From: Cirrosporium novae-zelandiae
Taxonomy: Eukaryota
Direction of reading: 5' to 3'
Assembly: GCA_026023565.1 (NCBI GenBank)
Contig: JAPETS010000035.1
Coordinates: forward strand, 124,001-188,000
DNA length: 64,000 nucleotides
Below the pieces are notes generated by a model. That model was given only the letters and a program-made list of their open reading frames with translations. It had not been told where the DNA came from and searched no databases. A program made the translations under genes and the position numbers. This document shows, in pieces, positions 1 through 64,000 of the stretch. Positions within the stretch are counted from its first letter, which is position 1. Each line of letters begins with the position of its first letter.

Positions 1-2448
1 GTGAGCCGTACCAGGGGGAGCAGAAGAATAACTTGGGTCCCAATGCCGCACCCCAGAAACAGTCGATGGAAGCTGATTGTCGAAAGATGATGGATTGAAT
101 CGTGGCATACTATTGGTTGGTGCCGAATATTGAATATTGGGCTGAGTAATAGGATTTTGAGCGTAATGCGCGGGAAAGTATTGTTGATTTGGTGGTTGAG
201 ATATTTGAATGTAAGGCGCCGACGAATTAACCTGGCGGATATCATAATCGAATGAACCACCGCCAGCAGCAGGTGGACTACTGGCATCGAAGTATGGAGG
301 AGAATTTGCATGGCTATGAGTAGAAGCCGTTGACAACGGAGGAGGGGTAGGAGCTTCCGGGGTAGGGATATTTGTAGGTCCGTTGCAGGGTGACTGGCCT
401 ACTTGGGAGTTCGTAGAAGGTTCGTCGTAAGCTTTGAGGCAGGCGTTTATGAGATTTCGATAGAGCATCAAGGCCGAAGTTACACCAGGCCATCTCTCAG
501 AAGCAGTGGAAACGGCTTCTAGCACAGTTTCCAAATGCTTGGTGACCTCTTCCTTTGGGTTTTCGTGCCTAACTTCAGGATATGAAAGTGACCAAAGCAG
601 CGTATTGAGAGCCATGAACATTGACTGTGTGAATATCCAGGTCAGATCCACGGATTTCTTGGCAATCTGCCCATGTTGTAGATAGATGTTGAATCGGGAG
701 GCTTCAAAGCAAAGCTTAGCAGCTCGGACGGAAGGGTTGGGTATTTGAGGAGAAGGTCGAAATAAAAGAACGATCATTGTGTTTAGTCTTCCCTGAAACC
801 TAACCAATGTCAGTAACATTTCACCCATAACCTCGGACGCGAATAGACGACGTCTTGTCCTAAGAGAAAGAGGTCTTACCACGCGTCACTAAGGCCGCTT
901 CCCTCATCATTCTTAGGGCATGAATCCTTCCAGGTTCTTATCTTTTGTTCCATCTCGATAAACCATGAATGCTGGTCATTCTGTGGTTCTGGTCGCTTCT
1001 TGAGATACAGCATCCTTCTCATCTCTGCTTGAAGTAATCTCATTTTGAAGAAGTGTATTGCAATTCTCTTTTTCATAATTGGAGGGCTTCCTGGAATAAC
1101 TCCATTGGCTGTAATGTTCCTATCATCCACCGGCTCAAAGAAACCAACATTGATATGATCAAAAGAAATCCCGAAAGCACTTGGACGGCCTAGACTATGG
1201 GAAAGGCCAAATTCCATGGACGTAATGATCCAGAAAAGCCTCCGGCGCATATCCACTTGAAGGGGGTTCAGCTTTGTTCCTGATGGATCGTGAGTAATGG
1301 TAGCCTCGTCATTGATTCTCAACTCCTGACAGAGTCTAGCAGCGAGTCCAATTACCCAGAAAGCCGCAGTACGAGTTGGTGTAACCATAGAATATTGAGC
1401 AATTAGTGCAAAGCACTGTAAAGTCCCTAGATCCATTCTCTTGACTACGTCTTCCATATAAGGTAATGCTGCAACATAATAGCTGTCTGCCAAGCCCGCA
1501 TATTGGATATCATGCTTCTGCAAGCTAATAGCAATAACCATCCGTACGATAAAATTCTGATAGGCATCGGGCGATCCATTGTAGACATCTTCCACGTCTT
1601 GGCGAAAAGTAGGTTCATGCAGCGTCGGTAACATATATTGAGCTGAATACATTGTCAGTGTTGTTTTCTTAGCAGACTGTGACTGTATACGGCATTGTAC
1701 GAACCTTTGACATTGAAAGCAGCCACAAGCGTATCGGTTAGTTCACGCTTAGGCAAATGTGGGGCTGCAACTGAGCTGGTCAGGGGATAAACCTTTGAAG
1801 TAGGTTTCTGGCTCTCCTGTTTGAACTTATCCTTGATCGCCTTGGCTTTGGTATCTGGTACGATATCTTTAATGGTATGGGCTTTCATGTTTTTCTTCGC
1901 AAAGTCCATCACAAGGCGAGTTATGGCTATCCCACTTGAAGGACCTAGAAACCTCGATTCCTCATTTTCTTTGAATTTGATTAGACCAGCGCTTCGTACC
2001 ATTACCTCTGGATCAGCTAAAGATGCATCCTCCGCCTCCGCACGGGATAGCTCTTCCTCCAGTTCGCGTACCTTTTTCTCCAAATGGATAATATAAGTTC
2101 TCGAGATTTTTTTGCCTCTACTTGTATCATAGTACTCGCAGGGCGATGATGTACGTTCACAAGGGCCACACCGAGGGAGACCAACATCGCATTTTGCTTT
2201 CCTCTACACCATGTTAATAGACGCCTCGCCATCGCAGGTACCAATGAGAAGAGCGATATTTATTGACAGTACAAAGCGGACTATAGAGTAGAGATGGAGA
2301 TACTAACCTGTCGACACCGGCAACAGGCGGTTAGTGTATGAGCAATTCTCCCATGGGTCTTTTCCTCTTTGCCGTTGGAGGAATCCATGGCATCTGGTTG
2401 AGCTTTAGACCCATTGGTTCTCACCTGAGATGAGGTTATTTGAGCCAT
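1..2448 (-). CDS. Zn(II)2Cys6 transcription factor with fungal-specific TF domain (Ppr1/UaY-like architecture); 3' end runs off the window
   Basis: Splicing introns 2204-2307, 1643-1704 and 800-879 gives ACCRCRQ|RKAKCDVGLPRCGPCERTSSPC (six-Cys cluster) and the fungal_trans motif DMRRRLFWIITSMEFGLSHSLGRPSAF. The start codon is uncertain (2448, 2502, or a downstream Met). Confidence 0.9.
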
Positions 2449-3714
2449 CAGAATTTCAGCGTCTTTCACAAGTTCTTCTGATATCTTGACCTCGAATGCC
2501 ATGCAAAAAGGAAAATCTTTTGAAGGGATGGATGCGAGAAAAGCCTTGCGCGAATTACGCTCGACTTTGTGTAACACAGTGACACCTAACCCACGATTCA
2601 AAAGGTTGTCGCAATAGAAAGGGGTGAGAAGAAACTGGAAGACCTCGGGGGGATTATTCCTGTGGCATATCTCAACAGAACGACTGGGGAGAAACAAATT
2701 TGCTGCAAGGGAAAATGTTGGTTGACGATTTGGTGAGCGGAAGTTGCTTTTTTTTTTAGGTCAGTGGCATTCTGCGCATCGGAAATGAACAAACACGAAG
2801 CATTGCAACATGGCAAGCTGATTCGTTTGGGTAGGGGATTATCAAATTTTGTGAGAAATGCTCTAGAAGCTCTATGAAGCCTCCGCAATAAAGAATATAG
2901 TTTAGAATTCTCGTATGATAATAATGAAGGATAAATAATGTGAATAGTTCAGCACGTTCAGTCACGGACTGCAGACAGGACAATCAATGAAAGGAAAGGC
3001 TATTGAGGCCTGGCTTTCTGGTGGGGTCGAGGGGCTAAGAGATTATTACCGCGCCATGCCATTTGAGGAATAGACAAGTTCATTCCGGGTAATTATCAAA
3101 GTTCCCGGATGCCTTACGCTCAGTAATTAATGAAAGTAAAAATGGTAAAATGGTCAGGGGGTATTTCGCTTAGATAAAATACTTTTATTATTACGGGCCG
3201 ATTGTTGCCATCCAGGTGTATCATTTGTCGCCCTATACGAAAAAGTACGAACCTTTGGGAAGAATATCTGATAAGGCTGACCTATGAACTGATCTTATAC
3301 TTGTTAGTTCCTCCACTTCCCTCCGCCCATCTAAATACCTTTCTTCCCGATACGTTCCCTTGATTCCCCCGCAAATTCAATTCAAGTGAGAATAAAAATA
3401 AAAAAACCCGTCCCAACGCTTTAAAGTATGAGCAGTTATCTCAATAATCATTGTCACTGGCTATCATCCCAAAACTTTTAACTCAATATACTTTATCTAG
3501 ACAGCTCCAGAAGAGGTCCAGTTACTCAACCTTTTACCTGTTTTTTCTTTGTTGTTCTGGACCTGGCAGTGGGGAATCGCGAGTCGGCAACTGTTTTCCC
3601 TTTGACCCACGCGTCGTCTATCTTCTACCATCCATCATCCATCGCTTAGGATTTGATGAATTTCCTCTCCCCTCCCACCACATCACAGCAGTGCCGCTGC
3701 ACATGCGACCCTAA

Positions 3715-5925
3715 ATGTCGACCTCTCCAGCGTTGGAAAGACCACTGTTGCGGGTAAGCCGCCCAGTGTCGGCTTGCTCTCGGTGCAGAAATGCCAAAAT
3801 CAAATGCGACGGGAGGCTACCTGCTTGTACAGCCTGTGAACGTGCTGGAAAGGAAAATGAATGCTCCAGTGCAAATGATCAGTTTGCCAAAGGAAAAGAA
3901 CGCAGCTATGTTGGTTCATTGGAAGGAAAAGCCGAGAGACTCGAGAAACGACTGGCAGAGTTGCGGAGGCGCAAGTCTTCGGTCATTATGCAAGATGCGA
4001 ATCAAATTCCCCCGAACTTTTTTAATAATCTCCTGCCTGTGATAGCTCCTCACCCGCAGGTCTCAAGGCATGGTCGGCAGGAGCAACGAAAAGAGGTTTC
4101 GAGTGTGGATGATTTGGTTGCCGACTTTGGCTTCCTGTAAGTGTGCGCCTGCATAACTTCATGCAAAATAATGATTTCTGAGCCTGCTCTAGGTCTGTAA
4201 ATGCTACCGCTAGAGACTTTCATGGTTTCACCGAATCAATGTCATATCCAAAGCTGCTTCTTGCCTCAGCATCAGTAGCCCCGATATCACATCCTTCCGC
4301 TGAGCGATTCCCTCCTCGTTATAGTGCGACTCCGCTTATCCAGCACTATCTTGATAACATTTATATATTACTCCCTTTCATGCCCGAAACATCTCTATGG
4401 TCATCTGTGGATCGAGTCTATCACAACGATGGATCAAACGCTACCCCTTACGATCACTGGACCGTTCGGATGGTTCTAGCTATAGCCGCAGCTTCATTAT
4501 CTCAGAAGAAAGGAGATACGTATAATCTTATTGCCATTTCCCATCTGAGCGCAGCTCTAAATTATGCGGAGAGTGTATTGCATCCTGGATCAGTCATTGG
4601 GATTCAAGCCTTACTTCTGCTTGTTGAATACTCGATGCTAGACCCCGAACATTTTAAGAGTTGGTTCTTGATTGGAATGGCATCTAGAGCTATGGTTGAT
4701 CTTGGTCTCCATCAGGATCCATGCGAGAAGATGCAAACAAATAAAGCAGCGTTAGATGTACGACGACAAGTGTTCTATTGTGTGCATGCCCTAGACAGGT
4801 GTGTTTCCATTGAACCTGACACGAACTCACTTACTGATACTCGCTTGTAGGTGGATTAGTATGACTCACTCCAGGAGTTTCTCCTTTACAGACGATTCTG
4901 CACGGGTTGAGTATCCATCTATTCCAGATTTCGCACTGTCGACGAGATTTGGGCTAGAAAACGCACAGCTCTTCCGACAGACGCTGGATCCTGCCTTGAA
5001 TTTGTTCAAGATTCGTCAAATCCAGTCAACATGGTATCAAGAACTCAACCAATCCAGCCGGATTCCCAATCCAAATCCAGAACGTTTTATATGGTCTGTG
5101 TGTCATGAAATGCTTGCATGGTTCCAAGATATCCCTGGGACTACCCCTCAGCCACTTCTGAACCTCTTCGAACTTGAGCTTTACTATAGCTATATAACCG
5201 CATGTGCGCCGTCCTGCAAGATTCCTTCCATTTCTGATTTCAACAAAATCCTTGTTTTTGAGTACAGCATTCAGTATGCGGAGAAACTATGCTTTACCAT
5301 ACACGCTCCTCGGGTGCACGCCTTTTTTACATATTATGAGGTCCTCCGAGCCCACTTTGTCGGAAAACTGTTCCTGGACATTCTCTGGATGAGCTATGAC
5401 CAAATTCTTAGTTCAAGCACACCGAAAATTCTTTCATTGTCATCAGAGTCAATATCTCCACCGCCGCTTCCACCAGGGGACAGGACTAATAATGCAACCC
5501 GTGCCACCAATTGCATCACCAGTCTCATGACGGTCATGGAATATAGCCATCAACGCTGGCCTGATGTCACTCCTAGTGTCCGTGATGCTTTTGAGAAAGA
5601 GTCGGCTCTCATGTTAGGGAAGCTGAAATTCAAACAGCCCCAGGAGATTTCTATCCCTTATAAATCTCAGACATCAAAATCCCCCACAAGACGTAGTAAA
5701 GGGTCAGCAGAAACGGCACCGCCACATTTTACCTCATCGACCGTAAAGAAAAAACGAAGCTCTGCGGAAGAACCACCACCACCGTACCTTTCTAGAGACG
5801 GGAGTATCTTTCAGCCCGACCCGAAGCGAGAGCATGTTCCCACACTGCAATGGCATAACTCGGGCGTCAGCGACACTTCATCCACAGGAATTGGATTTGG
5901 ATACCAGGAGTTTGGAAATATGTGA
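3715..5925 (+). CDS. Zn(II)2Cys6 transcription factor with fungal-specific TF domain
   Basis: ACSRCRNAKIKCDGRLPACTACERAGKENEC cluster. Introns 4137-4192 and 4799-4850 join three ORFs in frame. Motif DVRRQVFYCVHALDR|WISMTHSR. Confidence 0.92.
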
Positions 5926-6339
5926 GAACAGGATATTTTGAACTTTGGAGTTGGCCAAAAGATCGTCATGGTGTTAATCATCCACTTGAAGTGGAAGGGG
6001 TACGTGAGACTTATGGATTCAGAATTGGAGTGGTAAAAAATAAAAAGTGCTAAGCGTTTCAGCGGTGGGCTATACGCAACCTTATGATTGACTAGATAGT
6101 GAATTCTCGCGATATGTTGTCCCGTTGTATTATCAACCAGGTAATGAACAAATCTTTTTTTTTTGCCCAATGATATTTCCGCGGAATAATTCCATGAAAT
6201 TTAAAGCGATGGCAATTGCGGATGTTGATGTAACAAAAATAGCGATTCATAAGAAATTACTAACAAGTTACTCTTCATCACGCTACACACGAACAGTCCT
6301 TGGTTAATTTTCTACCGCTTCACATCTACCCTTGTCCTG

Positions 6340-7421
6340 CTACATGGCCAATTCTCTCTTCATAGCTGCCCCGACCAACTCCACCGCCATCTTCGCCGTC
6401 TCTCCCCCCCTGGTTCCTTCTAACATAACAAAATCATGTATAACGCCTACCGCCCTAAAAACCGCACACTCGACCCCGGCTCCCTGTAAAAGCTCTGCAA
6501 ACATCTCTCCCTCCTCTCTCAACGGATCAACCCCCGCCGTTACAATCAGAGACTTTGGCTGCGTTTGCTTTACCTGTTCTTTTGTCATTGAGAGTGGGGA
6601 GATGAGAATGTCGGTTGCGCGAGAGGACTCGGATATGGTGACAGGGAGGAAGGTGTTTACCATCCATCGGAGGAGGGGGACAGAGAGGTAGGGTCCATCG
6701 GCAAAGGTTTCGTAAGTAGATGTTGTAAAGGCCGTGGAGATTTGGGTGACGGGGTAGAAAAGGGATTGGTGGGTTGGTAGAGGAAGGGAGGCGCGGGAGA
6801 GAAGTGTGCTGATGGCGATAGACATGTGACCTGGGTTCAACAAAGGTGAGTGAAGGAGGGTCGCAACGGTCAAGGTTCGGAGCTCTAAGGATACTTGGTT
6901 CAAGTTCCAAGGAACGACTTACCCCCAGCACTATCCCCAACAAACACATATCTCTCTGTTGTTATCCCCATCCGCTTCCCGTTTTCAAGAAAATACTTTA
7001 TCACCGCAAACACCTCCTCAAACTGCGCTGGATACTGGGCCTCCGGCGCAGGCGTATAATACGGAAACACAATAGCAGCACCCGAAAGCCGTGTCAGGTC
7101 TCGAACAAGGCTGTCATGGGTATGCGGACTTCCCAGAACCCAGCCCCCGCCGTGGAAGTAAAATGCTAGCGGCAATGGCTCTGCAGTTACTGTTTTTGCC
7201 GTGGGACGATAAATAAACGTCGATACTGGCTTTCCTGAGGGTCCGTCCGGGACGGAGAGTTCATCGACTGTGATGTCATCCGGAGAGGGGATGGAATGCT
7301 GCTGGGCGGTTTCGAGAAATTCACGCGCGGAGGCGTAGGGTTGGGTGTAGAGAGGGGGTGCGCCGGATGCGGCGACGGCGTCGATGAAGGTTTGGCTGGC
7401 GGGGTCGAGGTAGGGTGCCAT
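6340..7421 (-). CDS. Alpha/beta hydrolase, hormone-sensitive lipase-like esterase (Abhydrolase_3)
   Basis: HGGGW oxyanion motif, GDSAGG nucleophile elbow, DPLREEG (Asp) and GVIHDF (His). Intron 6831-6922. Confidence 0.93.
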
Positions 7422-8067
7422 TTTTGCGAGTGGGTTTATGGATCGTGGATTGAGGGGTGGTGGGAAGGTTCGTTAAGCCTGAATGGGATAGCATAGGGAG
7501 AGGGAAAGTGGAGGGGCTATCTATATAATGGAGGGGTATAATAACAGTATAAATACGAGGGAATGATTATTCAATTAGACGAGAGGAAGTGAGGCATTTG
7601 CTAAGAGGCTTTGTCACCACGGTTGCATACATTAGAATCATTTCCGTATTTACTTGATCAATCATGGTGTGGATGGGTCAGCAAGGAGCGTTGACGGCTA
7701 TCAATTACTGGATTTAATTGGTATAGAGGAGTATCTATCTATGGGTCGCTGCATAATATACGATACTCACATATTCGCTGATAGTTATTGAGGGGTGATC
7801 TTCACTTGATATGCAATGATGTGTTGCAGGTTGAAGCTGCGGGGTTGCACTGAGTTGATGAGTAAGAGGGGACATGCAGGGCCAAGGCTTACGGCGCCGG
7901 GGGAGAAACAGGATGAATGGAGGGGAAAGAAAACCAGTGTAGACTGTGGTACACACAATGGTATATCACAGACTGTGAAATCAATCGTCCACGTTGGGGA
8001 AGCCTTCAGGTAAAAATGGTGATGGATATTGTTGTTGGTTGTACTTGTAGTAGCTTTGGTCGAGTCC

Positions 8068-8138
8068 CTTATCCAAAAGAACAATCTTATCTTATCTTAT
8101 CTTATCGAGTATGTTAAGCTTCTTGGTTTATCTTATCT
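8068..8138. promoter_or_regulatory. Cluster of GATA (TTATC) elements
   Basis: CTTATC at 8068, tandem (CTTAT)4C at 8086-8106 and TTATCTTATCT at 8128-8138, between the divergent esterase and GST genes. Confidence 0.35.
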
Positions 8139-9360
8139 GAACCCTAGATATAAGCCCACAACCCCTCGCGTCAAACTATGAGACCTATCTTCACACCAAA
8201 GAAACATGTACATAGTCTTCGTCATTTTCAACAAGAACATTAAATCATTAAATAACAGTGGATAAACATTTCGATCATCCTTCCAATGAAATAACCTGCA
8301 ACAAGTTCCAAGCTACTCTTTCGCGATATGACTCTATAATAAAACACTCCTCAAGGGGAATTGAAGAAGGGAGTGAGGATCCATTGGCATTCAATCCCCT
8401 TAGCCTACATTACTTTCGTTACAATGTATCGCCTACATGGGTTCGTGGGCAAGCCACATTGCACAAAGAAGAGCAGCTGCATAGGAATTGTTGAACTGCT
8501 GTTCCAAGTTTGGTCTCTCGCATAACACAAACTATACTTGAAGGACGATGGAAAGATAAAAACAATTGACTCATATATTCATCGACCAGACTATGGAGAT
8601 ACTAACATCGGAAAAGGGGCCACTATTGACAAAAGGAGAACCTCATACACTTAAAGTCTAGACAAATACCGATGGTATTTGCGAAAAAAGAGGAAGCGGA
8701 AGGATTGGGTTTGGTCGAAGAAGACACCAAACTCTTAAATGGATATCCCCTCTACCAATCTTCAGGCCTTCCACCTACAAGCCGAATGAGTTACTCGAAA
8801 AACAACCGGTGGGAATTAAAAATCCTGTGGCCGCTGAAGCTGGGGTGAGACTGGAGAACACAATCTTATCTGACTAAGATCAGTCTTACAGCAGGATCAC
8901 TACCAAAGTATCCTTCCCCAGAGATCTTAGACTTTCGGCAGATTACGGGATATCTTATCACGTACCCCTTTTTAAATATGTGGAAGGATCAAATTTTTGG
9001 CCACTTTGACTAGGGTTACTTGTTCCCGATAGGAAGTTAAATTTCTCCGCAGGCTGAGATCCAACTTTTAACGACTCGGATCTGTGCTCCGGTTTGAGAT
9101 AGCTTATACTAGTGGATATTCACACGTCCTCGGAGATGGTAGAGTCTTTACAAATACACGGCAGCAAATGTTGACATATCATACCAACAGGCTCGTCAAT
9201 GGGCGAGGCTAGATGTTAATGGACTCTGCCCTCTCCCCGGCCAGACGGCGTTTTCTACATATATAAGGGCCAGCAATGATTTAGACTCATGAGATGTGGT
9301 CTCTATATCTTGCACCAGAGCTTTCTCCAGATATTACAAGTATCCGACTATATATTCAAT

Positions 9361-10193
9361 ATGCCAACCTCTAAAACCTACGGTACCCCTTCAGCCGCCA
9401 ACGATGCTATTGGTGGCGTTCCCACCATTCACTACTTCGACTTCCAATCGCGTGGTCGAGGTCAAGTAGTCAGACTTCTCTGGGAAGATGCAGGAATTGC
9501 ATACAACGATGTGCGCTATTCATTTGACGAATATCCAGCGCATAAGCAAACTACCATTGCAGAGATGAACCCCGCAGAAACCATTCCCGTGATTAAGTTG
9601 AACGGGAAGACATTGACGCAGAGCTATGCGATCCTCAGACATTTCGCGCGACAGCTGGGGAAGTATGATGGCCAAACTAAGGAAGAACGGTATTGGGTCG
9701 ATGCCATGTGCGATTTGGCGAGTGATTGTATGTAGAACCAGACTAGACCAGACCAGACCAGACCAGACCCATCCATCCCTATCCTTACGCCCAACATCAT
9801 TTTCTAGAAATATCCCCAGCACCACCGAGAAGAAGCATAACACATCTAACAAAAAAACCAGGGCGCACCCTCTTCATCCTCGCCTTCTTCTCCCCCCAAA
9901 AAGCCCAAACCTATCCCGAACACATCCGCACCGACCGCGCCCGCTTCCTCAAAGCCCTCGAAACCCACCTTTCCTCATCGGAACTCTCACAACGGGGTCC
10001 CTATGTTATTGGGCAGGAAATCACCTATGCGGATCTGGTTATTTATCAGGTGTGCCATGATGAGCAGTTGACGCAGGAGGGGAGAAGGGGGCTTGTGGAG
10101 GGGGGGTATTTGAGGTTGAAAGAGTTGGTGGATGCGGTGGAGAGGAGGGAGGGGGTTAGGGGGTTTTTGGAGAGTGAGAGGTATTTGGGGTGA
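9361..10193 (+). CDS. Glutathione S-transferase
   Basis: N-domain HYFDFQSRGRGQVVRLLWEDAG...TIPVIKLNGKTLTQSYAILRH. Intron 9728-9861. Exon 2 has GQEITYADLVIYQ and ends at TGA 10191-10193. Confidence 0.9.
9738..9769. repeat. (CCAGA)n pentanucleotide microsatellite in the GST intron
   Basis: About 6 copies of CCAGA/CTAGA. Confidence 0.8.
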
Positions 10194-10243
10194 GGGGGAG
10201 ATGTGGGGATGGGGATTATTCAAGGGGGGATAAGTTGGGCTAT

Positions 10244-10275
10244 GGTCTGGTTGGTCTGGTCAGTTCCCTTCCCTG
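10244..10275. mobile_element. Solo terminal-inverted-repeat-like copy of the local hAT MITE family
   Basis: Reverse complement CAGGGAAGGGAACTGACCAGACC closely matches the MITE TIR CAGGGAAGGGAATGGACCAGACC at 16333. No partner TIR was identified. Confidence 0.45.
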
Positions 10276-10280
10276 AATAA

Positions 10281-10644
10281 TCATATCCAATTCATTCTTT
10301 CCAGATTCATCCACATCTGGTCTTCAGCCGCATCAGACTACAAAAAATAAAAAGTTAACAAATTTCCTTCCCTTTTCTTATAACTATAATATACACGTAG
10401 GAATAAGAGATAGAGACACACAACACAACATAACATACCTTGATCGCAATCCTCCCCAGAACCCCTCTTGTCCCATCGACTTCTTGATTCATCACCCTCG
10501 CAAGGCCATTAATCCTTGTAACCTTCCCTTCGATCGTGTCTAGATTGTTGGAGATCTCATTTTCCATTGCCTCGTCTTCGCTGTCGGGTTCGAATTGATA
10601 TTTCATTCTTTGGTGGGGTACTACCCGTGAGTGTGAATTAGGAG

Positions 10645-10683
<39 letters not shown>

Positions 10684-11860
10684 GGGAGGAATTATTAGGT
10701 TTTTGGTCGAGTTGAGGTTTTGTAAAGGGGGTGCGTTGGAGTGGATATGATGGTTGGTGTTGTTTGGTGATAATAATGAGGGCTTCTTCTTCTTCTTCTT
10801 CTTCCTCGCATTGTCGTCGCTGTCGTTGGCGTCGCGATCCGGCTGTGAAGGGGTTGTCTATGTGTACAGCGGCAAACATGGATGTGTTTAATCGTTTAAG
10901 CTGTGGGAGACTTGTGTTAGAAAAGTATTTTTGTTTAGTCCAAAGGAGATGTAACATGTATTGTACCTCCAAAGCCTTCTCCGCTACAAGTTTATTTTGT
11001 GTCTTAAGAGAAGAAGAAGAGAGTATTAGCGATAGAAGAAAACGTTCGCTCACGGGGTTGGGTTATTCAATTCCATTTGGACTTACTAATGCAAGGTCAA
11101 GCTGTTTCTCAGTGTTGTGCTTTACATTTTTTTAAGCGGTGGTTAGTAATTATTATTATTGTTATTGTTATTACTCTCTCTCTCTGATTAGTGGGAATAA
11201 AATAAAAATCCATTTTTTGCATACCAGTCTTTTATTTTGGGGTTCAAGTTTTGAGAGTGTATCGTGTGCCATGATCTCGACTTCGGTGGCAAAACGAAGA
11301 GTATTGCGAGTTGAGGTGATGTCTTGCTGCTTTATGTATTGTATCTCTTGTTTTGTTGCTTGGATGTCTTGTTCTTCTTTTTCTAATTCCGCAGTAGTCA
11401 TTGTTCGACGATTATCATAGCTATAGAGGTCAGGGGGTGGTCGTTCATATCCTCTTCTAGATTTTTGTCCTAGATAGACAGAGAGAGAGAGAGAGAGGGG
11501 TTAGCAAAAATTGGCCCATTTTGTAAAAGCAATTCCAAAAGGAAAGGGGAGGGACTAAGAAGAAGAAGAGCAACCGAAAACTGTATCATTCTTATTATGA
11601 CTTTTTGGAAGCAATTTGTTATTGTTCCGCACTTTAGGTGGTCCACCATATCCCTCCCCAAAAACAATTCCATAGCGATTTATCTGTGGTGGTGGTGGTG
11701 GCGCAGAATTTCTTACGGGCGGCCCATGACGTTTGGACATGCCAGTCCCATATGCTGAAGGGTTCTTCACCGAGGATCCATGTTGTTTATTATTATTATG
11801 TATCTGGCTATCACTATTTCTGGTCTTGGGAATAATAGGAGCTCGAATGGTATCATCCAT
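10281..11860 (-). CDS. SEC9: Diverged Sec9/SNAP-25-like Qbc SNARE, six exons, ~372 aa
   Basis: Exons 11575-11860, 11225-11469, 11087-11119, 10967-11002, 10439-10900 and 10281-10337 splice in frame (first donor weak). Product has EQDIQATKQEIQYIKQQDITSTRNTLR...PQNKRL|HNTEKQLDLAL|TQNKLVAEKALE|LKRLNTSMFAAVHIDNPFT and KYQFEPDSEDEAMENEISNNLD...|SDAAEDQMWMN, which are recognisable Sec9 blocks. Confidence 0.8.
10647..10684. repeat. (CAA)n microsatellite encoding poly-Gln in the Sec9-like linker
   Basis: Run of TTG on the + strand; Q12 in the translation. Confidence 0.9.
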
Positions 11861-14345
11861 TTTTGATTGATAGATAGAAAAATATATTTGCGATAATAAT
11901 AATCTGTCGATCTTAGATATTTGCCAACAGTATAATTTCAAGGCCACTTACAAAAACTAGAGAAGCTTGTAAGACGCCCCTTGCTTAAGATCTTAACTGT
12001 CAGGTGAGAGTAGAGTAGAAGGAATGTGAAAATATAAGAAGCCAACCCTTTGGGTATAATAATATTGAAAATATTGCACACACATTTGCCATCCAACCTT
12101 GTATATCCATTCATGGGGAAAGAAAAATCCCTTTCTTTCTTTCCTTCTTTCTTTCTTTACCATTTTCAAAATATATACAAGGATCTAGAACAGACAGACA
12201 TCTCATCGTCACGATTTTTTGCCCACATGCTCTATAAAGGAGAATAAAGGAAGATGGGATTTTGCTGACAAAGAAGAGGTTAATAAGCATAAAAAAAAAA
12301 ACAGAGATCAAAGGATTCCCAAAAAGGAGGCATGGGATCAATTTCAGAACAAGGTTTTAGTACATGGTAACATGTATTGTACATTTGTTAGAAGATGTTT
12401 GCTGGGTGGCTGGAAGTTGGAAGTTGGGGACGGTATGGACTATGCCGCCACAGCCCGCCTAGCGATAAAGGGGCTCGGGGGCCAAAGTCACCAACTCCGA
12501 AACAGCCGTTACAAACAGCTTGATCAGCTTTTTGTATGCTGTTTGACTTCTTTCTTTAATCATCATTGATTAATAGTTACACATCAATCTCGTTGATGTT
12601 GATGTCTCTTGCTTCTTGTAAGCTGTATAATCTATTGTCTGATATCTGTGCTATTCCATCGCTTGCTTGTTTTACTGTCTCCAGGAATCTTTCAACTGCC
12701 TGCTTCTATGCATCAAGCCTGTAATCATGCAATGCATTTCTGCCTTGGACAATTGATGATTCACTTCCATTCGCAGCTTTACACGTATGTCATCTGGACA
12801 ATGAATGGTGCATGTGTGAGTGAGTGAATGGGGAAGCGAGCCTAGATGACTGCATTAGACATTGGAAAATATCATATAAGCAGCTGTTTTTCCCCATTTA
12901 ATTGTTTTCCCTTCTTCTTCTCTCCAGAGTTTGGGTTTTTAGCAATCTCTCATCCCTGTTCATCTGAGCTTATGTCTATACACTTATCTTCAAATTGAGA
13001 TATATATTTTATTCTTTTTCTCAGTCTCATGCGTCCTTATCACGGTCTACAAAATATCACGCGCTCCTCCTACTGGTCCCATCTTCAAGCTTTCATCTAG
13101 GACACCCAGGCTTTCAGAGTCATCTTATGGACTAATCCTAAGTCCATTACCAGTTGACATAGCTACCCCTACTTTTCATACTTGACTGTTTGTCAATAAT
13201 GCTATCACCCTGAACAATGTCTATCAAACCGTCATCGTACCTCATGTCGCCCATACGTTAATTACATTGGGAACGGGGCACAGGCTTACCATTCACTTCT
13301 AAGGAACTTACCTTATTGACCCCGTCAGGTGGAGCATGCGCAGAGGCGTACTTGACGAACTCCCGCTCTAATTCTTCTACAACGAAGCTTGTTGCAGTGA
13401 ATTTTGATCACTTACAAGGGTAAAAATATTATCGTTATCTACTCTACCTCTACCACCGCTACATGCTATAGTTGTTCTGCATCTGTACCAAAGATAAGAA
13501 ATCCTATGGCCTATACAACCTCCATCTGAAAATGGCTACTTCAATAGGATGGAGTGGTTTATATTACCATGAGCAAGTAAACAGACTACATAAGATCCCT
13601 TGAAGCTATAGATGTTGAAATCATTAATCCTGAATAATGTTTTATGCCATCTTTGTTAACCCTAGAATATCTGCTATTTCATCGTGGAATCCATTTTGTT
13701 TTTTTGCGGGCATTGAGTGCTATTTTCTTTTTACAGTCTTTTGTTATTGGGACACCGTATGATAGCCCTGCTCGCCTGAGAGCTGTATCTTCTCTTCTCG
13801 CTCTATGTTTGAGATGGACTTTCTTGGCCTATTGTCTAACCAATTTCTATCCCTGCCTATCTCGGTCCAGCATTTTCTTCCGTAGCTTTCAAATCACAAA
13901 AACCGAGTAGAAACTTTTTTTAATTCAAAACCTCAACCACCCTTCCAAACCAAAAAAGAAAAATCAATAGTACCGACGAGTGCTACCACTGCACCATCCA
14001 CCCCATCCGCCCCCTCTCAACAATATTGAAAATCATTAATCTACTGTAACAAGCAAGTGTCAGAACCAAAGAAATACCAACACACAGAGACGGATGAATG
14101 AAACACCGAAGAATCTCTTTCTCTTCTTTCTCACTGCTATAGACTATATAATAAAATTCTGCCATCCTTTTTTGAGCAGCAGCTGACTTCGTGTGCATTG
14201 ATTATCCGCATTGTGTCCCTCTCTCTCTCTTTAAGATGAACTGATTTACACAGATCCCCTCAAGAACGAAGAAATAATTAAGTTAATCAATTCGCTGGTG
14301 TAGTGACCCTCTCTCTACTTCCCCTGGAATGAACGCTATGTCTGT

Positions 14346-14452
14346 CCACCATATCATTTACCTTCCCTATATATATATTTAACATCCCTCCTCCCACTCC
14401 CTAATATTTTACTCTTTAGATTCCAAGTCCTAAAATTTCTTATACTAAATTT
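14346..14452 (+). repeat. Diverged direct repeat A, copy 1 (TATA-containing)
   Basis: CCACCATAT..TTACCTTCCCTATATATATATTTAACATCCCTCCTCCCAC..ATTTTACTCT..CTTATACTAAAT aligns by eye with 15639-15764. Confidence 0.6.
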
Positions 14453-14689
14453 TTATCCTCGCAAACTGTACTCTGCGACTGCGAAGGTAGTTGGTTGTGA
14501 TTCACCATCCTTTCAACTCAACTACCCCGAGCACGGGGAAAACCGATGACTGTAAATACTTACACTCCATTTTTTGAATTTATATATTAACTGACATTGT
14601 CTTAAACTTTACCGGTTATTTAAGATGATAGGGGCTGAGCTGAACGCAACCTTGCCAGTAGAAAAATGACCAATATACTTAGATGACAC

Positions 14690-15100
14690 CACGTATCATA
14701 TTTGCGAAAATAATGAAGTGGACTTCATTGTTTGGAAAGTATCGGTATCATATACTCACCCTGGTACCAACAACTGGTAAAATTAACCCAAAAGATTGGG
14801 ATTTCCTGCGAAATGAAGAGCACAACAATGTTTTGTAGAGCCTGAGCTCTGTCTCTGAGGATGAATCTATGGAAGCCTTTTGTGGAAAGAATTTTTAATC
14901 ACTCAACGGCACCATCGATCGAAAACTCCCCTTGAAACCGATATGTACTGTACACGTTGTACCAAGTTACCGGTATATTCGAGTAATGTTGGACATTTTT
15001 CATCGAGAACGTCGAGTGGTTCCATAAAGGACCCGTTTAAAAGGGGAGCATGTGGAAATTGCGCGAATCCGGGGAAAGCACATTGATGCACCCCATGGTT
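14690..15100 (+). pseudogene. Decayed Cys-rich (DUF3716-like zinc-binding) gene
   Basis: YCTRCTK...VGHFSS...FKRGACGNCANPGKAH*C resembles the CxxC...GPF...GACANC...C pattern; several in-frame stops upstream. Confidence 0.4.
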
Positions 15101-15638
15101 GGGGCTGCATCCATTTCAATACCACGCTCGGCGTTGACATGGTCAGGTGTCGATTTGACACCGTACTAATATATATAATCATCAGAGTGTTTGATCATAT
15201 ACTAACACTTGGGCAGATATGGACCAAGATTCTGGAAGACAACTTCCAGTTTATCGACAAGCTCCGTAATGTATTCAACATCACAAAGATGGCAAAGGAG
15301 AAATGAATGAAAGAGCCAATATTATTTGAAAAGGCCCATTAGACCCGAGTATAACCCTTCAATCGAGGACAACATATTATCCTGCAATATCGAAATAAGA
15401 GAAATGAAATAGTCTCGTGTTTATTATTGGATTTATTTTTACCGCATCGCTTCTCTGTTCAACTCAAAAACAAACTCTTTGAAGAGTTGACACCAGAGAT
15501 GTCGAGCAAGAATAGACAAACGAGCTCAAGCATGCCCCAACTGGGTATTCGGCTATCTCGCGGGAGATCAGTCCACGATCTTTCGAAAAGCAATAGCTTT
15601 CAATTAACAACAAGACCAGTCCTCACAATTTGAAATCG

Positions 15639-15764
15639 CCCACCATATGTTTAATAACATTACCTTCTCTATATATATCTAACACCCCTCCCACCCCTCA
15701 ACATTTTATTCTCTAGTTTCTAAAACCCATATTTTCAATTTTAAAAAGACTTTATACTGAAATG
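15639..15764 (+). repeat. Diverged direct repeat A, copy 2
   Basis: CCACCATAT..TTACCTTCTCTATATATATCTAACACCCCTCCCAC..ATTTTATTCTCT..CTTTATACTGAAAT. Confidence 0.6.
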
Positions 15765-16332
15765 CCTCACAGCAATCCAAAAACTTTGGGCGCCGGTGAT
15801 GTGGATACACTCACGAAGAACTCTTGAAAATTGAACCTGATTATGTGCTGTGCTTGCCGATGCAATCGCATCGAGGCCTGCCTTATACACCTAGTTCTTC
15901 TTCAAGCCCGATCTCTGCTGGCCTCCTCACTTTCGCTAGTTTAGAAATTAGCTTATCTCTATCCATCAAAGAGTAGACGATGGATTCTAGAAACCCCAAC
16001 AAACAGTGATCTAAAACAATTAGGAAACGTTTTAACTTTACACTTCGAAAAACACAACCAGAATAGCACGGGAATTAATCGAATCGAGGAGACGAATTTT
16101 GACCAGAAAAAAGCGAAAGAAGTAGTGAGTATAACAAGGTGCTTATTTTAGCAACGACGTGACGCAGATCTCCATCTTGCACCACCGGCGACCTCTCAGC
16201 AAGCCTCACTAGACACTCCTATCATCACATTTCTTCCGACGACGATAGTATTGTGAGGGAAATAGTATATTAATAGAGATGATGAGTTTACTACAGGTGA
16301 GACTCAGGCCAAAATTTCAATGACTCTCCGCT

Positions 16333-16386
16333 CAGGGAAGGGAATGGACCAGACCAAATAGACGGTCTGATCCATTCCCTACCCTG
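16333..16386. mobile_element. Ultra-short (54 bp) hAT-type MITE
   Basis: 23-bp TIRs CAGGGAAGGGAATGGACCAGACC / GGTCTGATCCATTCCCTACCCTG (2 mismatches), 8-bp spacer, flanked by 8-bp TSD TCTCCGCT / TCTCCGTT. Confidence 0.8.
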
Positions 16387-17348
16387 TCTCCGTTAGCGAG
16401 AACATTGTGACCTGCCAGGGTTACCACATATCTGTTCCCAATACTGAAAAGATGACCCTGAACAGCGCACTTTGAAGTAGCTAGCTACTGCCTCAGGCGG
16501 TGAAACTGGATTTGGGTTTTATATGATGTTATCCTGCCGAGATGTTTGAACAGGTATACCGGCCGACGACCTTGAAGTTCGAATCCCTCGCTAAGAATGG
16601 GTTCAAGACACTGCCAAAGACAAGCCTGAAAAATATAAAGGCAGACCCTAGTCACCTCTCTGAAGGGTTTGTTCACAGCGATGAAGAGGATGAAGCTAAT
16701 TAGTGATGAAGAGAGAGCCCGCAAAGCGTATTTATCCCGGAGCCAGCCCTGTGCCCTCCTTCCTTCGCAAGAATTCTACCAACTTAGTGGTGCTTTGGGG
16801 TTTTAGTAAGACACACCATGTGATATTCTTTAAACCTCTTATCTATTAATCGCCTTTTGTATATATTTATCCACTGAAGCCCATTTCTTCGAGATGAAAG
16901 GGACAGGAAAAGGAGAAAAGTACTCATAAATGTCATAAAACATAAAACGAGGATATTAGAATATCCTGTATCATCATCCCTTTATTTTATTTTCTTCTTA
17001 TTATTTAACTTTATTTTTTATCATAAAAACGGATGTATGTATTCGCTATCATTGAGAAAAACTTTCTGCTTCTCATATCTTAACACTATACGTTTATCAA
17101 TTCCATAACAAACAAACAAACCTTAGTCGTGTGTGTATGTGTCTCCCCCTGTCCAGAGAGGCTCGCGAGTGATAACGCCGCCACCCTTTTCAGAGCCTAT
17201 TCTTCCGTCGTTGCACGACGACTTGTAAGTAAGTACAATACTCGTAAAAAAATGTGTTGCAGTTGCGATTAACAAATTTTTTTGTTCTTTTAAGTTTTCC
17301 TTTATATTTATCCCCTCTTCTTACGAACATTAACATCACCTTCTATTC

Positions 17349-17385
17349 AAAACGAACTTTATATATCTACCAACCAGTTCAATTT
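17349..17385 (+). repeat. Diverged direct repeat B, copy 1 (copy 2 at 18223-18258)
   Basis: AAAACGAACTTTATATATCTACCAACCAGTTCAA versus AAAATGAACTTCTATATATCTACTAACCAGTTCAA. Confidence 0.6.
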
Positions 17386-17744
17386 CACTTTCCTTGTCGA
17401 AAGACTAATATATGGACTTTAGATTCATGTTATGAGGTTATTTATCTATTAGGGGGGTTATGGAAATAACTAGCTAGATTTAATGAATTGTTTTTTTATA
17501 TTTTTCTGCTGAGTATACCAATTCATTTTCTAATCCTGAACAGCTGTGATGGTTACTTAATTCTACATCTACTTTCGACTTGACATAGCCTGCCCTACCA
17601 TAGCAACAGCATACATCTATCCCTATTTCCCACTACACTTGAACCTTACTTCCTACGTATGGTTCGGGCATTCCACCATTAAGCTACCGTGATGAATATC
17701 GAACACGGTTTACTGAGAATGCCTGGAAAAAACGCTCTTATGAA

Positions 17745-17916
17745 CAATGAAGGGAATAGACCAGACCAGACCGGTCTGACATGGTCAAAATAACCTCATG
17801 TTGGGATAGCACGGATCAGCAGTAAGGACGTTCACGACTGTTGCTGTAGTAATAATCAAGTTACCGCAGCAATAATCACCTTTAGACCGGTCTGGTGTGG
17901 TCTATTCCCTTCACTA
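17745..17916. mobile_element. hAT-type MITE, 172 bp
   Basis: ~33-bp TIRs (CAATGAAGGGAATAGACCAGACCAGACCGGTCT / AGACCGGTCTGGTGTGGTCTATTCCCTTCACTA) and a perfect 8-bp TSD CTTATGAA at 17737-17744 and 17917-17924. Confidence 0.9.
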
Positions 17917-18639
17917 CTTATGAATATAGTAGGTCCATATTTTGGATAGAAATCTTTAACCGGGATCATGGGATGTTTCCAAACAAACACAACAAGGTCG
18001 AGATTATTTTACACGACTAGCGTTCTACTACCTACAGAAACTACAGCTAACTAAACCTAGCGGATTTTTCAACGGGCTAAACTAAACGTCACGACGAAGG
18101 AAGGGCTCATGACAGCCACCCACTCAAAGACTCCCATTATACACGCGCATCTTTACTTGAACACATGAATGCTAGTTAGCTAACTCGTTTATTCAAGACT
18201 TTATTATATCTTCCTTTTTTTTAAAAATGAACTTCTATATATCTACTAACCAGTTCAACAATTCTACCCCCTTTTTCTTCCAAATATCAATAAAAATGAA
18301 CTTTCCTAATTACCGGGATTAAAACCTTGTGCTATACAGCTATAAGGCTCTTATCCTCCTCTTCCTCTAACCTCCTAATTTACGACAAGCAGCACCAATA
18401 CATACCCGTTTGAGTAAGTTAAGTTTATTTGACAGTATTTTTTGGGCTTTTTTAGATAGTTTTTTTTTATAAAAGTTAGTTGACTATTAATCAATATGCT
18501 GCACACATAATTATTATTCCATTGGCCCTATTACTACTCCTATAACACACGTAGAATATCGTGAAACCTTTAGGGGTTAGGGGTTGGGGAGGGGAGAGGA
18601 TCTAACGCCTTAGTCAATAATTTCTTTTCCGGCAAAACA

Positions 18640-19012
18640 AATCCGTTATGAAGCTGAGGTTGCCTTTGGTCCACAGAATGTGGTAGCTGATGGTTTATCG
18701 AGAACCATTCTTAGAGGTGACACTTGTGAACCAGACTTTTGGGTGGAGGAATTGCAACGCAAGCTAGATGAAGAGGGCCCTGAATGGGTCTGGAAGGATG
18801 GAAAGGGTGGCTACCTAGACCTACTGAAAAGATTAACAGAGAATGAAGTTAGTGAAGTACTAGAACCGGGTACACTCGAAAGCAAGTCTGTATTTTCGGT
18901 GGGGACGATCGAATCGTGGGTTGAAGCCTATGAACACTCATATTCGTTCGGAGACGAATGGAGGTTTCTGAGAACAGGCCTGGTACTACATCTACCTTGT
19001 TATTTTGTGTAA
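18640..19012 (+). mobile_element. Ty3/gypsy LTR-retrotransposon pol relic (RNase H end and linker)
   Basis: GPQNVVADGLSRT matches the GxxNxxADALSR motif that closes gypsy RNase H. Isolated fragment with no RT or integrase. Confidence 0.65.
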
Positions 19013-20105
19013 GGATGGGTTCTGGACTCGTCCCACCTCGTCCAGCGGGACGGGGTTAACATCAACCCGGCACATTTTATTCCTGGCGTGTCGCAGCCTT
19101 CTTACATAGAAGGTCTATTTATTCAATGTAAGTTGCGAATCCTGCGAATCTAGTACCTGAACCAAACAATATCGAAATGACAGCCTTATTGTGCTGTATC
19201 AAGTGACGCCCTGGGGTCGTACATGTTATTTTGTGTTTCGTGGGGGGCCGAGGCCCATGGGGGATGCGGTTCCCGGCGCTTCCTGGCCTTGCAGCTGCGG
19301 CTGCGATCCTTACACAAAATAACATATATAAAACCAGCTTTTCTATTAGAATAATTCATCATCTTTACAACCACTCGTTTTTCATGTCAAAATCTTTCAA
19401 CTTAGCCCCTTGGTCTAGAAAAATGTACTGGCATTCCAATATCCTTTAAAATAATTTTTTTTCTTTTTGATTTGATAATTTCCCCCTATATAAAAGCTAT
19501 ATGTTTATTGTCATCTTCAGCTTTATCATCTAGCACCCCCTTGGCGTGTACGGTTCATACTGACGTCGTAGTCTCCCTTCTCTCGTCGTTTTCCTCAGCT
19601 TTATCTTCCAGCGCTCCTATCGAATGTGCGGTTCCATGTTCACCATCTCTCCTCTTATTGTTTTGTCGTACCGAACTCGCGTCTTATTCCATTACGCATC
19701 TTTTCAACCCGATCATCTGTTAGGGTTATAAACCGGTCACGTGTCACCCACTATTTAGCCAGCGATCCCACATATAGAATCCACAAGTTTGTCGCATCTA
19801 TCTGCTCCAATATCATCATGGCTACCTCCGTTGCAAAGGGGAAAGGGCGCATGGACGTTTCCACCCCGAGTCAAAGTTCCCAAGAGACAGAGCCTAGTAT
19901 TTAGTAGCATACCCTTCACACTCTTAGGTTGATTGAAGTTTTCCTTGCCTTGCTAGACAGCCGTGTCGAAAGACCAGTTTGATCTCTCATCAAAATCATC
20001 TAGCTAATACCACACTATTAACTATCCCCTTTGTTATGGATTAGTTTTGTTTGCTTTGTTTGTTTGAGGATAGACCACCACCAACCCCCACCTTTTTCCC
20101 TTATT

Positions 20106-20290
20106 ATGCTTCCCTCTCGCTCTGCTATTAACGTCCCCGCCGCTTCCACTGCTAGTCGTGGTGTCGTTTCTACCTGACCCAAGTGTCTAAAATATTTTTG
20201 GCGCTTCGCTGCTAATCCCTCCCTCGTCTACACCTAGTAGCCAGGCCCCTCTAGGGAGTATTTAAAGAACTGCTTTCTATCTGCGAGATT
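20106..20290 (+). pseudogene. Decayed small Cys-containing ORF with RIP-like stops
   Basis: MLPSRSAINVPAASTASRGVVST*PKCLKYFWRFAANPSLVYT**PGPSREYLKNC; the stops and Tyr codons are one transition away from CGA/CAG/TGT. Confidence 0.3.
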
Positions 20291-23200
20291 GGAGTTTTTC
20301 TTCTGAAAGGTTCGTCGCTTCCAGGCTCATGAATATAGACTTCATTTTTCCATCAAAATCAACACCAGCAGACGTAGCATCGACAACAATCCAATTTACA
20401 ACCGTCGAGGAGCTGTTTAAGCTGATTAATTATGTCACCGAAGATATCTGAAGACATGAGAACAAAAGAGTAAATCTACTATTTTGATAATAACATGGCT
20501 CACCAATTTCCTCAAACGGTTAACTGTGGATAACTTTCTTACAAATACCGTATTATAACTTTATCCTTGAAATTGTCGCCTGGCAAGCATGTACACCTTT
20601 AAGGCCCCGTCGCGGGCTGCTGCGACGTAGGAAACCATAAATTACACAGTCTCTCCTTCGTTCACCAATTTTTGGATAAAACAGTCTACGGAAATCAATA
20701 TTTTCACAATCATAAATGATATCTGGGATGCTAGCGGCTTTGGAAGATGGAGACAAGGCTGGTACACGGAGGAGAAAAAGACGAAGAAAAAGATCAAAGG
20801 ATGGGCAAGGGCCAGGCAAGGGCCAAAGGCTACGATGAAAGGAAAGCCAAAAGGGCAAACCGAATGGAAGAACGATAAAAAATCAGATTAACATTAAATA
20901 ACGAGTTATTTTGTGTAAAGTACATTGGTACAGAAAAATCAACTAGACTTCTTTATATCTAAATTACCATTTTTGCTCCTACTACAGTATAATATCCTCG
21001 CTCGCGCCGACCCCCCCTGCCTCGTCTGTCGCCCGCACTAGCCAACTTCCTGTTGGCTGTACCGATTTCACTACTCTTTTAGATGATTCTACCCCAGATG
21101 CCTCCACCTAAAGTTAATGGATCAAATTCGTTGGCTTGAATTGATTCCCGCTGCCGACGTAACTAATGTACCCCTTTCCTTGTTTGTTTTGTTCTGTTCT
21201 AATTAACCTTTTATAGCATTTGGCTCACTCTCCCCTCCTCGCGTGGCGCCTAGGGTGTCCGATGGTCCCGGCGTTTGTCTCTGTTCTTGAGTAGATAGTT
21301 CATGCTGTATCCGCTGCTGTGGAGGAGGAGCCCTATTTGTTCGTGGTAAGTTGATGCTTTTGATGCGTTTTGCATTCTGATGCCGGGTTTCTTCTGAGGA
21401 TGGATTGGAACCCTTTCGATTGGCCTGGAGTTGCCCAAGAGGATATCACTCGCACCAACGAGCTTCTCACCCACTCAAGTGAAGATGATAATGATGTTCG
21501 TATACTTGATGATGTAGTTGCGGGAGCGGCTAGCTTATGTGCAAAACAGGGGATTCTCGGCGCTGGCCAAAATATTAAAAAATTACAACTCCATCAACAA
21601 CAACTTTCCTTGGGAAAACTCTCAGCGTGTTAAATCAAACGCAGAACTCAACGAAATTCCAATAGCAGAAGAAAATATTTTGGCTTTGGTCGTTTCACAT
21701 TTTCAAAGCCCCATCCGATATTCTACTTAACAGGTGATTAGATATACGTTGTTTTTTTCATTTTTAATTGTCCGTTTTATTTAGAGAGAGGTTATATTAT
21801 CCCAGTAGCTTGATACCATAAGCTATATTTTTTCTAGTCTGTTCAAATTAAGAGGATATAAATACTCTTTGAACATTCCTATCTTCTTTATTCTATAGGA
21901 CCAATCTAATTTACCTGCATATAATTGTGATGTAGTTATTATGAAGGGGATATTCATTTTCATTTACCTGACTAAGACAAGATCTGGGACCTGCACGAAA
22001 AGGAAGAGTAGTTATCGATATACGCGGTTTGAACAAAATCTCTGAGCCAGATGTGTATCCTTCACCACTACAAGCAGACATCATTTCAACAACCAGAGAT
22101 TATCCTTTGATTACAATTATAGATGGTCTCTCCCTTTTTTTTTTTTTTCAATGGAACATGCATGCACCCTTCGAGCCGCCCGCTTGGTATGTGTAATTTC
22201 ACATCATCGTAGCCAACGAAATTTTTAATGTTGTGGTACCAAGGTCACAGAAATTCTGTTTTTTCTACGTGCAAAGAGAGAGAGATAGATTTAATACTTC
22301 GAGAGTTTAGAACATTCGTTCGAGCATACATTGGTGATATATATGGTGGTTGGTTCTAAATCTTTTCGCTTGCACTTAGATTAATTACTTGAGAGCAGTG
22401 CTCGCAGGTGACTCAATCTATCCTCACCAAGTCCTGGAAGCGGATTAGGTGGTTCGCATGATGAAATCTCCTTTACAGTCATACCTCCTCCGCACCAATA
22501 TGGGCTTAGGGAAGACGCTCACCCTACTAACCACTATGCTAGCAATTATCCGACGCCAGGATCATTCCACGCAGCGTCTTTGACAGTTTGGAACCACGAT
22601 ATCACCAGGGGGGGGGGACCAGTGCCAGGCAGAACTTACAATAACTCTATCTCCCTTCAGGATATAGCTCTCTCGTTTTATGTTTCTTAGTAATGCAAGA
22701 CCAAGTACATAGGAACTTGAAGAACTTGGAGGATTGCAACATCCCCCCTTTTCATTTGAAAATTACTTTTATTTGCTTAAGCTGCATGTCGAATACCCGA
22801 AAACTGGATATTTTGGTTGCTTGCCACACATTCCACTTTAATTTCATCTTTCGTTCTTAGCTGGGAATTCCTAACTAAAATTCTGAATTTTTTTTTATAG
22901 GTTATATATAGTGTTATAGCAGACAAGGGAAAGGTTAGTGAAATGATGGTTAGAGTTGAACCTACCTATAGAAAGGGGCTAGCATAAAGACAGAAAATTT
23001 TACAAAACAATCCCACCTAGCCTTGTTAAGTGACATTTATACAACCGCGGATTCTCTCTCCAATCTTTCTCATCTTTTCTCTTCGGTCGTCAACCACTCT
23101 GAATTACAGTCTACAAGAGACAAACAAGCTTTATACTGTATATTATAATCCGTTACCTTTTCAAGGGCATATTCTATTCTCAAAGAAAGGAAAGAAGACT

Positions 23201-26200
23201 TAAAGTGATTATTAATGAGATTGTAGAAAGTAGAGATTAGCAACCATGCACAGGAGAACGAAAAAGGGATAGAAATTACCAGGGTAGTAGGAATCAATAA
23301 TAAGAAAGGCGATGAATGATGGTATGAAACTTGATAAAAGAAGAATACCAATAGAGTAATCGCTTGCCCAGGTAAGGTGGTAGCAGTAGAGCTAAATGAA
23401 CGGGGGGGATAAATGCTGTCTAAAAGCTGATAAAATAAACACCTATCCACATATACTATGTTTTCGTTTTCCATCTTTCTTCTACATTAAAGAACTTAAG
23501 TCACCTCAAGAAATAACCAGACCCCGAGGGCCTCGTTTGGTACCGCAAACTACGTTTTTTAAATGATATTCGTTTGCTTTCAAACGCTGCACGACACCAT
23601 CCACCCCCACACATTCCCATCTTTGGGGAAATCCAAGGCAGCACCGTACGTGTCCTCTTCTACCCTCTTCCTCTCTCGGGAGTGTTCCGTATCGAAATTT
23701 ACCAATGGATGCACAATGTGGAAATTGGAACTAGACTCTTAACAGGAGGTTTCATTCCACGAGTGAAAGAAAAAAAGAAAAGATTTATGAAAATTTTTTT
23801 AGGGTATTGTAAGGACTGCAGTTTGTTGCAGCTTTAGGGTGTGTATGGGCTAATTAATTATTATGTGTAGGAAGGAGAACTGGATCGAGTTAGCAACTGC
23901 GAAAATAATTAGAGATCTTCGATAGTAAAAGGCTAAAGGGGTAGGTAGGTGATAAAAAATAATGAGAATCGACTAGTATGCGCCCTGGGAGCTCCCAATG
24001 TTTCTTTTTATGAGAAGATACTCGTGGCTCCTTTGAGTCACCAATGAGATTCTTTTTTCTATGCACTTCTGCTTCCCCTTGATTACCATGTTCGCCAATT
24101 TATCTTTTGTGCAATCCATATAGGCACGTCGAAAGGGTTTTCGTTGATAGGATTCTGGGGCAAGATATAGCAAATGGAGTATGCAGGTAGGTGTATGGTA
24201 TATGGTATACAGAATAGATTGCTATTGAAGAGTTCTTCTTGTGAGGATCTAGACTACGAATATTGGTATGGAATTGCAGCCCATTGGGGTTCCCCCATGC
24301 AGGGTATATTTGTATTTCTCACAGCCTTTTAGATGATTTAATACTTGAACTAAGTCACAATCATTAGTCACACTTGCAACTCCCCTGTGAAAGACCATGT
24401 CAAATATATTCAGTACACAGGCGTGATAGGTTTTTGGGTAGGCAATTAAAGCCTAACCCATCAAGCACAGACCGTCTCTTTATTTAGCCCAGTCGATCCC
24501 TACCGCTAGGGACCCGTCGATCACAAGTGCCAGGAAGACTTTCCCTGTGCTCGCAATCCCCCAATGCATCTAGGTTGTCTGTGTAGGGCTGGAACCTGTT
24601 AACTTCCTTGCTATGTCGGTTGACATCTCAAATACCATCTGCACTGTTTCATGGAAGAGTAGGCGGGAGAGTGAGTGTGCAAGGCTCTATGGTGCACTGT
24701 GGCTGAACCCCAGCCAATAATATTGAGTCACAGTGGCCTGTCTGCCTTATGCATGCATTCGACCGTCCCGCAGCCTTAGCCCCATCAGGCTGAAAGTGTT
24801 ACAGGGCCTTTCTTTCCCCAGATGTGGGGCGCGCTCGACCATCTCTTAGCCCGGAGAAGTACTAAGATATTGAACTTGCTCATAAGCTGTCCTATCTAAA
24901 CCATCTGCGACCATATCGAAATTTACATTTCCATTCTATCCTCTCAAGCCCATAGCGCACCATCCTCTTGCCACATCATCCCGCGCTATCGGCTATCGAG
25001 GTGTCATACCTTACTTTCGTGGTCCAATTCCATACGTACGGTAGCTAATTAACTACTATCAAGCAAGCAAGTTCGCTAAATGAAACTGAGGCGTCTTCGC
25101 GGAGGAGCTGATGTCCTGAACTGTCCCCGCATGGCTGGTAGGGTTGTCATATAAGGATTATGATAGATAGGTTAGATCACTATTTCCAGGCAGAATCAGG
25201 CATCAACTACTTTGCTGAATCATATTGAGCCTCAAGATCTTATCATTGGGCCAATTGACTTTTACCACCCTTGCTAGCGGTAGCTACCCGGGGACAGTTC
25301 AGGAAATATTCGAATGCTTCTGTCTCTGCTTCTGCTTTTGCCCGTTACGATTTCAAAGCCCGAATGAACGACAGACCAACAGGACCCTAAACAATCAGCC
25401 ATCAGCGAGGCTATAGAGCTGATACAAAAGCCCCACTGTAGCCCGTTGCCACTCAAGCAACACCTCGAGCCAATGAATACGATTATCGAAAGGTGAATTT
25501 AGCTAGCCAGCCAGCATGGGATAGTTGGTTTGTTAGCTGTCCATCCCATCCATTCCATTCCATCCACGACCAAAGCGATGCGATAGGCGAATAGATATAA
25601 AAAGGGTGTGTGTGCACGGACGCAGGGCCTGATCACATGATTATATGTGCCCTAGTTACTCCACAAATCCAGCGGGTACCCAAGTATGGAGAATTAGGGT
25701 CTCTGAAACTGATCGACAATGAAAGACTGCAGCAGTGATCAGCCTAGTAGCTTCACTTTGCTTTGCTCTGTTATGCTCACTCATCTATCTGTATTTTCCA
25801 CAACAACCCTACTTTCGGCCGCCGAGGCATATTCCGCAAGCCCTGCTCTCAACTTTCAATTTTATCCTCAACCACAACTTTTCGACCTCGATTGGCAAGT
25901 TCCACGGATGTCTTATACTAGTTTTATTAAGTAAGGCAAGGTAAGCAATTTGTGTAAGTTGATTAGGTAGATCTAAGATAGCATAAAAGAGCCTCTTTAA
26001 CTTTCCTACGTGTTGTATTTTGGTTTGGGGGGGGGGACGGGGTAATGTTTTCATTTTTATTATATCTATTCATTTATTCTATCTCATTGCAGGTATAAGT
26101 AAGAAAGAAAGAAAGAAAGACTATAACGAGGGGAAGGGGAAGGGGAAGGGGGGGGTGAGGACGCGTTGGACGTTTGATGAATGGGGCATTGTTCGAATTT

Positions 26201-27498
26201 GAGTGAGGATTGATTTCTTCTTCTAATAGGGGTAGGCTGTAGGTAGGTAGGTATGTCAATGTCAATGACAGGGCGGGCGGGTGGCTCGTGGCTGGCTGTA
26301 ATAGTAGTAGTAGTAGTGTATGATGTACATATACTAGCGGTAGTATACTGAAATACCAAGTAAACATAAGCTGCTAGTCAATAAACCCGTTTTTAACAAT
26401 ATCCATATAGTAAGTATTGCGCGTTGTATTGTGTTGGATTGGATTCGATTGTAGCAGAGATCTGGTTTAATTTTGGTTTTGGTTCTTGAAAAAAGAGGGA
26501 AAGAAAGAAAGCCTCTCCCCCCCTCCTGCTAAAACTCTTTTTTTTTTTTCTTTTTTTCTTCCTCCTTCTCTTTTTTTCTTTTCTTTACTCTTTCTACTCT
26601 CTATATCAAATATCAAATAATTCCAATTTATAACTTAACTGTATCACTCACTCACTGATTAATTATATAAGAATCCTTAACCCCCCCCACTCCCCTATTC
26701 CTATTACTCTCTCTAACCCCCTAATCCTCCTCACTTAAGATAATTTGAATTCTCATATCTTCTATGCCAACTCCTCTCACCCATCCCTCTTCCTATCCTA
26801 ACTACTATACCACACTTTCACCTCACAGAAAAACAAGGGAAAACAAAACAAATAAATCCAAAAGATCCATCTCTCCCTCAACCCCTTCCCTACCCTATAC
26901 CAACCATAAATGACCCATATCCTATCCTATCGACCCATTCATATAACGATCCCTTTCTTCCTTTTTTCTGCTTTCCCTTATTTATTTATTTTTTTTCTAG
27001 CTTCTGGCTTCTGGATTTTGATTCGTAAGTATGGAATCAATCAATAAATAAAGGAAGGAAGAAAGTATAGGCGTTTGGGGTGGTTGGTTTTGGTTATTAA
27101 GTTGAGGATGGGGCTAGGGAAAGGGAAAAGGGGTTTGATGGGACTGGGATTGGGTTATGGGATTTGTATGGATGAAGGAAGGAGTAAGGGGGAAGGGGAG
27201 AAAGGGGTGTGGGGATGGATATGTGAGATGTGGGATAGGGAAATAACTAACATCATCTAACAAGGTGTTTTTTTTTTTTCACAATTTCTGTTCTTCTTCA
27301 GCCTACCCACCCCATCCATATTGACATGGACCTTTAATGATTTATGACATGTATGTGTGACGTTGCAATTATTTTTGAATGATGGTCTAAAAGGCAGGGA
27401 AATATAGATATTCCCCGCCTAAGGGTCCGTGCCCACGAGCTAACCCCAATAAGGTGGGTCATACAGGTAAAGGGCAAAAACGCTGCACAACCACATAT

Positions 27499-28944
27499 CT
27501 ACATCTTATCCCCCGCCAACCCAACCTCCGAATTCCTCTGCCCCGCCAAAACCCCCTCCAAAAACTTCCTCAACGCGTTCTCGCTCAACCCACCGCCAAG
27601 CACATGGCCCAGCGCATGACCCTCAATTTCCGCACTAGCAATAAACCCGAGTTTCATTGCGTCGACGATTAGTTCTAGGGTGTCGTGTTGTTTTAGAGCT
27701 AGTTTAGTGTGTCCTGTTTATGGTGTAAATGGGGAGGAGAGAGAAGGGGGATAAAGGGGGGGGATCTTAAACTTACTTTTTAGAAATGGGTCTTGATGTT
27801 TACGGATTTTGATTTCGTATTTTGTGACCGAGGAGGCGGGATAGGTTGTTTTTAGATCGATTGGGTGGCCTACGCTGCGGACGATGTAGTTGTCGCGTTC
27901 TTTTTTGTAGTGGAAGTAGTGGGGTTCTAGCAATGGGTTAGTTGGGTAGGTGGCTTTGGTTATTTACTCGTGATGATGAACTGGGTGGTCCCACCTTTTT
28001 CTCCCTTCTTCGGCTCGATTGATTCATCTTTCAGATCGAAAAGCGTGGACCCTGTGAGTGTATGACTGAGAGCCCAGGGCTCCGCGCCTTCTTTTTTGGC
28101 AACATTCGTTTTCTTCACGTTGACTTCCGGTAGGCCGATGGCTTTCGGTGTTGTATGGGCACGGTTCAATATCTCTTTCATAGTATTTTCATCCTCTATC
28201 CCCAACTAATTAGTCACCATGGCCCGAAATAGAATTGGGGGTGGATGGATGGATGGGTAAAAAATACTATAGACGATGATGCCCTTCGTAAAGCTAGAAG
28301 TGCCGATGTAGGAGATGAGGAAGAATACGTCGATGAAACCGATGAGTCTAATTTTGCCAGGCCATCGTTCACCGTTTATTTGAATCTCCCAGGGATGGAT
28401 GTCGCTTTTTAGCATACCGTCAGCGCCTTTTGCTACGATGAGATATATGGATATTGAAACTAGGCAGAGGATGTGAGGGAGGAAGGGGAGAGTTATGCAC
28501 GCACCAATCGCATTGAAGGCTGTTGTCGTCGATCGATCTTCCGAATAGGTGGAGAATTCGGTGGTAAGAAGCCATGCTAATTGCTCTCGAAAGCTTTTGT
28601 TTTGTTTTTTTTTTTCACAAGAAAGAGTGATGTGCTAGAATCGAGTTTCCCTATAAAGTCGGATTCAACGAGAAGTGGTGGGATGCACTCACCGTGCAAG
28701 TAAGAGCTACGGCAACTCTAGTTTTGATATCTGGTTAAGCCTCAGGATCTGCAGGACTAGACGTGAGCAAGACGCTTGCATGCACTTGCATATGCGCTTC
28801 CGATATATTTGTCTCGTCTTCCCCGACATGCATTAGGACATCAGTAGTTGATACGAGCGCTGGTAGGGATTCTGAAGTGGCAAAGAGCCAACGAGATAGG
28901 GAGAAAATGTGATTCCAGCAACTGCAGAAGATAAATCCAAGCAT
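27499..28944 (-). CDS. Orphan hypothetical protein, eight exons, ~270-306 aa
   Basis: Exons 28786-28944 (or 28833), 28693-28706, 28505-28593, 28418-28432, 28268-28347, 27968-28205, 27777-27926 and 27499-27674 join in frame through GT-AG introns: MHVGEDETNISEAHMQLLLARFREQLAWLLTTEFSTYSEDRS...EPWALSHTLTGSTLFDLKD...GGTTQFIITKPHYFHY...LRKFLEGVLAGQRNSEVGLAGDKM*. No family recognised. Confidence 0.7.
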
Positions 28945-29321
28945 GGACCACTCGCCCTCCCCTAATCTTCTACTTTGTTGATTAGACACAGCGACGTGGG
29001 GTTCTATCATGCACGCTAGTAGCTGCACTTACAAGCATGCAGATCAGCTCGTTTCTCTCAGCCTTCGCTTTTATCCAGCTCCGCGGAGAGGTTAGAGCCG
29101 CAAATGTCAATATCTATAAATAATTTCCCATATTTGGACGAATTCTTGTCTTGTAAACCGTGATAACTCTCTAATAGTGTCCTTAGAACCCGATACAGCT
29201 TTCGTCTATTGGAACCTCTCTAAGTTGTCTTACTGTCTCTTATCTAGCCTTGGTCTGGTATCATAAACAACCATATCAACACCTCGCTAGGAGCTTTACC
29301 TGCACCAGGAATAGCAACAAG

Positions 29322-32300
29322 ATGACATCGCAGTGGACTGAACGGAACGAAATCACCAAAACCGGGAGGAAGGTGGTTGAAGTAACAGGGACATCCTCTT
29401 CCATCAACAATGCGAGTGCAGCAGCACACTTCTTGGCCAGCAGAACCAACTCCGGCTACAACATCATCCGAGATGGTTCCGTGAAACGTATTCTCGATCC
29501 GGCTTTCGGAAAGGGAGTGCAAACGATGATCAACTTTCTGGTCGGCTCTGGCTTCAAGCCGAACTTTAATCGCGACGATTTCCAAGGTTCCGATCATTAC
29601 GGGGGCGCATATATCCTCGATCCATCTTCCGTTGACCGCGAGCGCAGACGGATCCCTCCTCGCATGTGGGATATTGATAGCGGTAATCTTGTGGAAGAGT
29701 TGGATGCCGACAAGGTCGGTTACTACAGCATCTTGTCCCACAGCTGGAAAGGCCGTGAAATCGACTACGCATTTGTGTCCAAAGTGAAGCAGGCGAGCGA
29801 AAAGAAGTTGAAATATGACGATATATACAACAACCAACCCAAAGTGGACATCAAAGGCAGTGCTATTCCTCCACCCGAAGTGAGAAAATATGCCTATCTG
29901 GATGACGTTACCGAGCAGAATGATGTCCAAAAGATCAAAGCCCAATGTAATGAAAATCTTCGGCTTCAACGCCTCAAGATAGATGCTGCAGTCCGGAAAT
30001 CTGGTCAAGGATCCATAAACGTGAGGGACCTTCTTGACAAGCGTGCCAAGGTCAAGGACGCAGAATGGGTGCATTCAAAAGTTAAGAGGGAAGTAAAACA
30101 AAAGAAAAGAGAACTCCTCGCCAAGCAAATGGTAGATGGCACCCTTAAATGGCGTCGAGCGGAAATGGGTGTGAGTGTGGAAACGACAACGGAAGCCAAA
30201 GACGAGGAGGGGAAAGCAACGGATCCTCAAGAGGATGGCAACACTCAGAGTAAAGAGAAAGAGCTGGAAGAGGCTAGCGATAAACTTAGAAGAGGGGAAG
30301 AAACACTAAGCGAAGCAGAGGCTGGATGTAAATCCATCGACAAGTCTCTCTGTGATGCTGTCGACGAGCTGTTTCCGTTGCTGCAACAAAGATTTTCTGC
30401 GCATAAGATCGAAAAGTCGATCGCCGAGACCAGACGGATTCTAGACACGGGAATCTTTCCAACAACTCAGGGCAGGAGATACCTGTGGAACGATACTTGC
30501 TGCATCAATAAAGCGATTGTTGGCGAACACATCGAGTCGCTGGCTTTGATGGGCGAATGGTACACCAACGCCGAGTTCTGTCTGGTGCATCTTGATACAG
30601 CTCCTTCAAGCGTGGAATGGGTTACGGTTTGGGATTATTTGGAGAGTGAAGATCGTCTGTATGAAATGTCGGCAAACTTTAAAGAATTTAAGGATGTTAA
30701 AAAGGAGACAAAACCACATTGGGCGACACGGGGCTGGACACTGCAAGAGCTCGCCTTGAGCAAGATGGCCTTTTTTGTTAACAATGTCTGGACCCCCTTG
30801 AACCGGCCTGTTGAAAATCTTGGCCCATATTACTACTTATGGTCGTACCTTAAGCAGTACACTGATGGCTCTAGCTTGTTCAGTATTAGTAAGGCGGCGA
30901 AAGTCCTAGACGACATTAAGGAGTTGAGGAAAGTGATGGATGAGGGAGAAAAGGTAAGCCTCGCTGCTACGGACAACATGGTACCGAGACTTGGTTAGTA
31001 GCTAGAGTTACTGATGGGAATATTCAGATAACGTTTGTCAATGTCAAAGACGGCTTTGAGAAGAAGCATAGGCTAATAGGCATCCTTAACTTCCTCGAGG
31101 TTGAGTTTCCAAAGAACATAGACGATCTCACTGCCAATGCTCACATTTACCATTCAATCGAAGATGCGGCGAAGAAGATCGCTAGGATATGCAAGGGCGA
31201 GAACTCGGCTCGTACGTCGAGAATAAAAACGCTTCTCGGTTCGTTTGAGATATCAGAAGAACAGGTCGAGACGCTGATAAAACTACTGATAAAAGATCTG
31301 GTCAAGGCCGAGGACCCTGTGGACAAAGACCCTATACACGAAGATAGGAAACGCATTCATGACTTCAGCGAGGTCCCTGCGTTGGAGTGCTGTCGAGGTG
31401 CTAGCAAAACAAAGCTCACTGCAGTCGACATCCTAGCTTTAGCCTCCAAAAGGAACGTGACTGTTGCTACGGATCAAGTATATTCGTTGATGGGAATGCT
31501 TGGTGTCAAGTTCGCTGCGTTCCATGCGGAGGGTTTAACCAAAGCGTTGTCTCGTCTCCTTGATGAAGTCATCACCACTTCCAAGGATGTCTCGGTCTTC
31601 CATTGGACTGGGAGAGAGTTAGGAAGTCCCGTTATGGGACGGTCGCTATACCCAGTCAACTTCGACGCGTTCAAGTCGCCGGGAAATAATAACGATGACG
31701 TAAAAGCAGACCGGCTGGTGGCAAATGCGCTTCAAGATCAGCGGAAGGACCTATTGGAAGTCTCCGAGAACCTTAGCACGGTGCTCCAAAAATTACTCAG
31801 CCTGATCAATAGTTCGACCGAGGCCAATCAACCGATCAACGAGCTGCTGCTTATGCTCAATAAGATCTCAGAAAGTGACATAAAGGATATTAAACCCCAG
31901 CTCCTCGATCTCCGCAAGACAGTAACGTATCTTGAAGATCAGGAAAAATATGACGCTAAAAAGGATGATGCAAAGGACGAAGACAGTAAAGGTAACTCTA
32001 AGATGGAGGATGACGATGACAAAAAGACTTCTCTCTTCGGAATGAAAGGACCTTCACTCCCTTTATCCATGCATTTTGGTAAGCCGGGGCGAACGAAGCC
32101 ATCCGACAAGCGAGTTGAACAACCTACCGAAAAGGAGCCACCGAAGGGAGACACAGCAGAGTTCAAGCTCAAAAAATTTGGGATGAAGGAATCTAAACAC
32201 TCAAATAGCCCCATAGAGACGTCTACTACACCGCAGGTCTCCACGAAGAGTCTCGACTTGAAAAATATTCAGACTAGATTCAAAAACAAATATGACACTG

Positions 32301-33508
32301 TCCTCGGAAACATTACAGGCACACTTGAACCCTCAAATGATTTAGAGGACTTTAAAAAATGGTCAGAGAAGATCAAACCCATTCCACCGTGCAATCTTGC
32401 CGGACCTGGCATTCCGGAGCGCAATAAGAATTCTCAGGATGAGTCTTTAAATAAAAAAGACCTACCAGATGCGTCTAAGAATAGCACCATGATCTCACCG
32501 AACCCCATCATCGTAGATACCTCTGGCATTGGGGGGGTATTTGATATTCAAAGAATTATAGTGACGATGCAGAACCCCGATAAACTTCGCAAAGAGATCG
32601 GCAAACTGACAAGTGTAAATCACAAAATTGGTGGGGAATGCACAATCAGCACGGGATTTGCTTCAGTCGCAGTGGCTTTCTGTTGCGAAAAGCATGTGCT
32701 GCAAAAGCAGCTCGACGCGTGCGATGTCATTGAGAATACAATCTTAGAGCGGGGAGTAGGTAGCAGAACTTCTGCATCGCCTACAGACGCCAACATGAAA
32801 GTCGTCACCGATCAGAATCCACAATCAAGCGAAAGAGCAACAGACACAAAGCCAGAAGAGAATGAATCCGGCATGAAAGCCAAAACACACGCCCAAAAAC
32901 GCATGCAGCGTATGCTCAAGTTCGTACAAGAATCCGACCTGAACCTCATAGCCGGTGAATGGGTCCTTGCACGTTTCTCCGGCGTGCGCGACGCAAAATG
33001 GTTCCTGTGCCGGCTGGAACTAGGTTCGACACACGAGTACTACGGGTGGCGGATTGCGACAGATGAATTCGATTTCTCAACGAGCGCGGTACCCGAAAAG
33101 GAACTCGTTGGCTGGTGGGAGACCTATATGAACCAGAAGAAAGTCGAACTATGCCGGATCGTGCGCCTGGCAATCCAAAGCCGCAAACTAAAAGCTGCCG
33201 AAACGAAAATATCGGAGAATCACAAGCCAGGGTCTCCAGAATCCCAGAACCAGGAGGAAGATGAGGAGGAAGAGATATCGACCTGGGCAGCGATCTGCAA
33301 GTACGGCTTCGACAATGTGACGCTGGTCGGTACTTGGCTGCTGCGTAACATCACAGATAAATATACCGTGCAGCTGAATCAAGCGCTTGACGAGACGGTC
33401 TTAAGGCCGGTCCCGAAGCATCTGAGAACTGCGATTATGAATTTGCATGAGGATAGAAATTGGCTTCCTGCTATGTTTATTCCAGCAGCAAAGGTGCATA
33501 TGCTGTAG
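29322..33508 (+). CDS. HET (heterokaryon incompatibility) domain protein, ~1370 aa, with a long coiled-coil insertion
   Basis: HET blocks YSILSHSWKGREI, YLWNDTCCINK, ESLALMGEWYTNAEFCLVHL and WATRGWTLQEL, followed by DQVYSLMGMLGV. Intron 30954-31027 joins the two long ORFs in frame. Confidence 0.9.
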
Positions 33509-34691
33509 TTAGCTAGGGAGGACAACACTAATGATGCCGAGAATGTTGTTTATAATGAACACTCGTTGTTGTTGAATGGATGTATGGTATTGCGTGCGTA
33601 TAGTTCGTATGAATCATTTACGTAGAGAAACTTATAATCCTGGGCTACGGAAGATAATTGTTCCGGTTTGAACCACCTAGGTAGGATCTGTTTGGTTATA
33701 GATGCGAATTTTATGGTGGGGAAGGGGATTTGTTTGGTGTGTGTTCTCTTCCTGTGCGCTGGTCCCATCGCCACTCCATCTTCCATAACACCTATCAACT
33801 TGTATAAGAACATTTCCTGATACTATGACCCTTCTAGCCACTTTCTCCAGTCTTGTTCCTCCCTTTCCGATAGTCTTGCTGATGCTTCCTCATAGTTCCC
33901 AGCTCTCTCATTCACTATTCTCTCGCTCACAGCTAGCATCGCTATCAACGAAATATTCTCATTTGCTTCTTGTGGCATGAATGATGTTGAAGAAAGTGTT
34001 CAAGGCCTGTTGGGGGAGCTTCGAGGGTTATAAGGGATATTAAGGCGAGGGGATTCAGACTTGGAGTTTGTTAGGGATGTCTTGCACAGGTGAGGATAAG
34101 AATATGGGAAGATGGGGAATAGGAAAATAGTATCTCGCATGATAAAGACCTATCGTCACGTTTGAGGTTAAGGGGTGTTTCGATAAAAGGGGGGAGGCGT
34201 GTAAGCGGTACTAACGAGGTGACAGTTAAAACCATCACCAAAACCCTTAGAAATACAATTATTTTATATCTTATAACCCCAACCTGACCACCTTCAAGGC
34301 GCCCTTTGCACCTAGACTTCTTTAAATCAAGCAAACACACAAAACAAGACACAATCAATCAATCAATCCACCAGTCGAGCCATCAACGTGTGAAAGAACA
34401 ACAGACACACAAAGTCCATAGAATCACAGTGCATGCTCATATTCAAATAAGAAGGCTGTTGGCGGAGGATAGGGTGGTAGGTTTTCTAAGAATTAAGATT
34501 AGAATCAAAGTAGACTCTCTCGACGCATAACGAGGTATTAGTATACGATAAAACTCGGGTTCGAGACTCCGCTTTGAGTGACAAGGGATAATGACCTCGT
34601 GATTTTTCTGGTGGGATTTGGATTTAATAGGTGAAAAGGCCATTGATCTTTTACCCAAGCAATCGTACCACCCCCTCCACCAGTTCTGGAT

Positions 34692-36099
34692 TCACGCATG
34701 AATTGTACCCAGTGTTGGGGGTATTTTCTTATTCTCCTTCTTATTTTCCTTCTTCTGCTCTTGTTTTCCCTCATCCATCCATTCCCAAGCAAGCATCCTC
34801 CAGTTCAACTCCTGTCTCCAAAACAGCCCATACCCTAGCCCGCCAGTCCTCTGTCCCGTTATAACGCCCCCACAGCATTGCAAATCCGTAGGTTCTGGGT
34901 TTATGGCACCCGTAGCCGATACTCTCTGGCCGAAGATGATCGCTTTAAATCTGGAATGTAGGATGGCCATTGCACACATTACGCAAGGCTCGTGGGTTAA
35001 ATAAATATCAAGGTTGAGACAGAGGTAAGCCGAAGGAATGGTGTTGGGAGCATTATACACGTCGTACTCTAACTGTGTTATAGGTCTGTCAAGGAAGACG
35101 TCCTTGCGGAGGGGGTTTGCTTCGCAACTATTTTCTGGCTGAAGGTGTTTCATAGCTACCATGCCAATCGCACGCATTGTAGCATGAGCCATGACATTTC
35201 CAGCATTCGTGTCAATAGCACTGTTAGGACCACATCTTCGAGCGTCTCCAGCAATTGCTACAGGGACGGGTCCCCCAGGTGCGTTACCATCCACAATGAT
35301 TGCTCCAAATTGCTCCCCTAACCTTTTCGAAGAGCTTTGAAAGGCTGCTGCTTTCGCCATGGCCATCCAAGTTCCTACTGTTGGTGCGATGCGGGTTTCA
35401 TATCGGGAAATAATGCTTGGATGTGCCCCAAACGGGTTATTCTTTTGATAAACTGTCGGCCAATATTTCTGTGTCCAGGCCACAGCTTGTTCTTGTGATG
35501 TTGGTGCTAGTAATGGAACAGGCACCCTGCTTAGGCTAATAGGAAGCCCATTTAGAGCGAATGGTTCGTTTTCGGACAACAACCGTATCAAGTCGACGGT
35601 ATCGATTAATTTAGCAGCGCAGACGAGCATATAAGTATCGGTATCAGAGTCATCTGCTGGGATATCCTTCACAGTGCCATTCTCTTGACTTTGATCAAGG
35701 TCATCGAGGTCGGATTTCTGGCCTGTCGGACGAACCTGGTTCTCTGCCAGAATTATCTTCACTGTAGCTGGTAAGAATTTTGTACGGGAGAATCGTCGCA
35801 GATGTTGAAGGTTAACAGCATCTTGGTCAGTAATCTTGCGAACGGTGCTATAAAGCCTATGATTAGCCATAGACAAGACTTGAATAAGCAAGTCTAGCCT
35901 ACTTGAGAGTAATGCTCGCGGATTTCAATGGAACTTGAAGAACATGAACATCAACTTCGAGAGTGTCAGTCGACTGTGAATTCTGATTTTTAAATGAGAA
36001 TATCGTACTCAATTGCAATTTCGACTGTGTCTCTGCCACAGTCTTTAGAGATATCAGCCTGCCCTGTTCAGGCTTGAAGGTAGATGATGAGAAGGACAT
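34692..36099 (-). CDS. TAD3: tRNA-specific adenosine-34 deaminase non-catalytic subunit
   Basis: WTQKYWPTVY, HATMRAI (HxE glutamate absent, as expected for Tad3) and YLTHEPCVMCAMAILHSRF. Two short 5' introns inferred. Confidence 0.88.
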
Positions 36100-36660
36100 T
36101 GCATTAATGATCTTGTGTGACGGTAACAAGGCATGATGGCGACCAAATAGAAATTTTATAACTGCTCAAAGGGGAAGTTGTTCTCCCATAATTATTTTCT
36201 TTTTAATCCTCGTTGTGCTTTCCATTCTTGATATTAATGTACTACCAAAGTAGAGAGTCTAAATTTTTGCACATCTCCCACTTACCCCACCGTAAACATC
36301 CAAATTCGGACTAGCTGCTAACGACGTCATTGTCATTACTTTGATACTTTCGGGTTGTTCAGCCATTATTTGTATAGACACCTAATTACCACACCCGTGC
36401 CCACCGCAATTGATAGACAGAAATAAAGAAAGGCCAAGTCTCATGTGTCTGCAGTGATTTATAAGCTATTCAGGTTATTTCCATGTTGCAATCAATCACG
36501 CAAGGGTCATGACAGCCTCACAAACATTGATTTATAATAAATGAGGGGTACATTTTTCTCTTTCCCTCACATATATAGCATCGCTTTCCTCTGTAGAATC
36601 CTTATCAAATGACTTGATATATCCTGTAGAATAAATCAATTTCTACCTATTATTCTCAAA

Positions 36661-37701
36661 ATGGCTCCACCAGATGCAGCAGTGTACCCCGCGGCAACTG
36701 GGCCAGCGAAAAATATTGTTGATAAGCATAGTGAACCAGCAGACCTTGTCCTCTACTCTGGCTGGTTTTGCCCGTGAGCAGTATCCCAGTATCCCATGAT
36801 TTAGTGAGTGAGGAACAGACAATTAACCTTGGATAGTTTCGGTGCCCATCTCTGTTCTCGGATTCAAGACAGGAATAGCTAATCACCCCTCCATAGTCCA
36901 ACGCGTCTGGTCCGTCCTAGAGGAGAAAGGAATCCCGTACCAGTACGGATCATCGATGCACCCCGAGAAGCATTATCTATACTAACAGCAACAACAATGC
37001 AGATATGTCGAAGTAAATCCCTACCACAAGCCCGAATCCCTCCTCAAACTAAACCCCCGCGGTCTCGTCCCCACCCTCCAATACCAAAACAAGCCCCTTT
37101 TCGAAAGCAACGTTGTCCTCGAATTCCTCGAAGATGCCTATCCCTCCCATAAACCCTCCCTGCGTCCTTCGGATCCCTACGAACGCGCGAGAGCTCGCAT
37201 CTGGACCGACTACGTGACCACCAGAATCATCCCTGGCTATCATCGGTTCTTGCAGTTCCAGCCGGGCCGATCGGATAAGACGATTGAAGATGTAAGACAG
37301 GAATTTTTGAACCATCTCAAGGAATGGACCAATGAAATGGATCCTGCGGGACCCTTTTTCCTGGGCAAGGAACCGTCATTGATTGATTTTGTGATGGGAC
37401 CTTGGGCCCTGAGGCTTTGGGTTTTTGATCAATTCAAAGGCGGACTTGGTATCCCGGAGACAGGTGCAAGCAATGATGACAAAACTTGGATTCGTTGGAG
37501 GAAATGGTATGATGCCATTAGCGCACACCCGAGCTTGAAAAACACGATGAGCGACGGGGAGCACTATATCCCCCTGTACAAACGCTAGTAGGTTTCAATT
37601 CCCAAGTTAAGAAATTTTGACCTTGACCGTGCCTTAGCGCCGATGATGAAGCCCAAAGTGAGTTGGCCAAAGCCTCCAGGGCCGGGAGAGGAGTACCGTA
37701 A
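36661..37701 (+). CDS. Glutathione S-transferase, omega-like (CPF motif)
   Basis: LYSGWFCP|F|VQRVW..., VEVNPYHKP, NPRGLVPTL, FESNVVLEFLED, GPFFLGKEPSLIDF. Four introns, including a 5-nt exon at 36837-36841. Stop at 37699-37701. Confidence 0.9.
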
Positions 37702-38218
37702 CATACTGAGTACTACGGAGCGAAATAATTAGCTCAAGCATCTGATAAAGCCTTTCACATGTATTGTTAATTCTAGCGCTTCTGTCTATGGGACCGGTGG
37801 CTAAGTACCGGTGGCTAAGTAGCCATGAAATAAAGCCATGCAAAGGATCATAGGGTACGGAGCTCTTGATCTATCCCGACCCAGAAACCAATGAAATCGG
37901 ATCTCTTAAACGAGAAGCCAAAAAGTCAATCGTGCACGTATAATAGAACAAATGCAGTAAAATCCCGGTTGTACTCCGATGGAGAGAGAAAGCCAGCCAG
38001 AATCATCCATCCCCAACGCCAATGGAAATGCAAGTCGTGATCCGAAATCCTCCTAAAAGTCACGTCAAGTTCATGAGTACATTTCCATACTAATGCCTGT
38101 TATAGTGATTAACCAGCTAAGCAATAAAATGAACGTACCCCTAAAGCTTGAGAAGGAGCGGGGTGAAGGTAGTTGTGCTTGCATCCAGCCACCACTGTTG
38201 TACATGAGAATTCTATCC

Positions 38219-40609
38219 TTAATTACTGCTGCGACTGGTACTGCGTGACAATTTGTAATCTGGGTCAAGAATAAACCAGTCCCTTTCGTTATCGTAACGA
38301 TAGGCTTTGAAATCAACCCCATAAGGTTTCTGTTAAATGTCAGTAAATCTTGCACCGGAGCCAAAAGAATGGTAACCCACCGGTTCAAGCATATAGAGCA
38401 TTCCAAGGGGAACATCGAGATCCGCAATCTCCTCGTGCTGAAGGCCTTTGAAATAGGCTAGTAATACCCTGACCACGCTTCTATGTCCGATAAGCAGCAC
38501 ATGGTCGGTCATTCGCTCAACTTCTACGATGACTGCACGCAGGCGGTTGATGACATCCAAATAACCCTCGCCCCCAGGTCCAGGATAACGATAATGGAGC
38601 TTGTCGATCCTTCGTTGTTGGTAGTCTCCAGGGAAACGCTTCTTAATCTCTTCGTAGGTCAAGCCTTCCATAATACCAGCATTAAGTTCGTCAAGCATTT
38701 TCATTTGCTTCAACTCAAATTCATCCTCGTCAAAATATTGTCCCGTCTCAATACTTCGCTTGAGCATTGAGGTCCAGACACAAAAGGCTTTGGGGGACTG
38801 GTCATTATCGGAACCCAAAGTGGATGTATATGCAGGATTTGGGGGCGAGCTATCACCAGGTCGGGGTGGAAAGTGTGTCGACAATGCTCTGCTGCGCTGG
38901 CGGGCTTCCCAAATCTTGCGTTCATGTTCAATGAATGCAGTCAAAGTCTTGGCGTATTTTTTCCCGTTAGGAGATAAAGTGGAATCGCCACCGATCTTAC
39001 CAGCAACATTATCTTGAGATTCTCCATGCCGAGTAATCCATATTTGTCTAGGAGCCAGGTTGAAGTTTAGGAGATAGTAGACTGCTTGTGCCGATAGAAA
39101 CCCCTTGATTTGGTGAGAAATAACTTTTCGTCCGACATCAACCATCTAGGCATGTTAGCTATTTGATATTGATACAAAGCATGTTGAGTAGGTACCTGGC
39201 AATAAGCCATTCCGTTCCGCTCTTCGTATTCACCCAAGGGCACGTAACGTTTTTGGTAGAGATCCACCCGTTTCTTGAAATCAGCCAATGCCGTGACGGG
39301 ATCCTTGTCCTTGTAGTCTGGACCCGACAGCTTGAGGCGCATATTTGCTTCAAGAAGCTAAGTACTGGTCAGCATGAGACATCTAGCAGGTGGATTTCAT
39401 CATACATTTTCATCAAGGCAAAGACTCTCAACAAATAAAACTCCAAGGTCCGGGCCGGCTCTTTCACGAATGTGCTTCATGATATGTTGTCTTCTTTCCA
39501 GGGTGCTATTGGTTGCATCGAGTATTCCCACGGAGCCGCCTTGGTTCAGGACATAGTCTAGGAGCTCATCCAAGGTAGCCAATGCTACTTGCTCACGAAG
39601 TTGAGCAGCCCTGACATTTGTTGGGTCGAAGAAGCTTGCGGACTGATCCATCTGCTCGGCGCTTGAACGTTGCTCGGACGGTGATTCCAATGCCCTATTT
39701 TCGGAATTCCCATTCTGTTCTGGATATTTGGCATCATGAAATGATGTTTCGTTTTGCGCCGAGTTTGGTGCTTCCTCGGGGGAGCTCACGGGTGGCTCGC
39801 CGTTGACGAGAATCGTAGCTGCTTTTGCTGCAGCATCAAACGAGTTTTTATGGTCTCGAATATCATATGAGGTGTCCACCGAAATGCTAGATGACCTTAT
39901 GGCATCTTCAGGTCGCACATTCAAGTGAGGAAATGAACGCGCCGGACCACCTGCTGCAACTCGTCGTCTTTCCCCAACATTGAATATTCTTGTATCGTGT
40001 TGCAGCCAATTGAGATATCTTGCCATCTTTTTGGTGATATAACTCTTGCCACGAGCTGGCAAACCGACCATGACCACCACCAACTTTGAACCAACATCTC
40101 GTTGAGAAATGCGCCCATCGGGAGAAACCCTTGATTTGGTCAATCCAGGTATATCAAGTGTTGTGGCTTTAAGGCGAGATGAACTGGACTTTGGGCGTAA
40201 AGGGTGACTAAGAGAAGGTGTTAGTGATGAGGCGCAAGTGTTCAGTTGCAAGAATTTCAATGGGAGGATCATACATCTTTGGACTGCTGGGAGCTGAACT
40301 GGCAGGTGTGTCGGTTAGGGCTGTTCCCAGGCTCCCTTTGAAAGAGACTTGACGGCTAGCAACTTTATAATCCCTGTGATGATTCTGGTGAGGAAACCTA
40401 GGTGGAGGCATTAAGCCATTAGGAGTATGGCCATGATGTCTATCATAAACAGTTGTGTCCATGATTGGAGATAAAGGACAGTGAGAGTTGTCGTTCACGA
40501 AGGCAGTTTCTGAGGGAGAGGAAAGTTGTTGTTTGAATGAGTCTGGGTCGCTGACATGATCGGAATTCTCGGTGGGGACTACAGTCTGTGACTCGCTGAG
40601 AAGTGGCAT
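38219..40609 (-). CDS. PFK26: 6-phosphofructo-2-kinase/fructose-2,6-bisphosphatase
   Basis: P-loop VMVGLPARGKSY, ILDATN, kinase C-terminal part MRLKLSGPDY and phosphatase motif ITRHGES. Four introns inferred. Confidence 0.93.
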
Positions 40610-41712
40610 ATACGTAAAGTGGAGATAGAGTGGGTGAAAGATTTGCGGGAAATATGAATTAAAGCGATATAGATACAAATACTGTGAAACCAGGGTCAAG
40701 TAGATAGTGGACACAGTGGGGGGAGGGGGGGGGGGGATGAATTTTTGGTGAGAAGAAGAATGATCTAAAAGAATGATAAATAATTAAGTAGGAGCTGTGG
40801 GCAGTGAAATAGGAAATAGGGAGGACACTTTTTTGGGGTTTTTTTTTTACTTCTTTCGAATGTCAACTAGAAACTATGGTAACTATGGTAAAGTATGAAT
40901 CTAATTGTCAGACGTGCCAGGCGAACTACAAGTCAACTTACTTTGTTACTTTGGCCTTGTCTTGTGCATGTGCAGCCGCACAAGTACCCTACCTTGCCGT
41001 AGTTCCCCCTAGTCTTGGCCTATCTGACTTTTAAACACAGGCATCATCTCCTATGGATATTATCAATACCTAGGTAATTAATAGAATCACCGGTATCCTT
41101 TGAATCTGGAAAGCTTATCATGTTCCGTCGGTAAAGTGAGACCGGGGCATAAAGTATATATACATAAAATAACACAATATTCACCTGTCATTCCATTATT
41201 ATTTGCATAGTCATAAAAACAAACTAATGATCTAAGAATCTTGACTTAAGCCACTGACGTAACCTCCCCAGTAAAGTCCGATGCATCCTTTTCCGCTTTT
41301 CCAACGGTTCATTCACGTTCCTTCAGGCCCCGTTCAGCCAGCCTTGTTGAATGATGGTTAATTTGCTTAAGGGCAGTGCTTGCTCCTGTTTCTGCCCCTG
41401 TTGCTGCTTACAGTGCAGACTATCTAGTAGACTATCTACAATATAAAAAGGATCAAGTATCATGTAGACATGCTAGCACATGCCCGTCGGTCCTTTGCCT
41501 CCAATTCCTCAGTCACGCGCTCTCAATCATTCAAATCATTGGCCCCCCCCCATTACCCAGCCGCTCAGGTCAGTCTGTCTAACTCAACCAAACGTTGTCA
41601 AAAAGTCTTGTTGTGAGAGCTGTATCTGAGCTGACTCCGATCTTATTACTCCCCTGCTGATAATTCCTCCCATCAATGACCAGTTGTTGGTATGGCCTTC
41701 AGCTGGAACTGA

Positions 41713-42180
41713 TCATATTGACAACCTGAGAGTCAAAGCAAGTAATGAGGCATATGCTGCGACACTCAAGGCTGTAAGGATGATAACCACATTCCCACTT
41801 GTTCGAAATTTCTTCCGACAGAGTCCATCATCTCCAAGTTCGGCAAAGAATTGTTTGTTTCCTTGTTGCCTGCGAAAGAGCGAAATAAAGAGTACGCCAG
41901 CACCGTACAATGCGAATAAGGCACCGATACTGTAGAATTCCGAGGTGAAGATTTTCAGGACGACCAGAGCAAAGGAAAATTGCGAGAGGGATGTTCGTAC
42001 GTAGGCGCCCTCGAATGTGCGTTGGGCAGCGCGAACCTCGACGAGCTCCGCAGGTGATAGATCCACCGTTGGGCGGCGGTGTAACTTGTGCCTATCGCAG
42101 AGATGGAATTGTTAGGATGGATGTTAATAAACTGAGGAAACAAAAAAAACCACAATGGATTTGTTATACCCAAAAGCCAT
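41713..42180 (-). CDS. DUF202-family small membrane protein
   Basis: AAQRTFEGAYVRTSLSQFSFALVVLKIF plus three hydrophobic segments. A short first exon (MAFG) at 42170-42180 is inferred. Confidence 0.8.
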
Positions 42181-42398
42181 GATAAAGATATAATTAATTC
42201 TTTTTTTCTTTAAATAGATAATTATTTTATTAGCAGTCTAGGTTGGAGGTGAATGAAATACCTGGGTAGTCTAGTTAATTAGATGTAAAGTAGCAATGCG
42301 GAGAAAAGATGACCTAACCGTTTTGATCATTACGAAAATAATTTACAATAGCCGACCCGATTCAACAATAGCCGATTTAACTGCGAATTATGGCACCA

Positions 42399-42480
42399 GT
42401 GGCCCCAGTTAGCCCTAGTAGCCCCAATAATTAGCCCCAATAACTAGCCCCAATGGCCCCAATGGCCCCAAATGACCCCG
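42399..42480. repeat. Imperfect tandem repeat of GCCCCAAT-like units
   Basis: About 8 degenerate units (TAGCCCCAAT/TGGCCCCAA) in the DUF202/cytochrome b2 divergent intergenic region. Confidence 0.7.
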
Positions 42481-42737
42481 GTGGCTCGTTCAAGAGTGGG
42501 GGGCATGGGGGGATACACAGGGGCGGTCTCGCGGAAGGTATCGCCGAAATCTACCATTTCAAGATAACCAGACTCCCGAATTCCCCTAGGTAGCTCATTA
42601 GCAATTGGCAATCGGCAACTAATAAATGGAGCTCTCTTATATATTCCCCACAATTTCCTCAGGTCTACAATCATGCCTCGAATCTTCATCGCTTTCCTTT
42701 GTCTGGAGTTGGTTTTTGAGTTATATGAGCATCAAAA

Positions 42738-44439
42738 ATGGCCAAGTTGATTGACGCAGCTGAAGGTATGTCTACTTCAACATTACACTGCATTGGACCA
42801 TAAAAGCTGACCGCTTCCCTAGTTGCAAATCACAATACTCCCGATAGCTGCTGGGTCATTCTCTATGGCAAAGTCTATGATGTATGTTTGTTCTCATTTA
42901 TCTTCAATATTCTTCCTAGAAGTTCAACTAACCATTGGCCTTTTTTACAGGTTACCAAATTTCTCTCAAAACATCCTGGTGGCTCCAAAATCATCCTCAG
43001 ACTCGCTGGGAAAGATGCCACGGAACAATACGATCCAATTCATCCTCCAGGTACTCTTGAAGCGAATCTACCCGCCGAAGCGCTACTTGGCGATGTAGAT
43101 CCGAATACCTTACCCAAAACCCATGAAGCAAAGGAAGAGCAGGCCAATGAACCCCCGGCTGGTCCTCCGATGGAATCATTACTCAACCTGAACGAAATCG
43201 AGCAAGTCGCAACGAAGAAGATGAACAAGAGAGGATGGGCATATTACTACTCTGCAGCCGATGACCTGATATCGAAACGTGCCAACAATATCGCCTGGCG
43301 GTCAATCCTACTTCGACCTCGTATCTTTGTCGACTGTGAGAAATGCGATCTTTCTACCACTCTCCTCGGAAACAAAGTTGGCATGCCTATCTTTGTGTGC
43401 CCAGCTGCCATGGCCCGACTCGCCCATCCCGCTGGCGAAGCAGGCATAGCAGAAGCATGTGGAAAATTCAACGCCCTCCAAATAATTTCCAACAATGCTT
43501 CCCTAGCTCCTGAACAAGTTGTTGCAAATGGCCATGGCCAGACCTTTGGTTGGCAACTCTATGTTCAAATCGAGACCAAGAAAAGCGAAGATATGCTGGT
43601 CCGAATCAACAAACTCACCGACCGTATCAAATTCATCGTCCTAACCCTAGACGCCCCAGTTCCAGGAAAACGCGAAGACGACGAGAGATCCCAGGACGTC
43701 GGATCAGACCCCCCCGTAACATCAGCCGTCAAAAACGAAGAAAAATCCAAACCCAAGGGCGGCGGAATAGGTCAGAACCTATTCTTCGGCACCTCCCCCA
43801 AACTAACCTGGAAAAAAACCCTCGCCTGGCTCTCCAAAAACACATCCCTCCCCATCGTCCTCAAGGGCCTCCAAACCCACGAAGACGCCTACATCGCCTC
43901 GCAATTCGCGCCCCAAGTCAAAGCCATCATCCTCTCCAACCACGGCGGCCGCGCCGCAGACACCGCCCCGCCCGCCGCACATACGCTCCTCGAAATCCGA
44001 AAATACTGCCCCGAAGTCTTTTCCAGGGTTGAAGTCTGGGTCGATGGCGGTATGAAGCGAGGAACCGATGTCGTAAAGGCCCTGTGCCTCGGTGCCCGCG
44101 GCGTCGGCATCGGGAGAGCAGCGCTGTGGGGGTTGGGAGCCGGCGGTCCAGCGGGCGTGGAGCGCACGCTTGAGATTCTCAGGGATGAAACTATGACTGC
44201 TATGAGACTTCTCGGTGTTGAAAAAGTTAGCGAGTTGGGTCTCCAACATGTAAGTAAAGTACCTAGGTACTTTCTTTACCAGTTAAATCCCACCCCTCCA
44301 TTCCTAGTAGAATTACCTCACTAACCTAACCACTTTTTATTTTCCATAGGTCAACACACGAGCACTAGAACGAGACATCTATGATGGACCTGCACAGATA
44401 GAAGGGCTGAGGAATTTTAGAGAGACGCCTAGGTTATAG
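42738..44439 (+). CDS. Flavocytochrome b2-like FMN-dependent L-2-hydroxyacid dehydrogenase (cytochrome b5 + FMN domain)
   Basis: Heme motif [22 protein letters not shown] and [18 protein letters not shown]. Introns 42766-42822, 42882-42950 and 44250-44350. Ends ...TPRL*. Confidence 0.93.
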
Positions 44440-44969
44440 ATAGTGTGTGTGTGTGTGGGAGAGGGGTTGGTAGATTTTTTTTGTTTATTTGTTTATTTGT
44501 TAGATACCTTTAGAGACTTTACGAAATGAAAGAAAGAAAGATGGGGGTTATAGGTTATGTCGTGTCTATAGTTTGCCTTTGGTGTTTAGAGAAATAGGGA
44601 AAGAGAAATAAATCGTAGTTATTGTATTGGGTTTTGGTATTTTATTGACTTGGCCTTTTTTCTTACTTGGAGAGAGAAGGCGAGAAGGATATTAGAAAGG
44701 GGATTTAAAAAACAGAAAACAGAGAGCTAAGAACGTCTTCTCGTGTGGTTTTTTATCATTTCATTTTCATTTTTTTTCATTATGGTTTTTTGTATACATA
44801 TATACAGAAAGGGTCTATCCAGAGCCCCTATACAAAGGACTTTCTTTTCCGAATCATATATAGCGACCCTAGGACTCTCTCCCTACTCCTCCTTCACTTA
44901 CTATATACAATCACCCCACCCTACCCACCACCCACAACCCCCCAACCAACCCCACACCCAGCCCATCCC

Positions 44970-46115
44970 TCAAAGCGCATCAATAATATCCATAACCGCC
45001 ACCGTCACATTCTTATCATAATTCCCATTCAACCCCGCCCCCGCAATCAGCAAATGCGTCGGCTGATCCTGCATGATGCGCAGCGACCGCGAATACGCAA
45101 TCGCAGCGGGGGTAGAAACCCTAACCCAAGCGTCCGGATGACCCAGGGCCTGATTCACAAATACAGAAGACGTCGAGGCGGCGCTGACGACGATGGTGCC
45201 GTTTTCGTTGCCCGCGGAGGTGTAGACGACGTAGGGGGAGGAGGTTGGGACGGTGCTGCCGGCTTTTATGTAGTGGTCGGGGCTGGAGTTGAAGTCTAGG
45301 GGGTTGGTATTTAGGCGGTAGTAGATTGGGAAGTGGTAGCCTGAGGAGGTGTACGATGCGGGTCCGCCGCCGTATTCGTAGGTCATGAGGTAGGACCCGT
45401 TGGAGAGTTTTGTGACTGTGGTCATGCCTGGACGGTCGGTGTAGGTAGAGTATGCGACGTCGTCGACGGGGTCGTCCCAGGTGAGGAGGTCCGAGGAGAC
45501 TTGGTGCACCAGCTTTTGGCCGTGGGTTGTGTTGGCGCGTTGGTCGGAGTAGTAGACTACGACTTGCGAGTTGTAGGTCATGATGAAGGGTTCCCAGACG
45601 GGCGTGAGGCCGTTGGTGGGTTCGGCCTCGCCGCCCAGTGCGATGTGCGATACGAATTCCCAGGTATAGCCTAGATCTGTGCTGGCGTACATGTCGATCT
45701 GGGTCTGGCTGAGATCGGTGGGGATGGAATTTCCAGCGCACAGGATCGTGCCGGATGGGTAGTCCCCGATAGCTTCTGTGAGCTGAAAGATGTCCGGTTG
45801 GTATCGCATGCCCCAGCCATTGGCCTGGTCGGTAATGTTGGATATGTGCGTCCAGGTTTCGCCGCCGTCGGTGCTCTTGAAGATTGGGAAGTAGACTAGG
45901 GGGGGCTCTGGGGAGTAGTTTTCCCAGGTGGAGAGCAGGTCGCCGTTGGTGAGCTGTACGGTTCGTGCGTAGAGAACGTAGGGGCTGTTGTAGTCGGAGG
46001 GGGGCGTGAAGACTGTGACGGGGTCGAAGGTGTCGAAGGACCTCTTGTGGATGTAAGGGGCGCTTAGGACTGTTGTCGCGCACAGCGACAGTAGGGTTAG
46101 GAGGTCGGCACGCAT
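44970..46115 (-). CDS. Secreted GH93 exo-alpha-1,5-L-arabinanase (BNR/Asp-box propeller)
   Basis: Signal peptide MRADLLTLLSLCATTVLS; Asp boxes KSTDGGETW and ASTDLGYTW; GH93-typical TWENYS, PVWEPF, YYSDQR, RPGM and MTYEY. Confidence 0.88.
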   Translation of the reverse strand: MRADLLTLLSLCATTVLSAPYIHKRSFDTFDPVTVFTPPSDYNSPYVLYARTVQLTNGDLLSTWENYSPEPPLVYFPIFKSTDGGETWTHISNITDQANGWGMRYQPDIFQLTEAIGDYPSGTILCAGNSIPTDLSQTQIDMYASTDLGYTWEFVSHIALGGEAEPTNGLTPVWEPFIMTYNSQVVVYYSDQRANTTHGQKLVHQVSSDLLTWDDPVDDVAYSTYTDRPGMTTVTKLSNGSYLMTYEYGGGPASYTSSGYHFPIYYRLNTNPLDFNSSPDHYIKAGSTVPTSSPYVVYTSAGNENGTIVVSAASTSSVFVNQALGHPDAWVRVSTPAAIAYSRSLRIMQDQPTHLLIAGAGLNGNYDKNVTVAVMDIIDAL

Positions 46116-46450
46116 CTTGGGATCGGTGGGGAAAGGAAGAGAACAATTGAGGAGCAATTGACAGTGCAAGCTAAGATATAAATGCAATGCTTGCTCGCTG
46201 GAGAACAACAGCATAACAGATGGGTATTAATGTCACTTTATAACAACAGGAAGAAGCATGGTTCTACGATCCCCAGATTCGGCATTGAGCATTGCGGCGG
46301 AAGAAAATCATCAACAACATTCCGGTTCATGAGCTTCAATGGCGTGGTCATGAAGCTCGAGGGCAGCTGGTAACGGGTTAGCGGGAACTGTCAAGATGAA
46401 GAGTGGATTCATTTAAAGAAATCGAAAAGGGGAAACGCGCCGGGGAATGT

Positions 46451-46560
46451 TACGGATGGTTATGGATAGGCATGGATGGACATGGATGGTTATGGGGAGC
46501 CATGGGGAGCTATGGGGAGCTATGGGGAGCTATGGGGAGCTATGGGGAACTATGGGAAAG
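46451..46560. repeat. 10-bp period minisatellite (TATGGGGAGC-type)
   Basis: 7 near-identical units at 46491-46560, preceded by 4 in-phase YATGGATGGN-like variants. Confidence 0.85.
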
Positions 46561-47290
46561 GTCATGGAGAAAATGGAGAAAATGGAGAAAATGCGGAGTG
46601 TCATTATTGGGGTTTAACATGGGGTTGCATTTATCGTCGGAGAATTCAAAGTTGCCGTCCCTTCTTCATCTACCCCCCTGGAACAATTATAATTTATCTA
46701 TAATTCTCCACCAACCAAATGTAAATTGCATTTATTGCAATACCCAGGTACCATCGTCACAATGCAGCACTACTGCGTGGAAGATCCATCTAGTCTCAGG
46801 TTGATGTTAGCATGCTGGGGTCTGAACTGTGAGCTCCTGCCAGATTTACAGCTACTCCTCATAACACATCTAAATATCTGTCTAACGTGTTCTTCTATCA
46901 TCAAAAATAGGTCTATATATCCCTTCAATTCCAAAGTCATGAGTGTTGATCGCACTGTCAATGATTCAAACTCACACCATAACTTCTATATAAGAAAGAT
47001 GTGAAAACAACACAGTAGAGTGGAGTGGCGTTCAAGCAAAATGAGCAGGCACCACTTCTTTCCATCCTCAAAAATGGAAGTGACAATCACATCAACCATC
47101 ATAAAATGCCCAATTAACCCTCTCAAGAACTCTTACGCACAACCGATTTCTTCGGCCCTTCTTATGTATCGTCCTTTTCATTTTTTCATCAATTCCTAAC
47201 CTCTTATTACTGCTCTTATTTGTTAGCTATCCAGCTAACCAAGAACCTATCATTGAATGACTGATCCCTCCTCTAATAATATATAGTCCA

Positions 47291-48376
47291 ATGTATACTC
47301 CTCCACCTAATTCTACTCCCACTGGAGGAGGGCCTTCCTACTTCCATGCATGGGCTCAGAGAGGTCATCGCTATTCTGAATATTCAGACTATTCTGAACG
47401 CACCTCCCACTCTGCAGGTTCTCTGCCCACATCTTCCGACTCCAATATTAGCCCTAAGACCGAGTCTCCACCTTTACTTCTCGCCCGTGAAAGAAGAAGA
47501 CGCAGGGATTTACGCTCAAGCGATGCACCAAGAGAGTTCTTTTCGGCGGTAGGATCGATTACGGAAGAGATTAGGGTACCGAGCCTAGTGGTCACTCCTC
47601 CTCAGGCCACGCCCCCTCGAGAGCCACAAAATTCACGAAAACCGTCAGTGGCCCGGAAGGTTCTTGACGCTATTAGGATACGCAGCGGGTCGGATTCAAG
47701 CAAAAGTGATGGGAGTCGGCACGGGAGCAGTAAACGTAGACATAGTCGCACATCTATGGACATAGTAAAAGCTGGGAAACAAGACGTTGAATATGGCCAA
47801 AAAAAGTCACCAAAGACCTCAATATTTTCACCGTTTATAGCGATGAAACCTCCTCCCAAGGAGCGACGGGAGAGCCTACCATACGTGCAACAGTACGACT
47901 ACCCGATCGAAACCGAGTCCCCAAAGCCCAAAACCCCATCTCCAGCCCTAAGGAAGCAAGGAAGTAGGAGACCACCTCTCTACCACAGACTTAGAACCCT
48001 CCTTCAGACAAATACCAGAAAATACAGCAGTGATGACAACCTCGGCCGCGCCAACACAGGCAGTAAAACAAACATCCTTCTCCACAAAGCAGCCACAATT
48101 CTCCGAAACTATGACCAAGACCGAAGTCCAGCGCCAAGTTCCCTTTCTACGGTAACGACCACCTCAAGGAGATCACAAATCTTTGGCAGGAACGCAGGCA
48201 TCCACGCCTCCACAACCAGCTCCATCCGTGACCTAAAAAGCGGAAACCCTCCTGTGAATACACCCGACGAGGATGAATACTGTCAAGGATCAACACGAAA
48301 CTTTATGAGGTTTGAAATGACAAGTCCAAACTCGCCTGTATATCTTCCATCGGAAGCTCAGGAGGTAGAGTTTTGA
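47291..48376 (+). CDS. Hypothetical Ser/Arg/Pro-rich, probably disordered protein
   Basis: 361-codon ATG-initiated ORF; no recognised domain. It may splice further at 48364. Confidence 0.65.
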   Translation: MYTPPPNSTPTGGGPSYFHAWAQRGHRYSEYSDYSERTSHSAGSLPTSSDSNISPKTESPPLLLARERRRRRDLRSSDAPREFFSAVGSITEEIRVPSLVVTPPQATPPREPQNSRKPSVARKVLDAIRIRSGSDSSKSDGSRHGSSKRRHSRTSMDIVKAGKQDVEYGQKKSPKTSIFSPFIAMKPPPKERRESLPYVQQYDYPIETESPKPKTPSPALRKQGSRRPPLYHRLRTLLQTNTRKYSSDDNLGRANTGSKTNILLHKAATILRNYDQDRSPAPSSLSTVTTTSRRSQIFGRNAGIHASTTSSIRDLKSGNPPVNTPDEDEYCQGSTRNFMRFEMTSPNSPVYLPSEAQEVEF

Positions 48377-49703
48377 GAAAAAGCGTCCCATCCTACCCTT
48401 TTTTTTTTCTATTCTCTGGTTAAGCTATCAGATTTTTTTGCCTTTCTTGAAAGTCGAGTTTTCTCTTTGATTTCCTCTAAGCCGGTCTTGGGGTTGCACA
48501 AGCACAAAAGGTAGAGGGTGGATGGATAGATGGATGGAAACCCATCCCTATGACAAATATTTTGATCACAATCTCGGAGTTTTGATGACTTTGGTAGATA
48601 TAAAACGTATTCTTAATAATGAATAAAGGGGTTTTCTGAACTAAGTTGTCTGTTTGGAGTTAAATAATTATCGGGTGCTCTTCCTTCCTGTCCTCCCTTT
48701 CCACTTTTTGGGCTTTATACATGGTCAATTTGTTGGATATAACGTAAGTTACCGGGGGTTGGTTAGTTACCAAAAACCTACTTTCGGCATCATTCTCTTC
48801 TTTTCACTTCACCAACCAGCTAACCATTTATATAAATATAAATTATCACATATTTTTTTTTTTTTTGATTTTAGTAAGTGAAGCCATTTAGAGTGGAGAT
48901 TTGGTATTTGTTTTTATTTGTTTGTTTGTTAAAACTGTTATTATATAGGTATGGGTTTTATTATCATGGGATGGGATATAGGATATAGTGGAGTTAGGGT
49001 TTCTGTGATGGAGTAGGGATAGGGATAAAGATTAGATTGGATTGAGGTTGTACAGTACATGTACGTATATATATCTATCTACCTATCTACATACCTACCT
49101 ATCCATCCACCTATCTATCCATCTATCCACCCATTCAGCCAGCCACCTACTATGTAATAGGCAAACCCAGCCATACCATACCATACCCATACCATAATAA
49201 TAATAATAACACAATCCCCCTCTTTTCTCCTCTCCTCTCCTATCCTAGAGGACAAGGCCGAGGTTCAAGAATAAATAAATCACCCGGTATGGATGGATGG
49301 GTAGATGGGATGGATGAAAAGTCAACCAAAGACGCGAAAAGAGGGGGGGGGGAGGGCTTTTTCGAAGTATCTAAGAGGAGAGGAGGTAAGAAGGATTGAA
49401 TCTTGGATCTTGAGCCTTGAATTGAGGATTGGTGGAAACGGGGAGAGGAATCGAGGGATAGGGGAATAGGGTTGAGGAGGAGGGGGAGAGGGGGCGTACC
49501 TTGGTCGGCTTCCTAGAACTGTTCTACATGCCGCTTCGTAGAGAAGGGAAAGAAGAGTTTTTTTTTTTTGCTTTTTGGATATTAATCATTAATCATTATC
49601 GCCGTCATAATCAGCGTCCTTACATGAGTGGAGTTTGATTGCAATTGGAAATATCGACGTGTTATAGTCGGTGAATCAGTTCGCTATGTATGTATACATT
49701 TGA

Positions 49704-51984
49704 TCATTGACATGGTAAGTTTTCATTGGTATTAGGAAGCTCGAAATCGCGGATGAGATTATCCCAATCCGACCAATCTGTGGGGCTCGGGATAAGCGTT
49801 GTGGTGGGGTTCGGTAGCAGCGATGGGTCAAAGCCTGTGGTCATATTGACGGGGAGGGTGCCGTAGTTCTGGGTGAAAGCATCACCCATGAGCTGTTCGC
49901 CCGTGGCAAAATCCATGGGCATATTAAAGGTGGGGGGGGTTTGGGGAACGTTTTTCATTCTTTGGGACCGCAGGATAGTGATGAAGCCCGGCGGGCTTGG
50001 GCGCGGCGAGCTTGGGTGCTGCGGGCTTGGGTGTTGCCCGAGATATGCCGCCTCGCGAGCCTCCCAGGCTTTGAGCGTCAGGTTACCAATGGCGATATAC
50101 AACGCCATTTTGGGGCGGGTGATGACCTCCGGGCGAAACTCGAAGACTTGACCCACCTGTCGCCATGCTGCATCTGCAGCGTCTCCTGACGTCCGATCGC
50201 GAAGTTCGCGGAGAACGGCAACCAGCGCACGCCATTGGAAATGGTTTTTTATATTCCACATAAAACGTTGGATGCATGTTGTCGATTGCGCTAGGTTGAA
50301 AATTTCAATCATCTTTAAACTGCAGGAAAAGACGACGTCCCTGTCGCTTTGAGGACAGCTCACACCTTTGTCCGTGAATTGACGGGGGCGGTGCGCTACC
50401 AGCCTCATCCTGCATATGGCGCCTTTGGCAACCAGCGTGGTGAGGAAATGTAATGGGATTGATGGATCGCAATGCCTTACGATCCTTCGTTCTAGTACTC
50501 GTTCAAACTCGTCAATGGCTTTGTCTTTATCAGCGGTGGGTATAGAAGACGTGCTTAACCCTTGCCAGCCGGCGTCAAATGCACCGCCAGCAATCGTGTT
50601 CCGCAGACATTCACCAACTTCGCAATGTACCCTGCAATATATCATTTCGGTTGGACCTGAATGTTCTACGGGAAATTCCGTCATATTAGGGTTCAGGTCT
50701 CTGTCGTTGAAGTTTGAAGGCGTCTTTGTGTCCCAGGCACGGTGCAGGATCGAAAGTCCTACACCACAAAGCTCTCCAGTAAGCGCATCGAGCAAAACAA
50801 TCTGCAACCACAGCCGACGGCGCATTTCAGTCTCGAACGGGGAAATGCCGAGCGAAACACCATCGTGATGAAGGCCTATTCTTTGGCCGATTCGAATGGC
50901 AATGCCCACCAGAACCCATGAAGCACGAGGATCATAATGGTCGCGAACAGAAATCTGTGACTCCAGTTATTAGATAACCAGCATCAACATAAAAATATCG
51001 GGGTAGGCTTACTATAAAAAGCACCAACGCTTGGAGAACACTCAGCTCAGAAGTTTGAAGAAATCCAGCACGAGCCAAAGCTTGTTTTGTCGCATACCGA
51101 TATCTAGCCGCAAGCATCGATTTCTCCTCGCCCATAATGCTTTCACATTCTACGTCACTCAAGGAACCGACGGAGCAGGAGTAAATTGCAAACATCAGTG
51201 CCTCCAGACCCTTTGGCACCGCTTCCAAATTCGCACTCGCCTCAAGGATTGCCTGTTGGACTGTAGGTGTATGAAACAATTTAATTATAGGATCGACGTT
51301 ATCCAGGAAAGCCTGCCATAGCCTAAAGATCTGGACCGGTTGAGGATGAAGATTCTGCAGGGTCGTGGTTAGAGACGTAGAACCGAAAATCAAATCACCC
51401 CCGTCTTCAGGATAGGCCAAATCAGAGGCAGATGGAGTAGGCGGGTCGGATATTCCATCCTCAGATTGTCCATGAAACATCTCATTTGTATCTGCAAACT
51501 CGTCGCTCAAACCAGTCCATAGACTATTTTCCAAATATCTTGAACTTCCTCCTGGCAATATCAATTTTCCACCATTATCCGGCACTGGAGATCTTGCATC
51601 CCTTAATCTGCTGCCGACTTGGCCAGCCTCGGTGTGGTATTCCCCAAGGGAGACCCGGTCCATTTGTTCCTCATTACCAGTAGCATGATCATCTCCATCA
51701 ACGGGATCAATATTTATACCATTTTGCTTCAGGAGTTTCTCGCATCGATCGAGTCGCGCAAGCAAATCCGCTTCGGTAACCCGCTTTTTACGGCGACGTG
51801 GGGGTGCTGGGGCTCGGAAAACGCATTCAACACGAGCTTTGGCACAGGTGGAGCAGGGGTATTTCTTGTCGCATTTCACTTTTCGCTGGGCGCATAGCAC
51901 GCAAGAGTAGCGCTTCGGAGCCTTGGCGGCTGATGGACCTGACCCTGGGGGCAAGTTCGAATTGGTAGTGTCTGCTGTAGACAT
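49704..51984 (-). CDS. Zn(II)2Cys6 transcription factor with fungal-specific TF domain
   Basis: SCVLCAQRKVKCDKKYPCSTCAKARVEC and SPFETEMRRRLWLQI. One intron at ~50951-51011. Confidence 0.93.
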
Positions 51985-52772
51985 TTTAGTTGCAATAGTT
52001 GTGGCTGAAGATGCGAGATCAGAAGGGTTTATGGAGTTGAGGATGAGGTCATGCTTGTGGATGATATATCATATATCTGTAAAGATGGTTTCCCAAACTC
52101 AATTCCTCGACAACAGGCACATAGAAAAAGGTTATTTACGATATATTCATCTCGACAGAGCTTCCAGAAATTGATAGTTGTTAGTATTCTATTTTGACAT
52201 TGTTGTAAGGCAGGCAACCGCTTTCTAATTTCTCTCATTCGCTTATCACTCGCTTATCTTTAGGCATCAAAGGAGTCCAATCCTCCGACTAGTCATGGGC
52301 AAAATACCATTTGTTTAATACATACGTGTATGTCCTGTATATACGGAAAAATAATAGATATGGGCATAGTATTTTTATATATAAATATCATATGCTTGAG
52401 CCAATTATATAATCCAATAGATTGGCTTCAGGTTATATACCACGTGATATATATAATCACGTGGATATTTATATAGTCTAATAGATACACGTCCTTATAC
52501 GTACACGAGACAATTCATACAAAAAATACTGTATGGCCCGGTCCAATACTACCTCCAACTGACGGTAAGCTTAACAAACCTACCCCTGGACTACTCCGCA
52601 TTCTTACAAAATTTGGATTTACAGCTTATGCTCAGGTGGATAATATTTCATCAAATTAATTATACTCATCTATTTTAAGATTCTATCCAGTAAAGTCTAT
52701 CGTGTGAGAACAGAATATCCATCTTGTATAATTGATTCACGACCACCGAATCAACTATTACCATCTCCTTGT

Positions 52773-54444
52773 TTAATGGCCTCCAGGTTTTCGACCCCTA
52801 ACTGACTTCCATTCCATTCCAAGTGCGCCAACAATGGAGGCACAGGCAGCTCCCAATGCAACCTTAAATGCTTGTGACAACGCATGGTTATAAGCAGAAA
52901 GCACTAGATCGAGATACTTTGCACTGATAACGTCCTTGAGGCTTGTGGCACCCGCATTCACAACAACATCAGGGTCAATATTTGGTATATTTTTTAAGCC
53001 TGCGATCAAGTGGTTTGTGAAAACATTCTCGCCGACGGAGACGAAAAGAGCACCACCCAGTGATTGTGCAAAGAACATCATAGACGCACCGACCGAAACA
53101 TCCTTTTTAGAGAGAACTGTTTGTGCAGCCACGCTCGCTTGCTGCATGGCAAGCCCGATGCCGAATCCAAAAACAACCTGGTATCCAATCCATTTGGGAT
53201 GCCCTGTATTGATCGTGAACGTCGTGAGAAGGCCGGCGCCAATACTCATCAAGACACTGCCGATATACATAAATGGGACGTAATAGCCGATTTTTGTGAC
53301 AAGGAATCCAGCCAGAATACTACCAATAACAAGACTAAGAACCAATGGAATACTCATGATCCCAGATTTAACGGCAGTCGCACCCTTGATGGCCTGGAAC
53401 CATATGGGTAAATAATAGACGATAAGCATCATCGCTGAGCCAGCACAGAAAGCATATGTGACCCCAAAAGCTATACTGCGTTGTTTAATGATTCGAGGAG
53501 GCACTGTAGCATTATCCTGTTTCCACACCTGCACGGCGATAAAGGCCAGAATCAGGACCCCGAAGAGCACAAGGAGAGCTATAATTCTTCCATTACTCCA
53601 TTCGTACGTTGAACCTCCCCATTGCAATGCCAATATGAGACACACCATGCTGGGCAAGAAAAAGAATGTTCCCAGCAGGTCAAATCGAACAAGCTGCTCT
53701 CGGAAGGATAGGTTTCTATTCTCGTGGCTAGGAAGTTGCAGAATAAATATGATCACAATCATTGCCACACCACCAATCGGGAGATTTATGTAGAAGCACC
53801 ATCTCCAAGACACGTGGGTGGTGAAAGCCCCGCCGACCAATGGGCCGGCAACTGACGCAATTCCGGACATGGCGCCTAGTAAGCCGCTATATAAAGGTCG
53901 CTTATGGAGCGGGAAACAATGCACGATGATGACAATAGCACCAGAAAAGGTACCTGATGACCCTATGCCCGCAATAGCGCGACCGATGATAAACGACGTG
54001 GAATTGGGAGCAGCGCCGCAAATGGCGGACCCGATTTCGAATAATGCAACTGTGGCTAAGAAGACCCATTTCGGAGAATAGAAGGTGTAGATCTTGCCAA
54101 AGAGTAATTGAAAACCGCAGGAGGTAAGCAGATATGCACTTGCATACCAGCCAACATCACCTAAAGAGTTGAATTCATCGGTGATGCTAGGAATTGCCGT
54201 AGCAACGATGGTACGGTCCTATGATGGTTAATTCGGAGTTCATATATATCAAGGGAGGTTGACTAACCAGTGCAACTAATAATACAGCCAAATAGAGTGC
54301 AAGAAGTATCAAAGAGACAGATTTCCCATCTGGGTATTTTGTGTCATCTTCAACATGGTTAGAAATCGAGGATTCTTCTTGAGAAGAAGCCTTTTCGGGA
54401 TCGACAGGTTGAGCGTCTTTGGACAACTCCAGACTTGAAGCCAT
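52773..54444 (-). CDS. MFS DHA2 (14-TM) drug/toxin efflux transporter
   Basis: [45 protein letters not shown] and many TM segments. Intron ~54219-54268. Confidence 0.93.
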
Positions 54445-55055
54445 GGCTAATGAAAATAGTTGGATAGAAGAGTGAATAATTCAATGGATAGGGAGGGACA
54501 GACAAAATATATAATAACAAGTAAGTATTCTTTTTGCGAGTCTAAGTTTGTCAGGAGTCTGACAGTTGTTCACAATGCTTTGTGGATTAAAAGAATGGGG
54601 ATTTTTGGAATTTATAAAGTCGATACTTGTCTGATTGATCCAAAAGTCATTCATAGCACTACAATATATTGACTGTCCATCACGGAGTCTGGATCAGTCT
54701 GCATTTACCCAGGTTGTAGGGTTCGGGTCCGAATTATGGCGGAGGGCCCGAGAAAAAAATGATGCTACATCCGTCTCCACGCCAAACCCACTCTCGAACC
54801 CAACATAATATAATACGCATGAATGCTTAGAATATCGGCCGATGATGATAATAAGTCGATGACTTCTTTAGGAGGTGAGAAGGGTGGAAAAATGGAGGAG
54901 TCCAGGGTCCTGCTGATGTTTGATGTCGGCGTGTTCGGTATTCCGTCCCTAAAAATAAAACATTCGGGAGTCAGGGCTACAACTAATTCCCATCGAGAAA
55001 CTAACAACAGCACATTTCACTAACGCATCGCCAACTTTGGCCTAAATTTTTCTAT

Positions 55056-58000
55056 CTATCTCGTGTTAAAGTCTTCTATAACGCTTCGAGGCTCTTGATA
55101 TTTTCCAATGCTAGTCCACTCCATATCCAGCCCGAACCCTTGTGGCCCACCAACTCGCAACCCTCGAGGATCGCCTGTCCACAGAGGATGAGCTGGCATC
55201 CCAATAACCTTGACCTTCAACCCAAATCTCAGTTCAGGGCTTCCTATTGCTTCTCCATCCTGACCAAGTATCGAAATGAGGTCCGGAACGGTGCATATGA
55301 CATCTTCTTTTCCCTCGCTAACGGTAGGGTCGAGATAGGCTGCGTACAAGTATTCATTCTGGAATGGGATTACCAAGTGCCGTTGCTCGTCTACTGTATC
55401 AGAAGATGACACCTCCTCCCTCTCATCCTCGGAGAGTGGCCCGATGATGCATTCTCCGACTGTATAGCCTCTGCTAATATCCCTCTTCACATCAATAATC
55501 TTCCCAGTATATAGCAGTTTTCCTGGACTGACATCGAACTGAATAGTTTTGTTAGCCTTTTCTTCATCGAGAAACTCTACACCTATGTTACACTAGGGAC
55601 TTACAATTGCTTTGATGAGGTCTGTCTTTATCCTCCTGGCAAGATGAATTGCTCTTCCTAAATACCATGATTGGGATAATGTGTTTGGAACGATATATTT
55701 CTTGACGGCCTCCCCCATTAGTGGTCTTTCTGTCACACCTGCCATGAGTCCAAGTTCGACGGCCGTTGTACGAAGCATCGATTCGACTCTAGCGTTCGAC
55801 TCAGCGTTCATGACAATAGACACATTACCTTTGGCGTCTGCTAAAGCACAAGGCGTAATGGGCTGTCCGTATACGTATGGTGTTCCATGTTCCATAGTTG
55901 GATCTTGATCAGTCAGCCACAGAAAATGGAGTATACAGGAGCAAACATCTTACACGCGCGACCCATAAAATCCCCATCGACAACCGGTTTATCGAAATGT
56001 ACACTGGTGGGAAATGTTGCCAATCCATTCCCACCACCAATTTCATCTGCCACAACTGCGTCGAAATCCTTGTAGCCAAGGAGTTTGTTTAACGACTCTA
56101 TAGCTGTTAAAATTTCTGTTCCTGCAGGAAGCCTCTCGCCTGAAACAGAGGGAGCCCCATACCAGCTACCAAAACACAGGATGTCTGTGTCTTTAAGACT
56201 CTTGGGTGCAATGACGCGCAATTTCCCAGTTCCTCCATTTCTCAAATATCTCAATCCTACCAAATATTGAATGTATGATGGGCCTCCTCCTCCGCATCCT
56301 AATACGCCAACTCCAGAAGCTATAAACTCAAGGTCAACGGGGGATAGATACCAGACATTGTTTTTAACATCTGGACGATAAGATGGAATGTCAATTTCCA
56401 GAGATGGCTTGACTGATGATTTTGAAGTATCAGCAGAAGTCGCTTGCTTTTCCTTCATCTCTTGAGCCTCTTCCTCATCGGTGACATATGTTGCTTCTTG
56501 ATTATCTTTGACAGTCCCTGCTGATTCTTGCCGGAGCCTTCCCACAACTTTTACGATAATCCGAGTTGCTTTGTTAGTGGTGTATGAAAGGGGAAGCTTC
56601 TCTAATTCAACTATTTTGATATCATCCTTATCAGCGCCTTTCTCAATAGCATTTGCTATTGCCTTTGCCTCTGCTGCTTGAATAATGTCTTTTTCCTCAC
56701 GACCAGACAGGATCTCAATGACATCAACTTCACCGGCAACTTTGGCTATAGCTGCTCCTACAGCATTGGCAGAATCGTGGTGAGGTGGTCTTATGCATTC
56801 CGCTACCCCTTCGAGATCGTCCATGTGAACTATGGAGCCACCGCCCACAAGAAGCGCTGTCACGGGAGCGGCGGACACTTTCATGTTATCAATTACTCTT
56901 TCCAGTAGTCTCTTTATCTGGCTCCGAGCTTTTGCAACCACATCGGACGAAATCCCCCTGACCTTCTCAGGATTTCCAACGATTTCAGCCCCTGACGCTA
57001 CAACAATATCAGTGGCGGTCATGACATTGCCGTCGAATACCATTGCTTTTGTTGTAAGGTAATGTCCAACAGAATCTGGTCCAACGGTCACTTTGCCACT
57101 TGTTTCGTCGACACCAATTCGACTTCCACCTCCAAGGCCAATTGAAAGAACCTCAGGCATCGAGAAGGCTGTCCTAACACCACCAACCTCGACAAAATTT
57201 GGTGCTTGGCGAGGGAACCCAGAGGGAAGCAATGCACAAACATCGGTGGTTGTTCCTCCGATATCGACTACAAGTACCTGCCTATCTATTCTGTTTGAGC
57301 CTGGTTTATCCAGTCCGGCAAGAAACGCTGCTCCGGTCATACTATTTGTAGGCCCGCTTGCAAAGGTCTTGATCGGATACCTGGCCGCAGTATCTGCGTC
57401 GGTCAGTGTGCCATCATTCTGCGTTAGATACAGCTGGCAGGTAAGATTCATTTCTTTGATGGCACGACGAAATCCTCCTATGGTTTTTTTTGCGAGGGAA
57501 AGGATCGATGCATTCAAAATCGTTGCATTTTCTCGTTCCAGTAATCCTGGCCCCCCAATGGCATGGGAGCAGACAATTGACAGTGAGGAATCACACTCGA
57601 GCATTATCTTTTTGCAAGCCTCTTCGTGAATGCCTTCATGGTCAAGGGGAGAGAAGACGCCGACCAATGCGACCATTGTGATCCCTTCATCCTTGATAGC
57701 TTTTACTGCGCTTTTTATTTGGGTGGGATTTAGTGGAAGAATTTCCCGACCATCGATCTCAAGTCCTATAGTTGATACTCATGAGCTGCGTGCTGAAGAA
57801 AAAACCGAAGGAGGTGAGTGGTAGAAACAGATGATGCGCTTACCGCCATCGAGGTAGAAGGCTGGCCCTGAAATAATATTTTTGAGGGCAGGAGGGAAAT
57901 CTTCGTAAGGGGGGATCTTGAGTGGCGTTAAATTAAGCATCTAATAATATTTATACGAGTATTTAAAACCTCTCTTGTGAATGGCCCGCATAGTCTAACG

Positions 58001-58272
58001 ACGGCCACCTTGTTCAATAACCTTGCGTCTGCTTCCACGATGGCATTCACGAAATGTGTAGTGCCAATGGCAATACTCAAGACATGGCCACGGTCAACAC
58101 CTGACTTGTCCAATACTCTGTGAACAACCTCCTTGATTCCACTGGTGACGTCGGGCGTTGTTGGAGTTTTGCATGAGGCTAGGACTCCCCGTGATGGCGT
58201 CGATATAGATCCTGTGTCCAATATTGCGGCATCAGTATTGGTGCCACCAACGTCAACACCAATGCGATACAT
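55056..58272 (-). CDS. Hydantoinase/oxoprolinase A-like domain fused to DUF917
   Basis: IGVDVGGTNTDA, IGTTHFVNA, TFASGPTNS and VVDIGGTTTD (hydantoinase A/ASKHA motifs), then GVLGCGGGG, EIGGGNG, VDGDFMGRA, IPFQNEYL and CTVPDLI (DUF917). About four introns. Confidence 0.9.
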
Positions 58273-59439
58273 TGTACGGGCGATAGACTGACTATTAAGT
58301 GAGATAAAAGGTCAGGAATAGTCAGGGGTCCGATAAGATGGGAAAGGTCAGATCTATACATTGATAGCTATATGTATATTTTCTCGATCCATAGCGGGAC
58401 TATGTGGTGTACCATTCTGCTGGATTCGAGTAGTCAGGATTATAAGAGTTCAGGACCCAGTTTTGTTGCAGTGTGTACGAGTTATATTTTGTCATACAGA
58501 TAACGGGCCGATCTTATCAACCCTTAGCCCCAACCGACACGTCTGGTCCGATATCCGGAGGGCGTGTGGTTTGTCCATCTTTGCCCATCTTTGCCGGTAA
58601 TATAATCATCCTGAGGAAAACTTGTCATTTTTGGAAGCTGATGGAGAAGCCCGTGGTAAGTTTGACCTCCATTGTAACTAGCCATCATTTCGTCGCATAC
58701 ACGGTAGTTATGATAAGCCAGCCCAGACTAAATGAAATGGATAGAAACCACCTTTTGAAGCCAGCAGCTATTGATTATTTACATTAGGAGACCTTTGAGC
58801 AGAGTAAATATGGAATTAACGATATAATACCTTGATCCTGAAGAGATCTCTGGGCTTCCCCGCAAAGTAACATTACCAATTTCAATCTTCACTTTACTAC
58901 TGGACAAGCACGACAAAGCATCAATGCCAAATGATAAATGATAGTACTCATCGTGAATTAAGTTTATTCCAAGATAAATCGATCGCTTTACTTACTACCT
59001 AATTACCTATGTATCCACTTGGTGCACGATTAGCATCCTACTGAACCACCTCGTCCCACCCTGAGTCCTTGAACTTTCTCTTATCAGCCTCCAAAATAAC
59101 TACAGATTTTGGTAGGCTATCACAGCGCAAGCAAAACAAAGTATTATTCGTGCTTTGCATTGCCTGCCGAAATATTGTCAACATTTTAGCAAATGGATGC
59201 GTGCAGTATCATGTTTCGCAAAGTTCTTATCGCTACGCCGGCTTACAGCATGCTTCTGGGCATCTCCACCGCCTGGAGTAGTGACACTGCATGACTCTAC
59301 ATATCAGAGGGTGGTCCTGGGGAGGAACTGATTTACCTTGCAGAGCTAATGTACCAGGCCTCATCTCTAATTTTTTCTCCCTGTTCGTCCACCTTGTCCT
59401 TCATCCTTCTCATCGTTAATTCCAGGACTCGTCGCAACC
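58273..59439. promoter_or_regulatory. GATA-rich bidirectional promoter
   Basis: 13 HGATAR sites counted by eye at 58281, 58302, 58331, 58362, 58498, 58514, 58711, 58932, 58939, 58972, 59081, 59117 and 59227. Confidence 0.55.
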
Positions 59440-61092
59440 ATGGAAAATCTCATGAAGAAGCTAGAAGTCCGGCATGAAGGCGGAACAGTGCCCAATCGAT
59501 GGATCAACAACGACATCAAGCCCATTGAACATGAGCGGCGAACATGGGGCTTCTGGACTTTCCACAATTATTGGGTTTTGGTGAACTCCAATATCTCGAC
59601 TTACATGACCGGTTCATCACTCATTGCGCTTGGCCTTACTTGGTGGCAAGCAGTTATTTCCATCATCATCGGCAACTTGTTAGCGACCTTGTTCGTCATA
59701 TTGAATTCGTTACCGGGCGCGTACTACAAAATCGGGTTTCCGGTCGTCAATCGATATGTCTGGGGCATGTACGGAAGCGCCTTCGTGCTGTGGAACAGAA
59801 TCCTTCTCAGCTTGGTTTGGTATGGCTATCAAGCCTGGGTCGGCGGAGAATGTTTTTATGTCTGTCTACAGGCAATCTGGCCCAGCCTCGAGAGACGCAT
59901 CCCAAACCATATGCCTGAGTCAACTGGAATGACAACAGCCCAATTCGTAGCTTATATCGTTTTCATGATCATTTCACTACCGGTTGCCTGGGTTCGTCCG
60001 CATAAACTCCGTTACTTCTTTTATATTTCCTCGGCCGTGATTTTGGTATTTGAGATAGTACTGCTTATCTGGTCTTTGGCAACAATGGGAGATACTGGGT
60101 TTGGTGCTACTATTTCAAGCTCGACAACTATTCAAGGCTCAGAGATGGGTTGGAGCATTGCATATGGCATTATATCTACAATCGGTTCCATCGCCGCAGG
60201 CATTCTAAATCAGAACGATTATGCTCGGTTCTCAAGAAAACCAATGGATGCTGTTTGGGGTCAGATTATCAGTTTCCCTCTATATGGAATAGTTTGCTCT
60301 GTGATTGGGATATTGGTTACTGCTGCTACACAGAACAGATATGGAGCCTTGTGGAACCTACCTGAGCTACTGAGCGCAATTATCGAGGACGGAGGCTCCA
60401 AGTCGAGAGCCGCAGCATTCTTCGCTGGAGCAGCACTTGTGGTCTCCCAGATAGGGGTCAATATCCCGGGAAATGCGCTTTCTGGAGGCTTTGATTTTGC
60501 TGCCACCTTTCCCAAATATATCAATATCCGCCGCGGCGCTTACCTAACCATCGTCCTCTCCATTGCCTGTAATCCCTGGAAACTTGTCAACACGGCAACT
60601 ACATTCCTTGCGGTACTGAGCAGCTATTCAGTGTTCCTAGGCCCGATGGTGGGTCTCATGATAACATCGTACCTCATCATTAATCAGAAGAAAATAAAAG
60701 TGGAGGATTTGTATTTAGGGAATAGCGATAGTATTTACTGGTATACTTGGGGCGTCAATTGGAGAGCTGTCATTGCATGGGTTTGTGGTACCGTGCCCTC
60801 TCTGCCTGGATTCGTTGCCAGTGTCAACACAAATATTCACGTCCCTATCGGCCTTACACATCTCTACGATATTTGCTTTTTATCTGGCTTTGCGATTTCG
60901 GCGGCAGTATACTGGGCATTGCACATGGTGATCCCGGCAAGCAGAGTGGACGAATTCGTAAGAACGGCGCCATCCCCCAAGGAGTTGCAGTTGAAGTATC
61001 AGGAGGAGATTGATGCGGCAGCATATGAGGCAGAGGAGGTGGTTGTGGTGGGAATGCAGCCAAAGGGAGACGGAAAGGTAGATGATGTGTGA
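59440..61092 (+). CDS. NCS1 nucleobase:cation symporter (Fur/Dal4-like permease)
   Basis: Intronless 550 aa; WINNDIKP...RRTW, GLTWWQA, IGFPVVNRYVWG, NQNDYARF and PKYINIRRG; about 12 TM segments. Confidence 0.93.
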   Translation: MENLMKKLEVRHEGGTVPNRWINNDIKPIEHERRTWGFWTFHNYWVLVNSNISTYMTGSSLIALGLTWWQAVISIIIGNLLATLFVILNSLPGAYYKIGFPVVNRYVWGMYGSAFVLWNRILLSLVWYGYQAWVGGECFYVCLQAIWPSLERRIPNHMPESTGMTTAQFVAYIVFMIISLPVAWVRPHKLRYFFYISSAVILVFEIVLLIWSLATMGDTGFGATISSSTTIQGSEMGWSIAYGIISTIGSIAAGILNQNDYARFSRKPMDAVWGQIISFPLYGIVCSVIGILVTAATQNRYGALWNLPELLSAIIEDGGSKSRAAAFFAGAALVVSQIGVNIPGNALSGGFDFAATFPKYINIRRGAYLTIVLSIACNPWKLVNTATTFLAVLSSYSVFLGPMVGLMITSYLIINQKKIKVEDLYLGNSDSIYWYTWGVNWRAVIAWVCGTVPSLPGFVASVNTNIHVPIGLTHLYDICFLSGFAISAAVYWALHMVIPASRVDEFVRTAPSPKELQLKYQEEIDAAAYEAEEVVVVGMQPKGDGKVDDV

Positions 61093-62389
61093 ATGCGTGA
61101 ATGGAATTCATCTTCAGAATAGTACTGCCTAAGCTAGAGCAAAATAAAACGCATAATCAAGTATAAAAATGTGAGATCTAGAAATAAGGCGAGGATGTTA
61201 GGCAGTTTCCGACAAAGGTGGGCTCACATTATGTAGTCTAATGATTAGGAAAATTATGCACCAATTATGGACAGCCTTATACAGCCTTCTACAACTTTAT
61301 ACAACTTTATACAACTTGTACAAATAATTCCAGGCGGCAACGCACGGTTAAGCTCATCAAGCTCGTCCGATATCCTGCTTGGATTCTCAATAAATGATCA
61401 ATTGACCTTCAGTTACTCACCTTCGATTCGTCAAATCCTTGATAGCCACGTTTCGACCCTTGATAGCTCTGCCCACTCGCTAATTTTTCAACATTGGCAG
61501 GGCTAAAATCGAATATCCCTCACCCCCGACGAGTGATATTAGGAAGCATTATACGAGGAGTTACGAGAGAGCCTCGGCAAGTGTTGGTGATACATGACGG
61601 TGAATTTTAGCAGCTACCAGAGCTGGTACTTGGTAGAAGTCTGCCACCACTTGATGAGATTACCGCTAATTAGTTCCACATACCTTTTTACGAACAGACC
61701 AAACAAAGAACTCAAAATCAACCGCTGGCCATCTCCAGATCTCTGGATTTTATATCGCCTCTGTCTGATTCTACCTTCTCATCGTCTATCATACACAACC
61801 AATGGCCTTTCTGCTTGTTCAGATGGAGCTCCCACCACTACCTTTCCCTAACAGGGCTGCTTCTGCGAGCAAAGGCCCTGGCTAGTATTTTCTATTCCAT
61901 TCCACTTTTACTCCTACCTACAAGACATGACCTGTGACCATTAGATTGTTTCTAAATTCTCCTACAATGACATATTCACCCCAAACCCATGGCTTCGGCC
62001 TGCAAGTCCATCCGTTCCGCTCAATAGGGAATTTCCTTATTCTAGAATTTGATTGCATTTGAGGTCATTGTCAAGATAACCGGCAAGTCGGTGTTAGCTG
62101 TTGACCGGTGTCCTCTTTTATATTTAAGCCTTTCACATGCTATGTCCATATATGTTCATTGTTTTCCGCACCTTTTATTTCGCAATTTGTCGATAAGTTT
62201 GATTACCATCCTATCTTAATTTCATACCATATTTATTTCTCTTATATATTTCCCTTGTTTAAAGAGTACATCTCTTACCTTGACCTTGATTGTTCACACC
62301 TCTTTCAGATCACCTAGACCGTGAACAATACAGATCCAAACACGTTCCTCTAATCACCGAAGACCTCCGGCAGCCTATCTTCGGCGGCT

Positions 62390-64000
62390 ATGGCTGCAGA
62401 TGCATCAGATGTCAAGGAGAAAGGGTCAGCCAATGGTCAAGATTCATCCCATGGGTCCCAAGACTTGGACGGCGACGTAACACTAGATGGTTCTGTCGAC
62501 GGACAACCCCAAGAACTATCACCTTCCGATCATACAGACGCAGTCGAAGCACCGCGTACCTACGATCCTATTACCTCTCATGATCGTCTAGAACTCACAC
62601 GCATAGCTTCATCGTTCTCTATTGAAAGGAAATCGCTCGAAAGAACCAACTCTCTAGAGAGAACAAAATCTCGTGTTTCCAGTCACAAGTTTAAAGAAGA
62701 ACCTGAACCAGATCCTGATGATACTCTTAATGGCCTGGATAGCGATGACCCTGTTCTTGACCCAAATTCACCCCAGTTCGATGTCTACAAATGGGCTTGC
62801 ATGTTTGTCAAAACACTGGCTGATGAAGGCCGACATACTCGCAAAACTGGCTTAGTCTTTAAGAATCTCAATGTAACTGGGTCCGGGAAGAGCATGTTTA
62901 TCCAACACAACGTTGCAACAATACTGGGCACTGCTGCTGAACTTCGCCACCTCTCAAAGCGTCCGCAGAAGAGAATCTTGAGAGATTTCAATGGTGTCAT
63001 TAAGAGTGGAGAAATGTTAGTTGTTCTAGGCCGGCCTGGTAGTGGCTGCTCCACCTTCTTGAAAACTCTCTGTGGGGAGCATCATGGTCTCAAGCTTGGT
63101 GAGGATACGGTACTTCACTACAATGGTAAGTAGTCTATTCCACTTCATTCCCATTCCCTAAGGCAGCATGGGGGTAGATGATGTATCTGTTATCTAGCTC
63201 TAACACCGTGGGCCTCCTCCCAACCCCTTTTCCATGTCAGGAGGATTATTTTTCGAGCCGTGGTCCAGCAATCTTGGAGGTCTTCTAACAGTCGCTGTAG
63301 GTATTCCAATGGATGTGATGATCAAGCATTTCAAAGGGGATATTGTCTATAATGGGGAGACGGATAAGCATTTCCCGCATCTAACAGTTAGGCAAACTCT
63401 TGAATTTGCCGCCGCTGTTCGTACACCTCATAACCGCCCAGGAGGAGTATCACGCAAATTTATGATTGATCATTTTGTGGATGTCATACTGGCCGTTCTA
63501 GGATTAACCCACACGCGCAATACCAAAGTCGGCAATGCATATATACGAGGCGTTAGTGGCGGAGAAAGAAAAAGAGTATCTATTGCCGAAATGGCACTCT
63601 CTCGTGCGCCTCTAGCAGCCTGGGACAATTCAAGCAGAGGTCTTGACTCTGCAACTGCTCTTGAATTCATCCGAGCTCTCAGGATCACGGCGGATGTGGC
63701 CGGAATGACCCATGCTGTTGCCATATACCAAGCCTCTCAAGCCATCTACGATAGATTTGAGAAAGCCACCGTTCTATATGAAGGTCGACAGATCTACTTT
63801 GGTCCTGCGAATAAAGCAAAACAATATTTCGAAAAGATGGGTTGGTATTGCCCAGAGAGGCAGACTGTTGGGGATTTTCTTACGTCTGTTACAAACCCAA
63901 TGGAGCGCCATCCGAGAGATGGATACGAGAAAAGGGTTCCACGAACTCCAGATGACTTTGAACGGTACTGGAAGAAATCAGAAGAATACCACGAAATGTT
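62390..64000 (+). CDS. PDR-type (ABCG) ABC transporter, 5' part
   Basis: Degenerate Walker [11 protein letters not shown], signature [13 protein letters not shown] and WDNSSRGLD. Intron 63127-63300. Runs off the window. Confidence 0.95.

Follow-up and report, generated by a model that had tools for sequence, protein, structure and literature searches.

The 64-kb window analysed here, that is, the whole 64,000-nucleotide stretch from Cirrosporium novae-zelandiae, contains a gene whose product is a Sec9/SNAP-25-type Qbc SNARE with threonine in place of glutamine at the zero layer of its Qc helix. This gene is not located in the neighbourhood that is conserved around SEC9, and it is most likely (with a probability of about 0.5) a second SEC9 copy that has been relocated and retuned. 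This reading leans on the absence of the usual SEC9 neighbours and on a terminal branch some five times the median length; with it we infer that the genome has a canonical copy at another locus, that the gene described here is expressed, and what its role is.

The gene runs on the minus strand from an ATG at 11860 to a TGA stop at 10283–10281, and its six exons join into a stop-free open frame of 372 codons (Table 1), in agreement with the coordinates, strand and six-exon open frame proposed in a first-pass annotation of this DNA. Exon 1 is provisional, because intron 1 has a weak donor (GTTGCT at 11574 or GTCATA at 11601) and no GTRNGT-type donor was found in phase for this intron; the in-frame Met of exon 2 (MTTAELEKEE) is an alternative start. 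The region encoded by exon 1 is high in Pro, Gly and Asn. Introns 2–5 have GT..AG ends, introns 2 and 3 carry branch sites TACTAAC/GCTAAT, and in all five introns a CTAAC/TTAAC-type branch site stands 20–35 nt ahead of the acceptor. Both micro-exons bring back family sequence gap-free in the family alignment, and the last intron (after RIxxK) occupies the same site as in canonical Sec9 gene models, a site that is also marked by five read-through models (P0003, P0017, P0001, P0004 and P0035). The linker within exon 5 does carry the poly-E and poly-Q that had been remarked on earlier, with lengths of 8 (10807–10784) and 13 residues (10684–10646), respectively. Of three sets of DNA contigs compared, only one run (X1), which may be the assembly's own source, contains the locus, and there it is split over two contigs with the break at these repeats.

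Table 1. Coordinates of the Sec9-like gene and of nearby features in the 64-kb window.
Feature	Position	Strand	Remarks
Exon 1 (provisional)	11575..11860	-	ATG context AAAATGG (good); 95-aa N-terminal region
Intron 1	11470..11574	-	105 nt if donor GTTGCT; branch site TGCTAAC; acceptor TAG
Exon 2	11225..11469	-	N-terminal part of Qb SNARE helix, through layer +1
Exon 3	11087..11119	-	33-nt micro-exon HNTEKQLDLAL; Qb layers +2 to +4
Exon 4	10967..11002	-	36-nt micro-exon TQNKLVAEKALE; Qb layers +5 to +7
Exon 5	10439..10900	-	Qb end, motifs, linker, Qc helix through layer +2
Exon 6	10281..10337	-	Qc layers +3 to +8, then TGA stop
Glutathione S-transferase gene	9280..10193	+	Pfam GST_N and GST_C_3
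ORF-poor stretch	12000..29000	.	17 kb; upstream of SNARE gene (promoter side)
Nearest HET-domain gene	29187-33508		17 kb from SNARE gene; no P-loop (Walker A)

Membership of the Sec9 family is evident from several comparisons. Residues ~112–370 of the spliced model align with Sec9 proteins, with a top phmmer score of 166 bits, and the top PDB matches are yeast Sec9 chains (9cru, 3b5n). Exon 5 alone matched 34 Sec9 proteins at E-values of 9e-13 to 3e-8, and gave 136 matches at E ≤ 1e-3 in a library of cluster representatives. Two family motifs, SMFA(A)VHxxNPFT and KYQFExDSEDExMExEI, were recognized in the MAFFT alignment, and in exon 5 they take the form of SMFAAVHIDNPFTA after Qb and KYQFEPDSEDEAMENEI before Qc. 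When exons 1, 2 and 5 were scanned one by one (not spliced), no Pfam family was matched at E ≤ 0.01, and a homologue search with the Qc part alone (residues 93–154) returned 16 candidates, none of them significant.

The protein keeps 34 of the 41 family columns that are at least 90% conserved and 66 of the 94 that are at least 70% conserved. The heptad layers of both helices (16 each) are in register, with a core-type residue at 32/32, and the layer residue equals the commonest family residue in 18 of 32 cases (11/16 in Qb, 7/16 in Qc) versus 32 of 74 at non-layer positions. Five layer residues occur in none of 93 homologues (Qb -4 Val, Qb -3 Ala, Qb +6 Val, Qc -4 Ile and Qc 0 Thr); all five changes are conservative in kind, and the Ala at Qb -3 replaces a Gly that stands in 93/93 homologues. 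With good branch sites in all of its introns as well, the gene looks selected rather than decayed.

The zero-layer Gln is the residue that defines Q-SNAREs. In the Qb helix of this protein it is retained (Q173, codon 11239–11237, context LEPQNKRL), as it is in 93/93 homologues, with Glu-Pro ahead of it where the family has Gly-Ala. In the Qc helix the position is taken by Thr (T344, codon ACA at 10471–10469, context EVDGTRGVL). The first-pass annotation had named both residues, the Thr from a by-eye alignment, and proper alignment confirms them without restoring a Gln at the Qc position. MAFFT with 11 Sec9 proteins matched the Thr stretch to EVDEQNxHL, the phmmer alignments agree, and against yeast Sec9 from solved structures (9cru, 3b5n) the Qb Gln aligns to the Qb Gln and the Qc zero-layer Gln, taken by heptad spacing as the first Q of SQQ, aligns to the Thr. 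Among 135 protein homologues that cover the position in phmmer pairwise alignments, 131 have Gln and four have D, P, H or S, once each (P0085 being an intron read-through); Gln was likewise found in 63 of 64 metagenomic loci (the remaining one has H) and in 91/93 homologues of the layer-by-layer set. None of these ~200 homologues, which come from partly overlapping sets, has Thr. In the yeast exocytic complex, 17 of 19 substitutions at the zero-layer Gln of Sso1 are described as tolerated in vegetative growth, with Lys weakly tolerated and Pro non-functional (PMC2600744), and Thr alone is no argument against an ordinary exocytic role. From CAA or CAG, ACA is at least two changes away, and by the genetic code the two-step routes lead through Lys or Pro; such a route would be easier in a redundant copy.

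Public databases seem to lack an annotation of the gene, since its exon 5 protein is absent from a collection of 15 billion proteins although a neighbour's product (P0170) is present there; this is probably due to the two micro-exons. Introns aside, the product of a neighbouring gene matches letter for letter a protein entered under the name Cirrosporium novae-zelandiae. The absence of the exon 5 protein would suit a duplicate that is decaying or has recently died, is not transcribed or not spliced, and has an open frame only by luck, as would the weak donor of intron 1, the homopolymer runs in the linker, a G+C content of 0.41 versus 0.46–0.50 in the neighbours, and the position of the gene beside a 17-kb ORF-poor stretch. 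However, such a history is distinctly improbable given that ~56% of aligned positions have changed and yet 372 codons in six exons contain no stop or frameshift, that each of the five introns has kept its splice and branch signals, and that the core changes are conservative and most near-invariant columns are kept. The dinucleotide indices of the gene (TpA/ApT 0.78, (CpA+TpG)/(ApC+GpT) 1.17) are not RIP-like either. RIP was also rejected as the source of the divergence, as these values lie outside the usual RIP range, which is approached only by parts of the ORF-poor stretch, where the indices are mildly RIP-like.

The description of the gene as an intact but highly diverged Sec9 is thus upheld by the open frame and the conserved columns, and also by its rate of evolution. 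Its end branch in the tree measures 1.28 versus a median of 0.24, and its placement, weak as it is, agrees with the position expected of the species. It shares about 35–44% identity with canonical Sec9, the highest value (44%) being reached over 243 kept columns. Among 1.84 billion cluster representatives, searched exhaustively, there was no closer relative; the best match scored 69 bits, and an orthologue of the same form is therefore not known, nor was an orthologue or allele found in the collections searched. For the cytochrome b2 encoded nearby, identity to other classes is an ordinary 66–72% and, by this comparison, the fast evolution is specific to the Sec9-like gene. At the protein level, the N-terminal motif common to canonical Pezizomycotina Sec9 is absent, the SNARE region begins at ~residue 117 versus about 190–260 in canonical proteins, and the linker is not conserved and is unrelated to the family linker.

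The surroundings of the gene, too, differ from those of canonical SEC9. Among 42 metagenomic SEC9 loci of at least 8 kb, whose best named matches are in Lecanoromycetes, Eurotiales, Chaetothyriales and Dothideomycetes, there was a C2H2 zinc-finger gene downstream in 17, a Sec1-family gene upstream in 12, and an alanyl-tRNA synthetase gene and a GTPase gene in seven each; 13 of the 42 have none of the four, some from too little flank. None of these four conserved neighbours occurs within the 64-kb window. Conversely, no homologue of the glutathione S-transferase gene, which is convergent with the SNARE gene at a stop-to-stop distance of 88 bp, was found in the sequence flanking 80 SEC9 loci, and none of 17 window ORF translations (~ten neighbouring genes) was found near any of these 80. 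Gene structure differs as well: 71 of the 80 canonical loci have no intron between the two zero layers and seven have introns there. Shared intron sites were considered as a sign of ancestry and rejected, as in the two loci read in detail (L011 and L077) the introns are 5–7 nt or two codons away from those of this gene. A decayed NLR or transposon in the 17-kb stretch was rejected as well: its 46 ORFs of at least 70 aa yielded no protein family (the sole Pfam match, Methyltransf_13 at E 0.0087 and 16.6 bits, is below the cut-off of 31.3), and the stretch contains no direct repeat of at least 40 nt and no Rfam family, only one weak inverted pair.

Could this be the organism's only SEC9, relocated, unusually fast in an isolated lineage, and serving ordinary exocytosis with a Thr zero layer? 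A sole fast-evolving SEC9 is a serious rival, if on balance an unlikely one. A survey of fungal genomes describes Sec9 as usually single-copy in Pezizomycotina and, among Sordariomycetes, reports the sole Sec9 of Magnaporthe, Neurospora, Podospora and Chaetomium as 'clearly diverged' (PMC2639358); on that account a duplication is rare a priori, and sole copies that diverged have been seen before. Synteny around SEC9 is moreover not universal, and the host organism is described as belonging to an isolated class (PMC6712537), which both weaken the case for a second copy. The tolerance of most residues at the Q zero-layer position in yeast, the retention of near-invariant columns and of all core layers, and the weak nesting in the tree all fit a sole copy too. 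Moreover, no second copy was seen: no other contig of run X1 matched the stretch at ≥ 80% likeness, leaving this locus only, and the 30 homologues looked up by name (those named being from Ptychographa, Lophium/Mytilinidion, Ascosphaera, Thermoascus, Gomphillus, Eremomyces, Lophiotrema, Coemansia and Elaphomyces) included no canonical Sec9 from C. novae-zelandiae. However, these searches were blind to a canonical copy at another locus and could not have shown one. Further arguments against a sole copy are that the acceleration is confined to this gene, that every conserved SEC9 neighbour is absent, that the family N-terminal motif and linker are lost, that an invariant core Gly (93/93) and a near-invariant Gln (91/93) have changed, and that the shortest mutational routes to Thr would lead through Lys or Pro.

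A second copy was also put forward in the first-pass annotation, and it is plausible. Under the preferred reading of a relocated second copy, the duplicate would have moved away, escaped the constraint that acts on the essential exocytic copy, and later been retuned. It would still give two helices to a four-helix bundle with the plasma-membrane syntaxin (Sso) and synaptobrevin (Snc), in which its core is repacked with the five layer residues that no other family member has, among them the Thr that replaces Gln at the Qc zero layer, while the family N-terminal motif and linker were lost. The resulting complex would be changed in its stability, disassembly or partner preference, and the protein could act as a specialized or regulatory SNARE, as Spo20 does in yeast, and may serve a particular stage, as the first-pass annotation also proposed.

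A role in self/non-self recognition had also been suggested in the first-pass annotation. The pairing of an NLR with a SNARE is known from four fungi (Neurospora sec-9/plp-1, Podospora het-Z, Cryphonectria vic2 and Botrytis Bcvic1/2), where the SNAREs are described as highly polymorphic and essential and the NLR gene as adjacent (bioRxiv 10.1101/2022.04.03.486892). By analogy, a strongly diverged Sec9-like gene in a window that also contains a HET-domain gene could be an immune or allorecognition determinant, that is, a polymorphic Sec9 or a decoy watched by an NLR. We consider this very unlikely, as a guard of the sec-9/plp-1 type finds no support in the context of the gene. Among the 81 stop-to-stop ORFs scanned in the window (all those of at least 150 aa across it, plus the 46 of at least 70 aa in 12.2–29.0 kb), which reach 10 kb to one side of the gene and 52 kb to the other, there was no patatin, lipase, NB-ARC, NACHT or TPR/ANK/WD match, whereas in the described systems the NLR lies next to the SNARE. 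The HET protein lacks a Walker A motif and is encoded at a distance, and HET-domain genes are numerous in Pezizomycotina.

If a canonical copy co-exists, this would be a Sec9 duplication of a kind rarely reported in Pezizomycotina, judging from the survey cited above (PMC2639358), and would parallel Spo20 independently; a sole copy, on the other hand, would show the extent of drift possible in an essential exocytic SNARE. A rather improbable extension is that of a lineage-specific second Qbc SNARE whose re-engineered core takes other partners or forms a weaker, non-fusogenic or slowly recycled complex, making it a natural inhibitory or decoy Sec9. Such a protein might control exocytosis at a developmental stage, or serve as bait for effectors or for an unlinked NLR. 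A natural and apparently selected Thr-zero-layer Sec9 with a repacked core would in addition be a ready-made test case for the contribution of the ionic layer and of layer packing in vivo, be it to register, stability or Sec18-driven disassembly.

Among known systems, the gene is closest to Sec9 (Qbc.IV) itself, with which it shares two SNARE helices in one chain in the order Qb-then-Qc without a membrane anchor, the family motifs that follow Qb and precede Qc, the Qb Gln, the heptad register and the last intron site. It departs from Sec9 in five core residues unique among 93 homologues, one of them the Thr at the Qc zero layer, in the Glu-Pro ahead of the Qb Gln, in the missing N-terminal motif, in an unrelated linker with poly-E and poly-Q, in its chromosomal neighbourhood, and in four extra introns. 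A second comparison is with Spo20 of Saccharomyces, a sporulation-specific Sec9 paralogue that arose by the yeast whole-genome duplication and is not orthologous to this gene. Like Spo20, the present protein is a rapidly evolving Qbc SNARE derived from Sec9, with an N-terminus that has been shortened and interface residues that have changed, and the asymmetric acceleration seen here (1.28 versus 0.24) has its counterpart in yeast, where Sec9 and Spo20 are described as 37% identical and as having evolved asymmetrically, with a reduced Spo20 N-terminus (PMC2639358); two interface residues are reported to set Spo20-versus-Sec9 specificity (PMC2600744). The divergence is also comparable, at ~35–44% identity to canonical Sec9 here and ~37% between Sec9 and Spo20. 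Third, like the NLR-guarded SEC-9 systems, this is a strongly diverged exocytic-type SNARE of a filamentous ascomycete but, unlike the systems described, it has no NLR domain among the ORFs scanned in the 64-kb window; in the Botrytis Bcvic1/Bcvic2 system the SNARE is a syntaxin. Finally, natural non-Gln Qc zero layers are listed for Bet1 (Ser), Sft1 (Asp) and Syn8 (His) (Table 1 of PMC11204939), which, like this protein, carry a small polar or other residue in an otherwise normal SNARE motif. In those proteins, however, the non-Gln residue is family-wide, and they belong to other SNARE families, which act at the Golgi or endosome; among Sec9 proteins, by contrast, the Qc Gln is near-universal (131/135 and 63/64).

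Joined by their coordinates, the six exons of the SNARE gene (table below) give 1119 nt without an internal stop, that is, 372 codons followed by TGA, which bears out the six-exon open frame of the first-pass annotation, as well as the poly-E and poly-Q it had placed in the linker. The donors of introns 2–5 read GTATGC, GTAAGT, GTACAA and GTATGT, with AG at each acceptor, and all five introns have a branch site of CTAAC/TTAAC type 20–35 nt ahead of the acceptor. The donor of intron 1 is weak: no GT or GC lying in phase is GTRNGT-like, the nearest being GTTGCT (11574) and GTCATA (11601); exon 1 is thus provisional, and translation might alternatively start at the exon 2 methionine. The two micro-exons give back the family sequence HNTE..LDLA....AE.KA.E free of gaps, which would be hard to get by chance.

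Coordinates of the SNARE gene model and of features upstream of it
Feature	Position	Strand	Remarks
Exon 1	11860-11575	-	Provisional
Exon 2	11469-11225	-	Coordinate-joined model; holds in-frame Met just ahead of Qb helix
Exon 3	11119-11087	-	Micro-exon, 33 nt
Exon 4	11002-10967	-	Micro-exon, 36 nt
Exon 5	10900-10439	-	Coordinate-joined model
Exon 6	10337-10281	-	Coordinate-joined model
ORF-poor stretch	12000-29000		17 kb; no ORF of at least 150 aa
HET-domain gene	29187-33508	+	ORFs of 603 and 854 aa, one after the other; HET domain partial (E 2e-10)

Exon 5 alone retrieved 34 Sec9 proteins (E 9e-13 to 3e-8, identity 33–41%), and the top solved-structure matches were yeast Sec9 chains (9cru_L for exon 5, E 2.6e-8; 3b5n_C for exon 2, E 0.013). 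By script computation the spliced protein aligns with Sec9 proteins along residues ~112–370. A Pfam scan of exons 1, 2 and 5, one at a time, returned no family at E ≤ 0.01. When 1.84 billion cluster representatives were searched exhaustively with HMMER, 136 matched at E ≤ 1e-3, with a top score of 69 bits and none at E 1e-30 or better. Since the closest relative in the collections searched shows only 47–59% local identity, no orthologue of this form of Sec9 is known.

The proposal that threonine occupies the zero layer (the central core layer) of the Qc helix stood up to MAFFT, phmmer and yeast Sec9 alignments alike, and proper alignment does not restore a glutamine. MAFFT, run with 11 Sec9 proteins, placed EVDGTRGVL on the family's EVDEQNxHL, and yeast KELDSQQKRL aligned onto QEVDGTRGVL, where the first Gln of SQQ is the zero layer because hydrophobic layers flank it three residues before and four after. 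Glutamine occupies this position in 131 of the 135 homologues covering it in pairwise phmmer alignments (the exceptions being D in P0017, P in P0085, an intron read-through, H in P0103 and S in P0164) and in 63 of 64 metagenomic loci with a match across it (His in L025), two sets that may share sources. Besides P0017, a second JGI metagenome protein, P0295, has Asp there; both group with Chaetothyriales-like Sec9 and their gene models keep an in-frame intron. P0103, from Elaphomyces granulatus, is apparently a chimeric model. The zero-layer Gln of the Qb helix, also described initially, is retained as in yeast Sec9 and all 93 homologues compared, preceded by Glu-Pro versus Gly-Ala in the family.

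Against these 93 homologues the protein retains 34 of 41 columns of at least 90% conservation and 66 of 94 of at least 70%. Six of the seven near-invariant columns lost (A152T, A159V, G163A, G171E, A194V, L330I and Q344T) are core layers; a core-type residue fills all 32 layers. Five layer residues occur in none of the homologues: Qb −4 Val, Qb −3 Ala (Gly in 93/93), Qb +6 Val, Qc −4 Ile and the Qc zero-layer Thr. The core changes are conservative in kind, small residues becoming slightly larger or Leu becoming Ile, with no charge introduced. The frame and splice signals being intact as well, ongoing selection for a bundle that still packs, though in an altered way, accounts for this better than neutral decay does, and makes it unlikely that the gene is a dying duplicate. 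Repeat-induced point mutation (RIP) was rejected as the source of divergence (dinucleotide indices 0.78 and 1.17).

A maximum-likelihood tree of 94 SNARE regions gives this protein an end branch of 1.28 changes per column, about five times the median (0.24). The protein falls in no starred clade, within an unresolved set including Lecanoromycetes- and Eurotiomycetes-named rows (forks with SH-aLRT 81–83), and its exact place is unsafe because it joins another long branch, P0117. Cirrosporium novae-zelandiae itself is reported to belong to an isolated lineage in Leotiomyceta (PMC6712537). The acceleration is specific to the SNARE gene, as a cytochrome b2 ORF elsewhere in the window, identical except for introns to protein P0170 (labelled C. 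novae-zelandiae by its source), shows an ordinary 66–72% identity to other classes. The gene may instead be the sole, fast-evolving SEC9 of this fungus, a less likely reading than a second copy but one with real precedent: Kienle et al. (2009; PMC2639358) describe Snc and Sec9 as usually single-copy in Pezizomycotina, and Sec9 as clearly diverged in a few Sordariomycetes. Two homologues, P0087 (Lophiotrema nucula; 1.67) and P0117 (1.64), have still longer branches, both with zero-layer Gln, and may be further fast-evolving Sec9 copies. A collection of 15 billion proteins held P0170 but no protein with exon 5, so the SNARE gene appears to have gone unannotated in public records, for which its 33- and 36-nt exons are a plausible cause.

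We compared the neighbourhood with 80 canonical SEC9 loci from metagenome contigs, counting neighbours on the 42 loci of at least 8 kb. None of 17 translated ORFs from neighbouring genes in the window had a homologue in the flanks of the 80 loci. On the canonical side, SEC9 had a C2H2 zinc-finger gene 3–6 kb downstream in 17/42 loci (best named matches Lecanoromycetes, Chaetothyriales and Eurotiales), a Sec1-family gene upstream in 12, and genes for alanyl-tRNA synthetase and a GTP_EFTU-domain protein nearby in seven each; the window has none of the four. This evidence is moderate, not decisive, as 13 of the 42 loci also lack all four and several represent one species sampled repeatedly. In the 12 Sec1-family loci (L017, L020, L021, L032, L047–L049, L052, L054, L062, L063 and L075; best matches Eurotiales and Chaetothyriales) this SM-protein gene lies directly upstream on the opposite strand, ~1.5–4 kb from SEC9, and the two may form a conserved SNARE/SM-protein gene pair.

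A single tblastn segment spans the Qb and Qc zero layers in 71 of the 80 loci, which therefore have no intron there; seven have introns between them and two were part-covered. In two of the seven examined closely, the introns lie near introns 2–4 of the SNARE gene at non-identical sites. The one intron that the SNARE gene has in common with canonical genes, as judged from their read-through models, is the last, after RIxxK. A retrocopy origin is thus rejected, and the extra introns are peculiar to the gene or its lineage.

Downstream, a convergent GST gene (88 bp between stops) is followed by an alpha/beta hydrolase gene and two Zn2Cys6 regulator genes. Within the upstream ORF-poor stretch, 46 ORFs of at least 70 aa gave one sub-threshold Pfam match, and neither a direct repeat of at least 40 nt nor an Rfam family was found; its G+C is ~0.40–0.42, with mildly RIP-like dinucleotide indices at 16–24 kb and 26–28 kb. 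The two ORFs of the HET-domain gene beyond it are probably one gene. Long charged stretches in it resemble coiled coils, HET is its sole family match, and a Walker A motif is absent; ordinary metabolic genes follow. At 44001–46300, G+C rises locally to 0.51–0.58 with odd dinucleotide indices (1.06 and 0.92), and overlapping long minus-strand ORFs (44970–46226 and 45121–46170) have only a weak BNR-repeat match. No patatin, NB-ARC or NACHT domain occurred in 81 ORFs scanned across the window. While the first-pass view of an intact, diverged Sec9 with a zero-layer Thr holds, its suggestion of a guarded allorecognition determinant is thus very unlikely, there being, among these ORFs, none of the adjacent NLRs by which known guarded systems are defined; in those described in a Botrytis preprint (10.1101/2022.04.03.486892) the NLR gene lies next to the SNARE gene.

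What sets the gene apart is a combination: the fivefold branch, five core residues unique in the family, the loss of the N-terminal motif and the linker, and a foreign neighbourhood. Thr alone is no proof of new function, since a Gln zero-layer position of the yeast complex can accept most residues: Sso1 Q224 supports vegetative growth with all residues save Arg and Pro, Lys being weak (Yang et al., 2008; PMC2600744). By the fewest steps, mutation of CAA/CAG to ACA would go via Lys or Pro, poorly tolerated at Sso1. Combination and routes together fit a redundant SEC9 copy that would have been free to change and was afterwards held by selection, and we give roughly even odds to the gene being a relocated, retuned putative second SEC9 copy. 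Among known systems, a Beauveria SNARE survey (PMC11204939) lists zero-layer Ser in Bet1, Asp in Sft1, His in Syn8 and Gln in Sec9. Yeast Sec9 and Spo20 share ~37% identity with markedly asymmetric rates, the N-terminus of Spo20 being reduced (Kienle et al., 2009); Spo20-containing complexes are reported to be sensitive to zero-layer changes, and Spo20-versus-Sec9 function to be set by two interface residues (Yang et al., 2008).

What the first reader, a model, noticed from the sequence alone, without database searches (positions are those of the whole stretch)
27499..33508. Head-to-head pair of an eight-exon orphan gene and an atypical HET-domain gene: candidate new two-gene allorecognition/cell-death locus
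Seen: a gene missed by the ORF track (eight exons, two of only 14 and 15 nt, all in frame) starts about 380-490 bp from the HET gene on the opposite strand, so the two share a short bidirectional promoter. The pair sits on the edge of a decayed repeat island. Known: HET-domain death effectors often act with a tightly linked unrelated partner (Neurospora het-c/pin-c, un-24/het-6). Inference: the orphan is a trigger, inhibitor or guardee of this HET protein, forming an undescribed two-component self/non-self or toxin-antidote module.
Basis: partly seen in the sequence, partly recalled or inferred. Interest (0 to 1): 0.8.

Follow-up and report, generated by a model that had tools for sequence, protein, structure and literature searches.

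The report
Ancient HET gene with PH-like partner
A large fungal cell-death-type (HET) gene and a small, unstudied neighbour facing it have stayed side by side across very distant groups of filamentous fungi, so they probably work together, but they do not look like a variable self/non-self locus.

Summary
The head-to-head pair is real. The window comes from a Cirrosporium novae-zelandiae MAG. On the + strand, 29322-33508 is a two-exon, 1370-aa HET gene identical to GenBank M1834_005787. Its HET/DUF8212 core is split by two large inserts and followed by conserved C-terminal domains of unknown fold.

The minus-strand gene (28575-27499) has five exons, not eight, has no micro-exons, and encodes 266 aa. 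Its ATG lies 746 bp from the HET ATG. GenBank holds only a 192-aa truncated form of it.

It is not an orphan. It belongs to an unnamed family without a Pfam match that spans Pezizomycotina and evolves under purifying selection (dN/dS 0.09-0.18). An AlphaFold model (pLDDT 81) looks like a split PH-like domain.

In 12 of 12 other comparable named assemblies (Leotiomycetes, Eurotiomycetes, Pezizomycetes) the two genes carry consecutive locus tags or accessions. In 5 of 5 metagenome loci with enough upstream DNA they are head to head, while the flanks are not syntenic.

I found no sign of divergent alleles (A. niger complex at least 97.4% identical). Best reading: an ancient, co-regulated effector-partner module, not a polymorphic het locus. 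Binding and function were not tested.

The parts
27499..28575 (-). Small partner gene: 5 exons, 266 aa (GenBank M1834_005786 is a 5'-truncated 192-aa form). Predicted split PH-like domain plus a C-terminal helical tail.
   Evidence: Comparative model. It agrees with annotated homologues. Residues 75-266 are identical to P0311. Fold, modelled on homologue P0149.
28505..28575 (-). Exon 1 (71 nt; MASYHR... N-terminus, conserved from Met1). It ends in phase 2 before a GTGCGT donor.
   Evidence: The same 71-nt exon occurs in L002, L004, L007 and L009.
28268..28404 (-). Exon 2 (137 nt; DIHPWE...GIIVY, the most conserved block). It follows a 100-nt intron with an unusual AAG acceptor. The next donor is a weak GTATTT.
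   Evidence: 59-68% identity to the loci; 137 nt in all five genes.
27968..28195 (-). Exon 3 (228 nt): variable, charged linker inserted in the PH-like fold.
   Evidence: poorly alignable linker; low pLDDT at the linker in the model of the homologue.
27777..27926 (-). Exon 4 (150 nt; ...SVGHPIDLKT...). It is flanked by a 41-nt and a 63-nt intron. Introns at the corresponding places in the protein occur in L009 but not in the Helotiales loci.
27499..27713 (-). Exon 5 (215 nt including the TAG stop; ...KQHDTLELIVDAMKLG...GLAGDKM).
28576..29321 (.). 746-bp divergent intergenic region (presumed shared promoter). Homologous loci have about 555-938 bp.
   Evidence: No robust shared motif was found. 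Promoter function is inferred.
29322..33508 (+). HET-family gene, 1370 aa (M1834_005787): exon 1 29322-30953, intron 30954-31027, exon 2 31028-33508.
29655..29759 (+). HET block 1 (aa about 112-146, ...YYSILSHSWKG...). It is followed by a variable, charged insert of about 200 aa (aa about 150-350).
   Evidence: near-invariant P112 R114 T120 Y135 S139 H140 W142 K143 G144 E146; conservation profile.
30381..30836 (+). HET blocks 2-3 (aa about 354-505; W.DTCCINK ... ATRGWTLQE).
31418..31687 (+). HET/DUF8212-like block (aa about 675-764; ...TDQVYSLMGMLGV...VFHW). An insert of about 170 aa separates it from the previous block.
   Evidence: hhalign probability 99.9%, E 3.6e-34 to canonical HET+DUF8212 proteins.
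32498..33505 (+). Conserved C-terminal region of unknown fold (aa about 1035-1110, 1185-1260 and the tail 1340-1370, conserved to the last residues).
   Evidence: No Pfam or PDB sequence match. Weak atlas leads only.

Best explanation
This is an ancient two-gene unit that is conserved across distant classes of Pezizomycotina. A giant HET-domain protein and a small partner protein are transcribed in opposite directions from a shared intergenic region of about 0.5-0.9 kb.

The giant protein has a TIR-like death-effector type core split by two inserts, plus conserved C-terminal domains. The partner is about 230-270 aa, and its two conserved halves are predicted to assemble into one split PH-like beta-sandwich around a variable linker.

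I propose that the two genes are co-expressed and functionally coupled. The PH-like protein would act as a regulatory or adaptor subunit of the HET protein. It could be an inhibitor or gate, a targeting factor, or a monitored partner. The role would be conserved, probably cell-death or stress related, and not strain-to-strain allorecognition.

Shown here: both genes are real, both evolve under purifying selection, their adjacency is deeply conserved without flanking synteny, and the fold class of the partner is predicted. Inferred: shared promoter activity, physical or genetic interaction, and any death activity.
For: Gene reality and structure.
- Exons 1 and 2 are 71 and 137 nt in the window and in L002, L004, L007 and L009, with introns in the same phase.
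- The spliced products match independently annotated proteins.
- dN/dS is 0.09-0.18 among three Helotiales loci. For the window against the others, pN is 0.34-0.36 and pS 0.75-0.84.

Linkage.
- All 5 metagenome loci with at least 1.2 kb upstream of the HET homologue carry the partner on the opposite strand. The other 4 of 9 loci lack upstream DNA.
- No other window gene is matched in the 6.8-kb and 2.5-kb downstream flanks of L003 and L004.
- Consecutive locus tags or accessions occur in Cudoniella, Stromatinia, Cadophora M221, Ciborinia, Hyaloscypha variabilis (2 assemblies), Cadophora DSE1049, A. niger IFM63326, Aspergillus sp. HF37, A. bombycis, Geopyxis and Peziza. That is 12 of 12 assemblies where both genes were seen with comparable identifiers, plus the window itself.
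- The pair therefore spans Pezizomycetes, Eurotiomycetes, Leotiomycetes and Xylobotryomycetes.
- HET loci normally show no synteny even between Neurospora, Podospora and A. oryzae (PMC4540973, passages read).

Fold. The AF2 model of homologue P0149 has pLDDT 81.4 and pTM 0.73. All 50 listed VIA-align rows are PH-like domains, with Z 6.0-7.9 and about 79-122 aligned residues.

HET identity.

Expression of a homologue. A. niger An02g01260 is listed in the anafp co-expression network with Spearman 0.55 (PMC5106034, passage read; identity of An02g01260).
Against: - There is no direct evidence of interaction or co-expression for this pair.
- No conserved sequence motif was found in the intergenic regions.
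- No RNA data exist for the window, so intron 1 (AAG acceptor) and intron 2 (GTATTT donor) are supported by homology only.
- The fold match is middling: Z is below 8, and Foldseek gave no hit at E <= 0.001.
- The fold was modelled on a homologue about 48% identical to the window protein, not on the window protein itself.
- Adjacency in named genomes is inferred from consecutive identifiers. I did not see orientation or distance there.
- Adjacency in Sordariomycetes and Dothideomycetes, where the HET family is common, was not tested.
- The Penicillium malachiteum HET and partner hits have different tag prefixes and contig lengths. They could be a non-adjacent case.
Confidence: 0.55

Rival explanations
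1. Conserved neighbours without a functional link. The two genes may stay together only because they share regulatory DNA or sit in a region that is hard to rearrange, and their products may never meet.
For: No interaction has been shown. No shared motif was found in the intergenic regions. Divergent gene pairs can persist passively over short distances (general knowledge).
Against: Adjacency is kept between classes that otherwise share no flanking genes here. HET loci are otherwise notoriously non-syntenic (PMC4540973). All 12 comparable assemblies keep the pair.
Confidence: 0.2
2. One reading: a polymorphic two-gene allorecognition (het) locus in which the small protein triggers or is recognised by non-cognate HET alleles.
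For: The architecture resembles known HET-plus-linked-partner loci (het-c/pin-c and un-24/het-6, PMC4540973; het-B Bh/Bp, PMC10890737, abstract). Both proteins carry variable linkers or inserts that could hold specificity.
Against: Fifteen listed variants across A. niger, A. awamori, A. phoenicis and A. welwitschiae are at least 97.4% identical, with 57 of 1405 columns variable and no hot spot. H. variabilis assemblies are 99% identical. There is strong purifying selection. Conservation is class-spanning and orthologue-like, unlike the lineage-restricted het genes (het-e orthologues occur only in Sordariaceae). Caveat: alleles below 90% identity would not appear in the cluster I examined.
Confidence: 0.07
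3. A selfish or mobile toxin-antidote-like cassette: a HET 'poison' plus a small 'antidote' that moves or persists as a unit. This would explain the lack of flanking synteny and the position beside an ORF-poor, AT-rich stretch.
For: Flanks are not syntenic. The window copy abuts a 16-kb ORF-poor region with RIP-like indices. The Botrytis cinerea homologue has the tag BCIN_06g00090, which suggests a position near a chromosome end (inference from the tag number only).
Against: The best HET hits listed come one or two per named genome. The window's closest relatives are Leotiomycetes at about 40% identity, and more distant classes score lower, as expected for vertical descent. No repeats or transposon domains flank the pair. 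Variation in the A. niger complex is low.
Confidence: 0.08

Closest known systems
Podospora anserina het-B (Bh HET+lectin-fold gene next to Bp PII-like gene), PMC10890737 (abstract and section 12 read)
   Same: A non-NLR HET-domain protein with a C-terminal non-HET domain is encoded next to a small unrelated protein. In het-B the C-terminal domain of the HET protein recognises the small partner.
   Different: [quoted passage not shown] The pair here is deeply conserved and shows no divergent alleles in the data seen. The partner is predicted PH-like, not PII-like. The C-terminal domain has no lectin or other match, and the HET core carries two large inserts.
Neurospora crassa het-c/pin-c and un-24/het-6 (as cited in PMC4540973, passages read)
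   Same: A HET-domain gene is tightly linked to an unrelated partner gene.
   Different: Those loci are highly polymorphic. Restriction to close relatives is documented for het-e in the passages read. Their partners are a glycine-rich membrane protein and ribonucleotide reductase (recalled, not checked here). Here conservation spans classes of Pezizomycotina and the partner is a dedicated small protein with no other known role.
Canonical HET + DUF8212 proteins (Pfam PF06985 + PF26640), e.g. P0043 and relatives
   Same: The profile-profile match has probability 99.9% and E 3.6e-34 over the W.DTCCI.K, TRGWTLQE and ..AYSLMG..V..P...EG motifs.
   Different: An insert of about 200 aa follows block 1 and one of about 170 aa follows the TRGWTLQE block. 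Total length is 1200-1700 aa, with a conserved C-terminal region of about 340 aa. Pfam detects only part of HET in 26 of 26 homologues scanned, and never PF26640.
PH-like superfold domains, including split PH domains (RanBP2 Ran-binding domain 9b62_E, Vav1 PH 6new_A, PIKE split PH 2rlo, Vps36 GLUE 2cay)
   Same: The model of the partner aligns over about 79-122 residues at Z 6.0-7.9. The beta-sandwich and capping helix span residues 2-175, and a variable insert splits the fold.
   Different: Sequence identity is 2-15% with no sequence-level relationship. An extra conserved N-terminal helix and a C-terminal helical tail are present. The ligand, if any, is unknown. The match is to a fold class, not to a family.

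Membership tests
HET domain (Pfam PF06985) | Significant match to the Pfam HET profile above the gathering score | tested here: met
   41.7 bits against a cutoff of 22.5, E 1.9e-10, but only profile positions 42-146. The same partial match occurs in 26 of 26 homologues.
HET domain (Pfam PF06985) | Conserved core motifs continuing into the DUF8212-type block, as in canonical HET proteins | tested here: met
   hhalign of A5 against A9: probability 99.9%, E 3.6e-34, 218 aligned columns, interrupted by an insert of about 170 aa. The N-terminal ..ILSHSWKG block is near-invariant.
HET domain (Pfam PF06985) | Induces regulated cell death when activated or over-expressed | not testable with these tools
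   This needs expression experiments.
Two-gene heterokaryon-incompatibility (het/vic) locus | HET gene tightly linked to an unrelated partner gene | tested here: met
   Head to head, 746 bp apart in the window. 5 of 5 informative loci. 12 of 12 comparable assemblies.
Two-gene heterokaryon-incompatibility (het/vic) locus | Highly divergent allelic haplotypes, balancing selection, trans-species polymorphism | tested here: not met
   Fifteen listed variants from the A. niger complex are at least 97.4% identical. Two H. variabilis assemblies are 99% identical for both genes. The test is limited: only members of one 90% cluster were seen, and there are no population data for Cirrosporium.
Two-gene heterokaryon-incompatibility (het/vic) locus | Genetic incompatibility between strains carrying different alleles | not testable with these tools
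   This needs forced heterokaryons or transformation assays.
PH-like superfold (partner protein) | Beta-sandwich of two sheets capped by a C-terminal helix, structurally superposable on solved PH-like domains | tested here: inconclusive
   The model has pLDDT 81.4. All 50 listed VIA-align rows are PH-like domains, but Z is 6.0-7.9, below the tool's caution line of 8. Foldseek's best hit is the P-Rex1 PH domain at probability 0.77, E 0.067. The model is of homologue P0149, not of the window protein.
PH-like superfold (partner protein) | Sequence membership in a named PH, RanBD, EVH1 or PTB family | tested here: not met
   No Pfam family for the window exons, P0123 or P0166. No PDB sequence match with E < 0.38.

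The most novel reading that the evidence does not exclude
The pair may be an ancestral HET-based death switch that dates to near the base of Pezizomycotina. In this reading the split PH-like protein binds and gates the TIR-like HET effector, either as an antidote or inhibitor or as a guarded sensor. The lineage-specific two-gene het loci (het-B, het-c/pin-c, un-24/het-6) would then be later elaborations of the same logic. That would make this the first conserved, genetically tractable entry point to what HET domains do outside allorecognition.
Probability: 0.15. Interest if true: 0.85.

Novelty: new variant of a known kind. Interest (0 to 1): 0.6.

Why it matters
HET is one of the most abundant and most variable domains in filamentous fungi. 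[quoted passage not shown] HET genes usually lack orthologues and synteny (PMC4540973), which blocks comparative genetics.

A HET family that keeps one or two copies per genome, a fixed architecture and the same small neighbour from Pezizomycetes to Aspergillus and Botrytis relatives offers a rare conserved handle. Knocking out either gene in a model such as A. niger could show whether the partner restrains, targets or activates a HET effector.

The small gene also illustrates an annotation problem. It is truncated in GenBank for this genome, and only one A. niger assembly appeared in the 90% cluster of its full-length form (P0300), against 27 members in the HET cluster.

Tried and rejected
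- **RNA evidence.** The look-up of sequencing runs on 27300-33600 listed no RNA holder. The exon model rests on homology only.
- **Whole genome.** None is held for this window.
- **Complex prediction.** I submitted the Peziza echinospora cognate pair: HET residues 106-545 and 984-1313 plus the 229-aa partner. The result was no verdict. ipSAE was 0.00 in two ESMFold2 runs, my alignments were not used, and the partner's own fold was uncertain. This is neither for nor against binding.
- **First AF2 attempt.** The run on P0123 with 14 close homologues failed (pLDDT 36.8). The 127-row alignment fixed this.
- **Atlas searches.** Nothing for the partner. For the HET C-terminus there were only weak leads to DUF8212 (0.85) and Het-6_barrel (0.80) clusters. 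Pfam did not confirm them in 26 homologues.
- **PDB profile searches.** Nothing meaningful for either family.
- **Partner against HET profile.** No homology.
- **Shared promoter motif.** Only two overlapping 8-mers occur in 4 of 5 intergenic regions, and none of 9 nt or more. I rejected this as evidence.
- **Transposon remnants.** In the ORF-poor region, 0 of 33 ORFs matched (one weak Methyltransf_13 hit lay below the cutoff), and there are no internal repeats.
- **Literature searches.**
  - The Botrytis locus tags returned 0 papers.
  - The A. niger tags returned 2 papers, only one of which mentions the HET homologue.
  - HET plus pleckstrin homology returned no paper holding both.
  - NCU09629 returned 3 papers, which I did not follow up, so whether it belongs to this family is unknown.
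- **Earlier scan findings.** Nothing relevant.
I rejected it because no homologue conserves that stretch and MASYHR is the conserved start in all loci.

Full report
**What is in the window**

The + strand carries a two-exon gene: 29322-30953 and 31028-33508, with a 74-nt GTAAGC...CAG intron. Its 1370-aa product is identical to P0177, GenBank KAI9730546.1, 'MAG: hypothetical protein M1834_005787 [Cirrosporium novae-zelandiae]'. This names the organism as a member of the class Xylobotryomycetes.

Pfam sees only the second two-thirds of a HET domain (profile positions 42-146, residues 381-476, E 1.9e-10). An alignment of 40 full-length homologues (profile) shows these conserved blocks:
- residues about 80-146 (..YYSILSHSWKG..)
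- residues 354-505 (W.DTCCINK ... ATRGWTLQE)
- residues 635-760 (..DQVYSLMGMLGV..VFHW)
- residues 1035-1110 and 1185-1260
- a tail conserved to the last residue

A profile-profile comparison with 19 ordinary HET+DUF8212 proteins gives probability 99.9% and E 3.6e-34. It places an insert of about 170 aa between the TRGWTLQE block and the AYSLMG block. A second, charged and variable insert of about 200 aa follows block 1. So 'atypical HET' is correct: this is a canonical HET core cut by two inserts and extended by a conserved C-terminal region of about 340 aa. That region has no Pfam or PDB sequence match.

**The minus-strand gene**

A scan of metagenome contigs with HET exon 1 returned nine loci. 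tblastn and tblastx of the window's minus-strand ORFs against them found conserved pieces upstream of the HET homologue, on the opposite strand. This held in every locus with at least 1.2 kb of upstream DNA: L002, L004, L007, L009 and, cut by the contig end, L003. L001, L006 and L008 begin inside the HET gene, and L005 has only 335 bp upstream.

Reading the loci in three frames gave consistent models:
- A 71-nt first exon starts at a conserved MASYHR.
- A phase-2 intron follows.
- A 137-nt second exon comes next (DIHPWE...IVY, 59-68% identical to the window).
- A phase-1 intron follows, and then the rest of the gene.

In the window the rest is three exons: 28195-27968, 27926-27777 and 27713-27499. 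L009 has introns at the corresponding places in the protein. The three Helotiales loci have a single long exon instead.

The window gene therefore has five exons (71, 137, 228, 150 and 215 nt), introns of 100, 72, 41 and 63 nt, and 266 codons. There are no 14- or 15-nt exons, and nothing between 28576 and 28940 is conserved. The ATG-to-ATG spacing is 746 bp, not 380-490 bp.

Two splice sites are weak: the AAG acceptor of intron 1 and the GTATTT donor of intron 2. They are the only choices that keep the frame and reproduce the junctions seen in homologues. No RNA run could be found, so splicing remains inferred.

GenBank annotates this gene as M1834_005786 (KAI9730545.1, 192 aa). That protein equals residues 75-266 of my model. 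It therefore uses the same junctions as my introns 3 and 4 but misses exons 1-2.

**Not an orphan**

A search with the long exon of L007 found 54 proteins, all 'hypothetical' and without Pfam domains. They come from Hyaloscypha, Phialocephala, Cadophora, Cudoniella, Ciborinia, Stromatinia, Sclerotinia and Botrytis. Their annotated sequences carry the same QCD-C-DIHPWE and IVY-K-DD junctions.

A profile search of 1.84 billion representatives found 109 clusters at E <= 0.001. About 25 are full length and the rest are exon-sized fragments. Named members include:
- Aspergillus niger, A. candidus, A. carlsbadensis, A. bombycis, A. flavus
- Penicillium
- Cladophialophora
- Cladorrhinum
- the Pezizomycetes Geopyxis, Ascodesmis, Peziza and Terfezia

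The window protein is 38-53% identical to them. Among L002, L004 and L007, dN/dS is 0.09-0.18. Against the window, synonymous sites are saturated (pS 0.75-0.84) while pN is 0.34-0.36.

**Linkage**

The HET family (138 proteins of 953 aa or more at E <= 1e-20) is 1200-1700 aa long. It is found in Leotiomycetes, Eurotiomycetes, Sordariomycetes, Dothideomycetes and Pezizomycetes.

Wherever both genes turned up in the same assembly with comparable identifiers, the identifiers are consecutive:

| Assembly | Partner / HET identifiers |
|---|---|
| Cudoniella acicularis | g11079 / g11078 |
| Stromatinia cepivora | 001045 / 001044 |
| Cadophora sp. M221 | 001199 / 001200 |
| Ciborinia camelliae | 009358 / 009357 |
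| Hyaloscypha variabilis F | PMD31912 / PMD31911 |
| Hyaloscypha variabilis, second assembly | V8E51_019264 / 019265 |
| Cadophora sp. DSE1049 | PVH68826 / PVH68825 |
| A. niger IFM63326 | 009455 / 009454 |
| Aspergillus sp. HF37 | RMJ27576 / RMJ27577 |
| A. bombycis | ABOM_008049 / 008050 |
| Geopyxis carbonaria | KAI5790270 / KAI5790271 |
| Peziza echinospora | KAI5797518 / KAI5797519 |

That is 12 of 12, plus the window's 005786 / 005787.

Some cases could not be compared:
- A. sclerotioniger: both genes sit on a contig of the same length, but the tags are not positional.
- Botrytis porri and Penicillium malachiteum: the two hits come from different tag series. The latter could be a non-adjacent case.
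- For many species I saw only one of the two genes.

I did not see orientation in the named genomes.

In L003 and L004, the 6.8 kb and 2.5 kb beyond the HET gene match nothing else in the 64-kb window. The window's own neighbours are ordinary: a deaminase, GSTs and PFK2. The pair is therefore conserved while its surroundings are not. By contrast, HET loci of Neurospora, Podospora and A. oryzae share no synteny except one locus (PMC4540973, passages read).

**Fold of the partner**

A first model from 14 close sequences was useless (pLDDT 36.8). With 127 rows, the model of the H. variabilis protein P0149 reached pLDDT 81.4 and pTM 0.73. Residues 1-80 and 110-170 score above 90, and the linker and the last 30 residues score low.

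Foldseek found nothing at E <= 0.001; its best hit was the P-Rex1 PH domain at probability 0.77. VIA-align against 48,161 chains listed 50 rows. All are PH-like domains: Ran-binding domains, PH domains of Vav1, Trio, Grp1 and SOS, EVH1/WH1, pICln, the split PH domain of PIKE, Vps36 GLUE and myotubularin PH-GRAM. Z is 6.0-7.9, with 79-122 residues aligned at 2.4-6.1 A.

Z under 8 is middling by the tool's own warning, so I call the fold 'probably PH-like, split by a variable insert', not proven. The model is of a homologue about 48% identical to the window protein, because the spliced window protein could not be handed to the tool. The partner has no profile similarity to the HET protein.

**Polymorphism**

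The 90% cluster of the A. niger HET homologue holds 27 members. The 15 listed come from A. niger, A. awamori, A. phoenicis and A. welwitschiae. They are 97.4-99.9% identical, with 57 variable columns of 1405 spread along the protein. Two H. variabilis assemblies are 99% identical for both genes.

This is limited evidence, because alleles below 90% identity would sit in other clusters. It does not look like a het locus. Known het genes have highly divergent haplotypes and trans-species polymorphism (PMC10890737 abstract; PMC4540973).

**Interpretation**

Deep conservation of adjacency without flanking synteny, purifying selection on both genes, and few homologues listed per named genome all point one way. 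This looks like a conserved, co-regulated and functionally coupled pair, not a fast-evolving recognition locus.

By analogy with HET proteins generally, the large protein is the likely effector. The HET domain is the death-executing, TIR-related module (PMC10890737, section 12). The PH-like protein is a plausible regulatory or adaptor subunit. I cannot say whether it inhibits, targets or is guarded.

The one complex prediction gave no verdict and counts neither way. The A. niger homologue An02g01260 is transcribed and sits in the anafp co-expression network (PMC5106034). That hints at expression in starving or ageing mycelium, but it says nothing about the partner.

**Novelty**

My literature searches found no description of this pair or of the small family. 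The supplements of the cited papers were not opened and might list these genes. The architecture, HET plus a linked unrelated partner, is known. A class-spanning, non-polymorphic version with a PH-like partner is a new variant.

Noticed in passing
window 27499-28575 (-): The GenBank model M1834_005786 (192 aa) starts at an internal Met in exon 3. It misses the conserved 74-residue N-terminal part (exons 1-2). The full-length A. niger form appeared from only one assembly in its 90% cluster, so the family is probably under-annotated.
   Followed up: partly
window 11100-27400: A stretch of about 16 kb has no ORF of 150 aa or more and a lower GC content (0.38-0.42). TpA/ApT is 0.92-1.03 and (CpA+TpG)/(ApC+GpT) is 1.0-1.16 at 16-28 kb, which is RIP-like by thresholds I recalled. 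No repeats within the window and no transposon Pfam hits in 33 ORFs.
   Followed up: partly
L009:700-1577 (-): The GC-rich metagenome locus L009 has introns 3 and 4 at the corresponding places in the protein. The three Helotiales loci lack both. This suggests intron loss in Helotiales or gain elsewhere.
   Followed up: partly
window 33413-33505 (+) and 28552-28575 (-): The HET protein is conserved to its very last residues (..VHM[FL]), and the partner is conserved from its first (MASYHR.L). Conserved termini of this kind could be docking peptides. I did not test this.
   Followed up: no
window 34692-35924 (-), 36986-37588 (+), 38333-40314 (-), 6340-7472 (-), 9280-9735 (+): The neighbouring ORFs are ordinary: a cytidine/dCMP-deaminase-type protein, two GST-like ORFs, a 6-phosphofructo-2-kinase/His-phosphatase gene and an alpha/beta hydrolase. 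None is conserved next to the pair in other loci.
   Followed up: partly
literature (PMC4540973): Zhao et al. report a single HET locus, NCU09629, as conserved and syntenic between Neurospora and Podospora. I could not check whether it belongs to this family.
   Followed up: no
one search hits P0001-P0036: Many metagenome 'proteins' of 500-560 aa are just exon 1 of this HET family, called by intron-blind gene finders. The C-terminal 826 aa is conserved downstream in all nine loci.
   Followed up: yes
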